Part shown: positions 1-64,000 of the stretch, one piece after another
Position numbering within the stretch: the stretch's first letter is position 1
How the letters are laid out: each line of letters starts with the position of its first letter
Assembly: GCA_040006935.1 (NCBI GenBank)
Contig: JBDTVZ010000001.1
Location: forward strand, 423,772-487,771
Length of the DNA: 64,000 nt
DNA from: Candidatus Dojkabacteria bacterium
GTDB lineage: Bacteria > Patescibacteriota > Dojkabacteria > J137
Direction: 5' to 3'
Translations under genes and position numbers: made by a program
Notes under the pieces: generated by a model
The model's input: the letters and a program-made list of their open reading frames with translations, nothing else
What the model was told of the DNA's origin: nothing
Databases searched by the model: none

Positions 1-9
1 GCAGTCCTA

Positions 10-600
10 TTAGAAGAACTTATTCGGCAAACCTCCAAACATTTCATTTAAGAAATCATGCCTTGCTTGGAATGCTTTTTTAACTTCAGGTAAAACAATT
101 TTTCTGTCCCAGTCTTTTGCTAATTTAGCTCTGTTTCTTTGCATTAATTCTTCTACACTCAGATTTGAATTCTCATACCAGTGTAATGGGAAGAATGGTC
201 CAACCATATGCGAAGCAGCATCTGCAGAAGATACTATTTTCACTTCAATCGGAGCTGTAGAAAGGTCGTTAGACATTTTACTTTCGAAGATTTCAATATA
301 ATTCATTAATTTATCAATGAATGTTTTATCAAATCCAATTTCTTCCAAAACACTTGCTCCTTTCGCGATTGTATCTGGGTTATGTTCGTTATCGAAATCT
401 ATTACTTTTGCATAATCGTGCATCCAAACTAAGCCTAAAACTATATCTCTGTCTGCATCTTTATAGATATCACAAAGTTCTAAAGAGATTTGCTCAACAA
501 TATTTAAATGCCATTCGATAAACCATTTGTTATGAATAAATTTAGGATCGGAAGATAATTTAATTAATAAATTCTTTAAGCTTGTAAACTTCTCGTCCAT
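10..600 (-). CDS. HD-domain phosphohydrolase family protein
   Basis: 196 aa ORF; H..HD motif (VWMHDYAKV) and downstream Asp residues typical of HD-superfamily metal-dependent phosphohydrolases. Confidence 0.5.
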   Translation of the reverse strand: MDEKFTSLKNLLIKLSSDPKFIHNKWFIEWHLNIVEQISLELCDIYKDADRDIVLGLVWMHDYAKVIDFDNEHNPDTIAKGASVLEEIGFDKTFIDKLMNYIEIFESKMSNDLSTAPIEVKIVSSADAASHMVGPFFPLHWYENSNLSVEELMQRNRAKLAKDWDRKIVLPEVKKAFQARHDFLNEMFGGLPNKFF

Positions 601-674
601 AGGATTAATTTAAAATTTATGCCAAATTATAATTTATTGAGAAGGAAATTAATAGATTTTTTATGACTTTACCA

Positions 675-714
675 CCTGTAATCTTGGTGTGGATGCTCCA
701 GTTTGGAAATGTTG
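675..714 (+). promoter_or_regulatory. Conserved ~40-nt upstream element, copy A (cctgtaatcttgg-N-tgctccag-N-aaatgttg)
   Basis: Near-identical blocks shared with 1817..1856. Both lie 40-90 nt upstream of plus-strand genes (804 and 1896). Confidence 0.4.
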
Positions 715-803
715 CACAATTATTTAGGATTTCAAGGTATTATCAACTATACAATTCCCTTAAAGAATAGATATAATAAATGAATAACTATTAAACAATT
801 ATT

Positions 804-1784
804 ATGAATGAAGGTCTTTTCAAACAATTAAACAAAGGGCATCTATTAAGAGATAAATCACATAAACCTACAAATGAAATAATAGATCGACTAAAAAATA
901 AGATTGATGCTTTAAAAGGTGATGCAGAACTTGAGGACATAGGCGCTGATGGACAACCAGTAGATTTAAATACTATTAATATTACAGACCCGAACGATAT
1001 CGCTGAGATCGATCACAATATTGAGGAATTAAGATATATTATGGAAGAGTTGCAGCGTTTTATTGAGAGTGGATCAAGAGAGAAGTTACTGAAATATTTT
1101 ACTGAAGATCAATTAGAAAATCCTGATTTCTTTAAAGAAGCCTTAGATCAAATAAATCAATTTTTAAGATTTAGCAATGAAGTAAGAGAATCTTTGCAAA
1201 ATAATGCCACCATGAGCTTGGGACGCGTATATTCTACTGTTCTAAACTTTCAATCCACCTTAGGCACGTTAACTAAAGATTCTCACGGAGATGAGTCTTT
1301 AATTAATGAAATTATTACAGGCAAAGACTACCTTAAAAATAGGAATGAGGTTAATGCTTTAACCGAAATAAAGAAAATTACTGAAGACATATCAAATTTT
1401 TCTGACAAGATATATGAAAAATTATTTTTAGGTATCAATCGTGAAAGCACAATAGTTGGTGAGGATACATATAATACTCTATTACCTTATATTCCTGGCT
1501 TAAAAGAAAGGGTTCAATTTATTTTAAACCTGACCTCGGAAGATTTAACTTTCTTAAATATTTCAGATAAAGAAAAAGAAGAAAGTTTAAATTCTATAAA
1601 AAGAGAAGCTGAGGTTGCTCTCGAATATATTGAAATAATAGAAAATCCTGAAAATAAACAAGATTTAATTTCTCAGAATAAGCATGCATCAACAATAAGA
1701 GGCCTTATGGTAATCACAAGTTCAAATGGATTAAAAGCTGGATTAGCCAATAGACTATATGCTTTAATTCTACGCGAAGAATAG
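804..1784 (+). CDS. hypothetical acidic protein (predicted coiled-coil rich, no TM)
   Basis: 326 aa ORF with ATG start and TATAAT-like box upstream; no recognisable family motif. Confidence 0.5.
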   Translation: MNEGLFKQLNKGHLLRDKSHKPTNEIIDRLKNKIDALKGDAELEDIGADGQPVDLNTINITDPNDIAEIDHNIEELRYIMEELQRFIESGSREKLLKYFTEDQLENPDFFKEALDQINQFLRFSNEVRESLQNNATMSLGRVYSTVLNFQSTLGTLTKDSHGDESLINEIITGKDYLKNRNEVNALTEIKKITEDISNFSDKIYEKLFLGINRESTIVGEDTYNTLLPYIPGLKERVQFILNLTSEDLTFLNISDKEKEESLNSIKREAEVALEYIEIIENPENKQDLISQNKHASTIRGLMVITSSNGLKAGLANRLYALILREE

Positions 1785-1816
1785 TATAAGCGGATCGCCG
1801 TGTATCTTTGGGTCCC

Positions 1817-1856
1817 CCTGTAATCTTGGCGCTATTGCTCCAGCTTGAAAATGTTG
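1817..1856 (+). promoter_or_regulatory. Conserved ~40-nt upstream element, copy B
   Basis: cctgtaatcttggcgctattgctccagcttgaaaatgttg; ~75 percent identical to copy A at 675..714. Confidence 0.4.
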
Positions 1857-1895
1857 TGCTAAGCTCCCAATAATATTAACAATTCGCTATAGTTA

Positions 1896-2087
1896 ATGTA
1901 TAATAAACATACTATGACAAAACAAAAAACTACTAGAAAAAAGAATCAAGAAAAACAAGCTCTTAAAACAGCTTTATTAAAAAATACTCCTAAACTTTCT
2001 AAAAAATCTCAAAAGGAAGTCAAATCTGCATTCAAAAAAGCTATCGTTCATTATGGAGAAGCACTTCGAAAACTCGGACAAACATAA
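1896..2087 (+). CDS. small lysine-rich basic protein, candidate antitoxin/partner of Doc-family toxin
   Basis: 63 aa ORF, 15 nt upstream of the Doc-like gene on the same strand; composition unlike canonical Phd. Confidence 0.4.
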   Translation: MYNKHTMTKQKTTRKKNQEKQALKTALLKNTPKLSKKSQKEVKSAFKKAIVHYGEALRKLGQT

Positions 2088-2102
2088 TTAATCTTTAGAT
2101 AA

Positions 2103-2531
2103 ATGACAAAAAAAGTTTCACTAGATGAGGTCAAGAACCTTGCTTATGAATTTGCAATAAAGTATTTAGACTGGGATGAACCAATTCCAGAATTTGAAAC
2201 CAGATTTCCCGGAATCTTGGAAAGTTGTTTAGAGCAGCCATTTCAAAACGTATATGGGGAAGTGCTTTATAGGGGTGTTACTAAAAAAGCTTCTATGTTG
2301 TTCTACTTAATGATTAAAAATCACCCATTTAAAAATGGAAATAAACGTCTTGCGGTCTTGACAACTTTGCTTTTTCTCCATAAAAATAGCAGATGGCTAT
2401 ACGTTTCTAACCAGAGACTTTACGAACTTGCAGTTGAAGTTTCAAAAAGTGAAATGAAAGATAAAGAAAATGTAATAAATGCATTGAACGTCTTACTGGC
2501 TGAAAATATCAAAAATAAATTACCGGAATAA
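2103..2531 (+). CDS. doc: Doc (death-on-curing) / Fic-family toxin
   Basis: 142 aa; motif HPFKNGNKRLAV matches the Doc-type Fic motif HxFx(D/N)(A/G)NKR. Confidence 0.7.
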   Translation: MTKKVSLDEVKNLAYEFAIKYLDWDEPIPEFETRFPGILESCLEQPFQNVYGEVLYRGVTKKASMLFYLMIKNHPFKNGNKRLAVLTTLLFLHKNSRWLYVSNQRLYELAVEVSKSEMKDKENVINALNVLLAENIKNKLPE

Positions 2532-2545
2532 TTTATAGTTAATCT

Positions 2546-2575
2546 CTGAGTTAGTATTCAGACTTTTGCTATAAT
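2546..2575 (+). promoter_or_regulatory. candidate extended -10 promoter (TGcTATAAT) upstream of small ORF/recG
   Basis: ttttgctataat at 2565..2575, ~8 nt upstream of ATG 2583. Confidence 0.3.
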
Positions 2576-2582
2576 TTCTCAT

Positions 2583-2708
2583 ATGACCAAACTCAAATTC
2601 CCAAAAATCACACTTCGAGGCTTATTCTTAGCACTGTTAGGTTTCCTAACTCTCGCTGGAATCGTCCTTACACCGCTATTAATGGTGGTTCAATATATTA
2701 AATTATGA
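2583..2708 (+). CDS. small hydrophobic membrane peptide (41 aa), translationally coupled to recG
   Basis: ATG..TGA ORF MTKLKFPKITLRGLFLALLGFLTLAGIVLTPLLMVVQYIKL; its stop overlaps the recG ATG (ATGA); not in ORF track (<60 aa). Confidence 0.35.
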   Translation: MTKLKFPKITLRGLFLALLGFLTLAGIVLTPLLMVVQYIKL

Positions 2709-4708
2709 ACTACAAACTTAGCGATAAAATTACCGTGCTTCCTCAAATCAGCACTCGTTATGCTACCAGCTTGGAGCGGCTTGGAATTGTTACTGTAAAA
2801 GATTTAATTACATATTTCCCCTATAAATATTTAGATACAAATCAAAAAAAATCCATTCAGGATTTACTTTTACATCCAGACGAGGAAGGAAAATATTTAG
2901 TTCAAGTTCGAATTAAAAATTTTAAAAACCAATATATTCGAGGAGGGAGAAGTATTCAAAATGGTTTAATTTACGATGAAAGTGGAGAAATGAAAGTATC
3001 ATGGTTTAATCAACCGTTCATGGTTAGAGTTTTAGCAAAAGATTCTGAATTCTTGTTTTATGGAAAGATAAAAGTGAAAGGAAAACACACAATTTTTTAC
3101 CCAACAATTTACGAAGAAGTACAAGAAGGAAAAGATTCTGTGCATTTAAGTAGATTAACTCCCGAATACAGATTAACAACTGGAATCTCAAAAAAATGGT
3201 TACGAAGTAGAATAAAGTTTTTAATGGACTATATTGATATTATTGACATCACAGATGAATTTTTAAAAGAAGGTTTATCAAAACATTCAAATAAGGATTT
3301 AATTAAAGATGTTCATTTTCCAGAAACAGCAAAAGATTTAGATAATGCAGTAAAAGATTTATCTTTACGTGAATTTACAAATTTACAATTAAAATTAGAA
3401 GCAAAACGAAAACAAGCCAAGAAGCAAAATGCACCAGCTGTAAAAAAAGGAGTCGATTTAAGGAACCTTGCAGATAAATTTATAGCTGAACTTCCATTTG
3501 TATTAACTCCAGACCAGAAAACAATCATTGATAATTTAATTGAAGAAATTGGGAAGAAGCCAATTAACGCACTTGTACAAGGAGATGTGGGTAGTGGAAA
3601 AACTATTATCGCAATAATTTTAAGTTATTTAATTTCGAAAATTGGTTACCAAAGTATTGTTCTTGCGCCTACAACAATTCTTGCAAAACAACATTTAGAA
3701 ACATTTAATAAATTTTTAAAAGGCAAAGCAAAAGTTCTACTTGTAGTCGGAACAACAAAAGAAACAGAAGACGCAGACATTCTGATTGGAACAACAGCAG
3801 TTTTAGCTAGAAAAGAAGGATTAGTAAAAAAACCTGGATTAGTAGTGGTGGACGAACAACATAAATTTGGAGTTAAACAAAGAGAAGAGCTTTTAGGAGA
3901 ATATCGAAGTTTGTTTAAAGAGAAATACTATCCCCACTTTATAAACATGACCGCAACTCCAATTCCCAGAACAATTGTACAATCACTATTTGGAGATTTG
4001 GAAGTTTACTCACTAAATTCGAAACCAAAAGGAAGATTACCAATTCGAAGCTTTTTAGTTCCAGACGAAAAGAAAGCAAGTGGATACGAATGGATAAAAA
4101 ACGAAGTAGCAAAAGGAGGGCAAGTATTTTGGGTTTGTCCATTAGTAGAGGAATCCGATAACTTACAACTTAAAGCAGCAAAAACAACATTTGAAGAATT
4201 GAAAGAATATTTTAAAGATTCTGAAGTGGAGCTAATCCATGGAAAACTTAAAGAAGATAAAAAGACAGAAGTTATGCAAAAGTTTAATGCAAATAAAATT
4301 CAAATTTTAGTAACAACATCTGTTATTGAAGTTGGAATTGACGTTCCAAATGCAAATATTATAGTAGTAGAATCCGCAGAAAGATTCGGACTTGCGCAAC
4401 TTCACCAGATGAGAGGTAGAGTAGGAAGAGGAGAAAAGCAAAGTTGGTGCTTTTTATTCACTTCCCCAGAAGTATCGGATTTAGCAACAGATAGATTAAA
4501 TTTCTTTTGTGGAAGTAATGATGGATTAAAAATCGCAGAATACGATTTATCTTTAAGAGGACCAGGAGAAGTTTACGGAACAAAACAATCTGGAATTCCA
4601 AATTTAAAAATCGCAAGTTTTAAAGATATGAATATTATTAAAGAGAGTAAAAAGACAGCGGAGGTTTTGTATAAGAAAGGGTATAGAGTAGTAGAGTTGT
4701 TTTCTTAA
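2705..4708 (+). CDS. recG: ATP-dependent DNA helicase RecG
   Basis: 667 aa; wedge domain N-terminus, Walker A GDVGSGKT, DEQH box, helicase C motifs (QLHQMRGRVGRG). Confidence 0.9.
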   Translation: MNYKLSDKITVLPQISTRYATSLERLGIVTVKDLITYFPYKYLDTNQKKSIQDLLLHPDEEGKYLVQVRIKNFKNQYIRGGRSIQNGLIYDESGEMKVSWFNQPFMVRVLAKDSEFLFYGKIKVKGKHTIFYPTIYEEVQEGKDSVHLSRLTPEYRLTTGISKKWLRSRIKFLMDYIDIIDITDEFLKEGLSKHSNKDLIKDVHFPETAKDLDNAVKDLSLREFTNLQLKLEAKRKQAKKQNAPAVKKGVDLRNLADKFIAELPFVLTPDQKTIIDNLIEEIGKKPINALVQGDVGSGKTIIAIILSYLISKIGYQSIVLAPTTILAKQHLETFNKFLKGKAKVLLVVGTTKETEDADILIGTTAVLARKEGLVKKPGLVVVDEQHKFGVKQREELLGEYRSLFKEKYYPHFINMTATPIPRTIVQSLFGDLEVYSLNSKPKGRLPIRSFLVPDEKKASGYEWIKNEVAKGGQVFWVCPLVEESDNLQLKAAKTTFEELKEYFKDSEVELIHGKLKEDKKTEVMQKFNANKIQILVTTSVIEVGIDVPNANIIVVESAERFGLAQLHQMRGRVGRGEKQSWCFLFTSPEVSDLATDRLNFFCGSNDGLKIAEYDLSLRGPGEVYGTKQSGIPNLKIASFKDMNIIKESKKTAEVLYKKGYRVVELFS

Positions 4709-4720
4709 ATTCCTTTTTGT

Positions 4721-4879
4721 GTCATCTCGAGCGAAGTCGAGAGATCTTAAACCACCGTGGTAAAGATTTCTCGACTCGGCTAAAGCCTCCCTCGAAATGA
4801 CACAATTCCCTCTCCTTTTAAGGAGAGGGTTAGGGTGAGGTCATACCGCCGCAAAACCAGGCATTAGTTAGGGAGGTCC
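4721..4879. repeat. GC-rich composite repeat (short TIR element gtcatctcgag...ctcgaaatgac + hairpin ccctctcctttTaaggagaggg + accgcc..ggaggtcc module)
   Basis: GC-rich island in AT-rich intergenic region; the hairpin and the ttagggtgaggtcataccgcc block are repeated almost exactly at 40083..40158. Confidence 0.6.
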
Positions 4880-4895
4880 ATGATATAATCCCTTC

Positions 4896-5339
4896 ATGCA
4901 CAAACACATAATCGTCATTCTCGACAACATTAGATCCACCTTCAATGTTGGATCAATTTTACGAACCTCAGACGGAGCAGGAGTAACAAAACTATACCTT
5001 TGCGGAATAACACCTACCCCAGACCATCCTAAGATCAAAAAAACAGCATTAGGCGCAGAAGATTATGTTAAATGGGAACATCATAAAAATATTTTAGAAG
5101 TAATAAATAAATTAAGAAAAGAAGGGTATACAATAGTTTGTGTAGAACAGAGCGAGAAAGCAGTAGATTACAAAGAGTATGAGTATCCTAAAAAAGTTGC
5201 CTTTGTTTTTGGTAACGAGATTTCTGGAGTTTCAGAATATATAATGGAAGATTCGGATGCTATTATCGACATAGAAATGCATGGAAAGAAGAATTCATTA
5301 AATGTAGCGACGACAGTAGGAATAATCTTATATAAATAA
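4896..5339 (+). CDS. SpoU/TrmH-family RNA 2'-O-methyltransferase (TrmL-like)
   Basis: 147 aa, SPOUT fold-like sequence (FNVGSILRTSDGAGV...LNVATTVGIILY). Confidence 0.65.
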   Translation: MHKHIIVILDNIRSTFNVGSILRTSDGAGVTKLYLCGITPTPDHPKIKKTALGAEDYVKWEHHKNILEVINKLRKEGYTIVCVEQSEKAVDYKEYEYPKKVAFVFGNEISGVSEYIMEDSDAIIDIEMHGKKNSLNVATTVGIILYK

Positions 5340-5452
5340 AACTCTAAGCACTAAATCCTAAACAAGGCTCAAAATTCAAATGTTTAAATATTTGTAATTT
5401 GAGAATTAGAATTTGTTTAGAGTTTAGTACTTAGAGTTTAGAAATTTAAAAT

Positions 5453-6007
5453 ATGAAACAACAACCTCGAATCACAACAGGCACATTAAAAGGACGAAAA
5501 CTTAAAGTCCCAGAAAATGCACGCCCATTTACTGAGAGAGTAAAAATTACAATGTTTGATCTGATAAGTGAATTTATTAAAGATGCAAGAGTATTAGATT
5601 TATTTGCCGGCTCTGGAAACTTAGGAATCGAAGCCTTGAGTAGAGGAGCAAGTTACGTGCAATTTGTGGATAACGACGAAAAAGCGACTAAAATTATTCG
5701 AGAGAACCTTAAATCCAACGATCTGATGCTTTCATCCAGAGTAACAGCTCTTGATGTTTTTAGATTCTTGACTATAAATAAGGAAAAATTCGATATAATT
5801 TTCCTAGATCCACCTTTTACAATGGACTTTAAACTAAGGCTGGATGAATTAGTAAATTCATTATCAGTTGACGGAATCGCAGTTTTAAAACTTGAAGAAG
5901 GTAATGATAAATATAAGATTGAAGGATTAGAAGAAGTTTATACAAAGAAAGTTGGGACAAATGTACTGCACTTCTTTAAATTAAAAAATGAAGAAATTAA
6001 AGAATGA
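5453..6007 (+). CDS. rsmD: 16S rRNA (guanine-N2)-methyltransferase RsmD-like
   Basis: 184 aa; LDLFAGSGNLGIEALSRGA SAM motif and DPPF motif. Confidence 0.75.
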   Translation: MKQQPRITTGTLKGRKLKVPENARPFTERVKITMFDLISEFIKDARVLDLFAGSGNLGIEALSRGASYVQFVDNDEKATKIIRENLKSNDLMLSSRVTALDVFRFLTINKEKFDIIFLDPPFTMDFKLRLDELVNSLSVDGIAVLKLEEGNDKYKIEGLEEVYTKKVGTNVLHFFKLKNEEIKE

Positions 6008-6123
6008 AGGAATCGAATTAATAAATTAACCGCCAATCTCTTTATTCAGTTCATTTTTTCATTCCTTCATTTCTTCATTTATGTTAGAATACGTCAGTAT
6101 TTTAAGATTTTAAGTTTAATAAA

Positions 6124-6342
6124 ATGGCAGCAACACCAAAACACAGAAGATCAGCAAGCAAGGCAGGATCAACAAGAGCATCACAAAGATACGATGTTAC
6201 TCTAACTAAGTTCAAAAAAATGAAGAAAAAAGGTGGTAAAGGATTTGTTGTATCTAAAGAAACAGGTATGGCAGGACTTTCTCACAGAGTTTCTAAAGAA
6301 AATCCAACTTACAAAGGAGTAAAAGTTATCAATGAAAAATAA
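6124..6342 (+). CDS. rpmF: 50S ribosomal protein L32 (cysteine-less form), candidate
   Basis: 72 aa basic protein; N-terminal PKxRxSxSK...R pattern and HRVS motif similar to bL32. Confidence 0.5.
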   Translation: MAATPKHRRSASKAGSTRASQRYDVTLTKFKKMKKKGGKGFVVSKETGMAGLSHRVSKENPTYKGVKVINEK

Positions 6343-6802
6343 CTCAAAGCATCTAGATAAACACCTTTCCAGAGTTTTAGCTGTACAGTTTTTATACAGT
6401 AAGTTAATCACTGAGAGGGAAAATCTAGAAACAATAGCTTTTGAGCCAAACTCTCTTTTAGAAGAGATGGAGGTAAAAAAATACGATAATAATCTGTATT
6501 TAAGCATTGTAGAAGGAGCTATAGAATACCAGAAAGAGATTGATAGTATAGTGACAAAACTAGCCCCAGAATGGCCTCTAGCCGATATAAATCCAATTAG
6601 TTTGATAATTCTCCGAGTAGCAATCACTGAAGCTTTTATTAACCAAACAACACCTGCACCAATCGTTATAGACGAAGCTATTGAACTTAAAAAGGATATC
6701 AATCCTGACGAGACTTCTAGCTCATTTATTAATGGTGTACTTGGTGCTATTCTAAAAGATGAGAAGATTTTTAAACAATTATCAGAACTAAAAAAAGAAT
6801 AA
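6332..6802 (+). CDS. nusB: transcription antitermination factor NusB
   Basis: 156 aa; N-terminal RVLAVQFLYS NusB signature; immediately upstream of rnc. Confidence 0.75.
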   Translation: MKNNSKHLDKHLSRVLAVQFLYSKLITERENLETIAFEPNSLLEEMEVKKYDNNLYLSIVEGAIEYQKEIDSIVTKLAPEWPLADINPISLIILRVAITEAFINQTTPAPIVIDEAIELKKDINPDETSSSFINGVLGAILKDEKIFKQLSELKKE

Positions 6803-6806
6803 AGAA

Positions 6807-7520
6807 ATGGAGAAACTGGGAAAGCTGCATAAAATATTAGGATTCGAAGTGGATTTAGAGTTATTAAAAGTAGCTCTAACACACAGATCTTTTATAAATG
6901 AAGTAAAGAATAGAGCTTTAGAGCATAACGAGAGGCTTGAATTTTTAGGAGATGCTGTATTGGAACTTGTTGTAACTGAATTTCTCTTTAATAGTTTCAA
7001 AGACCTAAATGAAGGAGTTTTAACAAGCTTTAGAGCTGCATTAGTAAAGACAGAAAGCTTAGCCGAAGAAGCGAAAAGACTTGGGATTGGTGAATTCATT
7101 TTCATGAGTAAGGGAGAAGAGCAAAGTGGTGGAAGAGCAAGGCAATATATTCTCGCAAACACAATGGAAGCAATTGTTGGTTCAATACATTTATCACTTG
7201 GCTATAAAAGTGCAGAAGAATTTATTTTAAAGAATATCTGCTATAAATTAGCCTCGATAATTGAAGACAGGAAAGATATTGATGCTAAATCTAAATTGCA
7301 AGAACTAGCACAGGAAGCAACAAAATTTACTCCAAGATACGAACTTTTGACTTCAGTAGGTCCGGATCATAACAAGACTTTCGAAATGGAAGTATTTATC
7401 GATGTTCACAATTTTGGAAAAGGAAGCGGTAAGAGTAAACAAGAAGCTGAGCAAAATGCAGCACAAGATGCTATTAATAATTGGGATAAGTTAATAAAGA
7501 AGTATTTTAAGAAAAATTGA
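6807..7520 (+). CDS. rnc: ribonuclease III
   Basis: 237 aa; RNase III signature ERLEFLGDAVLELVV plus C-terminal dsRBD. Confidence 0.9.
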   Translation: MEKLGKLHKILGFEVDLELLKVALTHRSFINEVKNRALEHNERLEFLGDAVLELVVTEFLFNSFKDLNEGVLTSFRAALVKTESLAEEAKRLGIGEFIFMSKGEEQSGGRARQYILANTMEAIVGSIHLSLGYKSAEEFILKNICYKLASIIEDRKDIDAKSKLQELAQEATKFTPRYELLTSVGPDHNKTFEMEVFIDVHNFGKGSGKSKQEAEQNAAQDAINNWDKLIKKYFKKN

Positions 7521-7646
7521 TAGTAAAAACCTAATCAGGTATGTTAAAATTGCTAGGTAATAAACAATCCCACCTCTAGGAAAGTTTTCTGTAATACGAA
7601 CTCAGAAGCGGATAACAGAAGTTTAATTTAATATTAATATAAAAAA

Positions 7647-8003
7647 ATGGTTAAGATAAGATTAACAAGAACAGGAAGAAAAAATGAGCCATCCTATAGA
7701 GTGGTAATAACTCCTGCTAGAGAAAAAAGAGAAACTAGATTTATTGAGCTTATTGGTAATTATTCACCAAAAACAAAGCTATTTAATGTAAAAGAAGACA
7801 GAGTAAAATACTGGCTAAGTGTAGGTGCACAGCCAACAGAAACCGTAAAATTCCTACTTTCAAAGAAAGGACTTTATGAATATAAGCCAGCTAGAAAATT
7901 TCAAAGAAAACCAGGAAAGAAAACAGTAGAGAGAAGAGAGAAGAAAGCTAAAAAAGCAGCAGAACCCAAAGAAGAAAAGTCAGAAGAACCGAAGGCTGAA
8001 TAA
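7647..8003 (+). CDS. rpsP: 30S ribosomal protein S16 with Lys-rich C-terminal extension
   Basis: MVKIRLTRTGRKNEPSYRVV N-terminus is classic bS16; the C-terminal third is K/E-rich. Confidence 0.9.
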   Translation: MVKIRLTRTGRKNEPSYRVVITPAREKRETRFIELIGNYSPKTKLFNVKEDRVKYWLSVGAQPTETVKFLLSKKGLYEYKPARKFQRKPGKKTVERREKKAKKAAEPKEEKSEEPKAE

Positions 8004-8026
8004 GTCATAAATAAGGATTAAATTAG

Positions 8027-8052
8027 AAAGACCCGGAAGCGGGTCTTTTTTT
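8027..8052 (+). terminator. rho-independent terminator of rpsP
   Basis: aagacccggaagcgggtctt hairpin followed by a T7 run. Confidence 0.8.
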
Positions 8053-8062
8053 ATTCCCATGT

Positions 8063-8372
8063 TGGACCGCCCAAGATCTTAGTCTTGCTTTCGGGGCGGT
8101 AGAAATCCTCCGTCCAGCTAAAGCTGGCCACCTCCTTTAAAAAGGAGGACTTGAATTCTCCCTTTGTGAATGGAGTGGCACGACCTGCCTACGTGGTGCA
8201 GTCAGGCAGGAGTGCCGAGGGATTTTACCGTTGGACACTGCAATTTAACACCCCTTCGTCTCGCCCATGCTCGACTCTTCCCCTCTTATAATAAGAGGGG
8301 AAGAGCGAATCCGTTAAGGATGAAGGGGTGTTAATACCGCACAGAAACCACTTCTTAGTTCTTGTGCGGTCC
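8063..8372. repeat. GC-rich composite repeat cluster (accgcc..ggcggt hairpin; cctccgtccagctaaagctggccacctcctttaaaaaggagga module; cctgcct..aggcagg hairpin; cttcccctctt..aagaggggaag hairpin; accgcacag..cttgtgcggtcc hairpin)
   Basis: The 8088..8160 segment recurs near-identically at 49165..49235, and the hairpin families recur at 41413..41450, 49137..49178 and 4852..4879. Confidence 0.6.
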
Positions 8373-8386
8373 TTATTTAGCTTTGC

Positions 8387-9160
8387 CTATTGCTGTGTTT
8401 GGTTGGTAGTTTGAGCTTTTTGTTGTCGAAGTTCGATGTATGCTTTCATATCATCACTAATTTTTGCAGTTGCAGGAGCATTTAAATACAAATCCTTTAA
8501 ATCTTTTGCCTCTAAGAACTGATACTTAACTAAATCAATTTTCAAAGACCAATCTCCATTTGTTTGAGCTGATGGATCCTGTGTTAATGTGTCCGAATCT
8601 CTAACTGTAATTTCCATTTCTTTTACAATTACAAAATCATCAATTGTATTTAATGATGCAATGAAGCTTTTAATATTCTCAAATGGTCCAACAATTTCGA
8701 AAATAAAAGGAAGTTCCACTAGGTTTACATTTCCTGTTAAATTTTGTGTTGAGGAATCTGGATCTATCGTAGATTCGGAAAGTCTTTGTGAAATGATATT
8801 CAAACCATTTTGTGAAATTAAGTTCGAAATTTTATCTCTAAAACTTACGACTTGAGTATTCTGAGAAGTCGCAATATTATTCACAGTGTCCAAATTGCTT
8901 AAAATCGTATTTGAATCAGAATCTAAAGCTTTTACTTCTGATAGCTTTTGACTAAGTTGAGTAACGTTATCGTTGTTAGTAGAAATCTCATCTAGAACTG
9001 CAAATAGTTGATTTATTTTAGGTATAACAAACACTCCGATTATAGTTACAAAAACTATAATAGTAAAAATGGGGAGAATATAAAGCTTTAGAAATTTGGT
9101 TTGCTTCTTTCTTTTTAAATCCTTTTCCTTTTTTTGTTGGTCTAAGTCCTGAATTATCAT
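8387..9160 (-). CDS. pilO: type IV pilus assembly protein PilO-like (single N-terminal TM)
   Basis: 257 aa; N-terminal TM segment, position after pilM/pilN in a T4P operon. Confidence 0.45.
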   Translation of the reverse strand: MIIQDLDQQKKEKDLKRKKQTKFLKLYILPIFTIIVFVTIIGVFVIPKINQLFAVLDEISTNNDNVTQLSQKLSEVKALDSDSNTILSNLDTVNNIATSQNTQVVSFRDKISNLISQNGLNIISQRLSESTIDPDSSTQNLTGNVNLVELPFIFEIVGPFENIKSFIASLNTIDDFVIVKEMEITVRDSDTLTQDPSAQTNGDWSLKIDLVKYQFLEAKDLKDLYLNAPATAKISDDMKAYIELRQQKAQTTNQTQQ

Positions 9161-9735
9161 TGTAATTTATTAATGTTAAATGCAACTACAATAGATAGTT
9201 TTGATGAATCATTTGAATCTATACTAATACTTCTTACAAATATATCTTTTACATTTGGTGTAGCTAATAGTAATTGATACAAATCACTAATTTTAGAAAA
9301 GTCCGAAATTGTTAATGTTAGTACAAATTCTCCAGTGATTTCCCTTTTGTAAGTAACTACATTTACATTTCCATTGTAAGTAGATTCTATTTTATCAGCG
9401 ATATCAATTAAATCTGTCAGTTTAATATCTTTCGCTAATAGTGGGTCGAGTGCTCTAGATTTAATAAAAAGTTCACCATTTTTTTGTTTGATTTCGTTGT
9501 AAGTTGAAATTTGGGAATTAAGAGTTCCTATTACAGTTTTAGTATTTGCAAGGGAGGGTTGAACAAGCACAACATCCAACATTGTAAGTGCAAAATAAAC
9601 AAATGCACCAAAAAATATTAATAAAACAGAGTATAAGATTGTATTATCTCTTTCTTCTAACTGTTTAATTTCCTCCTTAGTTTTAGGTGGAATTAAGTTA
9701 AATTTAAATATTTTTGTTTTATATTCTGAATTCAT
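9157..9735 (-). CDS. pilN: type IV pilus assembly protein PilN-like
   Basis: 192 aa bitopic protein immediately downstream of pilM. Confidence 0.45.
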   Translation of the reverse strand: MNSEYKTKIFKFNLIPPKTKEEIKQLEERDNTILYSVLLIFFGAFVYFALTMLDVVLVQPSLANTKTVIGTLNSQISTYNEIKQKNGELFIKSRALDPLLAKDIKLTDLIDIADKIESTYNGNVNVVTYKREITGEFVLTLTISDFSKISDLYQLLLATPNVKDIFVRSISIDSNDSSKLSIVVAFNINKLQ

Positions 9736-9737
9736 AT

Positions 9738-10802
9738 TTATTGATCGGACAAACCTTTAAGTGCTAATCCAAGTGCAACATTAAAGCTTCTTATATTTAC
9801 TGCTTTTAGCTTATCAGCCACAGCACCATCAACTTCAATATTTTGTAATGGATCTACAAGAGTTGTGTTTATATTTGTTTTAGTTTTCATATATTCATCA
9901 AGTTTAGGTAGAGCAGAGCCACCACCAGTTAAGAAAATATTCTTGATAGGTTCTCCTCCTATTTTTTCCTGATAGTAAGTTAATGTTCTTCCAACTTCGC
10001 TGACTAAAATCTGCACAATTGGTTCAATTGATTTAGCAATTTTTCCTTCGTCTGCATTAAAATCTAATCCATATGTAACTTTATATTTTTCTGCTTGCAT
10101 TGGATCTAGTCCGAAATCGGAAGATATTATTTTTGTGACTGCATTTGAACCCGTTCCAACTGATTGAGAAAATATTACTCCAGAATTTCGAGAGAGAAGA
10201 ATATTAGTATTTTCTGCTCCAAAATCTACAATCATAAAAGTTTCAGTTGGAGGTAAGGAGTAACCATGCGCTACTAATCTTGCGATTGCTAAAGATTCAG
10301 TTTCTATTGCAAGTAAATTTATTCCTGCTTTGGACATTATGTCCTGATATCTTGTTATTAAAGTTTTTGGAGCAGCAACAACATACCAATTCACAAAAGT
10401 ATTTCCTTCGACACTTTTCTCATCTACATCCAGAAAAGAAACATTTACACTTTCTAAGGGAACAGGTACTAATGATTTCAAAGAAAAATTAATTGCTTCT
10501 TCTACCTCCTCATCTTTTACCTTTGGTAGAGATAAAAGTCTTGAATAAACTGCAACTTCTGGAACAGACATTACACAATTTTTAGTACCAATATTTGAAG
10601 CCTTAATAGCTTTTAAAACCTCTTCCGAAAGTTTCTGGGATCCTTGTTCAGAATCATTGTCTAACATTCCAATAGCCGTAGGCTGTGAACTTAATGTTTC
10701 TAATTTCACTTTTGTTCCATTGTATTTAAGTTGTGCTACCTTTAAAGAATGATGTCCTAAATTCAGACCAAAAAATGGAGGTATATCAGGCATAATAAAC
10801 AA
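9738..10802 (-). CDS. pilM: type IV pilus assembly ATPase-fold protein PilM (actin-like)
   Basis: 354 aa; actin/FtsA-like fold motifs (VDFGAENTNI, FLTGGGSALP); starts with TTG at 10802 or ATG at 10793. Confidence 0.7.
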   Translation of the reverse strand: MFIMPDIPPFFGLNLGHHSLKVAQLKYNGTKVKLETLSSQPTAIGMLDNDSEQGSQKLSEEVLKAIKASNIGTKNCVMSVPEVAVYSRLLSLPKVKDEEVEEAINFSLKSLVPVPLESVNVSFLDVDEKSVEGNTFVNWYVVAAPKTLITRYQDIMSKAGINLLAIETESLAIARLVAHGYSLPPTETFMIVDFGAENTNILLSRNSGVIFSQSVGTGSNAVTKIISSDFGLDPMQAEKYKVTYGLDFNADEGKIAKSIEPIVQILVSEVGRTLTYYQEKIGGEPIKNIFLTGGGSALPKLDEYMKTKTNINTTLVDPLQNIEVDGAVADKLKAVNIRSFNVALGLALKGLSDQ

Positions 10803-10814
10803 ATTTAAAAACTA

Positions 10815-11732
10815 TCAATATGAATTTATTGCACTATTAGAAATTAAAGCATAATCAAATGCACTATCCATTTGTGGAGCTAAAGGAATTTGTGTAATAA
10901 CTTTAGCTAAAGGAGAAGTGTTATCATTTGTATCTATGCTTGTGGAAACGAATTCTCTTATTTGATAAGGGAAGCTTGCTGCATTTTGTGCAACTACATT
11001 GAATTTTACACTTCCATTTACCTGAGTCATCCTTGGTGTCAATGAAATATATAAAACATTATCCGATGCAGCAAGTCCATTAACACCAGCCGGTGTTAAT
11101 GTAATTCTTGTTGTTGTGGGTTTATTTGATGGATCTGAAACTTGGAAATTTATTGAATGAACTGCATTTGGTTGATTGTATGGATTGTCTCCAGCTAAAC
11201 CAGTATAAATTCCAGCTAAATCATAAACATCTTTAATAACTCTTAAATTTCTAGATGCATCCTGCACAACCAAGGTGAATTCTATTGCTGCAGTTTTATC
11301 CCAACTTACATCGACACTTGCTGCGTAGCCTGTAGAATTTAGAACAAAAGACTTATCTTTTAATACTTCAAAGTTTTGAACATCTTTTCTATTATTAATA
11401 TCAACATCTGTTTTAAAGTTTGTACTTCCTAAGCTTGAGTCCTGAACGGTACATTTATAACTAACTCCTGCTTGTAAAGCCTGGCATTCGGAAAAAGTTT
11501 GTGGGAGTGTATCTAATGGTTTGTCATATTTACCAAAATTATCAATAATTTTTCGAACTTGGGTTTCGGATGCGTTATAAAGTTTTTCGTACTTTTCGGA
11601 AGTTGCAACTTGTGTTACATCTCGATTAGATAAAGTTACTAAACCGACTACAACAATTCCAATGATTGTTAAAACCAATAGAGTAATTAATAATACTTGG
11701 CCATCTTTTGTTTTTACTTGTTTATATCCCAT
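10815..11732 (-). CDS. minor pilin / PilX-like protein
   Basis: 305 aa; N-terminal hydrophobic helix (LLITLLVLTIIGIVVVGLVTL); sits within the pilin gene block. Confidence 0.4.
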   Translation of the reverse strand: MGYKQVKTKDGQVLLITLLVLTIIGIVVVGLVTLSNRDVTQVATSEKYEKLYNASETQVRKIIDNFGKYDKPLDTLPQTFSECQALQAGVSYKCTVQDSSLGSTNFKTDVDINNRKDVQNFEVLKDKSFVLNSTGYAASVDVSWDKTAAIEFTLVVQDASRNLRVIKDVYDLAGIYTGLAGDNPYNQPNAVHSINFQVSDPSNKPTTTRITLTPAGVNGLAASDNVLYISLTPRMTQVNGSVKFNVVAQNAASFPYQIREFVSTSIDTNDNTSPLAKVITQIPLAPQMDSAFDYALISNSAINSY

Positions 11733-11740
11733 AAACTTGT

Positions 11741-12274
11741 TTATAGCTCATAATTTCTTGTTGATACGGATGTTTGCTTTAGGACATTATTAACATTGAA
11801 ATTTAAATTTGTGTGCGCACCTACTAATGTAATTAAAATATTTTGTCTCGATTTATTTGTTGGATCCGAAAAACCCATATCAAAACTAACGGTAGTAAAT
11901 TTAATACTTGCGCTGCTCATATAAACGTTTACATTTCCTGTACTTAAAACATGATCCTTACACATTCTATCACCACACTTTGTCCATTGGTATTTTTCTC
12001 CATCGAGAATAAGTTCGCATACAACAGTAGAGGAAGGACCACCACAATTTGTAATTGTATCTGAATTTCGAATATCCCTTGAGATGAGTGAAGATACATT
12101 GGAAACTTCCTCTCTAACAACGCTTCGTGCAAGAATTTTAAAAGTTATTTGAAGTGAGAGTATAAGTACACTAAAGAGCATAGTCATTACAACACCCATT
12201 ATTCCTAAGCTAACTACAATTTCTACAAGAGAATATGCTTTTAATTTTTTTTTAGATTTTCTTAAACGAATCAT
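11741..12274 (-). CDS. prepilin-type minor pilin
   Basis: 177 aa; AYSLVEIVVSLGIMGVVM class III signal-like N-terminus. Confidence 0.5.
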   Translation of the reverse strand: MIRLRKSKKKLKAYSLVEIVVSLGIMGVVMTMLFSVLILSLQITFKILARSVVREEVSNVSSLISRDIRNSDTITNCGGPSSTVVCELILDGEKYQWTKCGDRMCKDHVLSTGNVNVYMSSASIKFTTVSFDMGFSDPTNKSRQNILITLVGAHTNLNFNVNNVLKQTSVSTRNYEL

Positions 12275-12818
12275 ATCGATTGCTTTTGAAAGTAACTGTT
12301 ACTGGGTGATTATCAGAATTATAAATTGCAACTACTGTCATTTCGAAATAACTTTGCACACCATTTGTTACAACACTAGTTGCGATAGGAAGAATTTTTA
12401 CTTGTACACAAACATCAGGGAGAGTAAATCCAGTATTGGTTTGTGTTTCTGGTGCTCCTGCAGCATTCAATGTTGTCGAACTAATTTTGTATTGGCTATT
12501 TGCATCACAAGTAGTTATTTGTTGATCTAAAGTTTTTTCCAGATACGAGCCGTTAGTATTTTTAGTCAATTTAAAAAAAACAGGACTTGTTTGCTGATTA
12601 GTTGCAAAAGTATCATCAGACACAAATACATTTGAAGGAGACTTTACAATTTCCATCGCATTCACTGCCAATCCATTTACATAATCTTCAGTTTGATTTT
12701 GCCTAACTACAACAAAGGAATTTGAAACCAAAAGCATAGAGCCCAATATTGTTGAGGAAATAATTCCCAACACAACTAGAACTTCTACTAAACTTGATGC
12801 TTTTAGATTCCTTTTCAT
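12252..12818 (-). CDS. prepilin-type minor pilin
   Basis: 188 aa; ASSLVEVLVVLGIISS prepilin-like N-terminus. Confidence 0.5.
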   Translation of the reverse strand: MKRNLKASSLVEVLVVLGIISSTILGSMLLVSNSFVVVRQNQTEDYVNGLAVNAMEIVKSPSNVFVSDDTFATNQQTSPVFFKLTKNTNGSYLEKTLDQQITTCDANSQYKISSTTLNAAGAPETQTNTGFTLPDVCVQVKILPIATSVVTNGVQSYFEMTVVAIYNSDNHPVTVTFKSNRYDSFKKI

Positions 12819-13334
12819 TTAATTACTAGTAATATTATTACTTGTTAAGTCTATGCTAATTTGTTTAAAATTGCCAGTAGCAGTATGAGAAATTTTAATC
12901 GTGCAAGTTCCGGAAGAATTCACAACTCCGTTAGAATCCACAGTTACAATATCACCTGTTAATCTTGAGAAACCAATAGTATTGCAATTAACACTTGGCT
13001 GTATTGTTGAATGTAAAACCTCAATAGCTTTTGCATTCGCTGTATCGTCTACGCAAGTGACTCTAGATGCTCCTTTTATACATGTTTGGAAAGCGTAAGT
13101 TGTATTTCTAAAAGCAACAGTTACATAATCCTGGGCAACATTTGGAGAGCCAGGTTTTGTTGCTGAATTTCTGGATCTATTCTGTGCTACTTGTAGCGCC
13201 GAAGCAACATCTGAAAATGCATTTTGTAATTCAATTGTAGAACGTACTTGTGTAAGAGCATAAGTACTAAATCCCAATAAGACAGCCATTATACCCATGG
13301 CGATAATTGCTTCTAACAATGTAAATGCTTTCAT
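12819..13334 (-). CDS. prepilin-type minor pilin
   Basis: 171 aa; KAFTLLEAIIAMGIMAVLL prepilin N-terminus. Confidence 0.55.
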   Translation of the reverse strand: MKAFTLLEAIIAMGIMAVLLGFSTYALTQVRSTIELQNAFSDVASALQVAQNRSRNSATKPGSPNVAQDYVTVAFRNTTYAFQTCIKGASRVTCVDDTANAKAIEVLHSTIQPSVNCNTIGFSRLTGDIVTVDSNGVVNSSGTCTIKISHTATGNFKQISIDLTSNNITSN

Positions 13335-13335
13335 T

Positions 13336-14127
13336 TTAGTAATTTAAAGTTATAAAATTAAGTAACTGAGTTCCAATTGCTAATGTAAAAACAAAACCCA
13401 AAAGTATTAAAGGTACGAACGGGATTAAAACTCCTTTAAATTTTCTGACTAATAGAGAATACGATATTCCAACCAAACTTCCAAGAACACAAGTTAGAAA
13501 GAATGAAATGAGCCCGAAAGTTATACCTAAAGTATATCCAATTATCATCATTATATAGATATCTCCTTCACCAATAGCCTTTTCGTGGCTTGATTTATGA
13601 ATAATAAAAATTATTCCTCCTAAAATAAATCCTGCAATAATATTTTGTATGGTTCCTAGAGTTATAAATGGAAAAGGAATTGAGCCATCAATTCGGAAAG
13701 ATATAAATTTATAAAGACCGAATAATAGATTTATAATTACAATCACTAGCAAAATCACTTTAAGAAAATTTTCTGGAATACTTAGATGAATAATGTCGTA
13801 AACAGATAAGTAGAGTAGTGAAGTGTAAATAAAGATATAAAGGACAATCAGTATAAATTTTTCCGTTATTGAGATTTCGTTACTTAATAAAACTATATTA
13901 AGACCGAAGCTAAGAACAAATCCAAAAAAGATAGAAGATAGTTCTGTAATTCCAATTGTTGCATTACTAAATTTTAAACCAGCTTTCTGTTTTGAGAATC
14001 GATATAAAAAAGGAATTAGAATGAAATCTAAATTCTTATTTATTTTCTTATTTTCGATATGAATAAGAAAAAATTTAGATAGAGTGCTGGATAAATATGC
14101 TAAGAGAATAATTAAAATTATTATCAC
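13336..14127 (-). CDS. pilD: prepilin peptidase (A24 family), no N-terminal Zn domain
   Basis: 263 aa polytopic membrane protein with IGEGDIYIMMIIGYTLG block resembling the A24 catalytic Asp region; GTG start. Confidence 0.55.
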   Translation of the reverse strand: MIIILIILLAYLSSTLSKFFLIHIENKKINKNLDFILIPFLYRFSKQKAGLKFSNATIGITELSSIFFGFVLSFGLNIVLLSNEISITEKFILIVLYIFIYTSLLYLSVYDIIHLSIPENFLKVILLVIVIINLLFGLYKFISFRIDGSIPFPFITLGTIQNIIAGFILGGIIFIIHKSSHEKAIGEGDIYIMMIIGYTLGITFGLISFFLTCVLGSLVGISYSLLVRKFKGVLIPFVPLILLGFVFTLAIGTQLLNFITLNY

Positions 14128-14151
14128 TTCCTTCTTTATAAAAATTTAAAT

Positions 14152-14574
14152 TTAGAACCAGGAAGTAACAGGAGGACATTGCGAAGTACCCGAACCTTTT
14201 ACGCTACCTGACTCTAATAAAACGCAAAGTACAAAATCAGAATTTGAATTTACATTATAAAAGTACCTTGTTCCATTATTCGTTGAAGAACTAGCTGGAG
14301 AAAGAAATCCTTTTAAAGCGTAATTTTTAAATCCAACAATACTAACTTGACCTTGTCCAAAAACGACATTTGCTTTAGTAGGAAAACTTAAATTAGCTTT
14401 TCTATAATCATTTAAAATATTTGTAATTGCAGAAATTGAATTATTTCGCTCAACGTCACGTGAGTTTTTTTGAACTATTCCAATTCCAACAATTCCCAAA
14501 ATGATAAAGATGGCGGTAACCGCCATCCCTATCATTAGTTCTATTAATGTAAAGCCTTTTTTGTTCCTTCTCAT
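14152..14574 (-). CDS. type IV pilin
   Basis: 140 aa; KKGFTLIELMIGMAVTAIFI class III prepilin signal. Confidence 0.65.
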   Translation of the reverse strand: MRRNKKGFTLIELMIGMAVTAIFIILGIVGIGIVQKNSRDVERNNSISAITNILNDYRKANLSFPTKANVVFGQGQVSIVGFKNYALKGFLSPASSSTNNGTRYFYNVNSNSDFVLCVLLESGSVKGSGTSQCPPVTSWF

Positions 14575-14587
14575 TAATAAAATTTAA

Positions 14588-15022
14588 TTATTGTGGTGTT
14601 ACAGCTGTTGTGCAAGCAACGCCAGAATTACCTAATTGAATATCCCAACTTCCACCTTCGATTTTTGCACCAAAGCTATAACTTCCTCCATTAGAAGAGA
14701 AGCAATATTGTGTGTGTGAATCATCTGTAGTTGTAAGACTTGCTATCATTGGACCTTTTAAATCTACTATTTTACTTCCATTTATTGCTATTTGGTTTGT
14801 ACTAAATACAACTCCTCCGGATCCCGCAGATGGAAATACACCGAAGTTACTAAAGTATGTATTTATAGCTAGGTTTACAGAGTTAACAGTATCTCTTCTT
14901 TGAGTATTTCTCAAAGATTGTTGTACGATACTAATTCCTAAAATAGACATAGTCATAAGAACTCCGATAATACCCATTGCAACCATAAGCTCAATAAGTG
15001 TGAATGCTTTCTTTTGCTGCAT
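14588..15022 (-). CDS. type IV pilin (major pilin candidate)
   Basis: 144 aa; QQKKAFTLIELMVAMGIIGVLM prepilin signal; first pilin after pilC. Confidence 0.65.
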   Translation of the reverse strand: MQQKKAFTLIELMVAMGIIGVLMTMSILGISIVQQSLRNTQRRDTVNSVNLAINTYFSNFGVFPSAGSGGVVFSTNQIAINGSKIVDLKGPMIASLTTTDDSHTQYCFSSNGGSYSFGAKIEGGSWDIQLGNSGVACTTAVTPQ

Positions 15023-15046
15023 ATTACTTAATGTATAAAAAATAAA

Positions 15047-16279
15047 TTATTTATTAACAATCTGTCCAACTTGATAAATTGGAAGATAAATCGCTATTGC
15101 CATAAATCCAACTAAAACACCTACTATTACCAAGATAAAAGGCTCTATAAGTTTTGTCAAGTTTCCTGCAATTTGGTCAACTTCACTCTCATAAAAAGCT
15201 CCGAGATCTTTTAGTACTACGTCTACACTTCCAGCCTCTTCACCTGTTGCTATCATCCTTATAATTATTAATGGGAATGCATCCTTAGTATTATACTTAG
15301 CGATTGATAATGCAAGAGAGGAGCCTTTTGCTAAATCTTCTTTTGTTCCTACCAAAATATCTTTAAATACTGCATTACTTGTAGCTCTTGAGACGATATC
15401 CACAGCTTCTATAATTGGAATTCCGCTCACCATAAGCATGGATAAAATTCTGCAAAATTCTACAATTTCTATTTTTCTAATTAAATTTCCAAAAACAGGA
15501 ACTTTTAATTTGAACGAATCAAATTGCCTTCTTCCTGCAGGAGTTCCCACATAATATCTAAATAAAAGGACTATAGAGACAATAATTATTATTGCAACAA
15601 TTAAACTTGGTATGTTGGAAAAAATATCTCCAATTGCCACAAGAACTTGAGTCACAAAAGGTAACTCTGTTTCTCCTAAACTTAAGTAAAGCTGTTTTAC
15701 TTGAGGAACCATGAATACAATCATTAGAACTAACACAGCAATCATTACAACTAATATAATTGCCGGGTAAATTAAAGCACCAGAAATTTTTCCTCGAAGA
15801 TTTTTAGACTTTTCTAAATCATCTGCAATTTTTAATAATATTTCGTTTAAATTACCACTCTTTTCCCCAGCCGCCATTAAGTTAGATTGGATTTCATTTA
15901 AAATCCCACCTTCTTTTTTAAATGCATCGGATAGAGCAGTTCCAGCTTCAATTGCTTTGTAAATTCTTGTTAATTTCTCTTTTACAGAATCCTTATCTGC
16001 TTGTTGAACAAGAATATCTATCGCTTGAATAATTGGAATTCCAGCTGTAACCATTGTAGACAATTGCCTAATTAACACTACTTTCTCATCAAGGCTCATT
16101 CCTCCAATTTCTATATTTAAAAGTCTTTTAAAATTTACTCCAACACTTTCTTGAATAATTACAGGAACCATTCCTTGAGAAGTTATAAACTCCTGGACCT
16201 CATTCTGGCTCTCGGCACTTTTTATACCTTCCATTCTTTGTCCAGTATTTGTTACTGCTATGTATTTGTAGTCTGTCAT
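15047..16279 (-). CDS. pilC: type IV pilus platform protein PilC (GspF family)
   Basis: 410 aa; duplicated GspF-type domains with three TM segments. Confidence 0.8.
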   Translation of the reverse strand: MTDYKYIAVTNTGQRMEGIKSAESQNEVQEFITSQGMVPVIIQESVGVNFKRLLNIEIGGMSLDEKVVLIRQLSTMVTAGIPIIQAIDILVQQADKDSVKEKLTRIYKAIEAGTALSDAFKKEGGILNEIQSNLMAAGEKSGNLNEILLKIADDLEKSKNLRGKISGALIYPAIILVVMIAVLVLMIVFMVPQVKQLYLSLGETELPFVTQVLVAIGDIFSNIPSLIVAIIIIVSIVLLFRYYVGTPAGRRQFDSFKLKVPVFGNLIRKIEIVEFCRILSMLMVSGIPIIEAVDIVSRATSNAVFKDILVGTKEDLAKGSSLALSIAKYNTKDAFPLIIIRMIATGEEAGSVDVVLKDLGAFYESEVDQIAGNLTKLIEPFILVIVGVLVGFMAIAIYLPIYQVGQIVNK

Positions 16280-16286
16280 TTTTTAA

Positions 16287-17993
16287 TTAGCCTCTGTTTA
16301 ATAAAATATCAAAATCATTGGGTCTATTTGCAATAATTTTAGCTGCTTCTGCAGAAACTTTTCCTTCTTTAACTAATTTAACAAGTGACTTTTCCATTGA
16401 AATCATACCTAGATCAAAACCAGTCTGTATAATATTGTCTAATTGGATACCTTTACTTTCTCTTATTGTATTTTTTACAGCAGATGTTCCTATTAAAATT
16501 TCTAGAGACGCAACTCTAGAATTATTTAACGTTTTGACAAGTCTTTGTGATATTACTGCTTGTAGAACTGATGCTAATTGGACTTTAACTTGTTCTTGCT
16601 TTTCTGCGGGGAACATATCAATAATTCTATCAACTGTTTGTGATGCACTATTTGTGTGTAAAGTTGCGAAAACTAAGTGACCCGTTTCTGCAATTCTTAA
16701 TGCAGCTTCAACAGTTTCTAAGTCCCTCATTTCTCCTACAAGCACAATGTTAGGATCTTGTCTTAAAATTGCTCTAAGCGCATTTCCCCAAGATGTAAAG
16801 TCTTGCCCTGATTCTCTTTGATCCACCATGCTTAAAGATTTCGGAAATACATATTCAATTGGGTCTTCTAATGTAATTATATGTTTACTATCTGTAGTAT
16901 TTATGAGGTTAATGATAGACGCAATTGTAGTTGATTTTCCACTTCCTGTTGGACCTGTAACTAAAACCAATCCATTTGGATATTTAGAAAATTCTTTCAT
17001 AATTGGTGGCAAATCCAATTCTTCGAGAGTTGGAATTTTTTCCGAAATAACTCTAGCAGCAATAGCCAAAGTATTACTCTCTCTAAAAATATTAATTCTA
17101 AATCTTCTACTGCCCAGACTGTAGGTCATATCGTATTCATTAATGTCTTCAAGTTTAGTTTCTTTTCTACCTTTTAATAAATCCATAACATAGCCTTCCG
17201 AATCTGCTTGTGTAACAAGTGGTGATTGAATAGTTTTAAGTTCACCATTAACTCTAATCATTACTCTATAGCCTACAGAAATATGTACATCGGATGCATT
17301 TTGTTTCATAGCTTCTTCAAGAAAATCCTTCAAAACATATGTCTTATTCACTAGGTCACCACCTGGTGGAGGAAGAACTCCTGGTGTAGTGGACTGTGTA
17401 TTATTTATTTTATTTAATTTCTCATCAAGTTTATTGGAAGGGTCAATCATTGGCTGAGCTGCTGCCGTATTTTCTACAGGTTTAATTTCTCTTGCACCAT
17501 TGGCGGAAGTCATACTCACATTACTATTAAGTATTAAATCACTTGCTCCAGATCCCACTAAACTTTCGGACTCACTACTATTAAATTGAACATTATTTCC
17601 GACTGTTGGAGCGGGAACGCTTGCTTGAGGACTAGTACCAACTGCCTGTTTTACCTGATCTAAAATAGATCCCATAGATGTCTGAGTAGGCACGACCGGG
17701 CTTTCAGGAAGTGTTTTTGTAATATTATTAATTTCTTTAGTCAAATTATTAAGATCTGCTTTCTCATTCACAATTTGCTCAGTTGGAGTTTTGCTCATTT
17801 GGATGTTGGTATCAGGCGATGTCCGAATTTCTGGCTGACCGATCTCTTGAGCTTGTGGAATTACTGAGCTTACAGATCCTTTTAGTGGAGGAAGGGCAGC
17901 TGGCGTAATTGTTGTAGTTGTAACAGTGGTTTGAGTAGGCACCGCACCATCTCCAGCTTGATTATTTCTATTTGCTATATTTATTAATGGCAC
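16287..17993 (-). CDS. pilT: PilT-type retraction ATPase with ~210-aa disordered N-terminal extension
   Basis: Walker A GPTGSGKST, AETGHLVFATLHTNSA PilT/PilU signature; the N-terminal third is P/T/S/N-rich low complexity; GTG start. Confidence 0.8.
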   Translation of the reverse strand: MPLINIANRNNQAGDGAVPTQTTVTTTTITPAALPPLKGSVSSVIPQAQEIGQPEIRTSPDTNIQMSKTPTEQIVNEKADLNNLTKEINNITKTLPESPVVPTQTSMGSILDQVKQAVGTSPQASVPAPTVGNNVQFNSSESESLVGSGASDLILNSNVSMTSANGAREIKPVENTAAAQPMIDPSNKLDEKLNKINNTQSTTPGVLPPPGGDLVNKTYVLKDFLEEAMKQNASDVHISVGYRVMIRVNGELKTIQSPLVTQADSEGYVMDLLKGRKETKLEDINEYDMTYSLGSRRFRINIFRESNTLAIAARVISEKIPTLEELDLPPIMKEFSKYPNGLVLVTGPTGSGKSTTIASIINLINTTDSKHIITLEDPIEYVFPKSLSMVDQRESGQDFTSWGNALRAILRQDPNIVLVGEMRDLETVEAALRIAETGHLVFATLHTNSASQTVDRIIDMFPAEKQEQVKVQLASVLQAVISQRLVKTLNNSRVASLEILIGTSAVKNTIRESKGIQLDNIIQTGFDLGMISMEKSLVKLVKEGKVSAEAAKIIANRPNDFDILLNRG

Positions 17994-18112
17994 TATATTA
18001 AATTAAGAATTAACAATTATAAATTATGAGAAGAATTACGATTTATGAATTACTTTCCTAAATCATTTATTCTGGAATTCTCTTTTAATTTTTAATTGTT
18101 AACTTTTAATTG

Positions 18113-20038
18113 CTACTCGTTCTTGACTCTCAAGACTTCTTCGAGTGTTGTTACACCTTCGATTGCTTTTAAAAATCCATCCTGTATCATTGTAATCATT
18201 CCTTCGGAAATTGCAATATCATTGATTTCCTTGATAGTACTTTTCTTTACGATTGCTTGCGAGATAGTATCACTCATCTTTAATGCTTCAAATATACCTG
18301 TTCTACTTGTATACCCAGTGTTGTTACATTTCGGACAGCCTACCGCTTTATAAAGAATCACCTTATTAGTATTTTTATCAAAATGGAGTTTTAACTCATG
18401 CTCGGGTGTATAGATATTAAATTCATTCAATTTATCCAATTCTTTATGCATTTCTCCTAACATTTCTGGGGTAGCTTCAAAAGATTGCTTGCAATTAGTG
18501 CATAAAACCCTAACCAAACGTTGCCCAATAACTAAGTTGACAGTTGAGGAGAGCAAAAAAGGTTCAATTCCCATGTCTAGAAGACGAATAAAAGCGCCAC
18601 CCGAACTATTTGTATGAACCGTGGAAAGCACCAATCTACCTACTAAAGCTGATTGTATAGCGAGAGAAGCAGTTTCCGAATCTCGAATTTCTCCAACCAT
18701 GATAATGTCCGGGTCTTGCCTTAAGAAAGACCTTAATCCACTTGCAAATGTTAAACCAACCTCAGCATTAACCTGAACTTGATTAACTCCTTCAACTCGA
18801 ATTTCAACAGGATCTTCCAAAGTCATAATATTTACACCAACATTATTCAGAATTTTTAACGCACTTGATAAAGTTTGGGTTTTACCGCTTCCTGTTGGAC
18901 CCGTAACTAATATAACTCCTTGTGTTTTTTTCAATGCTTCTTTGAAACGTGCGAATGCGATTCCTCTCATGCCTAGTTCTTCCAGACTTAATGCACTTTC
19001 ATTCTTAGCCAAAAGCCTCATCACGATCTTTTCCCCATAAATGCTAGGCATAATGGAAACTCTAACATCAACAATTTGGTCTTCTGTTTTTATTTGGAAT
19101 CTCCCATCTTGAGGAACTCTTTTTTCGTCAATTTTTAAATCTGAAAGGATTTTTATTCTAGCAATTACAGAGTTCAATAAAGTCTTAGGAATAGTTAAAC
19201 CTTCAGTTAAAAGTCCTCGTACTCTGAATCTTACTACAACCATTTTCTCTCTTGGTTCAATATGAATGTCCGAAGCTTTATTCTTAACACCGTACTCCAG
19301 AATCATATTTACAATTCTGATGATTGGGGCATTTTCATTATCTGTAGACACATTCGCATCTTGATAACTTTTGTTTATATCTATTAAATTATCTCCTACT
19401 TCCTCCAACGCCTGATTTACATCATTACCTATTTGAGCTCCATATTTAGTATTGATAACATTATCAATTTCATCTTCCGCAGCGTAGTATGGTTCTATCT
19501 TTTTACCTATTATAGATTCTAGATATTTGATCTTTTGAAGATCAAGGGGATCCTTCATTGCCACCTTAACTTTTACTGGTAAGTCTTCAAAAACCACTGC
19601 CTGAGAAGATTTTGCAATATCTGCAGGTAATTTATTTAAAACTTCTAAATTAATAACTGCATCTGCTACATCTATATATCCAACTCCTCTCATTTCCGCG
19701 TATGTTTTCGCTAATTCTTTAAAAGTTATAGTGCTATGTTCTATTAGAACTTGATCTATAGTTTTGTTTGAATTAACTGCTTCAAATTTAAATGCGTTAT
19801 ACTGTTCATTAGTTATAATAGAACGAGCTAGGAGAGCATCTAGCAAATTTGATATGCCTCTAACAGAGACATTGCTCTGTGGAACAGCTCCAACGTTAGC
19901 TGGGGAAACGTTCACAGAAGGTTCAGAAGCGGTTTCACGACCTAGAACTTCCTTTGTTTTCTGCAGAATGTCATTTAAGGCTGCAGTTGAAACTGGAGGT
20001 GTAGGTTGGGTATTTTTATCTTGAAGAGCTGGATTCAT
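18113..20038 (-). CDS. pilB: type IV pilus assembly ATPase PilB (GspE family)
   Basis: 641 aa; N-terminal GSPII-type domain, Walker A GPTGSGKTQT, tetracysteine motif CTNC..CPKC. Confidence 0.85.
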   Translation of the reverse strand: MNPALQDKNTQPTPPVSTAALNDILQKTKEVLGRETASEPSVNVSPANVGAVPQSNVSVRGISNLLDALLARSIITNEQYNAFKFEAVNSNKTIDQVLIEHSTITFKELAKTYAEMRGVGYIDVADAVINLEVLNKLPADIAKSSQAVVFEDLPVKVKVAMKDPLDLQKIKYLESIIGKKIEPYYAAEDEIDNVINTKYGAQIGNDVNQALEEVGDNLIDINKSYQDANVSTDNENAPIIRIVNMILEYGVKNKASDIHIEPREKMVVVRFRVRGLLTEGLTIPKTLLNSVIARIKILSDLKIDEKRVPQDGRFQIKTEDQIVDVRVSIMPSIYGEKIVMRLLAKNESALSLEELGMRGIAFARFKEALKKTQGVILVTGPTGSGKTQTLSSALKILNNVGVNIMTLEDPVEIRVEGVNQVQVNAEVGLTFASGLRSFLRQDPDIIMVGEIRDSETASLAIQSALVGRLVLSTVHTNSSGGAFIRLLDMGIEPFLLSSTVNLVIGQRLVRVLCTNCKQSFEATPEMLGEMHKELDKLNEFNIYTPEHELKLHFDKNTNKVILYKAVGCPKCNNTGYTSRTGIFEALKMSDTISQAIVKKSTIKEINDIAISEGMITMIQDGFLKAIEGVTTLEEVLRVKNE

Positions 20039-20126
20039 TATCTGTTTTAAGATTTAGACATATTATTTAACTTAGACGCTATGTATACTATTATATACAC
20101 TTAACTGGATTTATTAAAGTAGATTT

Positions 20127-20759
20127 ATGCATTATCAACCTATTTTGCTTGATACTAAAGGTATAGATATCCTAGACAAAGATACTGTCTTAGATGAAGT
20201 CTCTAGAATATATAAACAATTAAAAGAATCTCTTTCTGTTTTTGAAATTAAAGCAGAAGGACAAAGCATTGGAGTTGAATCCTTGAAGAAATTTAGTAGT
20301 TGGCTTTGGAATAGAAATGATGAGCTAAAAGTTCTTATAGTTTTCCAGGCAGAGAAGCTTACCCTTGAAGCACAAAATTCATTACTCAAAATTGTAGAGG
20401 AGCCACCTGAGAAGACAGTTATTATCCTATCTAGCAGAAATTCGGACACTTTATTGCAAACTATTAACTCCCGTTGCATTACTATGGGGAAGGTAAGTAA
20501 AAGTAATGATGCAGTACAAATGCCAGCTTTCCTACAAGGTAATTACATAAACAGAATAAAACTTATAGATTCTTTGACTAAGGAAGATAATTCTAGAGAA
20601 AATGCTTTAAAGCTTGTTGAAGAATTGATAAACTATTATTTAGAAGATAAAGAGTATAGAATGAAATCGGACAAACTATTAGAAATATACTTAGGAATAA
20701 AGTCTGGAACAAATTTAAAATTATCTTTATCTTTAGTTAATCAATTAGTTAGCACATAA
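20127..20759 (+). CDS. holB: DNA polymerase III delta-prime subunit (short form)
   Basis: 210 aa; LLKIVEEPPEKTVIIL and TINSRC motifs of clamp-loader delta-prime. Confidence 0.65.
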   Translation: MHYQPILLDTKGIDILDKDTVLDEVSRIYKQLKESLSVFEIKAEGQSIGVESLKKFSSWLWNRNDELKVLIVFQAEKLTLEAQNSLLKIVEEPPEKTVIILSSRNSDTLLQTINSRCITMGKVSKSNDAVQMPAFLQGNYINRIKLIDSLTKEDNSRENALKLVEELINYYLEDKEYRMKSDKLLEIYLGIKSGTNLKLSLSLVNQLVST

Positions 20760-20784
20760 TATTTTTACTTATTATTAAACAGTT

Positions 20785-21360
20785 ATGAAGAAATTAGCTT
20801 TTGTACTTTATGCCTGGGGCAGCACGTTCCTTTTTGCATTTATAATCTATTGGCTAGCTACAATTCCCAACCTAAGTGCTGGAGATGTTGTTACTGATGA
20901 AGTTATAAAAGTTATTTTTAGATTAACACTATATGCAATATTATTTGTACTGATATATAGATCTGTAATTATTACTTTAAAAACAACAGTAGAAAGATTA
21001 TCCAAATGGAGATCCCGAAAAGAGGAAGCGGAAGACAGTGAATTTGTATTAATTGTCGAGACATTAGTAGTAATACTTGTAATTTTCGCAACAATTTCTT
21101 TTGCATTCTTTGAGCAACATGTTCAGTTCTATACAAATGGAAGGAATGGTGGAGCAGAGGTTGTGTTTATTAAAAAAGATGGCTTGGATGTTGCATATAT
21201 TCCACAGTCCTCAATTGCAGAGGCAAATAAGGGAGTATTAATTAGTGTAATGTCCACACTTTTAACAGCTATTGTAGTTTATAGTGTCCCAGTTATTGGT
21301 GAACTTGAAGTTGCCATAAAACATAAGTTGGATAGAGAAATTAAGCATAAAAAGAAATAA
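20785..21360 (+). CDS. hypothetical membrane protein (4 predicted TM)
   Basis: 191 aa ORF with hydrophobic segments; no family motif recognised. Confidence 0.45.
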   Translation: MKKLAFVLYAWGSTFLFAFIIYWLATIPNLSAGDVVTDEVIKVIFRLTLYAILFVLIYRSVIITLKTTVERLSKWRSRKEEAEDSEFVLIVETLVVILVIFATISFAFFEQHVQFYTNGRNGGAEVVFIKKDGLDVAYIPQSSIAEANKGVLISVMSTLLTAIVVYSVPVIGELEVAIKHKLDREIKHKKK

Positions 21361-21448
21361 GAAAACCTAGATAAAAGCCCGAAACCTATATCTATTAGTA
21401 AGATAGAGTTCTCGGGCTTACTTATCCAATATAGCTAACATTATTGGG

Positions 21449-21476
21449 TTGACTTTTTACCAATCTAATCTAAAAT
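21449..21476 (+). promoter_or_regulatory. sigma70-like promoter of gyrB (TTGACT-16-TAAAAT)
   Basis: Consensus -35 and -10 hexamers 9 nt upstream of ATG 21485; the ORF-track start at 21449 is the TTG inside the -35 box. Confidence 0.5.
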
Positions 21477-21484
21477 CTGTGGGT

Positions 21485-23413
21485 ATGTCAAATTCAGAAA
21501 AAAATACAAAAAATAACGATTACAATGCTTCAAACATTACTGTTTTAAAAGGGTTAGAAGCTGTAAGGAAGAGACCAGCCATGTATATTGGTGGAACAGA
21601 CGAAGCTGGATTACATCATTTGATTTGGGAAATTGTAGATAATGCTATTGATGAAGCTCTAGCTGGGTTTGCTACAGATGTTCAAGTCGGATTAAATGAA
21701 GATGGTTCTGTAACTGTACAAGATAATGGTAGAGGAATTCCTGTAGATATTCACCCAATAGAAAAAGTCAGTGCTTTAGAACTTGCAGCAACTGTTTTAC
21801 ACGCTGGAGGTAAATTCGACAAAAATACTTACAAAGTGAGCTCAGGATTACACGGAGTCGGTCTATCAGTGGTCAATGCTTTAAGTGAATGGTGTAAAAT
21901 CGAAGTCTTCAAAAATGGGAAAGTATATATTCAAGAATATAAAATTGGTATTCCTAATTATTCGGTAAAGGAAGCAGGAAAAACAGATATCAGTGGAACC
22001 AAAGTAACCTTCAAGCCAGATGCTACTATTTTCAACTCAGTAAGCTTTAATTATAAAACTGTTTCTTCCAGATTAAGGCAGAACGCATACTTAAACGGAG
22101 GAATTAAATTTGAGATTGTAGATAGACGAAAAGGTGATGAAGATTATTATGCATTCTTATTTAGAGGAGGATTAAAATCTTACATTAAGCATTTAAATGC
22201 TCATTTAAAAACTCCGCAGAAAAATATTTTTTATTCAAAAAGAACTCAAGATGATATTGAAGTAGAGGTTGCCATACAATACACAGACGATATTCAAACA
22301 AATGAATATGCTTATGCTAATAACGTTCCTAACCCAGATGGTGGAACACATGTTTCTGGTTTAAGAATGGCATTAACTAAAAGTATTAACTCCTACTTAG
22401 AAGAATTCGGAACTGAGAAAGAAAAAGAATTTAAATTAACTGGAGAGGATGTGCGAGAAGGAATCACCGCAGCAATTTCTGTTAAGCTTTCTGAACCTCA
22501 GTTTGAGGGGCAAACCAAAGGTAAATTAAATAACCAAGAGGTTACGCAGGCAGTACGAAAAGTTGTAGAGGAAGATTTGAAAATATTCTTAAAAGAAAAT
22601 CCAGTAGACGCTAAAGCTATAATGGCTAAAGTTATGCTTGCAAACAAAGCAAGGACAGCTGCCAAAGCTGCTAGAGATGCCGTTATTAGAAAAAGTGTAT
22701 TTGAAGGAGGTGGATTACCAGGTAAACTAGCCGATTGTTCATCAAAGGATCCAAAAAATTCGGAAATGATGATTGTAGAAGGAGATTCTGCAGGTGGTTC
22801 TGCGAAGCAAGGTAGAGATAGACATACCCAAGCTGTATTCCCACTTAAGGGTAAACCGTTAAATGTAGAAAAATATAGATTAGACAAAGTTTTAGCTAAT
22901 GTTGAACTGAGTGATTTAATTAGAGCTTTAGGCTGTGGAATAGGGCAGACTATTGAAATGAGTAAGCTAAGATATCATACAATTATATTAATGGCCGATG
23001 CAGATGTTGATGGTAATCATATTAATACATTATTGCTAACATTATTTTATAGATATCTTAAACCAGTTATTGAGAATGGTCATTTATATATTTCTCAACC
23101 CCCTTTATTTAAAGTAATCTTCTCTGCAAATGATAGTGTTTGGGTTAAAGATGATGCAGCTCTAGAGAAATTATTGAAAGAAAGAAAGCCCGCAAAAGCA
23201 CCAACAATACAAAGGTTTAAAGGTTTAGGAGAAATGAATCCTCAACAACTTTGGGAAACTACATTAGACCCAAAAACAAGACAATTAAAGAAAGTTGTAA
23301 TCGATGATGCAGAAGAAGCAAATAAAATGTTTGACGTTTTGATGGGGGAAGAAGTAGCGCCAAGAAGAAAGTTTATTGAAATGTATTCAGAAGAAGCAGA
23401 ATTAGATTATTAA
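21485..23413 (+). CDS. gyrB: DNA gyrase subunit B
   Basis: GHKL ATPase, TOPRIM (EGDSAGGS) and C-terminal gyrB motifs; start moved to ATG 21485. Confidence 0.95.
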   Translation: MSNSEKNTKNNDYNASNITVLKGLEAVRKRPAMYIGGTDEAGLHHLIWEIVDNAIDEALAGFATDVQVGLNEDGSVTVQDNGRGIPVDIHPIEKVSALELAATVLHAGGKFDKNTYKVSSGLHGVGLSVVNALSEWCKIEVFKNGKVYIQEYKIGIPNYSVKEAGKTDISGTKVTFKPDATIFNSVSFNYKTVSSRLRQNAYLNGGIKFEIVDRRKGDEDYYAFLFRGGLKSYIKHLNAHLKTPQKNIFYSKRTQDDIEVEVAIQYTDDIQTNEYAYANNVPNPDGGTHVSGLRMALTKSINSYLEEFGTEKEKEFKLTGEDVREGITAAISVKLSEPQFEGQTKGKLNNQEVTQAVRKVVEEDLKIFLKENPVDAKAIMAKVMLANKARTAAKAARDAVIRKSVFEGGGLPGKLADCSSKDPKNSEMMIVEGDSAGGSAKQGRDRHTQAVFPLKGKPLNVEKYRLDKVLANVELSDLIRALGCGIGQTIEMSKLRYHTIILMADADVDGNHINTLLLTLFYRYLKPVIENGHLYISQPPLFKVIFSANDSVWVKDDAALEKLLKERKPAKAPTIQRFKGLGEMNPQQLWETTLDPKTRQLKKVVIDDAEEANKMFDVLMGEEVAPRRKFIEMYSEEAELDY

Positions 23414-23431
23414 ATTAGTTAAATAATTAAT

Positions 23432-24082
23432 ATGGAAGAGACTAAACCAGAAAAGAAAAAATCTAATAAGAAAATTATAATCATAGTTCTTCTAATAGTT
23501 TTATCTTTATGTTGCGTTGTTTGTGCAGGTTTAACTTATGTTGGATATCAAGGTGTTGTGGACGCTGCTAAGAAAGCTGATGCAGATGCTGCAAAAATAC
23601 TTCAAGATGAGAAACCCGTAAAGGTAACCCCTACTACAAATGAACCTATTTCAACTGAAGATTCATCCTACAAAGATTTTAAAATTGGTGATTCTATTAG
23701 AATTAATAATGTAATGGTTGTAACCGTAGTTTCTGCAGAAGAGTATGTGTATAATAATAGCTTTGGTGATTTCGCAGATCCGTTCAATGGAACTTATTAT
23801 ATTTTCAAGGTAGAAATGACAAATATTTCCGATAAGAAAGTATATACTCCAACTTTATCACTTTACGATATGAATACTGGAGTAAGTGATAGTATTGGGA
23901 CAGTAATAAAACAGGAGCTTTCCGATTTTCCACTATATGTAAATGTTGACCCTGGGAAGAAGGTTTCTGGTTACATTCAATTTGAAAAGACAGCAGACAT
24001 GGCAAAAGAAAATTTATACGTACAAGTAACAGACCATACTTTATTAACAGACTCAAAAATAGTAAACATTAAGGCTTTTTAA
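23432..24082 (+). CDS. membrane-anchored extracytoplasmic protein (DUF4352-like beta domain), inserted between gyrB and gyrA
   Basis: 216 aa; N-terminal TM, then beta-rich domain (YIFKVEMTNISDKKVY...VDPGKKVSGYIQFE). Confidence 0.45.
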   Translation: MEETKPEKKKSNKKIIIIVLLIVLSLCCVVCAGLTYVGYQGVVDAAKKADADAAKILQDEKPVKVTPTTNEPISTEDSSYKDFKIGDSIRINNVMVVTVVSAEEYVYNNSFGDFADPFNGTYYIFKVEMTNISDKKVYTPTLSLYDMNTGVSDSIGTVIKQELSDFPLYVNVDPGKKVSGYIQFEKTADMAKENLYVQVTDHTLLTDSKIVNIKAF

Positions 24083-24085
24083 ACT

Positions 24086-26743
24086 ATGGCAGACGAAGTT
24101 GAAAATAAAATAGAAGAGGAAGGAATTTTATTAGACAGTGTTGTTCCAGGAACACACACTGCAGAAGGATCTACTGAAGGTGGAATTGTCAAGGAGCTTA
24201 AACAAAGCTACATTAACTACGCCATGAGCGTTATTGTAGCTAGAGCATTACCAGAGGTTAGAGATGGTTTAAAACCAGTACAACGAAGAATCTTATACGC
24301 AATGTATAAAATGGGCATTATGCCAGGTTCTGCATATAAAAAAGTCGCAAGAATTTCGGGAGAAACAATGGGTAAGTACCATCCACACGGAGATGCATCT
24401 ATTAACGATGCACTTGTTAGAATGGCACAGGAATTTAACCTAAGATACCCACTTATTGAAGGTCAGGGAAACTTTGGATCTATTGATGGAGACTCTGCTG
24501 CTGCTGCCAGATACATTGAAGCTAGACTTGCAAAAGTTGGAGCCAGGATGATGGACGGAGTAGAGCACACAGTAACTTATGGACCAAACTATGATGGGAA
24601 CGAGACTGAGCCGTTGGTTTTACCTACTGCACTTCCTAACCTTTTAATTAACGGTAGTGAAGGTATCGCTGTTGGTATGGCAACAAAAATCCCACCCCAC
24701 AACTTGAATGAGGTTGTAAATGCAGTATTAAGAACAATCGATAACGGTAATAGCTGGAGTTTTGAAAGTTTAAAAAAGTTAGGAATAAATTACGAAACAG
24801 ATATAAAAACAATTGCAGATATAGATAACTTAAATAAAGATAGATTCCACCGATTCGAGAGTGAAATTGATATTAAGGAATTATTAAAGGATATCAAAGG
24901 TCCAGACTTCCCAACAGGAGCAACAATGTACAATCAAAAGAACATTGCTTTAATTTACGAAACTGGTAGAGGTAGTGTTTTAATGAGAGCTGTTTCACAA
25001 ATTGAAGAAATGAAGGGTGGTAGGTTTAGAATTATCATTACAGAACTTCCTTATCAAGTTAATAAATCAGTTTTATTAGCTAGGATAGCTCAATTGTATA
25101 AAGATAAAAAGATAGAAGGAATCTCAGACTTAAGAGATGAATCTAACAGAGAAGGAATTAGAATTGTTGTAGAAATAAAAAGAGAAGCAAAGCCTAAGAC
25201 TGTTGAAAATCAATTATATAAATATACTGAATTACAAAAGAACTTTAGCGCAAACATGCTCGCTCTTGTTAATGGAGAGCCTAAATTATTGAATTTAAGA
25301 GAATATGTTCAATACTTCATATCTCATAGACAAGAAATTGTAATTAGAAAGAATGAATTTGAATTAGGTAAAGCAAGAGAAAGAGAGCATATTCTGGAAG
25401 GTTTAATGATCGCATTAGACCATTTGGATGAAGTAATTGCTACTATTAGAAAATCTAAAGATGTTGATGTTGCAAAGACAAATTTAATGAAGTTATTCAA
25501 GCTTTCAGACATTCAAGCACAGGCTATTTTAGATATGAGACTTGCAAGGTTAGCAGCACTTGAAAGAGAAAAAATTGAGAACGAATATAAAGAAGTTGTA
25601 AAAACTATCAAAGAATTAATCAAGCTCTTGAATTCACCAGAGGAAATTTTGAATATTATAAAACTAGAACTAGCAGACATTAAGGAAAAATACGGAGATG
25701 CTAGAAGAACAAAAGTGTTTAAAGGCGATGTTGATGAATTGAATGAAGAAGATCTTATAACAAACGAGAAAACCTTTGTAATGATTAGTACACAAGGTTA
25801 TATAAAGAGAGTAAAAAATGATACTTACAGAGTACAGAATAGAGGAGGCCAAGGCAAAAGAGCAGTAGCAACAAAAGAGGACGATAGTGTTAGGCATGTC
25901 TTTGATTGTAATACTCACGACGAGATTATGTTCTTTACAAACAGAGGAAAGGTTTATATTTTGAAAGTATATGAAATTCCTGAATACGGAGCAACAGCGA
26001 AAGGCTTACCTATTGTAAATTTGATTAATATTTCTAATGGAGAATTAGTAACTAGCGTACTGACAAGATCTGCTACAGGTAAGATTTTAGATGAAGATGT
26101 GGCACAAGAAGATGAGGAAAAGAAAGAAAAACTAGGAAAGGATTATAAATTCTTATTCATGGCTACAAAGAAGGGAGTAGTGAAGAAAACAACACTCGAG
26201 GACTTTGCAAGTATTAGATCCAATGGTTTAATAGCTTTGACTTTAACTGAGGGCGATGAATTAATCTGGGTCAAGCCAACAGATGGTAAAGATGAAATTA
26301 TCTTAGTATCTAAGTTGGCTAAGTCTATTCACTTTCATGAAGAGGATGTTCGTGAAACAGGTCGATCTTCTCAAGGTGTAAGAGGAATTAGACTAAAATC
26401 TGAAGATGAAGTCATATCTATGGATATTGTTAGAAAGCAAGAAGATATGATGCTTACAATATCTGAGCATGGATTTGGAAAAATGACTCAATTATCACAA
26501 TTTACTCTTCAAAAAAGAGGAGGTTCTGGAATATTTGCAGCTAGAGTTAACTCTAAAACTGGTAGTCTAGTTGTTGCAAGAGTTTTGGACCATCCAAATA
26601 AGGAATTGCTGATTTTAAGCACAAAAGGACAAGCAATAAAAATTCCTACAAACGCTTTACCTGAAAGGAATAGACAAACTGCGGGAGTAACTCTGATGAG
26701 AGTTAAAGACGGAGATAAAGTTGCTGCTGTAGCAATTGTGTAA
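24086..26743 (+). CDS. gyrA: DNA gyrase subunit A
   Basis: 885 aa; active-site region AARYIEARL, QRR motif, C-terminal beta-pinwheel repeats. Confidence 0.95.
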   Translation: MADEVENKIEEEGILLDSVVPGTHTAEGSTEGGIVKELKQSYINYAMSVIVARALPEVRDGLKPVQRRILYAMYKMGIMPGSAYKKVARISGETMGKYHPHGDASINDALVRMAQEFNLRYPLIEGQGNFGSIDGDSAAAARYIEARLAKVGARMMDGVEHTVTYGPNYDGNETEPLVLPTALPNLLINGSEGIAVGMATKIPPHNLNEVVNAVLRTIDNGNSWSFESLKKLGINYETDIKTIADIDNLNKDRFHRFESEIDIKELLKDIKGPDFPTGATMYNQKNIALIYETGRGSVLMRAVSQIEEMKGGRFRIIITELPYQVNKSVLLARIAQLYKDKKIEGISDLRDESNREGIRIVVEIKREAKPKTVENQLYKYTELQKNFSANMLALVNGEPKLLNLREYVQYFISHRQEIVIRKNEFELGKAREREHILEGLMIALDHLDEVIATIRKSKDVDVAKTNLMKLFKLSDIQAQAILDMRLARLAALEREKIENEYKEVVKTIKELIKLLNSPEEILNIIKLELADIKEKYGDARRTKVFKGDVDELNEEDLITNEKTFVMISTQGYIKRVKNDTYRVQNRGGQGKRAVATKEDDSVRHVFDCNTHDEIMFFTNRGKVYILKVYEIPEYGATAKGLPIVNLINISNGELVTSVLTRSATGKILDEDVAQEDEEKKEKLGKDYKFLFMATKKGVVKKTTLEDFASIRSNGLIALTLTEGDELIWVKPTDGKDEIILVSKLAKSIHFHEEDVRETGRSSQGVRGIRLKSEDEVISMDIVRKQEDMMLTISEHGFGKMTQLSQFTLQKRGGSGIFAARVNSKTGSLVVARVLDHPNKELLILSTKGQAIKIPTNALPERNRQTAGVTLMRVKDGDKVAAVAIV

Positions 26744-26755
26744 TAAAATAGAGAT

Positions 26756-27397
26756 ATGTCTTCTTCAAAAGAATACTGGAATAAAAAATTAATTGACTAT
26801 GCAAAAGAAGACTGGAGTGCTAAGCCATCCATATTTGCAGAATTTGCTGTTCAATACTTTCCCGAAATAGGCAAAATCCTAGAATTAGCTTCAGGAGTTG
26901 GGCAAGACGGTAGATTTTTTGCTGGGAAAGGTTACGGTGTCACCCAAACTGATTTTTCAGAAACTTCTTTAGAATATTTAGAACTTCTAAAAGGTTTACC
27001 CAATATTAAAAATCAACCTTTAGATATGAGCAAGGATTTCCCTTTTGAAAAAGGAAGCTTTGATGTTGTTTACTGTCATTTAGGAATACATTACTTTGAC
27101 AAAAGAACTACAGAAAAAATCTTTTCCGAAATTAATAGAGTACTAAAGGGTGGAGGAGTGATAGCATTGTTAGTTAATTCTAATGAAGACCCAGAGATTA
27201 AAGAGAGTGATAAAATAGAAGATGGGCTCTACCGATTCAAAGATATTCAAAAAAGATATTTTAGTATTGAAGATATACATGACTATGCAAAATCTTTTGA
27301 AATTTTAATTGCAGATAATCAAGGAACAACTTATAAAGATACTGCCATGGGAGTTTCTAATTTAATAAGATTTATTGGAAGAAAAAGTCTAACTTAA
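26756..27397 (+). CDS. class I SAM-dependent methyltransferase
   Basis: 213 aa; LELASGVGQDGRFF motif I and VLKGGGVIAL motif. Confidence 0.7.
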   Translation: MSSSKEYWNKKLIDYAKEDWSAKPSIFAEFAVQYFPEIGKILELASGVGQDGRFFAGKGYGVTQTDFSETSLEYLELLKGLPNIKNQPLDMSKDFPFEKGSFDVVYCHLGIHYFDKRTTEKIFSEINRVLKGGGVIALLVNSNEDPEIKESDKIEDGLYRFKDIQKRYFSIEDIHDYAKSFEILIADNQGTTYKDTAMGVSNLIRFIGRKSLT

Positions 27398-27425
27398 ATA
27401 CCTTCAAATTATACTCAGTAAGTTA

Positions 27426-27977
27426 TTACCCTGTGATTACTTTTTCAAATAAGCCATATTCATCATCTCCGTCCATCATTGTACCGACTCGTTGATATCC
27501 TTTATGAATATAGAAATTAACAACTTGAGTGAAAGATATTCTGGAATCAAATCTGATTGCATTGCAGCCTCGTTTTATTGCTTCAATTTCGGCCAGTTTA
27601 AGAAGTTTTGAAGCTAAGCCTGAACCTTGATGAGCAGGTACAACACCTAAAGCACTTACCCACAATGCTTTTGTATTTTCTAATTTTGATGAAGGGAATT
27701 TCTGAGTATAGTCTAGTGTTCCACCATTCGGACCATCTTCGTTGTTAGTATAGTAAGGTGGAGCTTCTTCAGATAAGGTCATAGTCGCAACAGCTTCACC
27801 TTCTAAATACTCAACATAAACATCTCCATATTTTAATTTTTCCTTCACCACCTCTCTTGTATAATAGTTTTTCCAATGATTCATTCCATGTTCGGTAGCC
27901 ATCCAAGCTGAACATTTAGAGATTACAGAAAATATATCTTCAAGCTTTGATTCATCAGCTTTTAAGATTTCTTCCAT
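27426..27977 (-). CDS. GNAT family N-acetyltransferase
   Basis: 183 aa; acetyl-CoA binding motif VPAHQGSGLASKLLKLAE. Confidence 0.7.
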   Translation of the reverse strand: MEEILKADESKLEDIFSVISKCSAWMATEHGMNHWKNYYTREVVKEKLKYGDVYVEYLEGEAVATMTLSEEAPPYYTNNEDGPNGGTLDYTQKFPSSKLENTKALWVSALGVVPAHQGSGLASKLLKLAEIEAIKRGCNAIRFDSRISFTQVVNFYIHKGYQRVGTMMDGDDEYGLFEKVITG

Positions 27978-28163
27978 TTTTATAAATTAAGATTTAAAAA
28001 ATTAGGTCCAAATTTTCAATTTCTAGGATTTCTAGTAATCTTCCGTCCTAAGTGAAATCTTTCAACGTATATTTTATCATCTTAAAACGAACTGTGCCTT
28101 AAAACGCGTTTAAACGCGAAACCCTGGTTTGTATTTACAAGTAAAGTGATTAGCTTGTTGTTG

Positions 28164-28604
28164 TTATATATTTGAAAAAGTTAACTCTAATTCTATAAAA
28201 TAACACTCAACATTCATATTTTCATCCTTAACTGAATCTATCAAGTCTTCATTCAAACTGCTCAAACGCTTAGAAGATACTTGGTAGCTATACGCTAGCC
28301 CTTTTATTTCTCTAAGTGCCTTGTTGATGAGTTGATATTCAGGACCTGCAATAAATATACGTACTTGGGTATGCTGATTGTCTTTACGTGGAAAAGGAAG
28401 GTCGTCAATTTCAGCAGTAATCCCAAAGTAAACAAAGTTATCATCCAACCCTCTTATTTCATCTTGAGTGTATCCACCCAAAGATTTGTTCAATCTCTCA
28501 ATTTCACATACAAATTCGGACGCCCCAGAATAATGATCCGATGTTTCCGCGTTAAGAATATCTTGTAGTGTAATTTGAGAAAAACCTGCATTCTCTTCCA
28601 TCAT
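28164..28604 (-). CDS. hypothetical protein
   Basis: 146 aa ORF with ATGATG start; no recognisable motif. Confidence 0.4.
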   Translation of the reverse strand: MMEENAGFSQITLQDILNAETSDHYSGASEFVCEIERLNKSLGGYTQDEIRGLDDNFVYFGITAEIDDLPFPRKDNQHTQVRIFIAGPEYQLINKALREIKGLAYSYQVSSKRLSSLNEDLIDSVKDENMNVECYFIELELTFSNI

Positions 28605-29190
28605 AATCTTTTCTTATAAAATAATTTGGATTATATCACGAACCACTACTTTGCCTTAACCGGCTTGTTTTCAGGGCAGAGGAGGTCAATATTGCTTATA
28701 GGTGAGTGTTTAGACTATATGTAAATTCGCGAAAAGTGATAATTTTAATAAAAATGAAAATTCCTATAAGAGCGATAGATTTAATTATAAACAATACTTA
28801 CAAAATAATAAAAGTATTATAGAACTTTAAAAGAATAGAGTGATAAAGCGTTTGGAGGAGGTTAGAAAAGAGTTGATCTTACTGAGTATAATGTACCTTA
28901 TGTTTAGTAAGACTACGAATTGTCCACAAGAAAGTCTTTTACAAACAAACTTTTAACTTCCTTAAGCCTTTCACTTAATAGTTACATTTATTCTCTAATT
29001 CTCTGTTTTAAAGAATTATTAAGAATAATAAATTTAAATTTTGGAAATTTTAGAAAAGATAGAACAGAGCACTCCACTACTCTAATTTTTAAGATACTGT
29101 AAAATAAGAAATGTGCTAAATGAAGAAAGATCCAATAATGTCCGAATTTGCTGATGTCCGAATAGATCACCCGGAGTTATTTATAGAGAA

Positions 29191-30186
29191 TCACTCTGCC
29201 CTAAGTGTTATTTCTTCTAACCTTTCTAAAAACTCTGGAATACCTATTCTTTTATTTGGATCAACTTGAAGAATTTGTCTAAACAATATCTTGAGCTCAT
29301 CTTTTTGTTTAAGTGCAAAGGGACTTCTATCTACTAATAATTCCAATCTCTCGTAGCCAGGATTATCTTTGTCATTGAAATCAATGTTCACTATAAAACT
29401 TAAATATAACTCCTGATTAGAGAAGTTATCTTTTCTAATCAGCATGTCTTTAAAAATTAAACCAAATGCAATTAACCCAAAAGAATAAACCTCACTCTTA
29501 TAGAAGTCAATAATTGGCTCTTCCTGTATTCGTTCTGGTGATATGATATTAGGAGTAGAAGGATAATCTTCACCCGGGTTTTTAGAATAATCAATGTCTT
29601 CTCTGCTGAGATCTACCATTGTATCAACGTCTAAAAACAAAGGTTTGTTATGCTCAACAATGATATTCTTCAGCTTTAAGTCAAAATGGTATTTTCTATT
29701 TTTTGCCATTTTAAGTATTTTACGACCAAGAAGCCCAAGATATTCTACCCTATCCTTTAAGCTCCATTTTATGTCAGAAATTTTATTATCTAAAGTATCA
29801 GAAAGGATGCCAAGGAAGGGTTTAATAGTCCCGTAAAAATACATTACAACAAAATTAGAATTTCCACTCTCAAAACTATCCATTACTCTTACATCTCCAT
29901 ATAAATCCTCTTGCCTAGCTATTTGTTTGATAAGCCTTTCGGTTTCTTTCCTTGCTTCATCATTCTCGTATTTATATTCTTTAACCATGAAGTTGTTCTG
30001 AAGTTTTTTATCCTCAACAAACCAGATTGTGGTTCTTATACCATTTATAGAATGATCACTTTCCTTAATTTTCTTCTTAACAAGGTATCTTTCTTCAAGT
30101 AAATCTCCTACTTGAATCTCGTCCTGCTGGATATCTGATCGCGCTGGCCTATCTTCTATTGAGGACGTTTTTGATGTGTCTGCCAT
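29191..30186 (-). CDS. atypical Hanks-type Ser/Thr protein kinase-like protein
   Basis: 331 aa; catalytic-loop HFDLKLKNII, DVD in place of DFG, SPE (APE-like), DxYSFG; no canonical Gly-rich loop. Confidence 0.55.
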   Translation of the reverse strand: MADTSKTSSIEDRPARSDIQQDEIQVGDLLEERYLVKKKIKESDHSINGIRTTIWFVEDKKLQNNFMVKEYKYENDEARKETERLIKQIARQEDLYGDVRVMDSFESGNSNFVVMYFYGTIKPFLGILSDTLDNKISDIKWSLKDRVEYLGLLGRKILKMAKNRKYHFDLKLKNIIVEHNKPLFLDVDTMVDLSREDIDYSKNPGEDYPSTPNIISPERIQEEPIIDFYKSEVYSFGLIAFGLIFKDMLIRKDNFSNQELYLSFIVNIDFNDKDNPGYERLELLVDRSPFALKQKDELKILFRQILQVDPNKRIGIPEFLERLEEITLRAE

Positions 30187-30197
30187 ATTTTTTTATC

Positions 30198-31346
30198 TTA
30201 AATTATAGTCCCATTAATACCCCAAACGGAGTTTGTAAACAATAGAATTACTATTAATGCTGCAAGGAATATATATTCAAACCAAATATTTTTACCTAAC
30301 TTTGGTCTATTTTCTAATGCGATATTAAGTAGAATATAATAAATTACCGCCGCAGCTAATATCGAATATGCGCTTTGTATGGGCCAGATTGAAAGGACTA
30401 CAATTGCTAAAGCCATAACCAATGTTACTCCAATGGCCTTAAGAAAAATTTGGCTTGTGCTTAGTCCCTTTAAAAACCAGATTCCTGAGTAAGAGAAGTA
30501 CATTATAAAAGGGATAATAAACAAAAGTCTAAGAGCAATTTGTAAGTTAGCACCCAAGATAAATACCATCATTAAGTACGTTGAAATCAAGGAGAATATG
30601 AACTGCGTTGCTTTTGCTGCCTGTTCTAAAGGTAAAGTTATTTGCAAAGAACCGTTTAATATATTTGCAGTTAGGATTAATAGATAAATCAGTATCCCAT
30701 ACCCAAAAGATAAGCCCGCTGCGAAAATTATTTTATTAAATACACTATTGATTGTTAATAATATTGAGAGAGTTAGTATTAAATATGGCAATATTGCAAT
30801 GCTTGGATATAAACCAATAGTAATAACTGCGGTTTTCTTAACATTGAAGAACAATACCCAGAGATTTAATACAAAAAGGATGGAAATTATTAAGAAACTG
30901 TTAGACAAAATATAGGATATATTATCGTCGTGTGCTGGGATTTTGTTTTCAGTAAAGGATGATATCTTCTCACTCGCTCTTGCTTTAAAGGACACCCTGC
31001 TCGACTCTATATTTACTAGATCTCGTGCGACTACTGAGACATTATAATCTTTATCATTATCTATATTAGATATTAACGCTGTACTCTGTGTTTTATCTAC
31101 TTCTATAGGATCTTGTCCATCAACATAAACTATATATTTATTAACATCATCCTCTTTATTTAAATCCCAAGTTAAAGAGATTTCTTTATTTTTTTGCATC
31201 ACAATAATATTCTCGACTTTACTTGGAGGCGTAACTAACTCATATACATAACGATAAATAGGACTGACTATTAGAAAAAGTAATACGGAAGTACCTATAG
31301 TGGTTACAATCGCTCTTCCTCTAGTTCCAAGTTTTCTAAAAAACAT
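30198..31346 (-). CDS. polytopic membrane protein with N-terminal extracytoplasmic FN3-like domain
   Basis: 382 aa; signal-anchor, ~100-aa beta domain (LTWDLNKEDDVNKYIVYVDGQ), then ~8 TM helices; 12 nt upstream of kinase gene. Confidence 0.5.
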   Translation of the reverse strand: MFFRKLGTRGRAIVTTIGTSVLLFLIVSPIYRYVYELVTPPSKVENIIVMQKNKEISLTWDLNKEDDVNKYIVYVDGQDPIEVDKTQSTALISNIDNDKDYNVSVVARDLVNIESSRVSFKARASEKISSFTENKIPAHDDNISYILSNSFLIISILFVLNLWVLFFNVKKTAVITIGLYPSIAILPYLILTLSILLTINSVFNKIIFAAGLSFGYGILIYLLILTANILNGSLQITLPLEQAAKATQFIFSLISTYLMMVFILGANLQIALRLLFIIPFIMYFSYSGIWFLKGLSTSQIFLKAIGVTLVMALAIVVLSIWPIQSAYSILAAAVIYYILLNIALENRPKLGKNIWFEYIFLAALIVILLFTNSVWGINGTII

Positions 31347-31406
31347 ATTTATTTAATTAACTTATCAATTTTATAAAAACAACATCATAAAGTCCATCAG
31401 AAGATT

Positions 31407-32420
31407 TTACTCATCAGTGCTTACGAAGTTAAATAGCTTCATCCCTTTGTCTGTTACTACTCTACCTCTTGGGGTTCTTTTTAGAAACCCCTTTTTTATT
31501 AAAAATGGTTCGTAAACACTTTCTATTGTATCTGTTTCCTCGGAAAGTGATACAGATAAAGTTGAAAGTCCTACTGGCTTATTTCCAAAATCAAACAAAA
31601 TTATTTTTATTAAATTCCTATCTAAGTTATCTAAACCATCTTCATCTACTTCCAATAACTCTAAGGTTTCCCTTACTATATCTTTTTCTACTCTATCCAT
31701 TCCTTTAACAATAGCCATATCTCTTACTCTTTTTAATATTCTAATTGCAATCCTAGCAGTCATTCTTGCTCTTCTTGCAATTTCTTCTGCAGCATCAGAA
31801 TTTATCTTTACACCTAATTTACCAGCTTTTTGTATTACTAGATTTGTTAATTCCTCATTACTATAGAAGTCTAATCTAAAACTCATCCCAAACCTATCTC
31901 TTAGTGGCGCACTTAGCATAGATAATTTTGTAGTTGCACCAATTACTGTAAATTCTGGTAAATCTATTCTCAAAGTTTTCGCATTTGGTCCTTTACCAAT
32001 AATAATATCTAAAACTTTGTCTTCCATTGCAGGGTAAAGAACTTCCTCTATTTGAGTTTTAAGCCTGTGAATTTCATCGATAAATAAAATTGAATTTGGC
32101 TCTAAAGATGTAAGTATTGCTGCTAAATCCCCTACTTTATCCAATACAGAACCATTTGTAGAGTATATTTGCGTGCCCATCTCCTTGGCAATAACGTAGG
32201 CAAAACTAGTTTTACCAAGACCTGGGGGGCCATGAAATAGTATATGGTCTAGCGATTTCTTTCTCATTCGTGCTGATTCAATCATTAGATTCAAGCTCTT
32301 CTTTTCCAAATCTCTACCTATAATTTCATTAAAGTTCGAAGGTCTCAAAGAGGTTTCCAGGATCTCTTCACTCTCATTAACTGGCTTTGTTGATGTAATT
32401 AGGCTTTTGGTATCACTCAT
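31407..32420 (-). CDS. ruvB: Holliday junction helicase RuvB
   Basis: AAA+ motifs GPPGLGKTS, DEIHRL; ruvA-ruvB order. Confidence 0.95.
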   Translation of the reverse strand: MSDTKSLITSTKPVNESEEILETSLRPSNFNEIIGRDLEKKSLNLMIESARMRKKSLDHILFHGPPGLGKTSFAYVIAKEMGTQIYSTNGSVLDKVGDLAAILTSLEPNSILFIDEIHRLKTQIEEVLYPAMEDKVLDIIIGKGPNAKTLRIDLPEFTVIGATTKLSMLSAPLRDRFGMSFRLDFYSNEELTNLVIQKAGKLGVKINSDAAEEIARRARMTARIAIRILKRVRDMAIVKGMDRVEKDIVRETLELLEVDEDGLDNLDRNLIKIILFDFGNKPVGLSTLSVSLSEETDTIESVYEPFLIKKGFLKRTPRGRVVTDKGMKLFNFVSTDE

Positions 32421-33013
32421 TATATTTGTTTAAGAACTTTCTTTATAATATCTTGTGTTGAGTCCAATTCGGACATGTCCGAATGTTTTATTGCCTCCAC
32501 AGCATCTTGTTCTCTATAGCCAAGAGCAACTAATGCTGCGATCGCTTCCTTTGTATTCTGATTCATATTTACAACTTTAGCTGACGAAGAAGATTCTAAC
32601 ATTTTAAACTTATCGTTTATTTTATTTTTTAATTCAATTATTATCTTCTCTGCTGTTTTGAGCCCAACGCCCGTCACTTTCAATTTAGATGGATCACCCA
32701 TATTAATTGAACTCACAATTTGCTCTATTCCAATTTCAAAAACCATATTTTGTGCTGTTCGTGGGCCTACTCCGGATACATCTAAGAGTGTATTGAACAT
32801 TTTTTGAGAATTAGAGTCTAGAAAACCCCAAAGACTAATATCATTTTCTCTTACTATCATTTGTGTAAAGACTTCAATTTCTTGACCTTCAGTTAGGATT
32901 ACACTACTTATCTTGTTTAAGGGCAGATTTATTAAGTAGCCTATATTATCATTTAGAACTGAAATTGAATTCTCGTTTATCGTAAGAATCTTTCCTTTTA
33001 TATAAGAGATCAT
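32420..33013 (-). CDS. ruvA: Holliday junction DNA-binding protein RuvA
   Basis: 197 aa; HhH motifs (LLDVSGVGPRTAQN, VTGVGLKTAEKI). Confidence 0.9.
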   Translation of the reverse strand: MISYIKGKILTINENSISVLNDNIGYLINLPLNKISSVILTEGQEIEVFTQMIVRENDISLWGFLDSNSQKMFNTLLDVSGVGPRTAQNMVFEIGIEQIVSSINMGDPSKLKVTGVGLKTAEKIIIELKNKINDKFKMLESSSSAKVVNMNQNTKEAIAALVALGYREQDAVEAIKHSDMSELDSTQDIIKKVLKQI

Positions 33014-33029
33014 TGTAAATTAATAAAAG

Positions 33030-33527
33030 CTACTTACTTAATTTTAACTCATTATAGTGAATACTGTTTAAATGGCATACAGCTATTGCTACAGCATCCG
33101 CTGCATCATCAGGCTTTGGAACTTCTTTTAATTTAAATATAAGTTTTACCATCTTCTGAACTTGAGCTTTCTCTGCTCTACCATAACCTGTTACTGCAGT
33201 TTTTACTTGTAGTGGTGTATAGTTATAAACTGGTAAATTATTCTTATTTCCTGCTAGAAGTATAACTCCTCTAACCATTCCAACTTTAATTATCGTCTTT
33301 TCATTTTTAAAGAAGAAAAGATCCTCTACACTCATGCAATCTGGTGAAAAAAGAGCTATAAGCTCATTTAAAGCCTCATAAACCTGCTTTAACCTATATG
33401 AGATCTCTTCCGTACTTTTTGTTGTTATAACTCCACAATCAATTAACTTTAATTCACCTATAGTTGTTTTTTCAACTATAGACCAGCCGCAAATTGCAAA
33501 ACCTACATCAATACCTATTACTATCAT
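33030..33527 (-). CDS. ruvC: Holliday junction resolvase RuvC
   Basis: 165 aa; MIVIGIDVG N-terminus and catalytic acidic residues. Confidence 0.9.
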   Translation of the reverse strand: MIVIGIDVGFAICGWSIVEKTTIGELKLIDCGVITTKSTEEISYRLKQVYEALNELIALFSPDCMSVEDLFFFKNEKTIIKVGMVRGVILLAGNKNNLPVYNYTPLQVKTAVTGYGRAEKAQVQKMVKLIFKLKEVPKPDDAADAVAIAVCHLNSIHYNELKLSK

Positions 33528-33543
33528 TATGATGATTTAAGAT

Positions 33544-34296
33544 TTATTGGATGTTAGTCCAGACATTAGTAACTTCAGATACTTCTTCTATTTTCTCGAT
33601 CAAACTCTCTGCTCTGCTTAAATCTTCTTCCCTTAATTCTAATAAATTCTTAGTTTGCATTATAAGCTTCGCTTCCATAATCTTAGCATTCATGTTCGAT
33701 GCAACCTCAACAATCTTACTATAGGCATCTCTAAATAAATTTTTATCTATTATTAATACTACAGAGGCAGTATCCTCTGTTTGTTCGGATTCGATATCCT
33801 CAATGCCTTGAATATCAAGTAGGTTCTCTTCGAGAGTTTGAATTTTGGTAGAGTCACCTTCAATATTTATAAAACCAACTTCAGAAAACTGCCAAGATAT
33901 AGAGCCTTCATTTGCCATCTTTCCACCGTTTTTATTAATTATTGTTTTGATATCTGTTAACGTTCGATTGGAATTATCACTTTCAGTATCTATTAGAATG
34001 CTAAAACCACCTGGTCCATAAGCCTCGTATGTATTTTCAGAAATAACGTCATCTCCTGACGAAGTTCCTCCTAAACCTCTTTTTACTGCACGCTCTATTC
34101 TATCATTTGTCATATTTGCCTCTTTTGCTTTAGAAATAGCAAGCCTAAGCATTGGATTAAAATTTGGATCCGAAGATCCACCAACTTTCACGGAGGTAAT
34201 GATGTCTTTAGATATCTTAGAAAGCAATGCTCCCTTTTTGGCATCCACAAGACCTTTTGTATGTTTTAACTTTGCCCATTTTGAATGGCCAGCCAT
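33544..34296 (-). CDS. yebC: YebC/PmpR family DNA-binding transcriptional regulator
   Basis: MAGHSKWAKLKH N-terminus hallmark; start moved to ATG 34296 (ORF-track TTG at 34302). Confidence 0.85.
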   Translation of the reverse strand: MAGHSKWAKLKHTKGLVDAKKGALLSKISKDIITSVKVGGSSDPNFNPMLRLAISKAKEANMTNDRIERAVKRGLGGTSSGDDVISENTYEAYGPGGFSILIDTESDNSNRTLTDIKTIINKNGGKMANEGSISWQFSEVGFINIEGDSTKIQTLEENLLDIQGIEDIESEQTEDTASVVLIIDKNLFRDAYSKIVEVASNMNAKIMEAKLIMQTKNLLELREEDLSRAESLIEKIEEVSEVTNVWTNIQ

Positions 34297-34421
34297 AATC
34301 AATTAGAAATTAAAAGTTATCAATTAAAAGATCCTTCGGCAAGCTCAGATGACAATTTGCCATGGTAAGCTTGTCTTGTCGGTCGCAGACATTTACGACA
34401 GGCAGGTCGAATCATAATCGA

Positions 34422-35780
34422 TTAAATATCCACGGAATCCTTACCCATGACCAATATTAGATCTCCTGAGTAATTATATTTATAATCCTCAAATGTGATT
34501 TTAACATTGCCTCTCAAAATTTTCTGAATCATAATAATATTATTTTTATATAAATCCACGTTTTTTGATGGCACATAAAGCAGAGTTGTTTGAACATCAC
34601 TTAAAGGATAGTTACCAAATTTAACAACATTTGCCCCAAGGTTCTGGAAAAATCTTCTTCGATTTCCTGCTAGTCCAGGTTGATCTGTTGCATTATAAAC
34701 TTCAATTGCTGCCTGCTCTTTCATAATATCTATATCTCGATAATATGCGCTTATATTCTCATCCATAAGGTTAAAGTCAGGATCCACACTTTTATCTAAT
34801 GGGTCGCCCTGATGCGTTCCATATTTATCGGATAGGAATCTACTATTTGAAAACACTATCTCGCTTGCATCTAAGTTGGATAGAAACCCTATGTACTCTT
34901 CTCTAGTTAAGTTGGTATTAAAAATATTACTAAAATCTTTAAAAGAAATTAAATTTCTAATATTTTTAATAGGTCCTTTTATTCCCTCCAAAAATGACTT
35001 TTGGAAATTTATTTGTCTTATAGTAATTACATCTCTGTCCTGAGTTTTATCAAAAAGGTAGTTAAAAAGATCATCACCTGCGAGTATATCTCCTTGTGTA
35101 AAAAGCCTACCATCGATAGAAAATGTATCCCGGGCTACATCAGTTATTTTATTATCATTAATATAGTTTTTGAGATTATCAGTATCGAATGCAACGTACC
35201 TATCGAGTCGAAGACCAAGATATTTTTGAATTTCTGTAATTACAGAATCAATCTTTGGGATACTATCATCTGTTTGAATATTGTTCCAAATACTTTCTAT
35301 CGTTACTTCCTCACCATCAAGTTCCAATTTGAAATTCGGACTTATTCCATATACTTTGACAAGCGAATTTTTAGAATCCACAGAAACGATATTTAAATAT
35401 TTTACATATTTATATGAATTGAGCCTACTCTCGAAACCTATATACGCTATGTTTATTGAAGAGTCAAATACTCTCTTTCTATAATTATCCGAACCCACAG
35501 TTAAGTAACCTTTTGGACTTATTGCAAAGTAAACTGTAAAGCTATAAATAATTAGGATTACTAATAGTAGAATGAATGTTGGAATTAGTAAGCCTCGAGT
35601 ATTTTTTGGAAGAGTTATTTTTGGTATTTTAAGTTTTCCTGTTGGTAATTCTTTTTTTTGAGTTGATCGGATTGAACGTAAGGACTTAACTATAGCGTTG
35701 GAAATTTTAGTATTTCTAAAATAAAAAAATATTTTATTTAGAATACTATTATTTTTTAAATTCGATTTATGTTTAGTCAC
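34422..35780 (-). CDS. membrane-anchored extracytoplasmic protein, possible LytR-CpsA-Psr (LCP) family
   Basis: 452 aa; N-terminal TM then large extracytoplasmic domain; LCP assignment by weak pattern only; GTG start. Confidence 0.35.
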   Translation of the reverse strand: MTKHKSNLKNNSILNKIFFYFRNTKISNAIVKSLRSIRSTQKKELPTGKLKIPKITLPKNTRGLLIPTFILLLVILIIYSFTVYFAISPKGYLTVGSDNYRKRVFDSSINIAYIGFESRLNSYKYVKYLNIVSVDSKNSLVKVYGISPNFKLELDGEEVTIESIWNNIQTDDSIPKIDSVITEIQKYLGLRLDRYVAFDTDNLKNYINDNKITDVARDTFSIDGRLFTQGDILAGDDLFNYLFDKTQDRDVITIRQINFQKSFLEGIKGPIKNIRNLISFKDFSNIFNTNLTREEYIGFLSNLDASEIVFSNSRFLSDKYGTHQGDPLDKSVDPDFNLMDENISAYYRDIDIMKEQAAIEVYNATDQPGLAGNRRRFFQNLGANVVKFGNYPLSDVQTTLLYVPSKNVDLYKNNIIMIQKILRGNVKITFEDYKYNYSGDLILVMGKDSVDI

Positions 35781-35867
35781 TAAAGCAACTTAAAATTAAG
35801 GCGTATATTTATTATACGCCAATAGATGTGGAATGATAATTATAAACGGTGAGATTTAGCTGAAAGT

Positions 35868-36683
35868 TCAACCTTCTGTTCCTTTTTCTTCTATTGTTTT
35901 ATCATCTGAAGCAGATTCATTTACAGTAACCTCTTCTTTTTCAATTGAAGATTCATTTTTTTTCTCTACTGGAGTAGATTCAGCGGGAACTTCTTCTCTA
36001 TTCTCTTTTCTTTTTTCTTCACTACCTTCATTTTTTTCAGCCACAGGCTGATCCGCCTTGGGCAGAAGTTCTTTAATTTCTTCATTCTTTTTTCCTTCTT
36101 TCTTTCTAGAAAATTTTTTCATGGATAAAGTTACTTTAGTTTTTGCTCCATTAATCTTATTTTTAGCTGCACTTTTTACATTTCCAAATTTACTGCCAAT
36201 ACTGGGTTTAACTTCTTTTACTTCAACAACTTCTGCTAATTTTACTTCTGGAGTTTTTTCTTTTACGACCATATTCTCATCATTAGATTTCCAATCTAGA
36301 TCGATATTTAAGTTTGAATCTTTTTCTGCTTTTGGATTTGCTACTTTAAGTTGAAGTGATATTTTAAAACCGTCTTCTCCAATAAAATTTACTATAGGGA
36401 CATTTACACCACCTAAATCCTGTGTACTATCTTCTGAATGCATAAAGAATACATGTTCATCCTCAACTTCTGGCCTGATAATTATGTAGAAAAGTAATGC
36501 AGGGAAATTCAATATGAAGACCAATAGAAAGAATATTATGCCTAACTGCTTGCTCTTGTATCTTTTTCTAGCATCCATGTATACCCATAAACAAATTAAT
36601 ACCCAAAGTGTTGCTAAATATAATCCAACAAAAAGAAGAATTTTTTGGAAGTCGATAGCAAGAACGGTGTTTAGAATATCCAT
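35868..36683 (-). CDS. membrane protein with K/E-rich cytoplasmic tail
   Basis: 271 aa; two N-terminal TM helices then highly charged low-complexity C-terminus. Confidence 0.45.
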   Translation of the reverse strand: MDILNTVLAIDFQKILLFVGLYLATLWVLICLWVYMDARKRYKSKQLGIIFFLLVFILNFPALLFYIIIRPEVEDEHVFFMHSEDSTQDLGGVNVPIVNFIGEDGFKISLQLKVANPKAEKDSNLNIDLDWKSNDENMVVKEKTPEVKLAEVVEVKEVKPSIGSKFGNVKSAAKNKINGAKTKVTLSMKKFSRKKEGKKNEEIKELLPKADQPVAEKNEGSEEKRKENREEVPAESTPVEKKNESSIEKEEVTVNESASDDKTIEEKGTEG

Positions 36684-36880
36684 GATTTAGAAATTGAGAA
36701 ATAATGTATAAATTAGCTAGAGAATTGTAACAGGTTTGTATGGATTTTTGTATATACTATTTCGGAGAAAATTTAAAGTTAATGATTACTTAATTAAGTA
36801 AACTTTTTGATTTGTCAAATCCACTTGACTTAAGAATTTTAAGTATTAAAATCGTGTTAAATATTTTTTAGTTCAAATTT

Positions 36881-37357
36881 ATGAATATGCCTGATTTTGG
36901 AATGGATGATATACCTCAAATTTTAAAACCTAGTCACGGGTCTCACACACTAGCTGAGGTTTTAGGAGTAGAAGAATATACACAGATAGGAAAAACTGAA
37001 CAAGGCAATTTTGACCCTGCTTTACGTTCCTTTTTTTCAACTTTGATCACAAATGAGAATGCTTCTGAGAGTGAAAAAGCATATGGAATAGTACTTCAAT
37101 CATTTATGGATAATTTACCTATGATAACAGTCTCTACTTTACAAGAATATATCCAAGGAATGATTACCGATGATTCATCAAAAGGTAAATTCACGCGTGC
37201 AAGAGAAGTTATAAGAACTATATTATTAGAAAGAAACTTTGATTTTCCCAGAGTTGTAAAAACACCTTTTGGAGCAGAAATGCCAGATTTAAAAAATGAC
37301 ACTTTGATATCTCTTTTTAAAGAACTGTCTATTGCTCTAGGAGGAATAAATCGTTAG
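36881..37357 (+). CDS. hypothetical protein
   Basis: 158 aa ORF; TTGACT-16-TAAAAT promoter-like sequence at 36825..36852. Confidence 0.45.
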   Translation: MNMPDFGMDDIPQILKPSHGSHTLAEVLGVEEYTQIGKTEQGNFDPALRSFFSTLITNENASESEKAYGIVLQSFMDNLPMITVSTLQEYIQGMITDDSSKGKFTRAREVIRTILLERNFDFPRVVKTPFGAEMPDLKNDTLISLFKELSIALGGINR

Positions 37358-37459
37358 ATAATCAAATAGGAGGACTCCATTCTAGAAATGCCTTCACATC
37401 TTTGATTATAATAAATACCGAAAGTGGGACTTCCCTTTAGTGTTAATTTAGTTTCAACA

Positions 37460-37544
37460 TACCGAGGGAGGGACTCGAACCCTCACGAAGTTTGATCTTC
37501 ACCAGATTTTGAGTCTGACGTGTCTACCATTCCACCACCCCGGC
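37460..37544 (-). tRNA. tRNA-Leu (anticodon CAA), class II
   Basis: Manual cloverleaf: acceptor gccgggg/cctcggt, anticodon loop cuCAAaa, long variable arm (gaag/cttc stem), T-arm gaggg-ttcgagt-ccctc. Confidence 0.75.
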
Positions 37545-37660
37545 ATTTTTATCTTCCACATAACCTTCCCCTTAATTCTTACACTTTGCTTTCCAACTCT
37601 CCTGAAATCGACAATTATAAATTAAGAATTAAAAGAAGAATAGCAACTTGAGATTCTCTC

Positions 37661-38995
37661 TTAATTATCTTGCTCCACATCATAATACTTCTGCTTTGCA
37701 CCAACGAATTTTAACTTAAATCTTCCCGTTGGTCCATTTCTATGTTTCGCAATAAATATATCCACTTTGAATTCTGCTTCATGTTCTGTTACCTCTTCAT
37801 TTAATTCTCTTGCTAAGAATATTACTAAATCTGCGTCCTGCTCAATGCTTCCGGATTCCCTAAGGTCTGATAATTGTGGGATTTTATCCTGCCTGTTTTC
37901 CACTGCTCTATTTAATTGAGATAATGCAATGATTGGAATGTTCAACTCTCTCGCTAGTATCTTCAAAGATCTTGAGATCTCACCCACTTCCTGTGCTCTA
38001 TTATCTGAGCTTATTTTTCCTGTTCCTTGCATTAGCTGAAGATAGTCAATGATAATAAGGTTCAAATCATGCTCCATCATCAATTTTCTTGCTTTGCTTC
38101 TAAGCTGTATAATATTAATTCCTGGAGTATCATCAATAAATATTTTCGCATCTGCTAATTTTCCTGCTCCTTCTGAGTATCTTTTAAAATCGTCATCACT
38201 CATTTTTCCCATTCTTAAGTTCCAAAGATTCACTTGGATCTGTTGGGCTAGCATTCTCTCTATTACTTGGATCGCAGGCATTTCTAGTGAAAATATTGCA
38301 ATAGTCTTTTTTTCATGTACTGCTATATGCCTTGCTATATCAAAACTGAAAGCAGATTTACCAACACTTGGCCTAGCAGCAAGAATAATTAAATCAGAAT
38401 TTTGAAGCCCACCTAACATTTTATCCACTGCATTTAATCCAGTGGACATACCTCGCAATGCATCTGGGTTTTTAGCAAATTCATCTGCCCTCTTCATTTG
38501 CATTTCTAAAAGCGTTGCAGAATCCAGAAAGTCTGTTTTTGCATTATCTTTGGAAATACTTAAAACATTCTTTTCTATTGAATCAAGAACATCATCGATT
38601 TCATTTGTTGCGTCTCTCGAAAGTTTTTCTAATTCTCCACTATAAGTTATCAAATGCCTTCGGACTGCAGTTTCTTTAACTATTCTTGCATACTCTTCAA
38701 CGTTTGCAGCAGTAGGGATTGTTGAGACGATTTCAGATATGTACTCTGTTCCACCAGCTTGCCTAACTTTATTCATTTTCGAAAGCTCTGCGTTTACAGT
38801 AATTACATCGATTGGTCTGGCTTTAACGTTCAGTTTTATAATTACTTCGAAGAGCATTTGATGCCTTGGGTCGTAGAAGTGTTCCGGACGAACAATTTCC
38901 AAAATTTTGTTAATTGCCTCCGTGTCTATTAGAACAGAAGCTATAACAGCTTTTTCCGCATCTAAATTTTGTGGAGGGATTCTTAGATTGTCCAT
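37661..38995 (-). CDS. dnaB: replicative DNA helicase DnaB
   Basis: 444 aa; Walker A GARPSVGKSAF, RecA-like fold motifs, N-terminal DnaB domain. Confidence 0.95.
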   Translation of the reverse strand: MDNLRIPPQNLDAEKAVIASVLIDTEAINKILEIVRPEHFYDPRHQMLFEVIIKLNVKARPIDVITVNAELSKMNKVRQAGGTEYISEIVSTIPTAANVEEYARIVKETAVRRHLITYSGELEKLSRDATNEIDDVLDSIEKNVLSISKDNAKTDFLDSATLLEMQMKRADEFAKNPDALRGMSTGLNAVDKMLGGLQNSDLIILAARPSVGKSAFSFDIARHIAVHEKKTIAIFSLEMPAIQVIERMLAQQIQVNLWNLRMGKMSDDDFKRYSEGAGKLADAKIFIDDTPGINIIQLRSKARKLMMEHDLNLIIIDYLQLMQGTGKISSDNRAQEVGEISRSLKILARELNIPIIALSQLNRAVENRQDKIPQLSDLRESGSIEQDADLVIFLARELNEEVTEHEAEFKVDIFIAKHRNGPTGRFKLKFVGAKQKYYDVEQDN

Positions 38996-39004
38996 CTAAT
39001 TAAT

Positions 39005-39529
39005 TTAGTTTAAGCTCAAAACTTCAGCAGTTTTATTTTCGTCTTCTAGAGTTTCGAAATCACTCTCTTTAAATTTAAATTGTTTTGCTTTCTCAACTTG
39101 AGTAACGCCCATCTTTTTGATTCCAGCTTCGTCTAGTTCTGTTCCAAAAAGAATTACTTTTGATGGGTCAATTTTATTTGTGATTTCTTTTAGGTTATCG
39201 GTAAAAGTTATAACTAAAAGGTCTACAAAAGCAAGAGTTTTTACCCATTCATATAAATCTTCATTTACATTGCTTACGTAAAGAACTTTTACTCCATCTA
39301 AATTGAAGAAAGCTGTATTTAAAAGTCCTTTTTTAACTTCTACACCTAATTCTCTACCCACAACTTCTACACCACCTATTTCAAACTCCCCTGGTCTTTC
39401 TATCTTTTCAATTTTGACATCATATTTTACATCTATGACTAAATTCTCAGCATTTTTGGAAACTTCTATAGAAACTCCACTATCTTGAGTATTTAAAATT
39501 AAGTTTCCACTACTTTTAGCTATTTGCAT
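39005..39529 (-). CDS. hypothetical protein at the position usually held by rplI
   Basis: 174 aa; no L9 N-terminal motif recognised. Confidence 0.45.
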   Translation of the reverse strand: MQIAKSSGNLILNTQDSGVSIEVSKNAENLVIDVKYDVKIEKIERPGEFEIGGVEVVGRELGVEVKKGLLNTAFFNLDGVKVLYVSNVNEDLYEWVKTLAFVDLLVITFTDNLKEITNKIDPSKVILFGTELDEAGIKKMGVTQVEKAKQFKFKESDFETLEDENKTAEVLSLN

Positions 39530-39614
39530 AATCTACGTTTAAAATTTAATTAATTAAGCCTTTACTAATTGGCATTTAACAGATATAATTGTAGCACTAT
39601 TTAACGGTATTTAT

Positions 39615-39926
39615 ATGAAAAAAGGAATTCACCCAGTATTTTACAAGGAAGCTAAAATAGTTTGCAATAGTTGCAATACTGTCTATGTGCTTGGATCTAC
39701 TACTCAAGAACTTAAAGTTGAACTTTGCTCTAATTGCCATCCTTTCTATACAGGCAAGGAGATTTTAGTAGACAGAGAAAACCTTGTTGAGAAATTTAAT
39801 AAGAAGAAAGAACTAGCAACTAAATTTGCTAAAGAAGCTCCTAAAAAGAAAGATAGAAAATCTAATAGATCTGCAGCTCCAGGAGCTCCATTGTCTCTAA
39901 AAGATATGCTTTCTTCAATTAAGTAA
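39615..39926 (+). CDS. rpmE: 50S ribosomal protein L31 with basic C-terminal extension
   Basis: MKKGIHPVFY..CNSC..CSNCHPFYTGK matches bL31 Zn-ribbon type; ~30 extra K-rich residues. Confidence 0.85.
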   Translation: MKKGIHPVFYKEAKIVCNSCNTVYVLGSTTQELKVELCSNCHPFYTGKEILVDRENLVEKFNKKKELATKFAKEAPKKKDRKSNRSAAPGAPLSLKDMLSSIK

Positions 39927-39964
39927 AACCCTTAATGAACGCAGTGAATCTTAGGTTTTTCTTA

Positions 39965-40158
39965 TCCTGAGCGACACTGAGCTTGTCGAAGTGAAGTCGA
40001 AGGATCTGGCTCTAATAAACTAGAATTAAAAAGGATCTGTAATTTGTATTACGGATCCTTTATTGTTATCTTTAATAAGAAATTCCCTCTCCTTTTAAGG
40101 AGAGGGTTAGGGTGAGGTCATACCGCCCAAAAAACAAGATATAGATTTTGGGCGGTCC
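39965..40158. repeat. GC-rich composite repeat (gagcgacactgagcttgtcgaagtgaagtcgaagg block; ccctctcctttTaaggagaggg hairpin; ttagggtgaggtcataccgcc; ccgcccaaaa..ttttgggcgg hairpin)
   Basis: 40083..40135 is near-identical to 4808..4855. Confidence 0.6.
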
Positions 40159-40174
40159 ATTTTATTAGGAAACT

Positions 40175-41239
40175 ATGAACGATGAAGCAAAAGAGTTAAA
40201 AGAGAAATTTCATGTTGAAACTCTAGAACAGAATCTAGAGAAGGTTTCTGCGGAGTTGGGAACTATTACTGACTATAATAGCGATGTATATGTAAGTAAA
40301 ATCAAAGAATTTAATGACGCCAGGGAATTATTTGACTCAATTAAAGAGCTCGACAAATTAGAAATTGAACTTAAATCTAATGAAGAAATGATGCAGGATA
40401 GCGAGCTTGGTAATTTTGCTAAAGAAGAGAAAGGTAGAATTATTGAAGATCTTGAGAAAGTTGTAGTTACAATTAAGAGACTTACTCAAAAACCTCTCAT
40501 TAATGATGATAAGAAAGCTATTATTGAAATTAGACCTGGTGTTGGTGGAGTTGAAGCTAGTTTGTTTGCGGAGGATTTATTTAAAATGTATTCACGATAT
40601 TGTTCTACAAAAGGTTATAAAATCGATATTTTCACGATGGATTACAATCAGGAAGGTGGAATTAAAGAAGCTACTTTTTTAATTAACGAACCTGGAAGTT
40701 ATGGAGTTTTTAGATTTGAAAGTGGTGTGCATAGAGTTCAGAGAGTTCCTAAAACAGAGGCTTTAGGAAGAATCCACACCTCTACTGCAAGTGTTGCTGC
40801 AATACCTAAATTTGAGGCTAAAGATATAAAGATTAACCCGAGCGATATTAGAATTGATGTCTATAGATCCAGTGGTCCGGGAGGTCAATCGGTTAATACA
40901 ACAGACTCTGCAGTTAGAATTACTCACTTACCTACAAAAATTATTGTGACTTGCCAAAATGGTAGATCCCAAATTCAAAATAAAGAAACAGCGATGTCTA
41001 TCCTTGCCAGTAAATTACAAGATCTTGAGGACAAGAAAAATGAGGAAGTGGAAAACAAAATAAGAGGTGATGCTATTGGAGATGCTGATAGGTCTTCTAA
41101 AATAAGAACTTATAACTTTCCACAAGGAAGAATTACAGATCATCGAATTGGCAAAAGTTGGTTTAATATTTCTCCAATTATGGATGGTGAAATTGAAGAT
41201 ATTCTTGATAGCACTTCTACTGGGTTAAGAGGGAATTAA
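40175..41239 (+). CDS. prfA: peptide chain release factor 1
   Basis: 354 aa; GGQ motif (SGPGGQSVNTTDSAVRITH), RF-1 domain architecture. Confidence 0.9.
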   Translation: MNDEAKELKEKFHVETLEQNLEKVSAELGTITDYNSDVYVSKIKEFNDARELFDSIKELDKLEIELKSNEEMMQDSELGNFAKEEKGRIIEDLEKVVVTIKRLTQKPLINDDKKAIIEIRPGVGGVEASLFAEDLFKMYSRYCSTKGYKIDIFTMDYNQEGGIKEATFLINEPGSYGVFRFESGVHRVQRVPKTEALGRIHTSTASVAAIPKFEAKDIKINPSDIRIDVYRSSGPGGQSVNTTDSAVRITHLPTKIIVTCQNGRSQIQNKETAMSILASKLQDLEDKKNEEVENKIRGDAIGDADRSSKIRTYNFPQGRITDHRIGKSWFNISPIMDGEIEDILDSTSTGLRGN

Positions 41240-41246
41240 TCGTGAT

Positions 41247-41585
41247 GTCATTGCGATTCGTAGGGGAAAGATTTATCTTTCCCCTTATTCTTTTTGAATA
41301 AATAAAGCCTGAGTTTGGGTGTAAATTCTACATTTTGAAAAGGCCGTGTTACGGCCTTTTGCTTTTATTCCTCCTCCTCTTTTTAAGAGGAGGTCGGGAG
41401 GAGTTAATACCGCACCAAAAACCACAGCCAAGATCTTGTGCGGTCCTTTTTGGTATTCATAACTCCCCTAACCCCTCCCGTGTCTGCCGACAGGCAATCC
41501 CATCCTATGTTTGTGTGATTGCCACGTCGTCGCTTAAGCTCCTCCCCATGCCTGCGTGCGCAGTCAGGCAGGTCGCAATGACATC
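41247..41585. mobile_element. MITE-like GC-rich element (~340 bp) bounded by terminal inverted repeats GTCATTGCGA / TCGCAATGAC
   Basis: gtcattgcga at 41247 and tcgcaatgacatc at 41573; interior made of the same modules found at 54372..54616, 56109..56377, 8063..8372 and 48999..49450; no transposase ORF. Confidence 0.55.
41263..41296 (+). terminator. rho-independent terminator of prfA (inside repeat)
   Basis: ggggaaagatttatctttcccc hairpin followed by ttattcttttt. Confidence 0.6.
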
Positions 41586-42469
41586 TCATGAATATTCTCT
41601 AAAGCATCTAAATACTCTTCTACACTATTCTTTTTAGCTTCGAATAAAAGCGTGTGTATTCCTATTACTAGATGGTAAGCCTTGATTCTTTCATAATAAT
41701 TTTCTAAATTAAGTTTTGAATTACTGCTATTAAATTCTATATATTTTTGAATCAATAAGTCATTTTCCCCCCAGAAAGTTATCCAAGCCAAGTCCCACAA
41801 GAAATCTCCGTACATTGATTCGGACCAATCAATAATCCCAGAAATTTTGACATCTTTTACAATTATATTAGTTTTCCCAAAATCCCCATGTAATAAATGA
41901 AATGAGTTAGGAAGGTATTTTTTAAGATTATTAAATTGATTTAGTAAGTTATTTAAATGATCTAAATTCAAGTAACTAGCACTTTTTGAAACACCATCCC
42001 ATGAATCTTTTTCTACATATCCAGCCAGAGTATCTATCCAGGAATTATCAGGAGCGATCATATCTTTATTCCATTTCCCGAATCTTGACGTTGATATCTC
42101 TGATGTATGAATAGAATTCATTGATTCGATTAATGAAGATATTAATCTTTCTTGAGACGATTCATTTAGTTTTGACATTTGAACTCCCTCTACTCTTCTT
42201 GAAATTGAAAAGGAATAGTCCTCAAAGTGTCCATTTAATAATATTTTTGGCGTTAATATATGCGGGAATTTTCTATGGATAATATCTTCCTTATCAAACC
42301 CTAAAGAAGTTTTATTATTAACCCTTAATATTAAATCCTGGTCATCTGCTTTGAAAGAAAATGCTTGAGAGAATTCCCCGGAAGTTATAATTTCAAGATC
42401 TGAAATCGAATCAAACTTTGAATGTAATAATTCTTGAATTTTTTGTATTTCTATTTGTGTTTTAAACAT
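41564..42469 (-). CDS. APH/choline-kinase-like phosphotransferase family protein
   Basis: 301 aa; Brenner motif HGDFGKTNIIV and DWSESMYGDFLWD metal-binding motif. Confidence 0.6.
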   Translation of the reverse strand: MFKTQIEIQKIQELLHSKFDSISDLEIITSGEFSQAFSFKADDQDLILRVNNKTSLGFDKEDIIHRKFPHILTPKILLNGHFEDYSFSISRRVEGVQMSKLNESSQERLISSLIESMNSIHTSEISTSRFGKWNKDMIAPDNSWIDTLAGYVEKDSWDGVSKSASYLNLDHLNNLLNQFNNLKKYLPNSFHLLHGDFGKTNIIVKDVKISGIIDWSESMYGDFLWDLAWITFWGENDLLIQKYIEFNSSNSKLNLENYYERIKAYHLVIGIHTLLFEAKKNSVEEYLDALENIHEMSLRPA

Positions 42470-42515
42470 AAATTTATATTAGCATCAAAAATATAAACCA
42501 GTGTTAAAATAAATT

Positions 42516-43115
42516 ATGGAAGAAAGACATCTATACCAAACTCGAGGAACAAGAAGATTTTATGAGGCAAGGAGAACTTTTATCAATTCTCTGGGGTATA
42601 GAGATATTCAACAATTACAGGAAGAAACTTTTTCTAAAGGAGAATCTCCAGTAAGACTTTCCCATATTCTCGAGTATTATATTCCCTTATTAATAAAGCA
42701 AGGGATTGTATGTAGAATTGCTGGGAAAGAAAATTATGTGATTCAATCAGCTGAAAATAGTGAATTATGGTTTTGCACTACAGAAGACCTTGGATATAAC
42801 AACTTAGCTGAGGGTTCAAGAGGTGCATACATTAGAAACTACGTTATTCATCCTGATTTTATTAATTTTATAAATAAACATAGAAACCGAGATCATAATA
42901 TTCCTGAAGGAGCTGTCGAGATTAATAAATTCCTTACCGATTATTGTTCTGAGAGAGGAATTAACATCCCTAGGGCTACTATTCAAAGTGCTAGAAACCA
43001 AGGTAATATAAAAGTCTTAGCAAAAGGACCTCGAAATGTTACTTATGGTGATAAAAATGATCTTATTAGGTACGCCGAGAACTATATTCAGAGAATTACT
43101 ACTGAGGAGCCTTAA
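42516..43115 (+). CDS. hypothetical protein
   Basis: 199 aa ORF, divergent from the APH-like gene. Confidence 0.45.
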   Translation: MEERHLYQTRGTRRFYEARRTFINSLGYRDIQQLQEETFSKGESPVRLSHILEYYIPLLIKQGIVCRIAGKENYVIQSAENSELWFCTTEDLGYNNLAEGSRGAYIRNYVIHPDFINFINKHRNRDHNIPEGAVEINKFLTDYCSERGINIPRATIQSARNQGNIKVLAKGPRNVTYGDKNDLIRYAENYIQRITTEEP

Positions 43116-44355
43116 TCACTTCCAATGCTTTCTCCAACTGTTTATCGTGGCCAGCTTTGAATTCATCTAGGTTAAAATCTACTTCAAAATCGGGCTTAAT
43201 TGGCTCTGTAGCCGTTACTTGTCTTCCTGTTGGAGATAACCACTTCTGGAACACCAAAATTAATAAACTGCCATCATTGAAGTTATCTAAAAGTTCCTGC
43301 TCTACTCCTTTTCCCACAGTTGGTTTTCCTACAACTTTTCCTCTTCCATTATCTTGTACTGCTGCTGTAAATATTTCTGACGCAGATGCGCTTCCTTCGT
43401 TTACCAAAACAACTAAAGGTAAGTTCTCAAAAGATCCAGTTCGTTCATCTTTATAAACTACAGTATCCAGGCCTTTTTGAGACTCCATCATCAAAACAGT
43501 TTCTTTCTTAAAGAATTCATCCATTACATATCTAACGGATAGCACATAGCCACCTGGATTATTCCTTAAGTCCATTATGATAGATTTAGGCTTATCCGTG
43601 GAAGTCATGATTTTATTTACATTATCGTCCCAAGCTTTATTAAAGTCCTCAGGAGTTTTATCTATAAATTGTGTAATTATTATTCTATATACACCATCAC
43701 CTTCGTATTTATAAGAAATATTTGAAACTGCAATCTTCTCTCTGGTAATATCAAATTCCTTCGTTTCAGTTGTAGATTTTCTAAAGACTTTTACTTTCAC
43801 ACTAGTTCCAGCTTTCCCTCGTATTTTTGTTGCTACTTCGTCGGGGAGTTTGCCATCTACTTTTTCTCCATTTACCTCTAGTAAAATATCTCCAGTTAAA
43901 AGTCCTGCTTTTTCTGCAGGATATCCTGCGAGGACAGTTTCTGCCTCAGTATTTCCCTCATTAAACGTTAAAACAACACCAATGCCTTCGAATGAAGGAT
44001 CTTTAGCATCATTGTATGCTTTTGCCTCGTCAGGTGAGAGAAAACTAGTGTATTTGTCTCCTAAAGATGAAATTATTCCTTTAGCAATACCATGTGTTAA
44101 GTCTCCGGAAGATGGAACATCGTTAATATATTTATCTTTTATAGTTTTTAAAAGGCTATCTATGTACCCCTGATCATAAGCTCCTGTTACTGAAGTATTC
44201 GATTGATAATTCTGTGTTTGCCTAGAAGAAGTTATTGCTAAAGTTAATAAAGCACCAATTCCTATTCCTAATACTAAAGTAATAGTAATCAAGGTAGGTA
44301 GAATATGCATTCTGGAGTTATTTTTTTTATACTCCTCTATTGTATCGTTAATCAT
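43099..44355 (-). CDS. ctpA: carboxyl-terminal processing protease (S41) with PDZ domain
   Basis: 418 aa; N-terminal TM, PDZ (GYPAEKAGLLTGDILLEVNGEKV), S41 catalytic region NEGSASASEIF. Confidence 0.85.
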   Translation of the reverse strand: MINDTIEEYKKNNSRMHILPTLITITLVLGIGIGALLTLAITSSRQTQNYQSNTSVTGAYDQGYIDSLLKTIKDKYINDVPSSGDLTHGIAKGIISSLGDKYTSFLSPDEAKAYNDAKDPSFEGIGVVLTFNEGNTEAETVLAGYPAEKAGLLTGDILLEVNGEKVDGKLPDEVATKIRGKAGTSVKVKVFRKSTTETKEFDITREKIAVSNISYKYEGDGVYRIIITQFIDKTPEDFNKAWDDNVNKIMTSTDKPKSIIMDLRNNPGGYVLSVRYVMDEFFKKETVLMMESQKGLDTVVYKDERTGSFENLPLVVLVNEGSASASEIFTAAVQDNGRGKVVGKPTVGKGVEQELLDNFNDGSLLILVFQKWLSPTGRQVTATEPIKPDFEVDFNLDEFKAGHDKQLEKALEVIKAPQ

Positions 44356-44464
44356 GGGAATAAATTTAAAGACGCTAAGAATAAAGATACCTCAAATATA
44401 TTAATATTTCAATATGAAGTTTGTGTGAAGAAAATCAGTCTTAAAGTTCACACTGAAGAAGGTT

Positions 44465-44947
44465 CTATTCAAATATAGTAACACCAACTCCACCCTGTGC
44501 TGAATGATCAGATGCATGCCTGTATATATAGATATCAATTTGGCCCCCTGGTCTTCCAACCAGTCTAAATCTATTTTCTGAATGCCAAGCAATTGTTGAT
44601 TCTGCTTCCTCTAATAATTTTAAAATTGCCTCGTCACAAATAATAGTAATTACTTCGTCTTCACTCCTTCCTTGGTTAACTTCAATAGTATGGTCAATTA
44701 CTTCAATTGGTGATCTATTTAAAGGAATCATGCCTGTATAGGATAATTTTAATTGAAATGCACCATCCTTATGGGTTGTTGAAAGTCCATTTCTCCCAAA
44801 AAATCTACCACTTATTGGCTCATGAATAATCCCATGAACATAACCCCTAATACTTTCTGAGGCTATCGTATTTCTTATCATAAACTTAAGAGTTAGTTCC
44901 GCGTTCGTAATTGCCAAACCACTTGGCATACTTTCTATATTATCCAT
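44465..44947 (-). CDS. hypothetical protein
   Basis: 160 aa ORF; no confident motif. Confidence 0.4.
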   Translation of the reverse strand: MDNIESMPSGLAITNAELTLKFMIRNTIASESIRGYVHGIIHEPISGRFFGRNGLSTTHKDGAFQLKLSYTGMIPLNRSPIEVIDHTIEVNQGRSEDEVITIICDEAILKLLEEAESTIAWHSENRFRLVGRPGGQIDIYIYRHASDHSAQGGVGVTIFE

Positions 44948-45095
44948 TAGTAATATTTAATAATAGCCGGAGTTTATCATATTAATTCTTCAAGATTCAA
45001 TATACAAATGTGGGTAGAAATTTTATGAAAAATTAGGAATAAGAAAACCGAAACTTAAAGCTACTAACTTCAAATTTCGGTTTTTTAGAATTTAC

Positions 45096-45335
45096 TTATA
45101 CGTATTGTACGTATGGAATTAATCCAATGTATCTAGCTCTTTTGATTGATACTGCAAGTTTTCTTTGGCACTTTGCAGAAACTCCAGTTTTTTCTGTTGG
45201 AAGGATTCTTCCTCTAGTAGTTATATACTTCTTTAAAGTCTGGACATCTTTATAATCAATCTTACTTGGATCTCCATTAAATGGATCCGTAGGTTTTACT
45301 TGAACTATTATTCTTTTTTTTACTTTCTTCTTCAT
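45096..45335 (-). CDS. rpsR: 30S ribosomal protein S18
   Basis: 79 aa; [32 protein letters not shown] is the bS18 signature. Confidence 0.9.
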
Positions 45336-45356
45336 AATAATCTTACTGTTTAAATA

Positions 45357-45839
45357 TTAGAATAAATCTTCACTTTTAAATTCATCTACTTCCGCTTCTA
45401 CAGGAACTTCTGGTGTTACTACTTCCTCAGTATGTGTTGCCTCTGAATGAACAGCTTCCTCTCCATTCTTTGCTACATCTACCCCTACTCCTCTCTTTCC
45501 TTTGCTATCTAGCAAATACATATCGTTTAATTTTATTTCAGTTCTATAGAATTTCTTTCCATCTTCTCCATCAAATACTCTATTTCTTAATTCTCCTTCA
45601 GCATAAATCAACATTCCTGTATCTAATACCATTGCACAAATTTCTGCTAATTTATTGAAAGCTATTAAGTTATGATATTCTGCTTTCTCTTTAATTTGAC
45701 CATCTTTATCTTTCCAACTTGTATTTGTAGCAATTCCGAAAGAACAAATTTGAACTCCTCCTGATGTTTCTTTTAATACTGGGCTTCTTGTTAAGTTTCC
45801 AATCAACATTACCTTATTAAGTGATCTAGACTTTGACAT
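45357..45839 (-). CDS. ssb: single-stranded DNA-binding protein
   Basis: 160 aa; OB-fold N-terminus (NKVMLIGNLTRSPVLKET), acidic C-terminal tail ending EDLF. Confidence 0.85.
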   Translation of the reverse strand: MSKSRSLNKVMLIGNLTRSPVLKETSGGVQICSFGIATNTSWKDKDGQIKEKAEYHNLIAFNKLAEICAMVLDTGMLIYAEGELRNRVFDGEDGKKFYRTEIKLNDMYLLDSKGKRGVGVDVAKNGEEAVHSEATHTEEVVTPEVPVEAEVDEFKSEDLF

Positions 45840-45865
45840 ATGTAATCAATAATAAAATAAAAATC

Positions 45866-46153
45866 TTATAGTGAATCTTCTGTTACTCTTAAGAATCTTA
45901 AAATATCTGTATTTAGGCTTAAATATCTATCTAATGCAGCTACATTCTTTGGACTCATATTTAACTTAGAGAAAATATAAAAACCTTCCTTATTACCTTT
46001 AATTGAATAAGATAGTAGTCTTTTTCCTAAGAAATTAAACTTACTCAGTTTTCCCTCTAAATCTTTTACTGTTTTTTCTAGTTTTTGGACAACTTTTTCT
46101 TTAATTTCTTCGTTGCTCAAAGGCTTCACAACTAATGCTAATTCGTACTTCAT
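45866..46153 (-). CDS. rpsF: 30S ribosomal protein S6
   Basis: MKYELALVV..bS6-like sequence; start moved to internal ATG 46153 (ORF-track start 46228 adds 25 non-conserved residues); rpsF-ssb-rpsR order. Confidence 0.8.
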   Translation of the reverse strand: MKYELALVVKPLSNEEIKEKVVQKLEKTVKDLEGKLSKFNFLGKRLLSYSIKGNKEGFYIFSKLNMSPKNVAALDRYLSLNTDILRFLRVTEDSL

Positions 46154-46297
46154 ATATAAATGTAACTTTAATAAAATATTCGAACAAGGTGAATTATACA
46201 CTAAACACTGGGAAATATACAAACCCATTCATAGAAAATTCGAAATACGAAGATCGAAAGAATGACCTTTTCGAATTTCGTTTTTCGAGTTTCGAAT

Positions 46298-46903
46298 TTA
46301 AAACTTCACTCTACTTTTTAAAGACTCTCCTAGCGTTTGAGATGAAATAAATTCAATATCAGAACCACTTGATATTCCTTTTGCTAGTTGACTAAACTCT
46401 ATTGCTGGGTTGATTTTTACGATTTCGGATTTTATATACATACTTGTAGAATCTCCTTCTATTGTTGGGTTAAGAGAGAATATTATTTCCTTTATAGACT
46501 CATCGGACTTAACCCGGGATAGCAAAGAACTTATATTAATGTCGCTTACACTAATCCCATTAATAGGGGAAATGAGCCCTCCTAAAACATGATAGGTTCC
46601 CTCAAAACTGCCCGAAGATTCAAAGTTATATAAATCTAAAGAATCCTCAACAACCATAATTACAGATTTATCTCTTTTTTCATTTGAGCAAATCTCGCAA
46701 ATATCTGAGTCTGTGATGTTTCCGCAAATGCTGCACTGCCTTAAGGAAGAAAGTGATTCCTCAATTGCTACAGAAAGTTTTTTAGCTAAAGGCTTTGCAT
46801 TTACTGTCAAGTAAAGAGCTAAGCGGTTAGACAGTTTAGGACCAACACCTGGTAAACTTGCAAAACTGTCCGATAAATTTAGAATTTGTTTTGGTAAACC
46901 CAC
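46298..46903 (-). CDS. recR: recombination protein RecR
   Basis: 201 aa; HhH (LPGVGPK), C4 zinc finger CSICGNITDSDICEIC, Toprim domain; GTG start. Confidence 0.9.
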   Translation of the reverse strand: MGLPKQILNLSDSFASLPGVGPKLSNRLALYLTVNAKPLAKKLSVAIEESLSSLRQCSICGNITDSDICEICSNEKRDKSVIMVVEDSLDLYNFESSGSFEGTYHVLGGLISPINGISVSDINISSLLSRVKSDESIKEIIFSLNPTIEGDSTSMYIKSEIVKINPAIEFSQLAKGISSGSDIEFISSQTLGESLKSRVKF

Positions 46904-46952
46904 GTGATATAGTTTTAATGTTTAAACGTTCTAACCCTTTGAACCAAATTTA

Positions 46953-47273
46953 TTAATTCCCCGATAACATTTCCTTAATCTTATCCATACTAGTATTAGC
47001 AGAGAGTTCTTTTTCTAGAGACTTTCTCGCATCTTCATTTGCATTTACAACATTCTTTTCTATTAGCCTTGCGATCTTTTCTATTAACTTATTATCCTCT
47101 ATTCCCAATTCTTCTTTTAATTCTGATCTAATTACTTTTGCTTCTTTTGTAGCGTAAAGTCCATTGAAAATTACACCTAAAGAACCACCCTTACCTACAG
47201 CCTTAACTGCAGACATAGAGTTTCGTGCTTGCATTGCTTTTTGTACCATTTTTGCTTGATCTATCATTCCCAT
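46953..47273 (-). CDS. ybaB: YbaB/EbfC nucleoid-associated protein
   Basis: Sits between dnaX and recR (conserved synteny); MIDQAKMVQKAMQ start; start moved to ATG 47273 (ORF-track 47342). Confidence 0.65.
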   Translation of the reverse strand: MGMIDQAKMVQKAMQARNSMSAVKAVGKGGSLGVIFNGLYATKEAKVIRSELKEELGIEDNKLIEKIARLIEKNVVNANEDARKSLEKELSANTSMDKIKEMLSGN

Positions 47274-47368
47274 TTTTATTAAATTAATAATTAAGATTAT
47301 AAACCTGACTGCCATGCCTTCGGCAGATAAACCGGTAGGCAAGTTAAGAGAACTTAGTCTCTATTTTA

Positions 47369-48889
47369 TTACAACAAATTAGCAATCAATTCTGAATTAT
47401 CTATTTCTACAATTTCACTATTCTCTATTCTCTTTCCTACTTCCTGAGTATTAGCATTTGGCATTTGCGATTCATTTATTTCTGCCTCATCCAAAACAAA
47501 CTTTACTTCCTGCAACTCATTTGAAACCTCTTTAGAATTAACCAGAATGAATTTAACATGATCTGGTTTATTTAGAAAAGCAATATTAAATTTTGAACTA
47601 TTAATTATTTTAACCTTAAATCCATCAATTACTATTTCAGAACTATTCAACAAGGCTTTAAATCTAGCAGAAACGCTACCTGCTCTACTTACCAGATAAT
47701 TTTTAATATCAGAAATAGTTGCTGATGACTGGTTGCTGATTACGGGTTGCAAGTTACCTTCCCGCCCTCCTTCCTCGGGAACAGGTGTGTTGGTTGCTGG
47801 TTTTGAAATTGGTAGATCAACTTCATTTCTTTCATTTTTACCATTTTGTCCTCGCTGATTATCTCCTGCTTCGCATATTCTTATCAAAGCAATCTCAAAT
47901 ACTGTTTTTTTATTTGGGAATTCTTTCATTTCTCGCTTGGAAATTATTAACTGACTTGTTAATTGCATCAGTTTTAAAAGTTCAGATTTATTCGAAGCAT
48001 TTTTTAAGAGCTCTTCTCTAAGCTTATCCAGTAATTGATCTATCAGAAAATTTAAATCACCACCATTCTGAATTATAGTTTCTGCCATTTCTAAACTCTT
48101 AGCTAAATCTTTATCTAAAAGATAGTTCATTAAACTAGCTATATCTTCATCTGAGATTAATCCAAGAATCTTATACACACTCTCCATCGTTACACTATTG
48201 TTCTGATTCATTACTAATACTTTTCCAAGTAAACTCTCGGCATCTCTATAACTCCCACCGGACTTCCGATAGATTACCTCAAGAACATCGTCTCCAATTT
48301 CTACCCCCTCACTTGTACAAATGAGTTTGAGTTTGGATTTTACTTCGTCTAAAGTCCCTAGGCCAAAGTCGTATCGCTGAACACGAGATAGGATTGTAAT
48401 AGGTAACTTATGCGGTTCCGTAGTAGCAAACATAAATACTATATGCTCAGGTGGTTCTTCTAATGTTTTTAAAAGTGCATTAAAAGCTTCTTTTGTAAGC
48501 ATGTGTGCTTCGTCGATAATATAGACTTTTTTCTTAAGCATACTTGGAACAAAGTCTACAGTTGATTTTAGATCTCTAATTTCATCAACACCTCTATTAG
48601 AAGCTGCATCCATTTCCACAACATCAGTAGTTTGCATAGAAGCAATCGCGACACAATTTACACACTCATTACAAACATCATTGTTTTTAGAGAAATTAGT
48701 ACAGTTTATTGCCTTGGCATAAATTCTAGCAATAGAAGTTTTTCCCGTTCCTCGAGCTCCAGTGAATAAATATGAGTGAGATATACGATCCTGCAAAACA
48801 GACTGCTTTAAAGTCTCTACAATTTCTTTTTGGCCAATAATTTCGCCAAAAGTCCTTGCTCTGTATTTTCGGTAAAGTACCTCTGCCAT
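47369..48889 (-). CDS. dnaX: DNA polymerase III subunit gamma/tau
   Basis: 506 aa; Walker A GARGTGKTS, zinc module CTNFSKNNDVCNECVNC, SRVQRY sensor motif. Confidence 0.9.
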   Translation of the reverse strand: MAEVLYRKYRARTFGEIIGQKEIVETLKQSVLQDRISHSYLFTGARGTGKTSIARIYAKAINCTNFSKNNDVCNECVNCVAIASMQTTDVVEMDAASNRGVDEIRDLKSTVDFVPSMLKKKVYIIDEAHMLTKEAFNALLKTLEEPPEHIVFMFATTEPHKLPITILSRVQRYDFGLGTLDEVKSKLKLICTSEGVEIGDDVLEVIYRKSGGSYRDAESLLGKVLVMNQNNSVTMESVYKILGLISDEDIASLMNYLLDKDLAKSLEMAETIIQNGGDLNFLIDQLLDKLREELLKNASNKSELLKLMQLTSQLIISKREMKEFPNKKTVFEIALIRICEAGDNQRGQNGKNERNEVDLPISKPATNTPVPEEGGREGNLQPVISNQSSATISDIKNYLVSRAGSVSARFKALLNSSEIVIDGFKVKIINSSKFNIAFLNKPDHVKFILVNSKEVSNELQEVKFVLDEAEINESQMPNANTQEVGKRIENSEIVEIDNSELIANLL

Positions 48890-48998
48890 GGAAAGTTTTT
48901 AGTTTAAGTTATTAGTTTAAAAATTATACCTTAAATTTTAGTTTTTTAAGAAAAAGAATAATTTATTTGCCTTAATTAGGCTTAAAGTTAGCCTTAGG

Positions 48999-49450
48999 AA
49001 AAGGCCGTGTTACGTCCTAATTCTTATGTCATTTCTAGCAAGTATTCCCCTCTTTTTAACCTGCCCGCCAAATAAAAACTTTCAGATAGTTTACTTAGGC
49101 AGGCGGGGATGGGTTAGAGGAGTTATGAATATCAAAAAGGACCGCACAAAATCTTTGATTTAGTTTTGGTGCGGTAGAAATCCTCCGTCCAGCTAAAACT
49201 GGCCACCTCCTTTAAAAAGGAGGAATTCTCCCTTTACCTGACAATAGACAGGTTAAAAGGAGAGGTATTCATTCGTAGGGGACGCATTTATGCGTCCCTC
49301 GTTAAGTGCCACGCCAAAGAGTAATCCAACTTCATGCGGTATTAAACAGTCACGCTCAAAAGATGAGGTGGTACTGTCATGAATAGCATAATATCTTTGT
49401 ATTACGTAGATGAGATTGCTTCTCCGCCAAGGCGGATCGCAATGACATTT
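48999..49450. repeat. GC-rich composite repeat cluster (ggccgtgttacgtcc module; cctgcccgcc..ggcaggcggg hairpin; accgcac..gtgcggt hairpin; cctccgtccagctaaaactggccacctcctttaaaaaggagga module; cattcgtagggga + hairpin; tgagattgc..cgcaatgacat end)
   Basis: Modules match those at 8063..8372, 41247..41585 and 54372..54616; the spurious GC-rich ORF 49253..49453 lies inside. Confidence 0.55.
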
Positions 49451-49463
49451 CAACTCCCAACGA

Positions 49464-49487
49464 TAAAAAAAGACCCGAAAGGGTCTT
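49464..49487 (-). terminator. rho-independent terminator (minus strand) after rpsU and the small ORF
   Basis: agacccgaaagggtct hairpin with an A-run on plus, read as a T-run on minus. Confidence 0.7.
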
Positions 49488-49505
49488 TTAAATTCTTATT
49501 TTAAA

Positions 49506-49697
49506 TTATTCATTTACAATCAAGTTTCCTTCCATATCAAGCTTTTCTCCAGTTGGGTATAATATTCCATTTGCATCTGGAAACATGACTTTTATAAGTG
49601 GGAGCAATTCTGTTATTTGATACATCGCAGGGTTATTACTAGCATACATATAGTAGTTAATTCCAACAACAAACCCATCTGGATTAATTGATAACAT
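49506..49697 (-). CDS. small hypothetical protein, possibly co-transcribed with rpsU
   Basis: 63 aa ORF between rpsU and a terminator; no support beyond ORF and position. Confidence 0.25.
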   Translation of the reverse strand: MLSINPDGFVVGINYYMYASNNPAMYQITELLPLIKVMFPDANGILYPTGEKLDMEGNLIVNE

Positions 49698-49786
49698 TTT
49701 CCCATTATCTGCCTTTAATTTACATAACCTATAAGAAGTTTTGGCTCTGAGGTATCCATATAAAAAAATTTAAAATTAATTTGCAA

Positions 49787-49993
49787 TTATTTATTTCGAT
49801 TCCTTCTTGCTGCAGACCTTCGTCTTCTTTTCATCTTAGCAAATACTTTCTTTTGAGCATGTACTTTAGCAGTTTTAGGAACAAAAAATCTTCTTTCCTC
49901 TCTCTTCTCTAAAACACCTTCTCGTGTAGCTTCTCTCCAAAGCAATCTTAGAGCTAAATCTATTGACATATCATCGTGTACAACTACTGACAT
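49787..49993 (-). CDS. rpsU: 30S ribosomal protein S21
   Basis: 68 aa; LRLLWREATREGVL...KRRRRSAARRNRNK typical of bS21. Confidence 0.85.
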   Translation of the reverse strand: MSVVVHDDMSIDLALRLLWREATREGVLEKREERRFFVPKTAKVHAQKKVFAKMKRRRRSAARRNRNK

Positions 49994-50150
49994 ATTAAAT
50001 TTAATTATAAATTAAGGATTATGAATTAAAAGAAATTTACTTCTAATTCAGGCTGAGTGATTTTAATTGATTTCCTACGATTTTACAAGTATTTATATCT
50101 TTTTTGATATTCCTCTCTTAATTATTAATTGATAATTCTTAATTTTAGAA

Positions 50151-51332
50151 TTATCTACCTACAATGCTTTTAAAGAAATTTCCTATATTATTTAACCATC
50201 CTAATTGAATTACGTCCTTCAAATTTACTAATATTGCTAAGCCTATTAGAAATAAGAATCCGAAAGTGTTGATTTTACTTAAAATTGAATCCGGGACCTT
50301 TCTTCTTGTTAAACTTTCTAATAAAACAACAAACGCTTGCCCTCCATCCAACGCTGGGAATGGAAGGATATTGAATATTGCTAGAGAAATACTTATCAAT
50401 GCTGCCAATGGAATTAGGAATGTAAATTCTCTCACCTCTACAACTTGCCCTACGTTGTTTGCAAGCGTTGGTAAACCACCTACACTTTGAGCAACCTCAG
50501 AATAATTTCCACTTTGAAATGCATTTCCAAATAGACTTCCTAAAGATTTAAATAAGAAAAAGCTAGTATCTGTAGTTAAAGAGGCTGCAGCTGTGATGTT
50601 GTTATTATAGTTCAAAAGGTAAACTGGGTAAGGTAATGTTCTATCAAAGTTTAGCCCTACATCTAAAATTGCACCTTTATCGTTTGCTTTCCCTACTCTA
50701 ATATCTCTTGTTGTAGTTTTATAAGTATCCATGTTTATGAATTCAAACTGCACTGTTTTTTCTTGAGAGTCTTTTAGAATTTGTTGAAAATTTGAATAAG
50801 AAACTACTCTAGTTCCATCAATTCCTATTATCACTTCTCCTTCGTTTAACTGCCCTGCGGAAGGTCCGTCCGGGTTAACACTTACAACTGTAATTGGGAA
50901 CGCTTTCACAGCTTCTTGAGTATTGCTAAAGTTATAATCTGTTACTGCTGGGAGAGAAAATCTATAGCCATTTCCTGGTAAAAATAAGGCAAATAGTAAT
51001 GTTGCAAATATTAAATTCATAGCAACACCCGCAACTAATATTAAAATTTTCTGATAAGCTGGTTTATTTCGAAAAGCATTTGGGCCTTCTTTTGACGACA
51101 CTTCGCCCTCTAGTTCTACAAATCCGCCTAGTGGAACTAATCTTATTGCATAAATAGTATTCTTCCATTTCTTCGACCAGATAGTCTTTCCAAAGCCAAT
51201 TGCGAATTCACGAACGTACACTCCGAAGAACTTTGCAGTTAGGAAGTGACCTAGTTCATGCACAAATACGAGTAATGAAATTATAAAGAAAAATGCTATT
51301 ATTGTTACTATCCAGTTCACTACATCAGTCAT
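50151..51332 (-). CDS. rseP: RIP metalloprotease RseP (site-2 protease, M50) with PDZ domain
   Basis: 393 aa; HELGHFLTAKFFGV (HExxH), central PDZ, LDGG motif in C-terminal TM. Confidence 0.85.
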   Translation of the reverse strand: MTDVVNWIVTIIAFFFIISLLVFVHELGHFLTAKFFGVYVREFAIGFGKTIWSKKWKNTIYAIRLVPLGGFVELEGEVSSKEGPNAFRNKPAYQKILILVAGVAMNLIFATLLFALFLPGNGYRFSLPAVTDYNFSNTQEAVKAFPITVVSVNPDGPSAGQLNEGEVIIGIDGTRVVSYSNFQQILKDSQEKTVQFEFINMDTYKTTTRDIRVGKANDKGAILDVGLNFDRTLPYPVYLLNYNNNITAAASLTTDTSFFLFKSLGSLFGNAFQSGNYSEVAQSVGGLPTLANNVGQVVEVREFTFLIPLAALISISLAIFNILPFPALDGGQAFVVLLESLTRRKVPDSILSKINTFGFLFLIGLAILVNLKDVIQLGWLNNIGNFFKSIVGR

Positions 51333-51362
51333 TTTAAGTTATATAAATGTTATTAAAATAGA

Positions 51363-51914
51363 TTACTTCGCATTTGGATTTATATCTTTACCTTTGGCTT
51401 CTGCTAAGGATTCTAGCTGTTCTACGTTCTTATCTAGTAACTCCTGAATTCTTTTTTCACTTACTCTCTGTTCATCCTCAGACACGCCTTCTAGTGCATC
51501 TAGCTTTTGTTTGTAGTTTTGCCTAATTCCTCTAGATCTAATTCTAAAGTCTTCAAGCATTTTATTTAACTGTTTTGCAGTCTCAGCTCTATCTTCTTGG
51601 GTTAAAGGCATGAAGTTAACGATTACCATCTCAGATTGCTCTGACACTGAGCCTCCAATATTAGCATTTCTTATGGCATTTCCTATTTGCGAAATATCCG
51701 TTTTATTAAAGGGCTTAATATTTGCTTGTATTGGTGTTGGGAACGAGATAGTGGCTGCATAAGACAGTGGACTCATAGTGCCATATTGATCAATTTGAAT
51801 AGTATCAAACACTTCCATCCCCGCCTTTCCAGTTCTAAGTTCTTTAAGCTTTTGTGTAAAACTCTCTATTACTTGATCCAACTCCTTTGTATAAGCGCTT
51901 TCATTGAAAAGCAT
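51363..51914 (-). CDS. frr: ribosome recycling factor
   Basis: 183 aa; characteristic RRF sequence and position upstream of tsf/rpsB. Confidence 0.9.
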   Translation of the reverse strand: MLFNESAYTKELDQVIESFTQKLKELRTGKAGMEVFDTIQIDQYGTMSPLSYAATISFPTPIQANIKPFNKTDISQIGNAIRNANIGGSVSEQSEMVIVNFMPLTQEDRAETAKQLNKMLEDFRIRSRGIRQNYKQKLDALEGVSEDEQRVSEKRIQELLDKNVEQLESLAEAKGKDINPNAK

Positions 51915-52138
51915 AATTTATGGTTAATAAATAATCTAGTAATGATAATATAATAAGCCAAGTAACTCAATTGGAAAATTCTAAACTCTAAGCACTAAGT
52001 TCTAAACAATTTCCAAACTCAAAATTCAAATATTTTAAATTTTGTTATTTGGAAATTAGAATTTGTTTAGAATTTAGAAATTAGGATTTAGGATTTTGTT
52101 AACTTGTTCAAAGTGACAGAAAATCGTAGAATATATTT

Positions 52139-52357
52139 ATGAAAAAATTTATAAAAGAAAATTGGATTTTAATACTATCATTGATTTACATCATTTCTCC
52201 AATTGATTTTATTCCCGAAGCTCTACTGGGTCCAATTGGAATTATTGATGACCTCTTCTTAATCCTAGTTTTACTGGCTTTCCAAGCTTACAAAATCATT
52301 TCCGATACGTATTCAAAAAGAAAGTCTAAATACAAAGAAGTTATTGAGATGGAATAA
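52139..52357 (+). CDS. DUF1232 (YkvA-like) small membrane protein
   Basis: 72 aa; ISPIDFIPEALLGPIGIIDDL motif. Confidence 0.6.
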   Translation: MKKFIKENWILILSLIYIISPIDFIPEALLGPIGIIDDLFLILVLLAFQAYKIISDTYSKRKSKYKEVIEME

Positions 52358-52413
52358 AATTAACCTGGTTTCAAAACGGGATTGCTTCACTTCGCTCGCA
52401 ATGACACCGCAGC

Positions 52414-52446
52414 AAAAAAAAAAGAGCGGAGATTTCTCTCCGCTCT
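52414..52446 (-). terminator. rho-independent terminator of tsf (minus strand); may also serve the plus-strand gene
   Basis: gagcggagatttctctccgctc hairpin with an A10 run on plus, read as a T-run on minus; preceded by a partial MITE end gggattgcttcacttcgctcgcaatgaca. Confidence 0.7.
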
Positions 52447-52465
52447 TCTAATATTTACCAAGAAA

Positions 52466-53104
52466 TTATTCTTCAATCACTTCTTCTTCCTCAGCATCTA
52501 AGTTAGCATCTAGATTACTCTCGCTTACTTGGAACTTATGAAATTGAGTAATTTGAACTTTTTCGCCAGTTTTAGCAATTAATTCATTTAAGTAATCTTC
52601 TACTGTTTTTGATTCATCAGTAAATAAAGATTGTTTTAAAAGAACATTTTCTTTATAGAATTTCTCTAATTTACCATTAACAATAGTTTCTCGAATTTTT
52701 TCTGGTTTCCCATCAAGTCCTTGCTCTGCAGCATTAAATTCTGCTGTCAAAATATCTTTATTTATAGATTTTACAGTAATGAATTTAGGGCTAGTTGCAG
52801 CAATGTGTAATGCAATATCGTTAGCAAATTTTGTAAAGTCTTCGCTTTTTGCAGCAAAGTCTGTCTCACATGCTACTTCTACAGTAACAACAACTTTTTT
52901 ATTTGGATGAATATATGTTCCAATAATTCCATTGCTTGCTACTTTTCCCTTTCTCTTCTCTGCTTTTGCCATTCCTTTTTCTCTTAAGTACTTTACAGCC
53001 TTATCCATATCTCCTTCAGATGATTCTAAAGCTTCTCTAACTGCATTTACTCCCACTCCAGTTCTTTCTCTTAATTCTTTTATTTGGTCTAATGTTATCT
53101 TCAT
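52466..53104 (-). CDS. tsf: elongation factor Ts
   Basis: 212 aa; N-terminal UBA-like motif LRERTGVGVNAVREAL. Confidence 0.9.
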   Translation of the reverse strand: MKITLDQIKELRERTGVGVNAVREALESSEGDMDKAVKYLREKGMAKAEKRKGKVASNGIIGTYIHPNKKVVVTVEVACETDFAAKSEDFTKFANDIALHIAATSPKFITVKSINKDILTAEFNAAEQGLDGKPEKIRETIVNGKLEKFYKENVLLKQSLFTDESKTVEDYLNELIAKTGEKVQITQFHKFQVSESNLDANLDAEEEEVIEE

Positions 53105-53138
53105 GATTTTTAAGTAAAAAATAGTGTGATATTTGTGC

Positions 53139-54185
53139 CTATTTTGTCTTTTCTGTTGACTTTTTTGCTGTTTCTTTTTTTACAGCTTTCTTCGCTGGCT
53201 TAACCTCTTTTTTCTTTTCTTCTTTAACTTCAATCTTTTTAGCAACAGGTGCTTTTACTTTCTTAGGTGTTTTTTTCTCTTCTTCTTGTTCTTTAACTCT
53301 TTCTAAAATACCTTTGTTTGTTTTTGTAGAGGGTTTAGCTGTTGTGTGTTTAGATTGTGTCGAAACATGTTGCTCTACCATTACTGTTGGCTCTTCTTCT
53401 GAACCAGAGATAATCACTTTTTGCTCTTCTTCAACTTCGTTTGCTTTAGTAATTTTAACTTCAACTTTAGAGTAATCTTTAAGTTCATGCTTTACTCCAT
53501 TTCCTTTATTTCCAACTAAAATAGCATCCGCTAAAGTTTTTAAAATCAATGAGATTGATCTCATTGCATCGTCGTTTGCTGGAATTACATAATCAATTAA
53601 ATCTGGATCACAATTTGTATCTACAATCCCGATTACTGGAACTCCGATTTTTTTAGCTTCTTTTACAGCTGATTTTTCAAAGTTAGTATCTAAAATTACC
53701 ATTGCTACAGGTTTTGCTTCTAAAGTTTTCATACCAGCATAAAGTCTGTTTAACTTTTGCCATTCCTTCTTCATTAAAGCTACTTCGTATTTAGTTCTGT
53801 CTTTAACTCCTTCTTCAAATGATTTTTCTAATGACCTTAATTTATTTAAGCTCAATTTAATTTTTGAGAAGTTAGTAAAAAGTCCTCCTGCCCATCTTTT
53901 ATTGATGAAGTATGAACCTGATCTTACTGCTTCGTCTCTAACTAAATCTGATGCTTGTTTTTTTGTTCCAACGAATAATACTCCACCTTTAGCAGCGGAT
54001 TCTGTTAGAAACTTTGTAGCATCTTCCAAACCTTTAATGGTTTTGTCTGCATCGATGATATGAATGTGATTCTTTTCTCCGAAGATGTATTTGCCCATTT
54101 TTGGGTTCCATCTCTTTGTTTGGTGTCCAAATTGTACACCTGCTTGTAGCAAATCCTTTGCTGAAGGTATGTTAACGTCTGCCAT
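53139..54185 (-). CDS. rpsB: 30S ribosomal protein S2 with long Lys-rich C-terminal extension
   Basis: LLQAGVQFGHQTKRWNPKM N-terminus; ~100-aa K/E-rich tail. Confidence 0.9.
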   Translation of the reverse strand: MADVNIPSAKDLLQAGVQFGHQTKRWNPKMGKYIFGEKNHIHIIDADKTIKGLEDATKFLTESAAKGGVLFVGTKKQASDLVRDEAVRSGSYFINKRWAGGLFTNFSKIKLSLNKLRSLEKSFEEGVKDRTKYEVALMKKEWQKLNRLYAGMKTLEAKPVAMVILDTNFEKSAVKEAKKIGVPVIGIVDTNCDPDLIDYVIPANDDAMRSISLILKTLADAILVGNKGNGVKHELKDYSKVEVKITKANEVEEEQKVIISGSEEEPTVMVEQHVSTQSKHTTAKPSTKTNKGILERVKEQEEEKKTPKKVKAPVAKKIEVKEEKKKEVKPAKKAVKKETAKKSTEKTK

Positions 54186-54293
54186 ATTCCTTTATAAATA
54201 ATAAATAATTTATTTCTGACCTAAGCCAGAAAATCTCTTCCGCAAGTGAGGTTTTTTAAACCAAGGAAAATACCTGCGTGTTGGTATGATTGG

Positions 54294-54323
54294 ATTATAT
54301 CAGATGAGTCAATGGTCGAGCAA
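54294..54323 (-). promoter_or_regulatory. candidate rpsB promoter (TTGCTC-18-TATAAT on minus strand) with ~105-nt leader
   Basis: Reverse complement of 54294..54323 reads ttgctcgaccattgactcatctgaTATAAT. Confidence 0.35.
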
Positions 54324-54371
54324 TAGAATTAAAATAATGAAGAAATGAAGTGAATCTCAGTATATTAAATC

Positions 54372-54616
54372 TGGGATTCGTAGGGAACAGGCATGCCTGT
54401 TCCTTTTATTCAAATAATCAAGGCGTGAGTTTGGCGTAATTTCAGCAACTAAACCAGGCCGTATTACGTCCTATTCCGTTAGGTGTCATTGCGAGGACGA
54501 TCCGCCTTTGGCGGAGAGGACGTGGCAATCTCACACGAATGAATATGATGTAAATAAATTCTTTTGAATGAGATTGCCACGTCGTCCTGATTCTCAGGAC
54601 TCCTCGCAATGACATC
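54372..54616. repeat. GC-rich composite MITE-like element, left inverted copy (gggattcgtaggg + hairpin; gagtttggcgtaatttcagcaactaaaccaggccgtattacgtcc; TIR sub-element gtcattgcgagga...tcctcgcaatgacatc)
   Basis: Reverse-complement match to 56109..56377; the internal ~130-bp sub-element (54487..54616) has 13-bp terminal and 15-bp sub-terminal inverted repeats. Confidence 0.65.
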
Positions 54617-54685
54617 GCAGTTGCGGACCGTGAGATTCACAAAACATTATGATATTATGAAAAGTTTATCCAAATTATTCTATTT

Positions 54686-55045
54686 ATGGAGGAGAACCTC
54701 AGACAAAATTCACTAGATTTAGCAAAGCTTCACAGCATTATTGACCACCAAATATCTGCACTGAGAGTAATTACACCCAATTATTCTATTGGCTATCCAG
54801 TAAATTTTGCAAAATATAGAGAGGTTTGGAATTACGACATTGGCAGAAGTATGTTTTTAGAAGATATAAGAAGAACGATAGAGATTCTTAGAGAAAATTA
54901 CACTGATATTTCGAGCGAAAAAGTTGATGAATTACTAAACCAAGCCTGCATTTTAGTTCAAAAGATATTTGACCAAGAATGCAAATCAGTTCTAGAAGAG
55001 TTAGTTACTACAATAACAAAATTGAAAAACGAAGGTGAAGGTTGA
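54686..55045 (+). CDS. hypothetical protein (cassette gene)
   Basis: 119 aa ORF with ATG start, followed by a strong terminator. Confidence 0.5.
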   Translation: MEENLRQNSLDLAKLHSIIDHQISALRVITPNYSIGYPVNFAKYREVWNYDIGRSMFLEDIRRTIEILRENYTDISSEKVDELLNQACILVQKIFDQECKSVLEELVTTITKLKNEGEG

Positions 55046-55061
55046 GATTTCTAAGGTACTT

Positions 55062-55089
55062 CCCCTCGCCTTTGAGGACGAGGGGTTTT
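55062..55089 (+). terminator. rho-independent terminator
   Basis: cccctcgcctttgaggacgagggg hairpin + tttt. Confidence 0.8.
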
Positions 55090-55352
55090 GACACTATTTC
55101 TTTATGGTAGGAGCGCTTGAAGTCTTCAATACACTACCACCCGGCATCACTATAGGCTGAGTCGCCATATAGTTTTCTCCTTAAATAAAATCGGTCAAAT
55201 GGTGATTTATTCACCAATATAATTATACCATAAAATCTGGCGATTATCTATATCTGATAGTAGAAATGCGAATATTTAATCGAAGAAATTAGGCGTAAAA
55301 AAAGAACACTTTCGTGCTCTTTGGGTTAAGATTTGATTCTATAAATGCTAAA

Positions 55353-55380
55353 CGCCAAGGGGTTGCCTTGGCGTTTTTTC
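55353..55380. terminator. terminator hairpin, possibly bidirectional (ends the minus-strand small-gene transcript)
   Basis: cgccaagg-ggtt-gccttggcg followed by ttttttc on plus; on minus the hairpin sits just 3' of the small ORF at 55400. Confidence 0.6.
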
Positions 55381-55399
55381 GGCTTTCGCCGAGAGACAG

Positions 55400-55546
55400 T
55401 TACTTGGTATGCTTTTTTGGAAGAGCCACGCTGGGTTGGACCGCAACCTTTGTGATCTTTTCCACAACCTGCCCTACAAGATAATCATGAACGATTTTCT
55501 TCTCCTTCGGTGACAATGCAATCATTGTAGAACGGTGACCACCCAT
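55400..55546 (-). CDS. small basic protein, paralog 1 (48 aa: MGGHRSTMIALSPKEKKIVHDYLVGQVVEKITKVAVQPSVALPKKHTK)
   Basis: ATG preceded by AAAGGAGA SD at correct spacing; leader shares cgacagttaa with paralog 2; shared N-terminal MxG[HR][RH]xT and C-terminal S[VI]A[LM]PKK; not in ORF track (<60 aa). Confidence 0.45.
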   Translation of the reverse strand: MGGHRSTMIALSPKEKKIVHDYLVGQVVEKITKVAVQPSVALPKKHTK

Positions 55547-55697
55547 GGAAATCTCCTTTAATTAACTGTCGTTAAAATTTTCGTGCCCTCAACAGTGTGA
55601 TTTTGATTGTGGGAACGAACTTATTAAGTACAAATTTTTCATCTTATACTCACTAAGTCCGTCCTCACGACGGGTTACGCCGTGAGGTTTGTGACAG

Positions 55698-55832
55698 TTA
55701 CTTACGCTTCTTTGGCATAGCTATACTAGGACGAATCCTAGCAATTGTGATGGAAACTACCTTAGGCTTACGAACATAGGGGTGTAAAAACCCTCTAGTC
55801 CAAGCATCTGAAGTTCCATGTCTCCCAGCCAT
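55698..55832 (-). CDS. small basic protein, paralog 2 (44 aa: MAGRHGTSDAWTRGFLHPYVRKPKVVSITIARIRPSIAMPKKRK)
   Basis: ATG preceded by GAAGGAGTG SD; driven by the consensus promoter at 55916..55944; a hairpin cctcacggcgtaacccgtcgtgagg follows the stop. Confidence 0.45.
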   Translation of the reverse strand: MAGRHGTSDAWTRGFLHPYVRKPKVVSITIARIRPSIAMPKKRK

Positions 55833-55915
55833 AATTCACTCCTTCTTAACTGTCGATTTTAAGCTTCTGTAAATTGTTAGATCGTCCTAAGACTCACATA
55901 ACAATTTACATATAT

Positions 55916-55944
55916 AATATATACCTAAAATGGGAATTTGTCAA
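55916..55944 (-). promoter_or_regulatory. sigma70 consensus promoter on minus strand (TTGACA-17-TATATT)
   Basis: Reverse complement of 55916..55944 is ttgacaaattcccattttaggtaTATATT; lies ~85 nt upstream of small gene 2. Confidence 0.5.
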
Positions 55945-56108
55945 GTCTTACAAACCTTCAATACAGTTACAGGTGTGTATATTTTACAATGTCGCCGAAA
56001 AATATCGTCAGAATACCTAAAGTTAATAGGCTGTAGCACGGCCTGGTTTATCCCCTGTTGGAGCAGGTTTGCAACCTGCTCCTTGTCTTTCGTCCCAACC
56101 AATGCGAT

Positions 56109-56377
56109 GTCATTGCGAGGAAGTCTGTCCTGAGCTTGTTGAAGGATGGCAATCTCATCACCCCGTTTCCCAACGGGATTGCTTCGTCCTCACTTCGTTC
56201 GTCCTCGCAATGACAACTAACGGAATAGGCTGTGGCACCAGTAGGCGCTAATCTACATCTCCTCACTGCGTTCGTCGTGTATCTTTGGGCAGCCTGGTTT
56301 AGTTGCTGAAATTACGCCAAACTCAGGCTTTTGTTTAGAATAAAGGAAAAGATATATCTTTTCCCTACGAATCCCAG
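56109..56377. repeat. GC-rich composite MITE-like element, right inverted copy
   Basis: Reverse complement carries gggattcgtaggg + hairpin, gagtttggcgtaatttcagcaactaaaccaggc, ctattccgttag, then gtcattgcgagga...tcctcgcaatgac (56109..56215). Spurious ORFs 56048..56266(-) and 56069..56251(+) lie inside. Confidence 0.65.
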
Positions 56378-56419
56378 GTTAATCTGAGATTCAATTCATT
56401 CCTTCATTTTTTCATTCTT

Positions 56420-58630
56420 TCATTCCTCTGCAGTCGGAGCTTTTTTCTTCTTAATTCTAATAATATCCTTCTCTTTCGGATAATCTGGGTGAGCCCAGAA
56501 GAAACCGAATTTACCTTTTTTAATTAGGTAATCTCTTTTATCTTTAGTTTGTGGGATTTCTCCGTACATTTCGATAAGAAGATCTCTTTTTGGAGTTAGT
56601 GGTTTTGCATCTTTAACCTTTGGATAGTCTGGGTGTGCCCAGAAGCTTCCAAAACGACCTGTTTTTAATACGTATTCTCTTTTATCTTCTGTCATTGGAA
56701 CAGGCTCGTATCGGGTTAAGTCAATTGGTTTTGCTGCTTCGTTTGATTCTCCTTCTAAGCTTTTCATTCCCTTACATTTTGGATAATCAGTACAGCTTAG
56801 GAATCTTCCGTATCTTCCTAATTTTATTATCATTGGTTTTCCGCATTCAGGACATTTTTCATCGCTTTTTCCTAATTCTGTAAACTCTTTTCGAGGGATA
56901 TTCTTATCTTGTCTTGCTACTTCTTTTTCAAATGGGAAGTAGAAATCTCCTAACATTTTTACCCAATCTAGCTTTCCTTCTGCGACTTTGTCTAAGTTAT
57001 CTTCCATTCCAGCTGTAAATCCATAATTTACAATTTGCTCAAAATACTTAACTAACAAGCTATTTACTACTCTACCTGTATCTGTTGGCCTTAAGTACTT
57101 ATTTTCTGCAAGGGCATATTTTCTAACTAATAGTGTAGATATTATGCTCGCATAGGTAGATGGCCTTCCAATCCCTAGCTCCTCAAGCTTTTTGATTAAT
57201 GTTGCTTCGCTATATCTAGCAGGTGGTTGAGTGAAGTGTTGGATTCCATCAAACTCTTTTTGTCCTAACTTATCTCCGATTTGCATTTCTGGCAATATGG
57301 TTTCGTTAAGCTTTTCTTTCATCACTTTTAAGTAACCATCGAAGATTACTGTTTTACCGTTTGCTTTGAATAAGTACTTATCAATTTCTACGTATAATGA
57401 CAAATTAAGGAATTCTGCTGGTTTCATTAAAGATGACAGCGCTTTCGCCCAGATTAAGTTATATACTGCCGCCTGCTCACCTTCTAGCCCCAAATCTGCA
57501 GCCTTTTTAAAGAAGCTAGTTGGCCTAATACATTCGTGAGCCTCTTGAGCAGATTTATTTGATGAAGCATATACATTTAATTTTTCTGGAAGGTAATTCT
57601 TTCCAATATTTTTCTCGATATATTTAATAGCCTCATTAATAGCAGGCTGAGACATATTTACAGAATCTGTTCTCATGTAAGTTATAAATCCAGCTTCGTA
57701 AAGTTTTTGTGCAATAGACATTGCTCTTTTTGCAGAGTACCCCAATACATTCACGGCTGCTTGTTGGAAAGTACTCGTAATAAACGGTGGCCTTGGATTA
57801 CGTTTACTTTGAGATTTTTCTATATTTGAGATTACCCACTTTTCATCTTTTACATCTTCAACAACTTTAGTTGCTTCTTTTTGAGTCTTTAATTCTGGAG
57901 CTTTTTTAGAAATTTTGAAAAGTTCAAATTTTATTAAATTTTCTGGAACTTGAATTTTTTCTTCTTCCTCGTCTTTATTAGTAAGTTTATAGTTGATTTT
58001 ATAGTTTGGCTTTGTATCTTTATGGTCCGCGTAGGCCTCAACACTCCAGTACTCATCCGATTTGAATGCTTCCCTTTCTAACTCTTTTTCTACCACTAAT
58101 CTTAAAGCTGCAGATTGAACTCTACCTGCAGATAGTCCGAATGTAATTTTCTTCCAAAGAAGTGGAGATAGTTTATAACCTACTAATCTATCTAGAAACC
58201 TTCTAGCTTGTTGAGCATTAACTAAATCCATATTAATATCTCGAGGATGTGCAATTGCTTCTTGAATTGCCTCTTTTGTAATTTCGTGGAATACAATTCT
58301 TTCAACTGGTCTTTTTCCTTTATGTTTTCCGTTTTCATCAATTACACCAAGCTCTTTTGCAATGTGCCAACCAATAGCTTCTCCTTCTCTATCCAAGTCG
58401 GAAGCAATTATTAATTTATCTGCACCTTTAAAAGCTTTCTTAATATCTGCTAATGCTTCTTTTTTTGTTATTACATAAGTAGGTTTAAAATCATGCTCTA
58501 CGTCTATACCTGTTTCAGACTTTGGAAGGTCTACCACATGGCCTTTAGATGCAATTACATGATACTCACTACCCAAGTATTTCTTGATTGTCTTCGATTT
58601 TGATGGTGACTCTACTACAACTAAGTTCAT
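56420..58630 (-). CDS. topA: DNA topoisomerase I
   Basis: 736 aa; Toprim, catalytic Tyr domain, degenerate C-terminal repeats (GRFGSFWAHPDYPKVKD, GKFGFFWAHPDYPKEKD). Confidence 0.95.
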   Translation of the reverse strand: MNLVVVESPSKSKTIKKYLGSEYHVIASKGHVVDLPKSETGIDVEHDFKPTYVITKKEALADIKKAFKGADKLIIASDLDREGEAIGWHIAKELGVIDENGKHKGKRPVERIVFHEITKEAIQEAIAHPRDINMDLVNAQQARRFLDRLVGYKLSPLLWKKITFGLSAGRVQSAALRLVVEKELEREAFKSDEYWSVEAYADHKDTKPNYKINYKLTNKDEEEEKIQVPENLIKFELFKISKKAPELKTQKEATKVVEDVKDEKWVISNIEKSQSKRNPRPPFITSTFQQAAVNVLGYSAKRAMSIAQKLYEAGFITYMRTDSVNMSQPAINEAIKYIEKNIGKNYLPEKLNVYASSNKSAQEAHECIRPTSFFKKAADLGLEGEQAAVYNLIWAKALSSLMKPAEFLNLSLYVEIDKYLFKANGKTVIFDGYLKVMKEKLNETILPEMQIGDKLGQKEFDGIQHFTQPPARYSEATLIKKLEELGIGRPSTYASIISTLLVRKYALAENKYLRPTDTGRVVNSLLVKYFEQIVNYGFTAGMEDNLDKVAEGKLDWVKMLGDFYFPFEKEVARQDKNIPRKEFTELGKSDEKCPECGKPMIIKLGRYGRFLSCTDYPKCKGMKSLEGESNEAAKPIDLTRYEPVPMTEDKREYVLKTGRFGSFWAHPDYPKVKDAKPLTPKRDLLIEMYGEIPQTKDKRDYLIKKGKFGFFWAHPDYPKEKDIIRIKKKKAPTAEE

Positions 58631-58633
58631 ATT

Positions 58634-59710
58634 TTATTTAATTAAATTAGCTAACTTTTTATATTTACCCTCTTCTGTTATTGATACTAACCCCTTTAAT
58701 TCTAGTTGAGATAAAGTTGTTAAAGTATCAGAAATATCACTTTGTGTTTTCAAACTTACTTCTTCAATATACATTGAATCAAACATGGCATTGTAAGTTC
58801 TACTCTCATTATCTGTCAAGTTTTCAATTAAAACGGTACTTACAGAACCTTGATAATTAACCATATTCATTGCGTTCAGAATATCATCAACAGAAGTAAT
58901 AAGTCTAGCCTTTCCTTCCTTTATTAGCTTATTTGTACCTAAACTTAAGTGGCTATTTATATTTCCTGGTAATGCGAAAACATGTTTATTAAATTTTCTA
59001 GCATGTTCTGCTGTAATTAAAGTTCCACTTTTGTCACCCGCTTCTATTATTAGTGTTGCCTCGGAAAGTCCTGCTACTATTCTATTTCTCGAAGCAAAAG
59101 AGTTTCTTAAGATAGGTTGGTTTGGTAGCGCATCTGAAATTACTAAACCTCCTTTATCTAATATAGACTTATAGATATCGATATTATTTATAGGTGTTGG
59201 GTTGTTGGGAGAAGAAGCTAATACTGCAATTGTCGGTCCGCCTGATTCCAGTGCTGCTAAATGTGCTTCTCTATCTATTCCAAAAGCCATGCCACTCACT
59301 ATTGTAAATCCATTATATGAAAGTTCCATCCCTAGCTTTCTGGTCATTTCACTTCCATATTTAGTAGGAGTTCTTGTTCCAACTATAGATATTGTCTTAT
59401 TAAACAATTCTTTTTTCCATTCGCCTTTATAAAAAATTAATGCTGGTGGAGATTTTAGTGACTTTAAACTTTCAGGATAAGTATTCTCTAGAACAAACGT
59501 ACAACTAATTCCTAACGAAGAGAGTTGATCAATAGAATCGTTATTATCATATTTAGAGTCGAGAATGCTATTGTCATTATCTAATAGGTCTAATTCGCCA
59601 TTATCGTTATTGGTTAATTTAGCTATATTGTCTAATATAATGCTATTTTTAACACATTCTTTTAATCTTAAATTTAGAACAATTCTTTTTATCTTTTCTA
59701 TATCTTCCAT
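58634..59710 (-). CDS. dprA: DNA processing protein DprA (Smf)
   Basis: 358 aa; Rossmann-like DprA core (IVGTRTPTKYG, IVSGMAFGIDREAH, GPTIAVLASS). Confidence 0.85.
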   Translation of the reverse strand: MEDIEKIKRIVLNLRLKECVKNSIILDNIAKLTNNDNGELDLLDNDNSILDSKYDNNDSIDQLSSLGISCTFVLENTYPESLKSLKSPPALIFYKGEWKKELFNKTISIVGTRTPTKYGSEMTRKLGMELSYNGFTIVSGMAFGIDREAHLAALESGGPTIAVLASSPNNPTPINNIDIYKSILDKGGLVISDALPNQPILRNSFASRNRIVAGLSEATLIIEAGDKSGTLITAEHARKFNKHVFALPGNINSHLSLGTNKLIKEGKARLITSVDDILNAMNMVNYQGSVSTVLIENLTDNESRTYNAMFDSMYIEEVSLKTQSDISDTLTTLSQLELKGLVSITEEGKYKKLANLIK

Positions 59711-59713
59711 ACT

Positions 59714-61501
59714 CTATGCATCACATCCTGGAGCATCGTTAGCATAAACACACCTAACGTACTCTTTAAGTAAATTCCCAATGAGAAATCCTCCACCTCC
59801 ATATCTAAGGTGGAATGCAAAGGAATAGCTCTTACCGTTATAATCATAAGTACCTACAATCCAGCCATGTGTCCTGTAAATCTCTTGGCCGTCAATATTC
59901 TCATATGTTTCTGCAGTTCCTGTTTTTGCCCTTATATTCCCTGGTAAATTATTGAGAAAATAGTAAACAGTTCCCTCCGGGTTATTAGCAACCTGTGACA
60001 TACCACTATTTATTAACCTGAGCGTTTCATCGCTTATAGGTATTTGTTTTGCCACTATTGGCTCCGTCTGTTTCACTACATTTTTATATACATCTTGTAT
60101 ATCTTTTAGAATGTGAGGTTGATAGTAAACTCCTTTGTTAGCAATCGCAGAAGCTACCATGGCCATTTGAATAGGAGTTACTAAAACAGCACCTTGACCT
60201 ATTGCTGTATTGCAAGTATCACCATCAAACCAAGTAAGATTTAAGAAGTCTTTCCTATATTCCGGAGAATCCATATTTCCTGCTGTTTCTCCTATTAAAT
60301 CAATATTAGTTTTAGAGCCAATGCTAAACAAGTTAGCTGAATTTTTAAAAGGTGTAAACCCACTATTTGCATTCTGTGCTAACAAAAAATTGCAGAAGAA
60401 CATATTACTAGATTTATATAAAGCTCTTTCAACATTCATATTTCCATAAGACAATTTGCCATACTCACAGAAGTTGTATCCTCCTCCTAAATCTAGGCAT
60501 CTATTTGAGAAGAAGTATGAATCTTTATCAATCACTTTATTCTCTAGCAAGTCAAATGCCGTTATTATTTTGAAAATAGAACCTGGGGCATCGGCAGTTC
60601 CGATTGCTTTATCATTGAATGGTGCACTTCTATCTGTTATTAACTTATCGTAGTCCTCTGTACTTATGCCTGTTAGGAAATCATTAGTATTTATACCTGG
60701 GTAGCTTGCTAGAGCCACTACCTCTCCGTTAGAATCATCAATAACAACACCGCCACCGCCTGCTGCATTATTCTCTTCGTTATGCTTTTGAAGTAGTCTA
60801 TAAAGTAATTGTTGCAAATTATTATCGATAGTAAGTGTTATATCATCTCCTGGTTCAGGATTTTCTTGAACCTCAACATCTCCAACGTAGTATTTTTTAC
60901 CCTTTGTACCTTTTAATTCGTTTTCATATTGTGCTTCTAATTTGTATTTACCTATAAAATCATCTGGGGCATATCCATTATCTATATCTTCTTGGCTCAC
61001 TTTGCCTTCGTAGCCTATTAAATGAGTAGTTTGCAATGGATAGTTATATGTTCTTCGAGTATCAAATGAAACGCTATAAAATGAATCTGCAGCGTAGTTA
61101 TCTTTAAATAGTTTTTCCTGAGCCTCAGTAAAGTCATTTAAAGTGACAGTTTGAAGATCTTTATTATTAAGATCATCAATCACCTTATCATTAGAGGTAA
61201 AATTCAATTTATTCTCAATAATAAAATTAGCTAACTTTGCTATTTTCTCATCATCAAAATTTGTTTTATCAATCGATATACTGTAAATATTCTCACTACC
61301 AGTAAGAGGAACTCCGTTTCTATCATAGAAATTACCTCTTTTAGGCTTCAACTCTATTTCTCCTAAGTTTAGGTCTATAGATTTAGTTACAAACTCGCGC
61401 GCAGAAAGTTGCAAAGTTAAGGAGTAGATTGAGAACAAAATAAAAATTCCCAAAGCCCCCACGGTCACAAAATAACTTTTATTATTATTTCCCTCATTCA
61501 T
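59714..61501 (-). CDS. mrdA: penicillin-binding protein 2-type transpeptidase
   Basis: 595 aa; N-terminal TM, SIFK (SxxK), SSN and KTGTAE motifs; adjacent to mreB. Confidence 0.8.
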   Translation of the reverse strand: MNEGNNNKSYFVTVGALGIFILFSIYSLTLQLSAREFVTKSIDLNLGEIELKPKRGNFYDRNGVPLTGSENIYSISIDKTNFDDEKIAKLANFIIENKLNFTSNDKVIDDLNNKDLQTVTLNDFTEAQEKLFKDNYAADSFYSVSFDTRRTYNYPLQTTHLIGYEGKVSQEDIDNGYAPDDFIGKYKLEAQYENELKGTKGKKYYVGDVEVQENPEPGDDITLTIDNNLQQLLYRLLQKHNEENNAAGGGGVVIDDSNGEVVALASYPGINTNDFLTGISTEDYDKLITDRSAPFNDKAIGTADAPGSIFKIITAFDLLENKVIDKDSYFFSNRCLDLGGGYNFCEYGKLSYGNMNVERALYKSSNMFFCNFLLAQNANSGFTPFKNSANLFSIGSKTNIDLIGETAGNMDSPEYRKDFLNLTWFDGDTCNTAIGQGAVLVTPIQMAMVASAIANKGVYYQPHILKDIQDVYKNVVKQTEPIVAKQIPISDETLRLINSGMSQVANNPEGTVYYFLNNLPGNIRAKTGTAETYENIDGQEIYRTHGWIVGTYDYNGKSYSFAFHLRYGGGGFLIGNLLKEYVRCVYANDAPGCDA

Positions 61502-61703
61502 AAAATTTAGCTAACTTTGCTACTTTTAATACTAGAACTTGTATTTACGATGATATTATTAAGATACATTAGAAAACCCTGTTCCCTAGACTGGTAAATT
61601 CTATATAATCCTAGCTATGATTTATATTCCAATTCGGACATAACTTTAGATCGTTCCTTATGCTTCTATCTGGCTAGCAAATCCGGGAAAAATTAGCTAA
61701 GAT

Positions 61704-62759
61704 TCATCTCAAAATAAAATCTTGAATCTGGATTTTATCTAGCAAATCTTTTCGTTTAATCAATTTTCTCAAACCTTTAATTACAGAGAAAATTGGATCT
61801 TCTGGAACAAAAACAGGCACCTTTAGCTTCGATGAAATAAATTTATCTAACCCTTCAATAAGCGCTCCGCCGCCAGTTAAACAAATTCCGTTAAGAATTA
61901 AGTCCGAAACTATTTCGGACGGAGCCTTTTCCATCGCCTCTTTTATAGACATTACAAGTTCTTCTATTACAGGCATAATAGCTTCGTTCAACTCGCCCGT
62001 CGTTATCTCAAGGCTATTAGGCAAACCACTTAATAAATCCTGTCCCCTTACAGAAATCTTTTCTTTATTAGCAGAAACTATTGCTGTGCCTTTAGAAATT
62101 TTTATATCCTCAGCCATTTTCACTGGAATAAGCAGATTGTACTTCGACTTAATGTATTCAACTATAGCTCTATCCATATTATCTCCACCTTTTTTCACGG
62201 TATTATCTATTAAAATGCTTCCCATTGAGATTATTGCAATGTCAGTAGTACCACCCCCAATATCAACAATCATAGAGGCTGTAGCTTCGTCTATCTTTAA
62301 ATTTGAACCAATTGCGGCGGCCATTGGCTCCTCAACCACATAAACTCTACCCGCACCGGCTTGCTTTGCAGAATCCATTACAGCTTTAATTTCCACCTCC
62401 GTTATGAGCGAGGGAACTCCAATTATTACAGTGGGCTTTATAAGTTTAGAAGTTATCTTAAGACTTTTCCCTACTTTCTTAATAAAATAGCTAATAATAG
62501 CTTCGCATGAGTTAAAGTCCGAAATTACACCCGCCTTCAAAGGCTGAATCGCCACTATATTCCCAGGAGTTCTTCCAATCATCTTACGAGCTTCCAGCCC
62601 AACAGCCATAACTTTATTATTACTTTTATTTAACGCCACGACAGAGGGCTCTTTGATAACTTCTTTTTCTCCACCAACAAGTACTCTGATATTCGCAGTA
62701 CCTAAGTCTATCGCAATTTGTGATGAAAATTTATCAATAAAGTTATTTAACTTAGACAT
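61704..62759 (-). CDS. mreB: rod shape-determining protein MreB
   Basis: 351 aa; actin-fold motifs IAIDLGTANIRV, DIGGGTTDIAIIS. Confidence 0.9.
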   Translation of the reverse strand: MSKLNNFIDKFSSQIAIDLGTANIRVLVGGEKEVIKEPSVVALNKSNNKVMAVGLEARKMIGRTPGNIVAIQPLKAGVISDFNSCEAIISYFIKKVGKSLKITSKLIKPTVIIGVPSLITEVEIKAVMDSAKQAGAGRVYVVEEPMAAAIGSNLKIDEATASMIVDIGGGTTDIAIISMGSILIDNTVKKGGDNMDRAIVEYIKSKYNLLIPVKMAEDIKISKGTAIVSANKEKISVRGQDLLSGLPNSLEITTGELNEAIMPVIEELVMSIKEAMEKAPSEIVSDLILNGICLTGGGALIEGLDKFISSKLKVPVFVPEDPIFSVIKGLRKLIKRKDLLDKIQIQDFILR

Positions 62760-63097
62760 ATTTATTAGTGAAATTCAGAATATTAATACTTTAAATATAG
62801 CATAAACAAATATTCTATTTAAGGAAATTTGAAATTGATGACATTTGGAGGTTACTCAGCAATCAGATTAGGCCCTGTTACAGCCTATTTAAAAGCACAG
62901 ATTGCTCGTGCAGCGTTCAAGGCTTTACTCCCAAATATCTGAACATAATTAGCTGAAACATTCGCTTGATGAATCCGTACTTTTGAATCCAAAAAAAATT
63001 GGTTTTCGATATTTACAGTTCCGATTACTAGTACTTTTAATTTTCTGTTATTCGTATTCATTACTGAGGATTATACTTGAAGAAACAATTTGAAGAA

Positions 63098-63170
63098 AGC
63101 CAAGTTCGGGAATCGAACCCGAGACCTCACCCTTACCATGGGTGTGCTCTACCATCTGAGCTAACTTGGC
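63098..63170 (-). tRNA. tRNA-Thr (anticodon GGU)
   Basis: Manual cloverleaf: acceptor gccaagt/acttggc, D-arm gctc-agatggta-gagc, anticodon stem caccc/gggtg with loop auGGUaa, T-arm tcggg-ttcgatt-cccga. Confidence 0.8.
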
Positions 63171-63280
63171 ATTAAAAAAGTTGAAAAGTTTTAAGGTTAC
63201 AAAGTTCTAAAGTTAGAAATACCAACTTATCATATCAACTTTTTAACATTTCAACATTTCAACTTTAAAACACACTTATA

Positions 63281-63355
63281 TCGGGAGAGAAGGATTTGAA
63301 CCTCCGATTTTACCGATTTACAGTCGGTTGCGATTGACCACTCCGCCATCTCCCG
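63281..63355 (-). tRNA. tRNA-Tyr (anticodon GUA), class I with C1:G72
   Basis: Manual cloverleaf: acceptor cgggaga/tctcccg, discriminator A, anticodon stem accga/tcggt with loop cuGUAaa, 6-nt variable loop, T-arm ggagg-ttcaaat-ccttc. Confidence 0.7.
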
Positions 63356-63431
63356 TGCTCAGCCTAATTCTTAATCTTTGCCTTTCCCTTAATTCTTAGG
63401 AAAAGAATTAAGATTAAGAATTTAGGATATA

Positions 63432-63504
63432 AGCCGCCTGGGGGACTCGAACCCTCGACCCACTGTTTACAAAACAGTTGCTCTACCAGCTGAGCTAAGG
63501 CGGC
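63432..63504 (-). tRNA. tRNA-Thr (anticodon UGU)
   Basis: Manual cloverleaf: acceptor gccgcct/aggcggc, D-arm gctc-agctggta-gagc, anticodon stem actgt/acagt with loop uuUGUaa; one A-C mismatch in T-stem. Confidence 0.65.
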
Positions 63505-63660
63505 AATAAATCCTTACCAGTTTCCGTTTGTAGACAATAAATCACTGAGAACTGATTACTGACTTCTGATAACTGCCCTGGAAGTATATCATATTTTTAG
63601 CTTGTAAAGTTAGCCTAAATCTATTAAAATCACTCAGTCTAATTTGATTATGAAAATTTT

Positions 63661-63903
63661 ATGGCACGAGTTTGCGAATTAACAGGAAAAAAAACATCTT
63701 TCGGAGGAAACCACAAACATAGAAGAGGTTCTTCAGGAGGAGGAGGAGTTTGGCAACATAAAGCACAGAACACTAATAGAACTTGGAAACCAAACTTACG
63801 AAAAGTTAAGTTGACTATCAACGGCCGTTCTAGAAGAGTTAAGATCTCTATGAAAGCTTACAAAAAGCTTAAGAAAATGGCTGAGGTTCAAATGGCAGCC
63901 TAA
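63661..63903 (+). CDS. rpmB: 50S ribosomal protein L28
   Basis: MARVCELTGKKTSFGGNHKH N-terminus is the bL28 signature. Confidence 0.85.
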   Translation: MARVCELTGKKTSFGGNHKHRRGSSGGGGVWQHKAQNTNRTWKPNLRKVKLTINGRSRRVKISMKAYKKLKKMAEVQMAA

Positions 63904-64000
63904 ACTAAGCTGAACTCAAATCTTGAAACATCCCTTTTCAGGGATGTTTTCTTTTATATACGTTGACTCAAATAAATTAAAACTCTAAAATTACACAAAT

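Follow-up and report, generated by a model that had tools for sequence, protein, structure and literature searches.

The 64,000 nucleotides of DNA from Candidatus Dojkabacteria that are analysed here, and to which we refer as the window, contain a gene for a protein resembling the toxin Doc that is preceded by a small gene coding for a lysine-rich protein, which raises the question of what accompanies this toxin and whether both genes form a toxin-antitoxin (TA) module. An earlier interpretation made from the letters alone, hereafter the sequence-only reading, had proposed either a new class of antitoxin for Doc or a Doc protein that was recruited to a function outside of TA biology.

The Doc protein and its small basic neighbour

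The two genes are located on the forward strand and in the same frame, with the small gene spanning positions 1896..2087 and the gene of the putative toxin positions 2103..2531, separated by a gap of 15 nt. On its upstream side, the pair is bordered by a gene coding for a 326-residue protein without recognisable domain in Pfam or NCBIfam (804..1784), for which a scan of metagenome contigs found no relatives, and the same side also holds an HD-domain gene, whereas the downstream neighbour is recG (2705..4708), on whose side genes for SpoU-type and RsmD-type methyltransferases are found. Neither a second Doc-like nor a second partner-like gene is present in the 64 kb of the window. The region is AT-rich, with a GC content of about 32%, and since this content is uniform across the Doc locus, the pair is no recent import.

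The 142-residue protein encoded at 2103..2531 is a member of the Doc family, as evident from its match to Pfam PF02661 (Fic/DOC) with 40.3 bits (curated cut-off 24) and to NCBIfam TIGR01550 (DOC_P1) with 42.3 bits (curated cut-off 38.65). Among its 1243 detectable homologues, all those that carry a name are death-on-curing toxins. The catalytic motif HPFKNGNKR (residues 74-82, positions 2322..2348 on the forward strand), which can be read directly from the sequence and is invariant in an alignment of 25 homologues, fits the HxFx(D/N)(A/G)NKR form of Doc proteins and not the HPFx(D/E)GN(G/K)R form of AMPylating Fic proteins (PMC2686095). In the same alignment, 34 columns are invariant, including the entire stretch K-N-H-P-F-x-N-G-N-K-R and an N-terminal block of the sequence W-x-E-P-I-P-x-F-x-x-R-x-P-x-x-L-E-S. 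A model obtained by AF2 on the basis of these 25 homologues (pLDDT 90.6, pTM 0.87) displays the complete all-helical Doc fold, and the top matches of this model in a Foldseek search of the PDB are structures of P1 Doc (3K33, 3DD7 and 3KH2; probability 1.00, TM 0.68-0.80 over 135-138 columns), with larger Fic proteins scoring clearly below. A profile search of PDB sequences with the window protein also identifies 9VZC, described as 'death-on-curing family protein'. The assignment of the gene as a Doc-type toxin carrying HPFKNGNKR, which was central to the sequence-only reading, is thus borne out, and the protein possesses the full Fic fold whose absence had been named as a potential objection.

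Besides the fold and the HxFx(D/N)(A/G)NKR motif, the locus has in common with the Phd-Doc system of P1 that the gene of the partner is located directly upstream of the toxin gene, whereas the window protein is only 19-20% identical to P1 Doc and longer, with an additional conserved W-D-E-P-I-P-x-F-x-T-R-F-P motif at its N-terminus. P1 Doc is a kinase acting on EF-Tu. Judged by its motif and its fold, and at this low level of identity, the window protein would be an active kinase that blocks translation in a similar manner as P1 Doc does by phosphorylating EF-Tu. An alignment of 79 Doc sequences from related loci contains 40 columns with a conservation of 90% or more, and the window protein has the conserved residue in 38 of them, with the two deviations, a change of leucine to threonine and of alanine to serine, both being mild. 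Its score of 200.6 bits against the profile of these relatives compares to values of 227.6±7.7 in the family (minimum 202.1), although it has to be considered that the window protein was outside the training set of the HMM, which lowers its score relative to trained members. Because the motif and nearly all conserved columns are kept, and the low score is in part a training-set effect, the toxin appears intact.

The small gene contains two in-frame start codons on the forward strand, of which ATG1896 would give rise to a protein of 63 and ATG1914 to one of 57 residues. Since a stop codon is found two codons 5' of ATG1896, the reading frame cannot be longer. The 57-residue form is annotated by NCBI, and ATG1914 is also the more likely start from the sequence, because ATG1896 overlaps with the -10 hexamer of the best-matching promoter-like sequence, which is described below. 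As stated in the sequence-only reading, the protein is unusually short, lysine-rich and very basic, with a pI of 10.5 and 18 lysine and arginine compared to three aspartate and glutamate residues. It is also, as claimed, unlike Phd or YefM: no match to a Phd/YefM domain is found in Pfam at E-values up to 1, and neither Pfam nor NCBIfam contains any family that is matched above threshold. In the AF2 model of the 57-residue protein, which was predicted from an alignment with the family members introduced below, the chain folds into two helices comprising residues 3-23, where confidence is modest, and residues 30-56, whose core shows block-mean pLDDT values of 94-96. The first, lysine-rich helix may bind DNA in a non-specific manner.

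When used as single query, the 63-residue sequence retrieved only itself, regardless of whether 5.8 billion clusters were queried through a word index or 1.84 billion representatives with phmmer. One further match in these single-sequence searches concerned a repetitive protein of 1331 residues. The roughly 30 residues of the N-terminal half are without detectable relative in either of the two collections, and the short form of the protein is a singleton in these database searches.

The usual partner of related Doc proteins and the ancestry of the small protein

What is usually encoded next to relatives of this Doc protein was investigated in a scan of genomes, one per species, which identified at least 570 loci containing such relatives. 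The best 80 of these, which mostly originate from Patescibacteria and whose Doc proteins are 47-55% identical to the window protein, were kept for analysis. In all 80 of these best loci, a protein of about 84 residues is encoded directly upstream of Doc on the same strand, with gaps between both genes mostly ranging from -4 to +11 nt. A profile of 85 positions, which was built from 75 of these upstream proteins, matches each of the 80 upstream regions, in 79 cases as full-length protein in a single frame and in one (L012) split by a frameshift. The N-terminus of the partners, at about residues 4-48, is a helix-turn-helix (HTH) of the excisionase type (Pfam HTH_17, TIGR01764), which is followed by a C-terminal tail with the consensus xGxxLxxxxKxxIxxxVxKxxxEYGExLKxLGxE, also written as …KKEIxKAVKKxVKEYGExLKxLGKE in the proteins of about 84 residues. 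Within this tail, a tyrosine and a leucine are invariant and the conserved hydrophobic residues follow a spacing of i, i+4, i+7/8, i+11, i+15 and i+18. The partners are themselves basic, with a median pI of 9.7 and 67 of the 75 above pI 9. Flanking proteins are common to only 72 of 3240 pairs of loci, and the neighbourhoods are hence highly variable, which is consistent with a mobile two-gene TA module.

In databases, the partners are named 'excisionase family DNA binding protein', 'helix-turn-helix domain-containing protein' or 'hypothetical protein', and full-text searches of a literature library found no description of an HTH_17 or excisionase protein that is paired with Doc. A census from 2009 lists Phd, AbrB/MazE and YhfG as partners of Fic/Doc proteins and truncated MerR-like HTH proteins only together with PIN toxins (PMC2701414). 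In groundwater Patescibacteria, we also found conserved mini-proteins that consist of the tail only and are encoded without adjacent Doc (L081-L087). At three further loci (L088-L090), the HTH is degenerate, the reading frame of the tail persists and Doc is a frameshifted fragment in which the histidine of the motif is changed to arginine.

The relationship of this family to the small protein of the window emerged only with the profile from the neighbours of Doc homologues, since the searches with the single sequence were blank. When applied without filters to the six-frame translation of the window, which comprises 847 fragments of 30 or more residues, the partner profile finds a single match, which is the small reading frame (E = 1.5e-6; next best fragment E = 1.2). 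It aligns residues 32-63 of the 63-residue form, encoded on the forward strand at 1989..2084, with positions 53-84 of the 85 in the HMM, and defines this C-terminal tail as homologous to the tails of HTH_17-type Doc partners. The tail of the window protein (LSKKSQKEVKSAFKKAIVHYGEALRKLGQT) retains the invariant tyrosine and leucine, the Gly-Glu following the tyrosine and the penultimate glycine, as well as all hydrophobic positions (-22, -18, -14, -11, -7 and -4), which are located on one face of an α-helix. Charged residues of the family are lost at -25 (lysine to glutamine), -12 (glutamate or aspartate to histidine) and -1 (glutamate to threonine). Against a profile of the tail, the window sequence scores 26.4 bits, compared to 55.3±5.4 bits for the family members (minimum 42.1), while 50-58 bits are reached by three short proteins that consist of the tail only and had not been used for training. 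The tail is in this respect much more diverged than that of every sampled member.

Conversely, no part of the HTH is detected in the window protein, which shows neither a match to positions 1-52 of the HMM nor to HTH_17 and in which about 34 N-terminal residues are missing. A remnant of the HTH is also absent from a three-frame translation of 1700..2090 with masked stop codons, and in a MAFFT alignment the 57-residue protein starts about where the 'wing' of the HTH ends in the family. Because the tail is homologous and the HTH part is unmatched, the small protein is, judging from its sequence, a 5'-truncated member of the normal partner family of this Doc subfamily. With this family it has in common the position upstream of Doc, the strand, the short spacing, the basic charge and a cognate Doc of the same subfamily, and it differs by the lack of the entire HTH, the sequence of which is kept in all of the best 80 of at least 570 loci, with 79 being frame-intact. 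The sequence-only reading has to be revised in this light, as the high content of basic residues, which it had regarded as atypical, is a family trait. What sets the protein apart is instead that its HTH has been lost completely. The co-occurrence that had been proposed as a check is observed, with a homologue of the small reading frame being conserved beside Doc throughout the sampled relatives.

A second family points to the role of the tail. The window protein resembles positions 41-73 of the 74 in TIGR02609, a family of Doc-adjacent proteins termed 'doc_partner' (putative addiction module antidote), with E = 0.047 and 14.1 bits, below the cut-off of 55.9, and leaves positions 1-40 of that profile unmatched. 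If 63 isolated tails of 34 residues are compared to NCBIfam, 20 match the C-terminal third of TIGR02609, with a best E-value of 7e-4, whereas no other family is matched by more than two of the 63, and one full-length partner matches TIGR02609 at E = 1e-4. All these matches, at 14-23 bits, are far below the curated cut-off of 55.9 bits. Since two families of Doc partners with different DNA-binding heads have the tail in common, it is likely to be the part that faces the toxin.

We infer that the tail would act as a helix that neutralises Doc by lying over its active-site groove, as does the C-terminal helix of Phd on P1 Doc, because it accompanies the toxin in all of the best 80 of at least 570 loci and because there is precedent for such an element in structure and experiment. 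The structure 3DD7 shows Doc in complex with the C-terminal domain of Phd alone. The 'Phd-C' element of a Panacea-type antitoxin neutralises Doc when grafted onto the unrelated scaffold SUMO, and antitoxins consisting only of a neutralisation domain are reported to exist (PMC10440598). The bare Phd-C element, in turn, did not neutralise its Doc unless stabilised by the SUMO tag (PMC10440598), and the bare tail may for that reason be a poor antitoxin. The analogy to Phd is one of concept: a comparison of the tail profile with P1 Phd, whose sequence was checked against 3HRY and 3K33, gave an hhalign probability of 0.09 and thus no detectable similarity. No solved homologue of the tail was found in the PDB, where the best match (E = 0.098) concerns a subunit of an archaeal RNA polymerase and appears to be due to chance. 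At position 53, the window Doc contains a glutamate where 85% of the family has lysine or arginine. A compensating charge swap between this residue and the acidic losses in the tail was considered and rejected, as the composition of the tail is unchanged in 12 family pairs that lack lysine or arginine at this site.

Sequence elements upstream of the pair

The place that is occupied by the HTH-coding 5' half of the gene in full-length partners is taken in the window by two sequence elements. A σ70-like promoter sequence, TTAACA-17-TATAAT, is found at 1876..1904 on the forward strand and matches the consensus at 11 of 12 positions, although it is a pattern match only, with nine such sites in the region compared to 10.5 in shuffled sequences. 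If used, transcription would start near 1911 and the message translated from ATG1914 would be almost leaderless. The -35 hexamer of this sequence is preceded at a distance of 19 nt by the second copy of a 40-nt element (1817..1856), whose first copy (675..714) lies upstream of the 326-residue gene at a distance of 33 nt from the respective -35 hexamer, both copies being on the forward strand. The element had been recognised in the sequence-only reading as conserved and common to the neighbouring gene, and the analysis supports this view: the copies are identical at 33 of 40 bases and are the only two in 64 kb, with 0.00 expected from 100 shuffles. They form direct repeats flanking the gene at 804..1784, are each followed by the promoter-like sequence of one of two neighbouring transcription units and consist of perfectly conserved blocks around a free spacer of 6 nt. 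A scan of metagenome contigs found no copy of the element.

Two alternative interpretations of the element were dismissed. It does not behave as a structured RNA, in light of the absence of a match in Rfam and of folding energies that are close to those of shuffled sequences (z = +0.6 and -0.4); a small hairpin in the first copy is broken in the second. A resemblance by eye to a σ54 -24/-12 box (TGGCGC…TGCT) fails on the spacing between GG and GC, which is 3 nt too short.

A probable Doc module with a partner lacking the HTH

Taken together, the pair is probably a functional Doc module whose minimal antitoxin would only neutralise the toxin and would have lost its role in autoregulation. The locus would in this case be a chromosomal type II TA module of a subfamily that is common in Patescibacteria. 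Its toxin, Doc (2103..2531), would block translation as a kinase, whereas its partner, translated from 1914..2087, would be the 5'-truncated descendant of an antitoxin of about 84 residues that has lost the HTH_17 domain and retained a linker and the C-terminal amphipathic helix (…KEVKSAFKKAIVHYGEALRKLG), by which it would cover the active-site groove of Doc and neutralise the toxin. Because the antitoxin would be devoid of a DNA-binding domain, it would not repress its own operon, and transcription would begin at the promoter-like sequence at 1876..1904, which, like the 40-nt element, is now located where the 5' part of the gene has been lost. Of the features by which type II modules are recognised, we find two small co-oriented adjacent genes, a partner that is conserved with the toxin and variable neighbourhoods, while the DNA-binding domain that the antitoxin would itself be expected to contain is absent from the window protein.

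In its presumed mechanism, the locus resembles several known systems without being equivalent to any. It would have in common with P1 Phd-Doc the neutralisation by a C-terminal helix, as seen for the isolated Phd domain in 3DD7, whereas its partner contains no Phd/YefM domain, shows no sequence similarity to Phd, the C-terminus included, and is basic instead of acidic. The PanA_Phd-C:Doc pair of Corynebacterium doosanense offers the example of a short C-terminal helical neutraliser with an exchangeable or dispensable N-terminal domain, although there the element is joined to a Panacea domain and is not protective on its own without fusion to SUMO (PMC10440598). The tail of the window protein is preceded only by a lysine-rich helix of 30 residues, and the likeness is one of concept. 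Antitoxins without DNA-binding domain are known from epsilon-zeta, which works together with omega, and from other three-component TA systems. As in these systems, transcription in the window would have to be controlled by something other than the antitoxin, but a third regulatory gene is not evident, since the upstream gene for the 326-residue protein is domainless and no other partner-like HTH is encoded in the window.

Several other explanations have to be weighed against this scenario. It is unlikely, though to be taken seriously, that the locus is in an early stage of decay, where a deletion or rearrangement would have removed the HTH together with the native promoter, leaving behind a drifting tail and a Doc protein that is silent, weak or impaired. 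A tail that scores at 26 bits, where the family minimum is 42, and the singleton status of the short form would agree with such a process, as would the precedent of decaying loci elsewhere (L088-L090 and the frameshifted partner in L012) and the failure of the bare Phd-C element to protect unless stabilised (PMC10440598). The score of Doc at the bottom edge of its family points in the same direction, but it is lowered in part by the absence of the protein from HMM training, and both reading frames are intact, with a whole Doc motif, 38 of 40 conserved columns kept and a tail that retains its invariant tyrosine and leucine as well as the full hydrophobic face. Moreover, selection would act quickly against a toxin that is still intact while its antitoxin is dead. 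That the small protein instead represents the new class of antitoxin suggested in the sequence-only reading, unrelated to known Doc partners, is highly improbable. The idea would agree with the lack of any match above threshold in Pfam and NCBIfam, with single-sequence searches that find only the protein itself and with 30 N-terminal residues without detectable relatives, but it is contradicted by the E-value of 1.5e-6 (next best 1.2) with which the profile of neighbours matches the C-terminal 32 residues, by a family found upstream of Doc in each of the 80 sampled loci and by a gene position, orientation and basic charge that all correspond to those of this family.

The second proposal of that reading, a recruitment of Doc outside of TA biology, finds no support in the two-gene architecture that is kept and in the neighbourhoods of the relatives, which are variable as in mobile TA modules. 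According to a further explanation, Doc would have been domesticated as a regulatory kinase of the host, for example to tune translation, with the mini-protein as stoichiometric inhibitor and with expression controlled by a host factor that acts at the 40-nt element instead of by TA autoregulation. This we consider rather improbable. The absence of an autoregulatory DNA-binding domain, the location amid housekeeping genes (recG and the SpoU-type and RsmD-type methyltransferases) at host-like GC content and a 40-nt element whose conserved blocks and 6-nt spacer resemble a protein-binding site, placed ahead of the promoter-like sequences of two neighbouring transcription units, could all be read in its favour. 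Chromosomal TA modules are, however, often found among housekeeping genes, and the element is a putative binding site with only two copies in 64 kb that differ in their distance to the -35 hexamer (33 compared to 19 nt), for which scans of metagenome contigs found no relatives. A comparably small chance is assigned to a more far-reaching version of the minimal antitoxin, in which the HTH-less protein would be a stable selected form that has uncoupled Doc from TA autoregulation and placed it under the control of a promoter and an operator of the host, the latter being the 40-nt element, with a novel role for the lysine-rich helix and with the tail-only proteins of L081-L087 acting as free-standing anti-Doc 'anti-addiction' factors. 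If so, the N-terminal helix might stabilise the tail, act as degron or tether the protein to nucleic acids or the ribosome.

With regard to this locus, the analysis primarily provides a correction: the basic partner that had seemed atypical can be accounted for by homology, so that a new class of antitoxin need not be postulated, and its HTH-less form agrees with the modular concept of antitoxins that is already established, without constituting a category of its own. Two further points of modest weight apply more widely. The large Patescibacterial family that combines an HTH_17 head with a doc_partner-like tail carries no antitoxin annotation, and because its members are annotated as excisionase, HTH or hypothetical proteins, Doc modules in Patescibacterial genomes are under-called as complete TA pairs. 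With about 57 residues, which essentially make up a linker and a neutralising helix, the protein of the window would itself be a minimal antitoxin of natural origin. Both this protein and the tail-only proteins that are found without Doc are relevant to the model in which antitoxins evolve in a modular manner by 'linear neutralisation elements', and they could define the minimal peptide that inhibits Doc.

A repeated element around the gene upstream of the Doc pair

Upstream of the gene pair encoding the Fic-fold toxin Doc and its small basic partner, we found an element of 40 nucleotides that occurs on the forward strand at positions 675..714 and 1817..1856 of the window, with 33 of the 40 bases being identical between both copies. 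Its layout, CCTGTAATCTTGG-N6-TGCTCCAG-N-TTGRAAATGTTG, combines a free spacer of 6 nt with perfectly conserved surrounding blocks, and no further copy is contained in the 64 kb. Arranged as direct repeats, the two copies bracket a gene (804..1784, +) coding for an acidic protein of 326 residues, which was assigned to no Pfam or NCBIfam family and for which no relatives were found in a scan of metagenome contigs. Each copy is followed 19-33 nt downstream by a match to a sigma-70-like promoter. A search of Rfam with the element and a scan of metagenomes both returned no match, and no conserved fold was found in it. The element might possibly serve as operator or as activator site, or it could be the scar of a duplication of the promoter region that has replaced the 5' half of the antitoxin gene.

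A small reading frame between Doc and recG

Between Doc and recG, an ORF on the forward strand (2583..2708) encodes a hydrophobic peptide of 41 residues (MTKLKFPKITLRGLFLALLGFLTLAGIVLTPLLMVVQYIKL). Since its stop codon overlaps the start codon of recG by 4 nt (ATGA), its sequence suggests a real small membrane protein that would be translationally coupled.

Partner tails at loci without an intact Doc, and a split partner gene

The conserved C-terminal helix of Doc partners, their tail, is also found in mini-proteins of 48-53 residues (P0190, P0150 and P0240) at seven loci from groundwater metagenome contigs (L081-L087, e.g. L081:3001-3432), none of which contains a neighbouring Doc gene. These proteins combine a lysine-rich N-terminus with a fully family-like tail (50-58 bits against the tail profile), and are followed downstream by a conserved protein of 57-67 residues (…KEHRHDEINxDCxECKFRIFEGYLEWYKDL) without match in Pfam. 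In L081-L084, the mini-proteins are located between genes for a release factor and an Asp/Lys-type tRNA synthetase, the latter likewise residing downstream in L085. The tail-only proteins may act against Doc as orphan factors, or else they may pair with a toxin that is so far undescribed.

At decayed loci (L088:1821-2400, L089 and L090), the partner ORF (P0203) retains an intact tail next to a degenerate HTH, and Doc is a frameshifted fragment lacking the N-terminus, with the motif histidine replaced by arginine (KNRPLQNGNKR). A split partner gene, encoding HTH and tail in different frames, was found in only one of 80 related loci (L012:2580-3000), reflecting either a frameshift or an assembly error.

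Doc-like domains in candidate defence proteins

The Doc domain of the window (2103..2531, +) matches the C-terminal domain of the PADLOC candidate defence protein PDC-S23 (E = 7e-20) and likewise that of PDC-S05; fused Doc-like domains are therefore found inside candidate anti-phage systems.

Follow-up and report, generated by a model that had tools for sequence, protein, structure and literature searches.

The window analysed here, a 64-kb stretch of a small, AT-rich Dojkabacteria genome, carries GC-rich repeat modules in at least eight intergenic spacers (Table 1). In the 5' part these are the spacers between recG and spoU (4.7k), at the 3' end of the S16 gene (8.0–8.4k), between the L31 gene and prfA (40.1k) and between prfA and the APH kinase gene (41.2–41.6k). 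The remainder lie upstream of dnaX (48.9–49.5k), at the 3' end of tsf (52.4k), upstream of the S2 gene (54.3–54.6k) and at the 3' end of TopA (56.0–56.4k). Weak members are present at 62.8k and at 34.3k, the latter between the ORFs 33544–34302 and 34422–35780.

Repeat modules of the window

The original prediction of a family of interchangeable modules in these spacers was borne out, each module exceeding its shuffled or expected count. Per 64 kb we counted 9 copies of M1, 6 of H, about 6 of M3 and 4 of M2. M2 is a GTAG with a hairpin directly after it (TTCGTAGGG(G/A) plus hairpin; 4 copies versus 0.07 expected). M3 is the terminator-like hairpin AGGCCGTnnTACGnCCT; its pattern, GGCCGTnnTACGKCCT, was found 3 times (0 expected), with weaker copies at 56028 (−), 56228 (−) and 62870. 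H is a two-hairpin unit (CCTCC/GGAGG plus TACCGC…GCGGTCC), of which the second hairpin occurs in 5 exact copies (0 expected), at 8064 (−), 8335 (+), 40121 (+), 41408 (+) and 49139 (−), and in one degenerate copy at 4846. The H copies at 4804–4881 and 40081–40160 are 86% identical over 80 nt, and those at 8064–8165 and 49139–49235 are 85% identical over 102 nt. In the predicted cctgcc…ggcagg family only the hairpins at 8184–8210 and 41550–41572 have a common sequence; those at 49062 and 34377 are looser.

Table 1. Positions of the repeat modules and composites in the window (fold energies in kcal/mol).
Feature	Position	Strand	Remarks
M1 inverted doublet	4721–4802	both	starts 13 nt past recG stop; fold −38.8, z = −7.7; units (unit scan) 4721–4745 (+), type CTC, and 4766–4801 (−), type TTC
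H copy 1	4804–4881	+	CCCTCTCC/GGAGAGGG hairpin plus degenerate TACCGC hairpin; ends 15 nt before spoU start codon
H copy	8064–8158	−	TACCGC…GCGGTCC hairpin 8064–8101, extra GGCCAGC/GCTGGAC hairpin, CCTCC/GGAGG hairpin
Centre of foldback, island 8055–8380	8159–8275		ggcacgacctgcc…ggcaggagtgcc hairpin (8177–8216) plus left half of 8245–8334 palindrome
H copy	8276–8372	+	inverted relative to 8064–8158
Degenerate M1-like unit (GATCCTTCGGCAAGCTCAGATGACA), then hairpin	34329–34410		GC island, direct reading; weak member
H copy	40081–40160	+	ends 15 nt before prfA start codon
Composite foldback island, prfA–APH kinase spacer	41246–41585		fold −131.5 versus −88.1 shuffled, z = −8.5; ends paired
Left M1 half, same island	41246–41256		TGTCATTGCGA, 11 nt
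M2 GTAG-hairpin, same island	41255–41284		terminator-like score on + strand
M3 hairpin, same island	41338–41360		terminator-like score on + strand
H copy, same island	41366–41482		follows M3
Complete M1 unit, same island	41518–41582	−	nested cctgc…gcagg hairpin inside
M3, then cut-off M1 start (TGTCATT)	48976–49033	+	upstream of dnaX; GGCCGTGTTACGTCCT at 49003–49018
cctgcccgcc…ggcaggcgggg hairpin, then H copy	49062–49235	−	H copy 49100–49235 (−); pattern and alignment
M2-like unit	49268–49300	+	cattcGTAGGGGACGCATTTATGCGTCCC; pattern match
Single M1 unit	49415–49446	−	GTCATTGCGATCCGCCTTGGCGGAGAAGCAATC; immediately 3' of terminator of 68-aa gene
Single minimal M1 unit	52381–52405	−	GTCATTGCGAGCGAAGTGAAGCAATC; directly past tsf terminator
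Long composite arm, left copy	54325–54614	+	in order: M2, TGAGTTTGGCGTAATTTCAGCAACTAAACC segment, M3, TATTCCGTTAG, M1 inverted doublet
M2 of left arm	54373–54403		
M3 of left arm	54456–54472		
M1 inverted doublet of left arm	54484–54614		fold −75.8, z = −12.7
Extra M3 copy	56028–56051	−	aaaccaggccgtgctacagcctat; direct reading
Long composite arm, right copy, inverted	56108–56418	−	M1 doublet, interrupted M3, M2
M1 inverted doublet of right arm	56108–56215		fold z = −4.8
M3 of right arm	56228–56301	−	loop holds 52-nt insertion
M2 of right arm	56345–56375	−	about 45 nt downstream of TopA stop
Diverged copy of M3-containing segment	62844–62893	+	about 60% identical; weak member

M2, M3 and H are nested with M1 in foldback composites of 100–350 nt, and nested hairpin repeats make up about 3% of the 64-kb stretch. 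The two H copies of the S16 island are mutually inverted and thus form a large doublet; the island (8055–8380) folds with −146.6 kcal/mol versus −94.7 kcal/mol after shuffling (z = −11.4). The two long arms were compared directly, and 54325–54459 matched the reverse complement of 56292–56418 at 83% over 135 nt. The modules account for only about one-third of the 43 stretches in the window with at least 50% GC, so that the idea that nearly every GC-rich island is built from them was an overstatement; the other stretches lie in coding sequence or tRNA genes.

Some of the modules are short, and simple terminators are found in the same spacers, as would be expected if the islands were independent GC-rich hairpins (ordinary terminators) or artefacts of metagenome assembly. 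This explanation is refuted, and we assign it a negligible probability: distant spacers share matches of 80–135 nt at 83–88% identity, the pattern counts are far above those in shuffled sequences, the flanking gene order is conserved in four related assemblies, and the same units recur in independent assemblies and in finished plasmids.

M2 and M3 score terminator-like immediately 3' of prfA, and the repeats appear to supply terminators. The prediction that prfA and tsf take their terminators from the elements is supported for prfA, whose terminator-like hairpins are M2 and M3, but not for tsf, which has its own terminator with an M1 unit merely behind it. In the same prfA island, the APH kinase gene ends inside the M1 unit, with its final codons and stop at 41564–41582.

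The M1 hairpin unit and its doublets

The 13-nt sequence originally taken for a terminal inverted repeat belongs, as its 5' end, to a complete hairpin unit of 25–65 nt, M1, with the structure (T)GTC-AT-xyz-GA-[variable hairpin]-x'y'z'-AT-C(YC). The repeat that had been placed at 41247 is present, but only as the 11 nt of the left half unit. A unit scan for GTCAT…ATC yielded 9 units in the window versus 0.7 in shuffles, 3 of them singles. The sequence TGTCATTGCGAGGA occurs in 4 exact copies and in 6 at up to 2 mismatches (0.35 expected), and GATTGCYWC-N-CGCAATGAC in 5 copies (0 in shuffles). All M1 units are extragenic except one, which overlaps the 3' end of a gene. They stand alone, in inverted doublets or in tandem; whole hairpin units, rather than simple terminal repeats, are therefore what is repeated.

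The 5-bp closing helix of M1 covaries across subtypes. The units had been chosen by complementarity, which makes pair counts from a covariance model circular; covariation was therefore judged from a table of 5' and 3' types, which provides an independent test. Among the units having a tail, the 5' type TGC was matched by its own complement in 250 of 259 cases, TCT in 16 of 19, TCC in 13 of 14 and CCT in 6 of 7; two further types, CTC and TTC, are present in the window itself. The inner hairpin is hypervariable (229 distinct inner segments, just 12 without a hairpin), and C(GNA)G is over-represented among its loops: 63 of 128 triloops were G-N-A, mostly closed by C-G, versus 12 of 83 in shuffles. 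Among DNA mini-hairpins, the oligonucleotide d(GCGAAGC) is the classic example of very high stability. Between its two helices M1 has a conserved internal loop, G-GA…GA-C, and the flanks GTC…ATC are fixed.

Besides the three inverted doublets of the window, one was found in the related contig L121, and a further 40 unit pairings, some of them overlapping, in viral contigs. The partners of a doublet can differ in closing-helix type, and the conserved structure is thus the fold within one unit. Target-site duplications were absent: the best flanking direct repeat was 0–3 nt in these 44 opposite-orientation pairings, with offsets allowed.

These observations bear on a rival reading of the repeats as classical miniature inverted-repeat transposons (MITEs), deletion derivatives of an IS of the DDE type with the terminal repeats TGTCATTGCGAGGA / TCCTCGCAATGACA, moved by cut-and-paste by the parental transposase; the parent IS would have TGTCATTGCGAG… ends. 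The inverted doublets with their TG…CA termini and unrelated spacer do have a MITE-like look, and a 1.5-kb segment lies between two composite arms of about 290 nt in inverted orientation. The classical description nevertheless fails. Duplications are lacking in all 44 pairings, units are commonly single or in tandem runs on one strand, and each supposed terminal repeat folds on itself with a covarying closing helix and may be paired with a partner of another type. No transposase-type Pfam family was present among the 41 scanned ORFs of the window or in the synteny-annotated part at 29–64 kb, nor was a HUH/Y1 family; five large ORFs at 15–27 kb were named from their sequence alone. The gene tables of the relatives likewise held no transposase-type Pfam family, and the ORF clusters of the viral loci, also named from sequence, comprised phage structural-type families only, with no recurring transposase-like cluster. 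In principle, the arms at 54.3k and 56.4k could bound a transposon with cargo. This candidate was rejected: ORF119, which lies between the arms, has a positional homologue in the related contig L243, and the 1.5-kb segment is therefore resident DNA. We consider an origin as classical MITEs very improbable.

With Rfam 15, tRNAs alone passed, both in the window and in a set of 12 loci that were related or rich in units; at permissive settings, neither the islands nor a tandem M1 array gave a credible match. Translation of the units yields false ORFs, to which Pfam and NCBIfam assigned no family. A CRISPR array does not fit: regular spacing is missing from the window and the orientations are mixed, and the tandem runs of phages have linkers instead of spacers. 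The tested element strings gave only primer coincidences in the searched literature and occurred as elements in none of its papers, and a literature search pairing MITEs with Patescibacteria returned nothing relevant. The statement that the family corresponds to no known element agrees with these results.

M1 in relatives, plasmids and phages

M1 is not specific to this genome; it spans phyla and phages. Units were found in related Dojkabacteria, in plasmids of Methylosinus and Halomonas (Alpha- and Gammaproteobacteria, respectively), where they also form doublets, and in more than 120 viral contigs. For Methylosinus trichosporium OB3b, a carrier available in culture, the doublet lies near 100.2 kb of pOB3b1. 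In reference plasmid and phage collections there were just a few matches, all unannotated.

A scan of genome contigs with TACCGC-N16-34-TTGKGCGGTCC returned 119 single, chance-like matches, mostly in GC-rich genomes; these loci served as a random control and contained 13 M1-like units versus 7 in shuffles over 879 kb. In metagenomes, a tightened H-hairpin pattern had 2 matches, one due to chance and one a plausible single copy (AT-rich contig L247), and the composite pattern of M3 and M1 had none. The tightened H-hairpin pattern was also without a match in viral contigs.

Among the relatives, which are about 75–82% identical in DNA, the orthologous spacers of the window, L121, L243 and L244 differ in element content, and the L123/L244 lineage has no unit in 43 kb. 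A precise pair of empty and filled sites for a GC-rich module was not found at this level of identity. Upstream of dnaX, the window has a nested composite, L121 has M3 plus an M1 doublet and L243 has M3 plus a different doublet. M3 itself keeps the same relative position in all three species, which has the look of a functional hairpin passed on vertically and not of mobility.

In viral contigs the M1 units are co-oriented and often in tandem, with strand counts within a contig of 17/0, 12/0, 0/9 and 8/0. The tandem runs have a period of about 40 nt and conserved linkers of 12–14 nt. The phage units are intergenic and often lie right before a ribosome-binding site. Their strand follows the C-rich strand of the contig, whereas in the window all three single units are on the G-rich strand; a replication-strand rule for M1 would fit the phage contigs but not the window. 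A consistent sense orientation, which would be a sign of RNA function, was rejected, since the units are antisense to neighbouring genes in several phage contigs (L008 and L019, as opposed to sense in L103).

Function as RNA or transcription elements maintained by selection, whether as terminators, as protection of mRNA 3' ends, as RNase sites or as a new protein-binding RNA motif with a tandem G·A internal loop common to bacteria and phages, would account for the position of the units at gene ends, the terminator-like scores of M2 and M3, the covarying helices and conserved internal loop, the retention of M3 upstream of dnaX and the siting of the phage units. It accords poorly with the presence of both orientations relative to genes and with inverted doublets, which offer both strands equally. 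Selfish insertions typically show such nesting, presence or absence among relatives and overlap with the 3' end of a coding sequence, the GNA triloops closed by C-G are stable hairpins of the DNA type, and even permissive thresholds gave no Rfam family. We regard selected RNA function as an unlikely explanation.

Interpretation and comparison with known systems

The family is non-coding, intergenic, modular and palindromic, as had been predicted, and REP/BIME-type is therefore a good description of it; the original interpretation is thus partly supported. We think it probable that the islands are clusters of self-folding, non-coding palindromic repeats of at least four families, that they are the counterpart of REP, BIME and REPIN elements, and that they are handled as single-stranded DNA. 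An enzyme acting in trans would copy or move the units in the form of single-stranded DNA hairpins; the most likely candidate is an HUH/Y1 nuclease like those of the RAYT or IS200/IS605 type, whose action creates no target duplication. The units would accumulate at tolerant sites, just past stop codons and terminators and in spacers with variable gene order, and some copies of M2 and M3 may now act as intrinsic terminators. A candidate enzyme, RAYT, IS200-like or other, was not seen among the ORFs covered by Pfam scans or synteny annotation.

REPs are normally lineage-specific. For M1, with its spread over phyla and phages, a conserved binding partner or a functional motif is at least as good an explanation as a classical REP. 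M1 could be one nucleic-acid motif that crosses phyla, common to bacteria of the candidate phyla radiation (CPR), Proteobacteria and many tailed phages and read by a conserved putative partner, although we hold this to be rather doubtful. The partner might be a new single-strand nuclease, of the HUH type or another, that phages have spread; M1 might instead be a site of RNA processing or protein binding. If this were true, M1 would represent an unrecognised and very widespread class of element, and the finding of a partner enzyme would make it a REP-like system across phyla and phages.

We are not aware that REP-like repeats have been reported from the small genomes of CPR bacteria. Here the repeats sit at gene ends, rewrite the C-terminus of one protein and mark spacers whose gene content differs among related species. 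Together with the apparent supply of terminators, this indicates that nested repeats likely shape the evolution of CPR genomes; they also likely break metagenome assemblies. M1 also gives rise to numerous spurious database entries for 'hypothetical proteins' (false ORFs of the window carry the motifs CHCE…, VIARS…, …LAMT and …PRNDT), and a named M1 model would clean up annotation.

Among known systems, the nested small dispersed repeats and MITEs that Elhai et al. 2008 (Genome Res) reportedly described in cyanobacteria similarly combine tiny hairpin-associated units, inserted within other repeats, into modular composites. The sequences differ and the organisms are unrelated. Rickettsia palindromic elements (RPE) and the GC clusters of yeast mitochondria are GC-richer palindromes that invade AT-rich reduced genomes and may reach into coding sequence, as does here the M1 unit that encodes the APH kinase C-terminus; RPEs, however, have unrelated sequences and lie mostly in frame within genes, whereas the one overlap found here is at the extreme 3' end. 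The ends of IS200/IS605 elements and their miniature derivatives (PATEs) have subterminal imperfect hairpins, are handled as single-stranded DNA, produce no target duplication and show strand bias. Imperfect hairpins, lack of duplication and strand bias are found here too, and handling as single-stranded DNA would be a further likeness. In our case the repeated entity is a single hairpin unit and not a pair of left and right ends with a fixed target tetranucleotide, and neither TnpA nor TnpB was among the scanned or synteny-annotated ORFs.

REPINs are defined by inverted REP doublets (PMC3337134); singlets exist and are possibly decayed remnants (PMC3337134, PMC3116915). The inverted M1 doublets resemble the REPINs of Pseudomonas fluorescens in having a spacer and in being able to form one long hairpin, and differ from them in that the partners may be of different closing-helix types and that same-strand tandem runs occur. 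Unlike REP/BIME, M1 starts with GTCAT, and not with GTAG, is conserved across phyla and phages, and is accompanied by no RAYT among the scanned or synteny-annotated ORFs. In E. coli, REP/BIME elements are extragenic short imperfect palindromes, most of them at the 3' ends of genes or between two convergent ones (PMC3479197), and the RAYT nuclease recognises mismatched hairpins and a 5' GTAG on single-stranded DNA (PMC3479197). The present repeats share this siting, the occurrence as singles, inverted pairs with a spacer and clusters, the absence of target duplications and the conserved stem mismatches, and in M2, as in REP, the hairpin has a GTAG at its foot.

Modular hairpin repeats in the intergenic spacers

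The window (33% GC) comes from the Dojkabacteria, a lineage of the candidate phyla radiation (CPR, Patescibacteria), and carries ordinary housekeeping genes: recG, spoU, S16, gyrBA, ruvABC, dnaB, L31, prfA, dnaX, frr, tsf, rpsB, topA, dprA, mreB, tRNAs and a type IV pilus cluster. The latter contains PilM, pseudopilins with an N-terminal methylation motif and a prepilin peptidase, together with PilC-, PilT- and PilB-like ORFs; pilC, pilT, pilB, gyrB and gyrA (five large ORFs, located at 15–27 kb of the window) were named by sequence reading only. A direct repeat in the 3' part of topA reflects the duplication of a C-terminal peptide motif (…GRFGSFWAHPDYPK… / …GKFGFFWAHPDYPK…); it is a repeat at the protein level, outside the hairpin element family.

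The modular repeat family of the original prediction was borne out by a network of long self-comparison matches (see table) and by counts exceeding those in dinucleotide shuffles for every pattern tested. The 14-mer of the proposed terminal inverted repeat ('TIR') occurred 6 times in the window (0.35 in shuffles), TTCGTAGGGR 4 times (0.07), and GATTGCYWC…CGCAATGAC, the TACCGC…GCGGTCC hairpin and GGCCGTnnTACGKCCT 5, 5 and 3 times, respectively (0 in shuffles for each). At least eight spacers are involved, as predicted. The statement that the modules account for nearly every GC-rich island was too strong, as they make up about one third of the 43 stretches with ≥50% GC.

Besides M1, described below, three families of self-folding units were distinguished. 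M2 (4 copies) is (G)ATTCGTAGGG(G/A) with a hairpin directly after it, which places GTAG at the foot of the palindrome. M3 is the hairpin AGGCCGTnnTACGnCCT, usually with about 30 nt of conserved sequence on its 5' side. H (80–130 nt) combines a CCTCC-type/GGAGG-type hairpin with a TACCGC…GCGGTCC hairpin and sometimes a third; its six alignable copies show compensating changes in both stems (e.g. CCCTCTCC/GGAGAGGG, CCTCCTC/GAGGAGG and CCCCTCTT/AAGAGGGG). The sole plausible match to H outside the window was a single hairpin, TACCGCACCGAAACC…TTTGTGCGGTCC, at positions 100–137 of an unrelated AT-rich metagenome contig (L247; JGI contig Ga0068867_100010094, 33% GC).

The modules are nested inside one another and paired. 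Island 1 has half an M1 at its left end and a full unit at its right, and these paired ends enclose M2, M3 and H; its predicted folding energy is −131.5 kcal/mol versus −88.1 for shuffles (z = −8.5). Island 2 (z = −11.4) forms a single large foldback from two H copies that are inverted relative to each other. A composite about 290 nt long (in order M2, a conserved segment, M3, TATTCCGTTAG and an M1 doublet) occurs as two inverted copies, of which the right one has a 52-nt insertion within the M3 loop. The 1.5 kb between these arms was considered as cargo, and this was rejected, because ORF119, which lies there, has a positional homologue in a related genome (L243), albeit a weak match (28% identity, E = 6.5e-7).

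Positions of repeat elements and associated features in the window.
Feature	Position	Strand or partner	Remark
M1 unit	4721	+
M1 unit	4766	−
M1 unit	41518	−
M1 unit	49415	−
M1 unit	52381	−
M1 unit	54485	+
M1 unit	54573	−
M1 unit	56109	+
M1 unit	56178	−
Self-comparison match	4804–4881	40081–40160	86%
Self-comparison match	8064–8165	49139–49235	85%
Self-comparison match	41397–41479	reverse complement of 49106–49186	85.5%
Self-comparison match	54325–54459	reverse complement of 56292–56418	83% over 135 nt
Self-comparison match	41252–41328	reverse complement of 56308–56376
Island 1	41246–41585
Island 2	8055–8380
Composite, left	54325–54614
Composite, right	56108–56418		inverted
APH-family kinase and 199-aa ORF	41564–43115
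TopA-rpsB spacer	54186–56419	L243 8591–9775; L244 12220–13427; L245 3334–7202
48-aa ORF	55400–55546	−
44-aa ORF	55698–55832	−
TTGACA-17-TATATT	55944–55916		promoter-like
AT-rich palindrome	5339–5447		start codon at 5453
AT-rich palindrome	51975–52097		start codon at 52140
Type IV pilus cluster	9157–20038	−
topA direct repeat	56465–56544	56609–56688	76% identity

Structure and distribution of the M1 unit

A scan of viral contigs (IMG/VR) with TGTCATTGCGAGGA gave at least 120 loci, in which the motif was nearly always followed by a short variable hairpin and then by GACG(A/T)(A/G)GCAATC. The repeated entity is therefore not a terminal repeat, as the 'TIR' had been taken to be, but a complete hairpin unit, M1, with the layout (T)GTC-AT-xyz-GA-[hairpin]-x'y'z'-AT-C. 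The unit scan found nine copies in the window versus 0.7 in shuffles; three of these are single, and the other six make up three inverted doublets. The closing helix (5 bp) shows covariation: over all sequences collected, and for the cases with a recognisable tail, its own complement followed a 5' TGC in 250 of 259, TCT in 16 of 19, TCC in 13 of 14 and CCT in 6 of 7. The types TGC, CTC and TTC occur in the window. Partner units of one doublet can differ in type, and the conserved fold is thus that within the single unit. Within the unit lies a G-GA…GA-C frame with the potential for tandem G·A pairs; it encloses an inner segment that varies from copy to copy yet stays a hairpin (229 distinct segments). 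The triloops were G-N-A in 63 of 128, mostly closed by C-G, versus 12 of 83 in shuffles. Sequences of the GCGAAGC type are classic extra-stable DNA mini-hairpins, and the G-N-A excess points to a possible single-stranded DNA form of M1.

A set of 879 kb drawn from 119 assorted genomes contained 13 units versus 7 in shuffles, showing that M1 is no universal background feature. It is present in three Dojkabacteria species, on plasmid pOB3b1 of Methylosinus trichosporium OB3b (one doublet between convergent genes and another unit following fabD), on a Halomonas replicon and Methylocystis plasmids, in a few uncultured gut phages and in more than 120 IMG/VR contigs (GC 0.34 to 0.67). Three unit-rich viral contigs were read in detail; portal, terminase, capsid and tail proteins can be recognised among their products, and on that basis they look like tailed phages. 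M1 is dense in the unit-rich contigs (up to 17 in 13 kb), confined to one strand (17/0, 12/0, 0/9) and often arranged in tandem, with one unit about every 40 nt. In the viral loci L019, L103, L008, L066 and L059, some of the units form tandem runs of 3–5 with conserved linkers of 12–14 nt (CCGTnnCCCnnCT). The orientation relative to genes is antisense in some viral contigs and sense in others; the M1 strand in the unit-rich ones is the C-rich strand, whereas in the window all three single units are found on the G-rich strand.

Neighbouring genes and related genomes

Directly after prfA, both M2 and M3 are scored as intrinsic terminators, in agreement with the predicted role as terminator hairpins; for tsf the prediction failed, since this gene has its own separate terminator and M1 merely comes after it. 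M2 also lies about 45 nt downstream of the TopA stop. Two H copies end exactly 15 nt upstream of the spoU and prfA start codons, and the reading frame of the APH kinase ends inside an M1 unit, which contains its last codons (…MRCHCDLPD) and stop. These positions fit insertion at tolerated sites with occasional co-option.

Four syntenic assemblies were compared: L121 (prfA 77% identical), L243 (TopA 87%), L123/L244 (two stretches of one 215-kb contig, 67–73%) and L245 (71%). Spacers are short in the L123/L244 lineage, which has no units in 43 kb. Upstream of dnaX, L121 has M3 and an M1 doublet, L243 has M3 and a doublet of another type, and the window has a nested composite. A 62-nt hairpin-bearing insertion in L121 is missing from L243 at the same place (L121 6459–6528, alignment A3); the hairpin is framed by GA…GA (GATGAGTCCCGTTAATCGGGACGAAGAG), with TTT on either flank. 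Where the window carries M2 downstream of TopA, L243 has a GTCATCCTGA…TCAGGATC unit, 13 nt beyond the TopA stop. The islands coincide with places of varying gene content: the APH kinase and the 199-aa ORF between prfA and the S41 protease occur in the window only, and the small genes of the TopA-S2 spacer differ from genome to genome. At a DNA identity of about 75–82%, too divergent for exact insertion borders, the spacer differences would amount to turnover of elements.

The 199-aa ORF has no Pfam match; L121 has no intervening gene there and L123 an unrelated 279-aa ORF. The TopA-rpsB spacer is a hot spot where gene content varies: the window carries ORF119 together with small ORFs, L243 the weak ORF119 homologue (130 aa) and a 60-aa ORF, and L244 and L245 a DUF4037 gene, either alone or with small ORFs. 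Two paralogous small ORFs in the window spacer (33% identical, both ending …PS(V/I)A(L/M)PKK…) each have a strong ribosome-binding site and a hairpin after them, with a promoter-like sequence nearby; neither ORF matches Pfam or has a counterpart in the relatives. A second, AT-rich palindromic family (about 110–120 nt, two copies, 79% identical) lies just upstream of start codons; the copy in the frr-DUF1232 spacer is missing from the orthologous spacers of L121 and L243 (alignment A4), a clean presence/absence difference.

Comparison with transposons and REP elements

The original prediction also allowed for a MITE with terminal inverted repeats. This reading was not supported: the units are self-folding, and the best flanking direct repeat was 0–3 nt, i.e. 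no target-site duplication, in 44 pairings, some of them overlapping, of units in opposite orientation (taken from the window, L121 and viral loci). No transposase, integrase or HUH-type Pfam family was found among the window ORFs scanned or annotated by synteny. The clustered ORFs of 120 viral loci held no recurring transposase-like cluster; judged from sequences alone, they read as portal, capsid and tail-type proteins. The alternative that the modules are pieces of a known structured RNA gained no support, as no Rfam family matched, even at permissive thresholds. No Pfam or NCBIfam model matched false ORFs translated from the units, and the element strings tested did not occur in the literature searched. 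It seems to us rather unlikely that M1 represents a widespread motif that has gone unrecognised and has a conserved partner.

Among described systems, the elements most resemble REP/BIME elements with their RAYT nuclease, and REPINs. A REP is an imperfect, internally mismatched hairpin with a 5' GTAG, which a Y1/HUH enzyme binds and cuts as single-stranded DNA (PMC3479197); REPINs are inverted REP doublets, of which singlets are possibly remnants, and the RAYT gene is flanked by REPINs (PMC3337134; PMC3116915). The window elements share most of this layout: they are extragenic hairpin units that occur in doublets and clusters, keep conserved mismatches and lack duplications. M2 carries GTAG, M1 (T)GTCAT instead. 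Unlike typical REPs, M1 is conserved across phyla. Overall, this shared layout supports the predicted REP/BIME-type reading, and the elements are probably best described as REP/BIME-like.

Follow-up and report, generated by a model that had tools for sequence, protein, structure and literature searches.

An inverted pair of mosaic hairpin-repeat clusters around an orphan gene island at the topA–rpsB junction of a Candidatus Dojkabacteria genome

Introduction

The genomes of CPR bacteria are tiny and generally regarded as repeat-poor. Composite structures flanked by MITEs are known from Correia elements and integron mobilisation units, and the invertons, such as fimS, hin, and those of Bacteroides, are phase-variable invertible promoters. 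Integron attC sites possess the core sites RYYYAAC and GTTRRRY and are accompanied by an intI gene. In heterocystous cyanobacteria, Elhai et al. (Genome Research, 2008) reportedly described small dispersed repeats that are nested in hairpins and show no target duplication. The REP and BIME sequences of Enterobacteria, Pseudomonas, and Stenotrophomonas are small extragenic palindromes that form mosaic clusters at gene 3' ends and in intergenic positions, and a REP is defined as a 20–50-nt palindrome after a conserved tetranucleotide, usually GTAG (PMC8266576).

Here we describe a locus in a 64-kb window, the whole stretch of DNA that was analysed, taken from a 516-kb contig of a Candidatus Dojkabacteria metagenome-assembled genome (MAG), which is itself tiny. 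The locus consists of two inverted arms of about 300 bases, each a chain of small hairpin repeats, around a 1.5-kb gene patch. The arms span 54325–54640 (left) and 56085–56418 (right); the left one starts at the rpsB promoter, the right one ends at the topA stop codon, and the whole structure measures 2.1 kb. From the outside inward, each arm carries an AT-rich block, modules A, B, C, and D, and an inner flank. The first-pass annotation had interpreted the structure as a cassette mobilised by MITEs or as a recombination/inversion module, and this interpretation as a whole is borne out in part.

The arms resemble the BIME clusters of E. coli, being small extragenic palindromes in mosaic clusters at a gene 3' end and in an intergenic position. 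Module A has the formal layout of a REP in 4/4 copies of the window, with GTAG followed by G or GG and then by a 20–22-nt palindrome (PMC8266576), and by analogy the likely roles of termination, mRNA stabilisation, and insulation may be shared as well. However, the palindrome core differs in each of the four A copies, only the flanks being conserved, whereas a REP population shares one sequence. The A copies are also solitary and form no REP/iREP doublets with a short linker (BIME or REPIN), the two inverted arm copies lying 1.9 kb apart. A GTAG head is lacking in modules B, C, and D. A tnpA-REP (RAYT) gene was seen neither among the 28 ORFs of the 64-kb window scanned with Pfam nor in the syntenic gene table of the relative L081, and the host is a CPR bacterium with a genome of 33% GC. 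With the nested repeats of cyanobacteria, the locus shares tiny repeats that insert into one another or into hairpins, as well as conserved flanks around variable yet palindromic cores. The sequences are different, and the cyanobacterial repeats were described within one phylum, whereas module D occurs across CPR, proteobacteria, and Cyanobacteria.

Results

The two arms were confirmed as reverse-complement copies by a repeat search and by gapped self-BLAST of the whole window, in which 54325–54459 matched 56418–56292 over 135 nt with 83% identity (E = 8e-21). No other repeat in the 64 kb is as long. The first-pass annotation had recognised the inverted copies at 54372..54616 and 56109..56377, and its order of modules agrees with the arm alignment, but its limits were too short. 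The arms extend approximately 47 nt (to 54325) and 41 nt (to 56418) farther outward and thus fill the entire gap between the rpsB promoter and the topA stop codon. The description of the arms as GC-rich holds in a relative sense only (40%–52% vs 33% for the window). Likewise, the arms share their modules but are not uniform copies of the same element, as the right arm contains a 52-nt insertion, the A stems differ, and the interiors of the two D elements (D_L and D_R) are unrelated, while the termini and both flanks of D_L and D_R are identical. Between-arm identity varies from 76% to 100% by block. Module B is 100% identical, with 34 identical nt inside the 95% block, and the outermost parts of the arms are least conserved (76%–90%). 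The stems of the A hairpins differ at three base pairs between the arms and all three differences are compensated. The 33-mer GAGTTTGG...CCAGGC occurs exactly twice, against 0 occurrences expected in shuffles. The features of the locus and the inverted blocks are compiled in Table 1.

Table 1. Features of the locus and blocks of inverted complementarity between its arms (window coordinates)
Feature	Position	Strand	Remark
Left-arm outermost AT-rich block, GAATGAA-type short repeats	54325..54360	+	Adjoins rpsB promoter region
Left-arm module A: GGGATTCGTAGGG, perfect palindrome GGAACAGGCATGCCTGTTCC (54384-54403), T-run	54373..54410	+	
Left-arm module B, hairpin	54424..54459	+	34 nt identical to right arm; RNA fold
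Left-arm module C: small hairpin GGCCGT..ACGTCC, then CTATT, plus linker CCGTTAGG	54456..54483	+	
Left-arm D_L, 131-nt palindromic element TGTCATTGCGAGGA...TCCTCGCAATGACA	54484..54614	.	
Left-arm inner flank	54615..54640	+	TCGCA identical to right arm, weaker likeness further in
Cargo ORF, 119 aa, orphan, without Shine-Dalgarno site	54686..55045	+	
Terminator-like hairpin CCCCTCG...CGAGGGG plus TTTT	55062..55089	.	Between convergent cargo units
24-aa mini-ORF MATQPIVMPGGSVLKTSSAPTIKK, AAGGAG Shine-Dalgarno site	55094..55168	-	Promoter-like site 55250-55222
Two hairpins downstream of small ORF 1, second with U-run	55345..55392	-	Fold z = -4.9
Small ORF 1, 48 aa, strong Shine-Dalgarno site	55400..55546	-	
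Small ORF 2, 44 aa, paralogue of small ORF 1	55698..55832	-	
Promoter-like site TTGACA-17-TATATT, upstream of small ORFs	55916..55944	-	11/12 positions, consensus match only
Extra module C copy, inner side of D_R	56025..56050	-	Direct repeat of split C at 56216-56239
GC-rich hairpin GGAGCAGGTTTGCAACCTGCTCC	56060..56082	.	
Right-arm inner flank	56085..56107	-	
Right-arm D_R, 108-nt palindromic element	56108..56215	.	Termini and flanks match D_L
Right-arm linker and proximal part of module C	56216..56239	-	
52-nt insertion splitting module C, right arm only	56240..56291	-	Arm alignment
Right-arm module B	56292..56327	-	RNA fold
Right-arm module A: GGGATTCGTAGGG, palindrome GGAAAAGATATATCTTTTCC, T-run	56337..56375	-	
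Right-arm outermost AT-rich block	56384..56418	-	1 nt from topA stop codon (56420-56422)
Inverted block, 29 nt	54332-54360 vs 56384-56412		90% complementarity
Inverted block, 50 nt	54368-54417 vs 56331-56380		76% complementarity
Inverted block, 40 nt	54420-54459 vs 56292-56331		95% complementarity
Inverted block, 31 nt	54470-54500 vs 56199-56229		97% complementarity
Inverted block, 19 nt	54601-54619 vs 56103-56121		100% complementarity

Each arm module is found at further positions of the window, where the modules are combined and nested differently. Further A copies are located at 41258 and 49273, B' and C at 41310–41356, another C at 49003, D or halves of D at 41246–41585, 49405–49447, and 52370–52412, and a motif similar to the AT-rich block at 6050–6079. 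The D element at 41246–41585 encloses an A-B-C unit and other repeats, and nesting is the rule among these repeats, the 52-nt insert in the right-arm module C being a second case. The relationships between modules are mosaic and not tree-like: module B is completely conserved between the arms, the right-arm A shows greater similarity to the copy at 41255–41291 (89%) than to the left-arm A, and the D interiors are unrelated. Rather than two copies of a single MITE, the arms are mosaics of five or more modules, each of which is dispersed separately. Numerous further palindromic repeats are scattered over the genome.

The A stem remains fully paired across the four copies (9/9 pairs at 100%), five of the pairs with compensatory change, and 0/500 shuffles equalled this result. 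The hairpin is structurally maintained. The right-arm A begins approximately 45 nt past the topA stop codon, and both this arm and the 41-kb copy immediately follow a stop codon in the sense direction (topA and prfA, respectively), a position that fits the predicted terminator role. A consensus scan did not include the A hairpins among its listed sites. A tRNA or other structured-RNA gene in the arms was considered and rejected, as ARAGORN and Rfam were negative; at the gathering threshold Rfam returned only 4 tRNAs for the whole window, and at E <= 5 the region gave chance-level matches only. A replication origin or terminus feature was likewise rejected, because the GC-skew trend continues unchanged across the region.

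Module D represents a family of multi-copy elements of 82–131 nt without coding capacity and with perfect terminal inverted repeats of 12–14 nt. Its layout is YGTCATTGCGAG...GCAATC...GATTGC...CTCGCAATGACR, and copies of the family begin and end with GTCATTGCGAG...CTCGCAATGAC. The DNA fold of D_L reaches -46.4 kcal/mol (z = -12.9). Members of the family were found in CPR, Alphaproteobacteria, Gammaproteobacteria, and Cyanobacteria. Twelve loci with canonical D copies had no match in Rfam, in which the family has no entry, and D translations had no match in Pfam. Literature searches with the D sequence as DNA or RNA yielded unrelated primer matches only, and a search for MITEs in CPR yielded nothing relevant. 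All plasmid records matching D are without annotation at the match. In 111 IMG/VR stretches, no transposase-like gene recurs within 2 kb of D, and the neighbours that do recur there resemble structural proteins of phages or GTAs. D is essentially absent from curated phage genomes, with one partial match, and thus these 111 stretches may be prophage or GTA regions of cellular genomes rather than free phages.

The D elements resemble MITEs in that they are short, non-coding, multi-copy, and bounded by perfect terminal inverted repeats, and, as in MITE-flanked units, a gene cassette lies between two D copies both here and in the relatives L081 and L198. Unlike MITEs, D elements lack a target-site duplication in all 147 copies whose flanks could be read. 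The sole regularity in these flanks is Y at -1 and R at +1, by which the palindrome becomes one base longer. A parent IS sharing the D termini was not found either. We also considered an attC site or integron cassette, which was rejected because the D termini do not match the core sites and no integrase was identified among the neighbours.

The gene order topA–spacer–rpsB is conserved across Dojkabacteria-like contigs, in which the spacer measures 139–3273 bp and usually 139–350 bp. Spacers of the latter size are the empty sites that the first-pass annotation had proposed to seek, and they occur in many of these contigs; the interval is not a fixed syntenic arrangement, the possibility named there as contradicting a cassette. 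Several other lineages have expanded spacers with unrelated ORFs, in which long inverted repeats are absent. Contig L197 was too short to reach the spacer. In L081 and L198, the closest relatives, the corresponding site contains another small gene, which is flanked on both sides by D-type palindromic elements. L198 has one intact element and one remnant, and in L081 the same C module adjoins a D element (14436–14457). The spacer content of these nearest relatives has been wholly replaced and not added to. A genome-contig scan with full-length RpsB returned matches with up to 53% identity that were dominated by generic S2 motifs. The topA–rpsB spacer is an accessory-gene hotspot throughout Dojkabacteria. 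Since D elements surround a self-contained small gene in L081 and L198, they may have a role in cargo turnover, and the variable spacer together with the D elements of the relatives marks the present island as lineage-specific and cassette-like, with repeats at its borders.

For the cargo proteins, searches of 5.8 billion 90%-identity clusters and 1.84 billion 50%-identity representatives revealed no homologue. Exact-sequence look-ups of the TopA encoded in the window and of the 119-aa and 48-aa ORFs gave no record. The sole match of the 119-aa ORF was itself, a hypothetical protein of the Candidatus Dojkabacteria MAG. Among the 1.84 billion representatives, small ORF 1 had no homologue and small ORF 2 matched only itself, although the latter is present on an independent contig as well. 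Pfam, PHROG, and NCBIfam had no match for the three annotated cargo ORFs. The AF2 model of the 119-aa ORF from a single sequence reached a pLDDT of 55 and was thus too poor for a fold search. The unit duplicated in small ORFs 1 and 2 also includes 5' CGACAGTTAA and 3' GTAACTGTC. A 260-nt segment previously described as free of ORFs in fact contains the 24-aa ORF on the minus strand, whose strong Shine-Dalgarno site suggests a peptide-coding gene. Judging from its predicted promoters and terminators, the cargo appears to be transcriptionally self-contained.

Logan assemblies of two other sequencing runs (L278 and L085) provided independent support for the assembly. L278 covers 55465–56499 with 100% identity over 1035 nt, including the topA end, the whole right arm, the promoter-like site, and small ORF 2. 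It is the sole independent contig joining an arm to the cargo, and its orientation is that of the MAG. L085 covers 53112–54394 with 100% identity, from rpsB into the left arm, and thereby contains the left outer junction only; it ends inside the left-arm palindrome. Both outer junctions are reproduced and, as far as the data reach, an assembly artefact is unlikely.

Discussion

We consider the locus to be a BIME-like mosaic repeat cluster, present as an inverted duplication around a lineage-specific gene island in a hotspot, and not a pair of transposon ends; we assign this reading a probability of approximately 0.55. A composite of the AT-rich block, modules A to D, and the inner flank would have been duplicated in inverted orientation across the topA–rpsB spacer, probably via recombination or template switching at self-complementary elements. 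Both copies may later have been partly overwritten as repeats inserted into one another, hairpin cores were exchanged, and D interiors were replaced, with a lineage-specific island of orphan micro-genes situated between them. The right-arm A hairpin and its T-run most likely terminate topA, and the A hairpins, which face inward at both edges, may act with the internal terminators to insulate the island from its two neighbours, rpsB and topA. The arms would be potential substrates for occasional RecA-type inversion and not a programmed switch. Several points count against this mosaic reading: six modules in like order that end exactly at the topA stop and the rpsB promoter look like the two ends of one inserted unit, the spacer has undergone wholesale replacement in the nearest relatives, where D flanks a small gene, and the consensus scan did not pick up the A hairpins as predicted terminators would require.

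Mobilisation or inversion of the island is possible but unproven. It is conceivable, though unlikely, that the locus is a non-autonomous foldback-like mobile cassette, in which the arms are ends moved in trans by an enzyme encoded elsewhere, perhaps acting on the D termini, and the cargo consists of orphan micro-genes carried into the hotspot. The arms start exactly where homology with relatives stops (at 54326 upstream of rpsB, as compared with L198, and at the topA stop codon), relatives have empty sites, and the cargo is self-contained by prediction. The finding that D elements enclose another small gene in L081 and L198 points in the same direction, and the spread of the family across phyla argues that D moves. 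However, no direct repeat or target-site duplication could be read at the outer arm ends, and these ends are the least conserved parts of the arms. The composite arm (A-B-C or C-D junction) was not found in L081–L084, approximately 0.5 Mb of Dojkabacteria-like metagenome loci, or IMG/VR, and no second copy of the complete composite arms came to light. A protein search for further arm copies with a 72-aa ORF translated from the right arm yielded no candidate with enough shared words. Moreover, neither of the two protein collections contained a homologue of the cargo, each module is dispersed on its own and nesting occurs, and D shows neither a target-site duplication nor a recurrent transposase neighbour. 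In a MITE-flanked composite transposon, one would also not expect mosaic arms, unlike D interiors, and the lack of any other arm or cargo copy. These observations speak against the earlier proposal that the structure was mobilised as a unit, and no transposase or recombinase was identified among the neighbours tsf, rpsB, topA, and dprA or 20 sampled ORFs. Because 64 kb of the 516-kb contig was inspected, further arm copies or a moving enzyme may lie outside the window. A broader version of the cassette hypothesis, which we regard as still less probable, holds that D and its companion hairpins are an undescribed class of palindromic mobile DNA that crosses phyla, CPR bacteria included, without target duplication. 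Pairs of D would then bring about the replacement of small gene cassettes at topA–rpsB in Dojkabacteria, and the 2.1-kb structure would represent one such cassette of the foldback type in situ.

An invertible segment, in which recombination between the arms flips the 1.5-kb island and gives rise to phase variation or a neutral structural polymorphism, appears improbable to a degree similar to that of the foldback-like cassette. Inverted repeats of about 300 bp, with tracts of 34, 31, and 19 nt that are identical apart from one mismatch in the 31-nt tract, surround a promoter-containing segment here as in invertons, and a past flip would produce the likeness of D_R, at the topA side, to the D2 element at the rpsB side of L081 (same-strand score 42 vs 16 for the reverse complement). 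Yet D3, a D2-like element at another L081 locus, scores 63 in reverse complement, and the likeness of D_R to D2 may only mean a shared subfamily. The arms are ten times longer than those of invertons and composite, no site-specific recombinase or adjacent invertase gene is found nearby, and the identical tracts are short for RecA. One orientation was observed, in the MAG and on L278, while L085 does not reach the cargo. As the cargo units are closed by predicted internal terminators and the predicted promoter does not read out of the segment, a flip between symmetric arms would change nothing outside and would leave topA, rpsB, and cargo expression unaltered. An inversion module, as proposed earlier, is disfavoured by the lack of a recombinase among the neighbouring genes and by the arm-to-cargo contig. 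It is very improbable that the MAG contig is chimeric through shared repeats or that an arm was falsely duplicated, even though such kinds of repeats are common to many organisms and L085 stops at 54394. This position falls at the centre of a perfect 20-nt palindrome, and such a palindrome could alone end a de Bruijn contig. The identical tracts between the arms do not exceed 34 nt, which we judge to be shorter than usual assembler k-mers, and L278 and L085, from different runs, agree with the MAG at 100% identity.

The structure is most likely a by-product of repeat dynamics and not a new mechanism. Intergenic spacers of one Dojkabacteria lineage are nonetheless packed with GC-rich palindromic elements of kinds common to distant phyla, in a group of genomes usually seen as repeat-poor. 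The topA–rpsB junction offers a natural test site, as one housekeeping junction has repeatedly gained unrelated small genes, and it is well suited to studying the arrival of orphan genes in streamlined genomes. The arms and the D family, for which Rfam holds no entry, are also of concern for annotation. On mechanical six-frame translation they give ORFs, such as a 72-aa ORF from the right arm.

Structure of the inverted arms

The topA-rpsB spacer holds two inverted composite repeats, the left and right arms, with a cargo of small ORFs between them. The first-pass annotation described 54372-54616 and 56109-56377 as reverse-complement copies of one modular element, and this was borne out by reading the sequence directly and by a repeat search. 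However, those bounds were too short, as the left arm reaches 54325 and the right arm 56418, stopping one base before the topA stop codon (56420-56422). Gapped self-BLAST of the window joins 54325-54459 with 56418-56292 (135 nt, 83%, E = 8e-21), which is the longest repeat it returns within the 64-kb window, and the module order reported earlier was confirmed by MAFFT alignment of both arms. Matching blocks occur in the same order in both arms, namely 29 nt (90%), 50 nt (76%), 40 nt (95%, containing 34 identical nt), 31 nt (97%), and 19 nt (100%).

From the outside inward, each arm comprises an AT-rich block built of GAATGAA-like units; module A (GGGATTCGTAGGG ahead of a perfect 20-nt palindrome and a T-run); module B, a hairpin; module C, in which CTATT follows a small GGCCGT..ACGNCC hairpin; the linker CCGTTAG; module D, a palindromic element of 108 or 131 nt with termini TGTCATTGCGAGGA...TCCTCGCAATGACA; and a short inner flank starting with ATCGCA. 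The D copies fold as long hairpins (z = -5.5 and -12.9), and their interiors are unrelated between the arms, although the termini and the sequence immediately on either side are identical. The right arm carries a 52-nt insertion within module C and a second C copy on the inner side of D. Module B is identical in both arms, its 33-mer occurring exactly twice in the window versus never in shuffles, and right-arm A is nearer the 41-kb copy (89%) than left-arm A. Judged by sequence, the relationships among the module copies are those of a mosaic. The A stems of the two arms differ at three positions, every one compensated; across four copies, every cell of the 9-bp stem is paired, with compensatory changes at five pairs, a level reached by 0 of 500 shuffles, and slid registers give 58-69% pairing.

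Coordinates of features in the window and in related contigs (prefix L)
Feature	Position	Strand	Remark
Left arm	54325-54640		D element at 54484-54614
Right arm	56085-56418		D element at 56108-56215
Second module C, right arm	56025-56050
24-aa ORF	55094-55168	-	strong Shine-Dalgarno site
48-aa ORF	55400-55546	-	strong Shine-Dalgarno site
44-aa ORF	55698-55832	-	strong Shine-Dalgarno site
Module A, further copies	41258; 49273
A-B'-C unit	41250-41365		directly after prfA stop codon; nested within D element (termini 41246, 41585)
Module C, further copy	49003
D halves	49405-49447; 52370-52412
AT-rich block motif	6050-6079
D-like variant	4720-4803		termini TGTCATCTCGAG...CTCGAAATGACA
47-nt repeat	4804-4850; 40081-40127		identical; CCCTCTCC hairpin + TTAGGGTGAGG
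Repeat area	39966-40127		around second 47-nt copy
Dispersed palindromic repeat	8064-8149; 49139-49224		88% identity
Inverted palindromic repeat	41408-41479; 49176-49106		87.5% identity
~105-nt repeat	5339-5447; 51975-52091		80-84% identity; direct and inverted register
Intergenic repeat clusters	41246-41585; 48980-49450; 8060-8375
Accessory genes, topA-rpsB spacer	L214 3147-3780; L216 5462-6051; L221 5459-6271; L083 8836-9708; L223 5441-8714
Conserved rpsB -10/leader	54200-54320	-	L081 9830-9990; L083 9890-9990; L084 6450-6550
rpsB	53139-54185	-	348 aa
topA internal repeat	56465-56544; 56609-56688		80 nt, direct, 76% identity, 144 nt apart
Fic/DOC-family gene	2103-2531	+	142 aa; adjoins recG

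Origin and possible function

The arm modules are dispersed repeats, with further copies elsewhere in the window. We read the arms as BIME-like mosaics of dispersed palindromic elements that arose by duplication, a reading we hold at slightly better than even odds (about 0.55). One composite would have been copied whole and inverted, as the six modules in identical order suggest, and both copies would later have undergone local turnover, as suggested by a patchwork in which 100% identity lies beside unrelated sequence, by the nested insertion, and by exchanged hairpin cores. Among known systems REP/BIME comes closest; in it a tetranucleotide, usually GTAG, precedes a palindrome (PMC8266576). 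Module A has this GTAG-plus-palindrome layout, but its copies lack one shared palindrome and are not doublets, and no RAYT gene was seen among 28 ORFs scanned with Pfam. The D element resembles a MITE, although D elements lack target duplications and no parent IS was found. As a whole, the structure fails the tests for a composite transposon and for an integron cassette.

Read in the sense direction, the A hairpin of the right arm follows the topA stop codon by about 45 nt, and another A copy is placed likewise after prfA; from these positions, termination of the upstream gene is its likeliest function. Left-arm A points inward from the side of the rpsB promoter and may be no more than a by-product of duplication. 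The A hairpins were not listed by a simple terminator scan, possibly because a G-T stem extension consumes part of the T-run.

Three further intergenic clusters are dense with nested GC-rich palindromic repeats and have modules in common; in the 41-kb cluster, other elements totalling about 240 nt split a D element open. The ~105-nt repeat is probably a palindromic pair in two spacers.

Alternative explanations

An assembly artefact is unlikely: Logan contigs assembled from two other runs match the window at 100% identity over 53112-54394 and 55465-56499, the latter linking the topA end, the whole right arm, and cargo in the reference orientation. The first-pass annotation had favored a MITE-mobilised cassette or a recombination/inversion module. 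No sign was seen that arms and cargo move as one unit: no direct repeat flanks it, the arms are least conserved at their outer ends, neither arms nor cargo were found a second time anywhere searched, and neither the neighbors nor 20 further ORFs include a transposase or recombinase.

That lack of a recombinase, together with the single orientation seen, also speaks against an inverton, a switch in which the island flips between the arms. Moreover, predicted internal terminators close the island, so its inversion would leave the outside unaffected. One hint of a past flip is that the right-arm D element resembles D2, a D element of the close relative L081, on one strand only (score 42 vs 16) and lies at the opposite spacer end, but L081 also has a D2-like copy elsewhere, so this likeness may only reflect a shared subfamily.

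Cargo genes

The 119-aa ORF lies on the plus strand, ends in a GC-rich hairpin with a T-run, and has a helical but unreliable structure model; among 5.8 billion protein clusters it returned only its exact self-match, a hypothetical protein encoded on a 516,739-bp contig of a Candidatus Dojkabacteria MAG. The two paralogous small genes noted previously were found on the minus strand, downstream of a near-consensus promoter (TTGACA-17-TATATT) and each followed by hairpins, and the segment once called ORF-free contains the 24-aa ORF. A profile of the 44- and 48-aa ORFs, run with HMMER against all 1.84 billion representatives, recovered nothing but the 44-aa protein and a single junk sequence of repetitive character, and the family searches (Pfam, PHROGs, NCBIfam) put a name to none of the three annotated cargo ORFs. 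The 24-, 48-, and 44-aa ORFs are all basic and have QP[SI]V..P and P..KK motifs in common; the 44- and 48-aa units are each bracketed by an 8-nt inverted pair, GACAGTTA / TAACTGTC.

The D family in other genomes

The pattern GTCATTGCGAG-N60-90-CTCGCAATGAC matches 111 IMG/VR contig stretches (L086-L196; GC 36-72%), where our own rough estimate of chance expectation is below one. The copies have in common an inner GCAATC...GATTGC stem, though it lies outside the search pattern, adjoined by three to four variable yet paired positions, which gives a family layout of YGTCATTGCGAG...GCAATC..loop..GATTGC...CTCGCAATGACR over about 80-130 nt. None of 147 copies with readable flanks shows a direct target duplication, the sole regularity being Y at -1 and R at +1. 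Unannotated members were also located on plasmids or chromids of Novosphingobium (one replicon has at least 40 sites), Methylosinus, Methylocystis, Methylobacterium, Halomonas, and the cyanobacterium Aulosira, so that plasmid copies span Alphaproteobacteria, Gammaproteobacteria, and Cyanobacteria. Curated phage genomes are essentially free of the family, with one partial match. Recurrent neighbors in IMG/VR contigs resemble phage or GTA structural genes; transposases were not found among them. No Rfam family matches D, translated elements match no Pfam family, and a literature search with the sequence found nothing. Tandem D copies lie exactly 10 nt apart in L111, L150, and L168.

The topA-rpsB spacer in relatives

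The island is flanked by tsf, rpsB, topA, and dprA, and the order mreB-PBP-dprA-topA-spacer-rpsB-tsf is found on all contigs with the closest RpsB relatives. Scanning metagenomes with the TopA C-terminus gave 80 loci; empty sites, which the first-pass annotation had proposed looking for, are common, as most loci with rpsB after topA have a spacer of 139-350 bp. The remaining spacers (460-3273 bp) hold unrelated ORFs and lack long inverted repeats; that of the window measures 2234-2235 bp. Such unrelated accessory genes in other Dojkabacteria-like contigs make the junction a general insertion hotspot. In the closest relatives, L081 (RpsB ~81-85% identical) and L198 (TopA 87%), the spacer encodes a membrane-like ORF of 57-60 aa that has a promoter and a terminator of its own. 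D elements lie on both sides of this ORF in L081; in L198 a D element lies on one side and a D remnant on the other. Homology with L198 runs from rpsB to 54326, exactly at the left-arm start. No D element was found in ~20 kb of each more distant relative, no A-B-C unit in L081-L084, and no module A in ~0.5 Mb of related metagenome loci.

The accessory proteins include a 125-152-aa family common to several contigs (motif FFT[HK]LTIK[VI]Y.NR[IV]SLE), a 290-aa DUF4037-like protein, and a 772-aa protein. Upstream of rpsB, an extended -10 element (TGATATAAT) and a 5' leader (CCAACACGCGG...CCGCGGAAG-like hairpin) are kept across relatives; the leader, for which Rfam gave no match, is probably an S2 autoregulatory leader. 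RpsB has its Pfam S2 domain at residues 12-224 followed by a Lys/Glu-rich C-terminal extension, and its relatives range from 295 to 452 aa. The topA internal repeat codes for a duplicated C-terminal G[KR]FG.FWAHPDYPK module.

Follow-up and report, generated by a model that had tools for sequence, protein, structure and literature searches.

Two small minus-strand genes, here called ORF44 and ORF48, stand in tandem in the spacer between topA and rpsB of a Dojkabacteria genome, inside a 64-kb stretch of DNA that was analysed as a whole and is referred to below as the window. They are true paralogs, not chance ORFs, and they are orphans, in that homologs were found in none of the collections searched. 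The explanation that the sequence comparisons modestly favor takes them to be co-transcribed, translated, paralogous basic proteins of about 5 kDa, carried as tandem-duplicated accessory cargo of an insertion. The public NCBI protein set of this genome contains neither of them, and the pair, if translated, exemplify the small genes that public annotation misses. In the order in which the transcript would run, the features of the locus are the following.

55916-55944, minus strand: sigma-70-type promoter, TTGACA-17-TATATT, with 11/12 consensus matches; the top site in 54000-56600
55868-55910, minus strand: 12-bp stem-loop UGUAAAUUGUUA...UAACAAUUUACA, at the 5' end predicted for the transcript (from folding)
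55847-55854, minus strand: copy a1 of GACAGTTA, immediately 5' of the ORF44 Shine-Dalgarno (SD) box (from motif count)
55839-55844, minus strand: SD box AAGGAG of ORF44, 6 nt 5' of the ATG
55698-55832, minus strand: ORF44, MAGRHGTSDAWTRGFLHPYVRKPKVVSITIARIRPSIAMPKKRK, pI 12.0, charge +9.7 (from translation and paralogy)
55563-55700, minus strand: structured intercistronic element of 138 nt, three hairpins within an 8-bp closing stem (from folding)
55553-55558, minus strand: SD box AAGGAG of ORF48, 6 nt 5' of the ATG
55400-55546, minus strand: ORF48, MGGHRSTMIALSPKEKKIVHDYLVGQVVEKITKVAVQPSVALPKKHTK, pI 10.1, charge +5.8 (from translation and paralogy)
55395-55402, minus strand: copy b2 of TAACTGTC, overlapping the ORF48 stop codon (from motif count)
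55295-55394, minus strand: 3' UTR containing three hairpins; the third (55322-55301) has a U run after it and is taken to be an intrinsic terminator

Coordinates and translations were rechecked, and both ORFs and their peptide sequences came out exactly as an earlier note on this DNA had given them. So did the signals it had described around them: a strong SD box for each (AAGGAG 6 nt before the ATG, at 55844-55839 and 55558-55553), a conserved leader before the SD, a TTGACA-17-TATATT promoter at 55944-55916 (11/12) and a hairpin terminator. The leader, CGACAGTTAA, lies 5' of both SD boxes, and its exact copies in the 64-kb window are these two only. The leader motif forms half of an inverted repeat of 8 bp, with GACAGTTA before each SD and TAACTGTC overlapping each stop codon; of five window copies of the leader-motif 8-mer, four fall at the ORF44/ORF48 locus.

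ORF44 and ORF48 should share one transcript, as there is a single strong promoter, a consensus scan finds no promoter-like site before ORF48, and the hairpin that follows ORF44 has no U run after it. At the head of this transcript, the 12-bp stem-loop (55910-55868), whose placement relative to the -10 box we infer, could be an RNA-stabilising hairpin, or its DNA palindrome could be an operator; the 5' UTR folded alone gives z = -1.9. At the other end, an 11-bp hairpin (55376-55350) and the 9-bp hairpin with its U run (55322-55301) follow ORF48. The suggestion of the earlier note that the ORFs encode leader peptides loses its footing here: the transcript contains no downstream gene, and what comes after the two terminator hairpins is a 24-codon ORF with its own promoter, followed by a convergent gene. 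Between the two cistrons, a segment overlapping the stop codon of ORF44, UAACUGUC, is predicted to pair with GACAGUUA, 4 nt before the ORF48 SD; pair probabilities in this closing stem are ~0.99 in six of the eight pairs, and drop to 0.55 and 0.91 in the two outer ones. The full-length minimum-energy fold, also a prediction, pairs the SD box with ORF44 coding sequence.

The peptides have in common an N-terminal motif, MxG(H/R)(R/H)xT, and a tail, (Q/R)PS(V/I)A(L/M)PKK. Both are hydrophilic (GRAVY -0.23 and -0.51), with a longest uncharged run of 12 residues in ORF48 (VAVQPSVALP plus flanks) and of seven in ORF44. AlphaFold renders ORF48 as a single helix at low confidence (pLDDT 66), too weak for a fold search.

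The tandem paralogy proposed earlier survives proper alignment, and the likeness is specific to the reading frame. BLASTP aligns ORF44 with ORF48 at 33% identity (E = 2e-6), and tblastn in the window finds each to be the only significant match of the other (E ~1e-3). The Smith-Waterman score is 58, against 20.6 +/- 4.1 for 5000 shuffles (z = 9.2); in the two other frames it is 16 and 26. Identity at codon positions 1, 2 and 3 is 59%, 52% and 39%, and the codon-position counts are nearly unchanged on a MAFFT DNA alignment made without protein guidance. Of the 16 identical residues, 8 are specified by differing codons; triplets that differ but are synonymous occur 8 times in the reading frame and 2 and 4 times in the other frames, and the third-position effect, measured on one sequence pair, reaches Fisher p = 0.06. 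The comparison of substitution rates for which the earlier note had called yields, by the Nei-Gojobori method, dN = 0.67 and dS = 1.81, hence a dN/dS of ~0.37 with dS near saturation. Both indels that separate the two ORFs, of 9 nt and 3 nt, are in frame. Nucleotide identity inside the ORFs is only ~50%, yet the ATG, the SD box, the SD spacing and the stop codon are preserved in both. Comparative support comes from this one pair, and statistics on two sequences are weak.

It is not unusual for chance to leave a frame of this length open: dinucleotide shuffles lack an in-frame stop in a fraction 0.17 of cases for ORF48 and 0.04 for ORF44, and two ATG-initiated ORFs of at least 44 codons would turn up in the 621-nt region with P = 0.19. 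The case for genes therefore rests on the frame-specific similarity together with the translation signals. Codon usage is intermediate; it falls in the lowest 2-5% of real-gene chunks, a level that 17-23% of spurious ORFs also reach. All in all, ORF44 and ORF48 are probably protein-coding. The earlier note had named two outcomes that would point to chance ORFs instead. One came about, in that no homologs were found, and it counts against the genes; the other, loss of the paralog similarity under proper alignment, did not, and this counts for them.

A second perspective takes the product of the locus to be a structured non-coding RNA, or a duplicated pair of sRNA units, in which the ORFs are incidental. 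This is unlikely, and is the alternative that fares best. In its favor, the whole 621-nt transcript folds at z = -7; the GC content of the locus (0.41-0.42 across the small ORFs, as against ~0.33 in flanking genes) is above that of the AT-rich genome, as is often so for structured RNAs; conserved complementary 8-nt motifs bracket each unit; chance suffices for open frames of this size, and no protein homologs were found. The excess of structure, however, is located in the untranslated parts: the spacer folds at z = -6.8 (0/200 shuffles as good) and the 3' UTR at z = -6.9, whereas the coding bodies fold like their shuffles (z = -1.1 and -0.6). This distribution fits an mRNA whose untranslated parts are structured, and not a structured RNA in which ORFs happen to lie. 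The frame-specific similarity, the synonymous codon changes and the in-frame indels speak against an RNA in the same way, as does the occurrence of ATG and AAGGAG at identical spacing in both copies. Rfam finds tRNAs only over the window; in 54186-56419 its best matches have E ~0.2-1, far below gathering, and no known RNA family matches the locus.

If ORF44 and ORF48 are genes, the way in which they would be translated sets them apart from their neighbors. Of the window's 59 ORFs with 100 codons or more, 56 lack GGAG, GAGG and AGGA upstream. TTAAA is frequent instead: 30 of these 59 ORFs have it upstream, against an expectation of 6.4, and its occurrence peaks at position -13. AAGGAG followed at 4-9 nt by a start codon that opens at least 30 codons occurs three times in the window, and two of the three are ORF44 and ORF48; AAGGAG with a start at 4-9 nt precedes one large window ORF, but all three small ORFs of the insertion. 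According to a survey (PMC9297842), the CPR bacteria that have lost the anti-SD sequence belong mostly to a subgroup of Parcubacteria. The ribosomes of Dojkabacteria are probably still able to read an SD box. The genes of the insertion would then be unusually strongly initiated, or else bear the signals of a foreign donor. An effect of the SD box is assumed for this host, which seldom uses SD boxes. The difference between housekeeping genes without an SD box and insertion genes with one offers a possible test of translation start in Dojkabacteria.

The spacer in which the pair lies measures 2234 bp from topA to rpsB. The insertion starts straight after the topA stop codon and ends near 54323, where similarity to the rpsB leader of a relative (L082, below) starts. 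Besides ORF44 and ORF48 it contains the following.

54326-54625, no strand assigned: left inverted arm, a repeat mosaic that includes the GTCATTGCGAGGA...TCCTCGCAATGAC palindrome (from repeat comparison)
54686-55045, plus strand: ORF119, convergent, acidic (pI 4.9), an NCBI hypothetical protein
55094-55168, minus strand: ORF24, a third small ORF of 24 codons, MATQPIVMPGGSVLKTSSAPTIKK, with its own promoter
56100-56415, no strand assigned: right inverted arm, directly after the topA stop codon, including a hairpin read as the topA terminator

The inverted arms are ~300 nt each and ~84% identical, with blocks of 84-97% identity; they are mosaics of shorter repeats, one of which is the palindromic element with GTCATTGCGAGGA ends. 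That the arms are an artefact of assembly was considered and set aside: at ~84% they are not identical to one another, and in an independent Logan assembly the right side is the same letter for letter. The promoter of ORF24, TGgTATAAT, is at 55250-55222, and AAGGAG stands 8 nt before its ATG. ORF24 resembles the pair weakly, in the leader, the tail and a QP(I/S)V..P motif; the alignment is not significant, and it was not accepted as a third paralog. ORF119 has a charge of -6 and no homolog beyond itself in a protein search, and its AlphaFold model (pLDDT 55) is too weak for a fold search.

The surroundings are conserved. The order mreB - PBP - dprA - topA - rpsB - tsf - frr is preserved in five relatives, which were identified via a protein collection and compared over their topA-rpsB loci. 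L082, with 81% identity in S2, has a topA-rpsB spacer of 874 bp containing a 60-codon membrane-like ORF; L084 (S2 identity 67%) has 1206 bp and a 290-residue gene; L085 (64%), L103 (65%) and L104 (63%) have 251, 132 and 114 bp, with no content. At the syntenic locus of all five there is no relative of ORF44, ORF48 or ORF24. Since the five keep the synteny with shorter spacers and no homolog, the spacer of the window can be understood as an insertion into a conserved junction. Judged from this synteny, ORF44 and ORF48 are cargo of a ~2.1-kb orphan insertion in an otherwise conserved topA-rpsB junction. The GC content at the two ORFs, higher than in the flanking genes (0.41-0.42 as against ~0.33), likewise accords with an insertion. 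The earlier suggestion that they are cargo of a repeat-flanked cassette gains accordingly: the inverted arms are real, and the spacer of the five relatives is devoid of a homolog. L082 has, at the same site, a different small ORF between two palindromes of the same class. Genome contigs searched with S2 as query gave only matches of 43-53% identity, from other phyla.

Searches for homologs covered proteins, DNA and RNA families. A profile search of 5.8 billion protein clusters returned ORF44 itself only, on a 1035-bp Logan contig that is 100% identical to the window; the Logan sample with such a contig is SRR26386621. A HMMER profile run against 1.84 billion representatives matched only ORF44 again and, spuriously, a protein with a 13-fold repeat. 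ORF48 is entirely missing from the protein collections searched. Absence from protein databases is weak evidence of absence, because gene callers miss ORFs like ORF48. Scans of genome, metagenome and viral contigs seeded with the peptide motifs gave no match; neither did tblastn with the peptides, or blastn with the core of the insertion, in phages and plasmids. The exact pattern of leader, SD and ATG occurs in 14 metagenome and two viral stretches, all at unrelated genes (groEL starts, for example). Pfam and NCBIfam yield 0 families at E up to 10, and the best hit of a PDB profile search, at E 0.2, is an unrelated peptidase. PHROGs and PADLOC offer nothing for the three small ORFs, and for ORF119 only PHROGs matches at E 0.1 or weaker. 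In the literature, nothing relevant was found on the palindrome sequence or on small proteins of Dojkabacteria.

A scenario that accommodates these observations, with the pair as translated cargo, would run as follows. Tandem duplication of a unit, GACAGTTA - SD - ORF - stop/TAACTGTC, would have given rise to ORF44 and ORF48. The near-consensus promoter would yield an mRNA with the 12-bp hairpin as its 5' end; this mRNA would present two cistrons with canonical SD boxes, exceptional for this genome. A ribosome finishing ORF44 would melt the closing stem beside the ORF48 start, so that translation of the two may be coupled. The 3' hairpins would terminate and stabilise the message, and the 5' hairpin may stabilise it as well. 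The Lys/Arg-rich ends and the conserved tail might bind a polyanion, RNA or DNA, a guess made from composition only.

A bolder version makes the pair a new family of SD-led small basic proteins, brought between palindromic repeats into a hot spot beside rpsB, and acting on the ribosome or on RNA, with synthesis coupled through the stem. This is a long shot; were it true, the pair would represent a hitherto undescribed kind of mobile small-protein cassette. More generally, if the peptides are made, the small proteome of CPR bacteria, so far poorly charted, gains a family without relatives. The topA-rpsB spacer, with differing small cargo among relatives and palindromes of the same class, may suit the study of gene acquisition in reduced genomes. 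The reach of the finding is limited to one genome, with no homologs.

Known systems offer several points of comparison, and with them further alternatives. One of these locates the explanation in selfish or competitive behavior: the small basic peptides would be toxins or effectors, the acidic ORF119 or an RNA would be the antidote, and the mRNA would be restrained by long-range pairing. Type I toxin-antitoxin loci (hok/sok, ldr, ibs, zor-orz) likewise have tandem-duplicated small ORFs in intergenic islets, usually unannotated and poorly conserved in sequence, and their strongly folded mRNAs pair distant segments near the ribosome-binding site. ORF44 and ORF48 are small, duplicated and unannotated within an inserted orphan islet; their mRNA is highly structured, with predicted pairing that reaches the ribosome-binding region; and the basic peptides (+6, +10) lie beside a convergent acidic orphan protein (charge -6). 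Unlike type I toxins, however, these peptides are hydrophilic and basic, without a membrane-spanning segment, and a classic small toxin, small toxins being among the candidates of the earlier note, is disfavored by the same GRAVY values and by the absence of a hydrophobic segment. A consensus scan, a weak test, predicts no opposite-strand promoter-like site in 55290-55910 from which an antisense RNA could start. The proteins of the islet have no PADLOC or Pfam match, and the model of ORF119 is of low confidence. A toxin module is quite improbable.

Small ribosomal proteins provide a second comparison, in which the pair would be lineage-specific ribosome-associated or other RNA-binding proteins encoded beside rpsB-tsf-frr. 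Like bL34, bL36, bS22, bTHX and Sra, which have 24-48 residues and a pI above 10, ORF44 and ORF48 are short, with pI 10-12 and a Lys/Arg-rich tail. Small ribosomal proteins are often overlooked by gene callers and carry strong expression signals; here too the signals are those of high expression, and the neighbors are translation genes. A QPSV motif also occurs near the N-terminus of bL34, a resemblance of four residues only. The published finding that CPR bacteria lack uL30 and Dojkabacteria lack bL9 (PMC9297842) was counted in favor of this reading. The pair nonetheless differ from small ribosomal proteins in having no profile or PDB match: no ribosomal family of Pfam or NCBIfam and no PDB chain, ribosome structures included, matches them, the small families compared being bL33-bL36, bS21, bS22, bTHX and bL37, as the earlier note had anticipated when it could fit them to no known ribosomal protein. 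They are missing from the same spacer in relatives with S2 identity of 81% or less, all five of those compared, which does not suit a ribosome-associated core protein, ribosome-associated proteins being among the candidates of the earlier note. Finally, they are insertion-borne, and adjacency to rpsB is due to the insertion and not to a conserved operon. A ribosomal role is highly doubtful.

Integrons suggest a third comparison, with the TAAC...GTTA element as an attC-like site and the single promoter in the place of Pc. In attC sites the boxes are R'' = RYYYAAC and R' = GTTRRRY, and large attC sites tolerate a branched central part. As in integron cassettes, orphan ORFs without promoters of their own stand in series downstream of a single promoter, and each is followed by a palindromic element, TAAC coinciding with the stop and GTTA preceding the following ORF. 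The spacer is an imperfect 138-nt palindrome whose 5' end, AAGTAAC (which holds the stop codon), and 3' end, GTTAATT, resemble R'' at 5/7 and R' at 6/7 positions. The comparison hardly deserves credit, since the helix departs from the R/L box layout, running as one continuous 8-bp helix inward from AAC/GTT with no unpaired central spacer and no L''/L' helix, there is just one complete element, and housekeeping genes (topA, dprA, rpsB, tsf) flank the locus on both sides with no integrase adjacent.

The borders of the insertion recall another class of element: REP/BIME, Correia and MITE-like repeats resemble the GTCATTGCGAG...CTCGCAATGAC palindromes that bound it, and no transposase was found. 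ORF44 and ORF48 are most closely described as two small orphan genes, specific to one lineage, on an islet that repeats delimit.

A perfect AAGGAG placed 6-8 nt from ATG occurs only in the three small ORFs of the 2.1-kb orphan insertion between topA and rpsB, namely the tandem paralogues ORF44 and ORF48 and a 24-codon ORF. Of the 59 ORFs in the window that are 100 codons or longer, 56 have no Shine-Dalgarno box upstream; one is hardly ever present in housekeeping genes. The upstream regions of these large ORFs frequently carry TTAAA instead (30 of 59, against 6.4 expected), with a peak at position -13. The 24-codon ORF has its own promoter and resembles the ORF44 and ORF48 units only faintly; the remaining gene, ORF119, is oriented convergently with the basic small ORFs.

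Other ORFs of the insertion and their signals
55094-55168, minus strand: 24-codon ORF (MATQPIVMPGGSVLKTSSAPTIKK), with AAGGAG 8 nt before the ATG
55250-55222, minus strand: extended -10 promoter of the 24-codon ORF, TGgTATAAT
55062-55085: hairpin ending the 24-codon ORF, common to convergent ORF119
54686-55045, plus strand: ORF119, acidic (pI 4.9), NCBI hypothetical protein ABI721_02285

The ORF119 protein is probably helical; a search of 5.8 billion clusters returned no homolog except its own NCBI entry.

The promoter of ORF44 and ORF48 is followed by a further symmetrical element.

55868-55910, minus strand: perfect 11-12 bp palindrome GTAAATTGTTA-N19-TAACAATTTAC, immediately 3' of the -10 box

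This palindrome may act as the operator site of a DNA-binding protein, instead of or besides forming a 5' RNA hairpin.

With its arms, the insertion separates the topA stop codon from the rpsB leader. Each arm is a mosaic of shorter repeats, with blocks 84-97% identical between the arms; one of these repeats is a terminator-like hairpin, which points inward on the rpsB side. A hairpin module, CTGGGATTCGTAGGGAA...TTCC, is found 3' of topA and also within both arms; it appears to be a terminator-like repeat used repeatedly. No recombinase or transposase was found near the insertion. In the flanking genes, about 100 of the 348 residues of the rpsB product, S2 (53139-54185, minus strand), form a C-terminal tail rich in Lys and Glu, and the 3' end of topA (56465-56688) contains an internal direct repeat (period 144 nt, 76% identical) that is probably a duplicated zinc-ribbon module.

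Repeats of the insertion, and the corresponding spacer in the closest relative, L082
54326-54625 and 56100-56415: inverted arms, about 300 nt each, bordering the insertion
54485-54613 and 56109-56214: palindromic elements, about 100-130 nt, with ends GTCATTGCGAG...CTCGCAATGAC
near 41247, 49436 and 52395: partial copies of this palindrome
41252-41291: third copy of the hairpin module, 88% over 40 nt
L082 9205-9293, 9662-9788 and 14305-14426: palindromes with the same ends
L082 9433-9615: small ORF in the topA-rpsB spacer, different from those of the window, 60 codons, membrane-like (MDQKEKRDLKGHDDYENLPWKAWGSWFSWGSPVGLSLGWALFIIPLGVFIYLLHLSNVIK), with its own terminator

The GTCATTGCGAG...CTCGCAATGAC palindromes are present in the window genome and in L082, and were not found in the other four syntenic relatives, all of them more distant (L084, L085, L103 and L104). 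In both genomes that have them, a pair of palindromes flanks the cargo of the topA-rpsB spacer. L084 carries a 290-residue gene in that spacer. With such cargo in L082 and L084, the spacer has the look of an accessory-gene hot spot.
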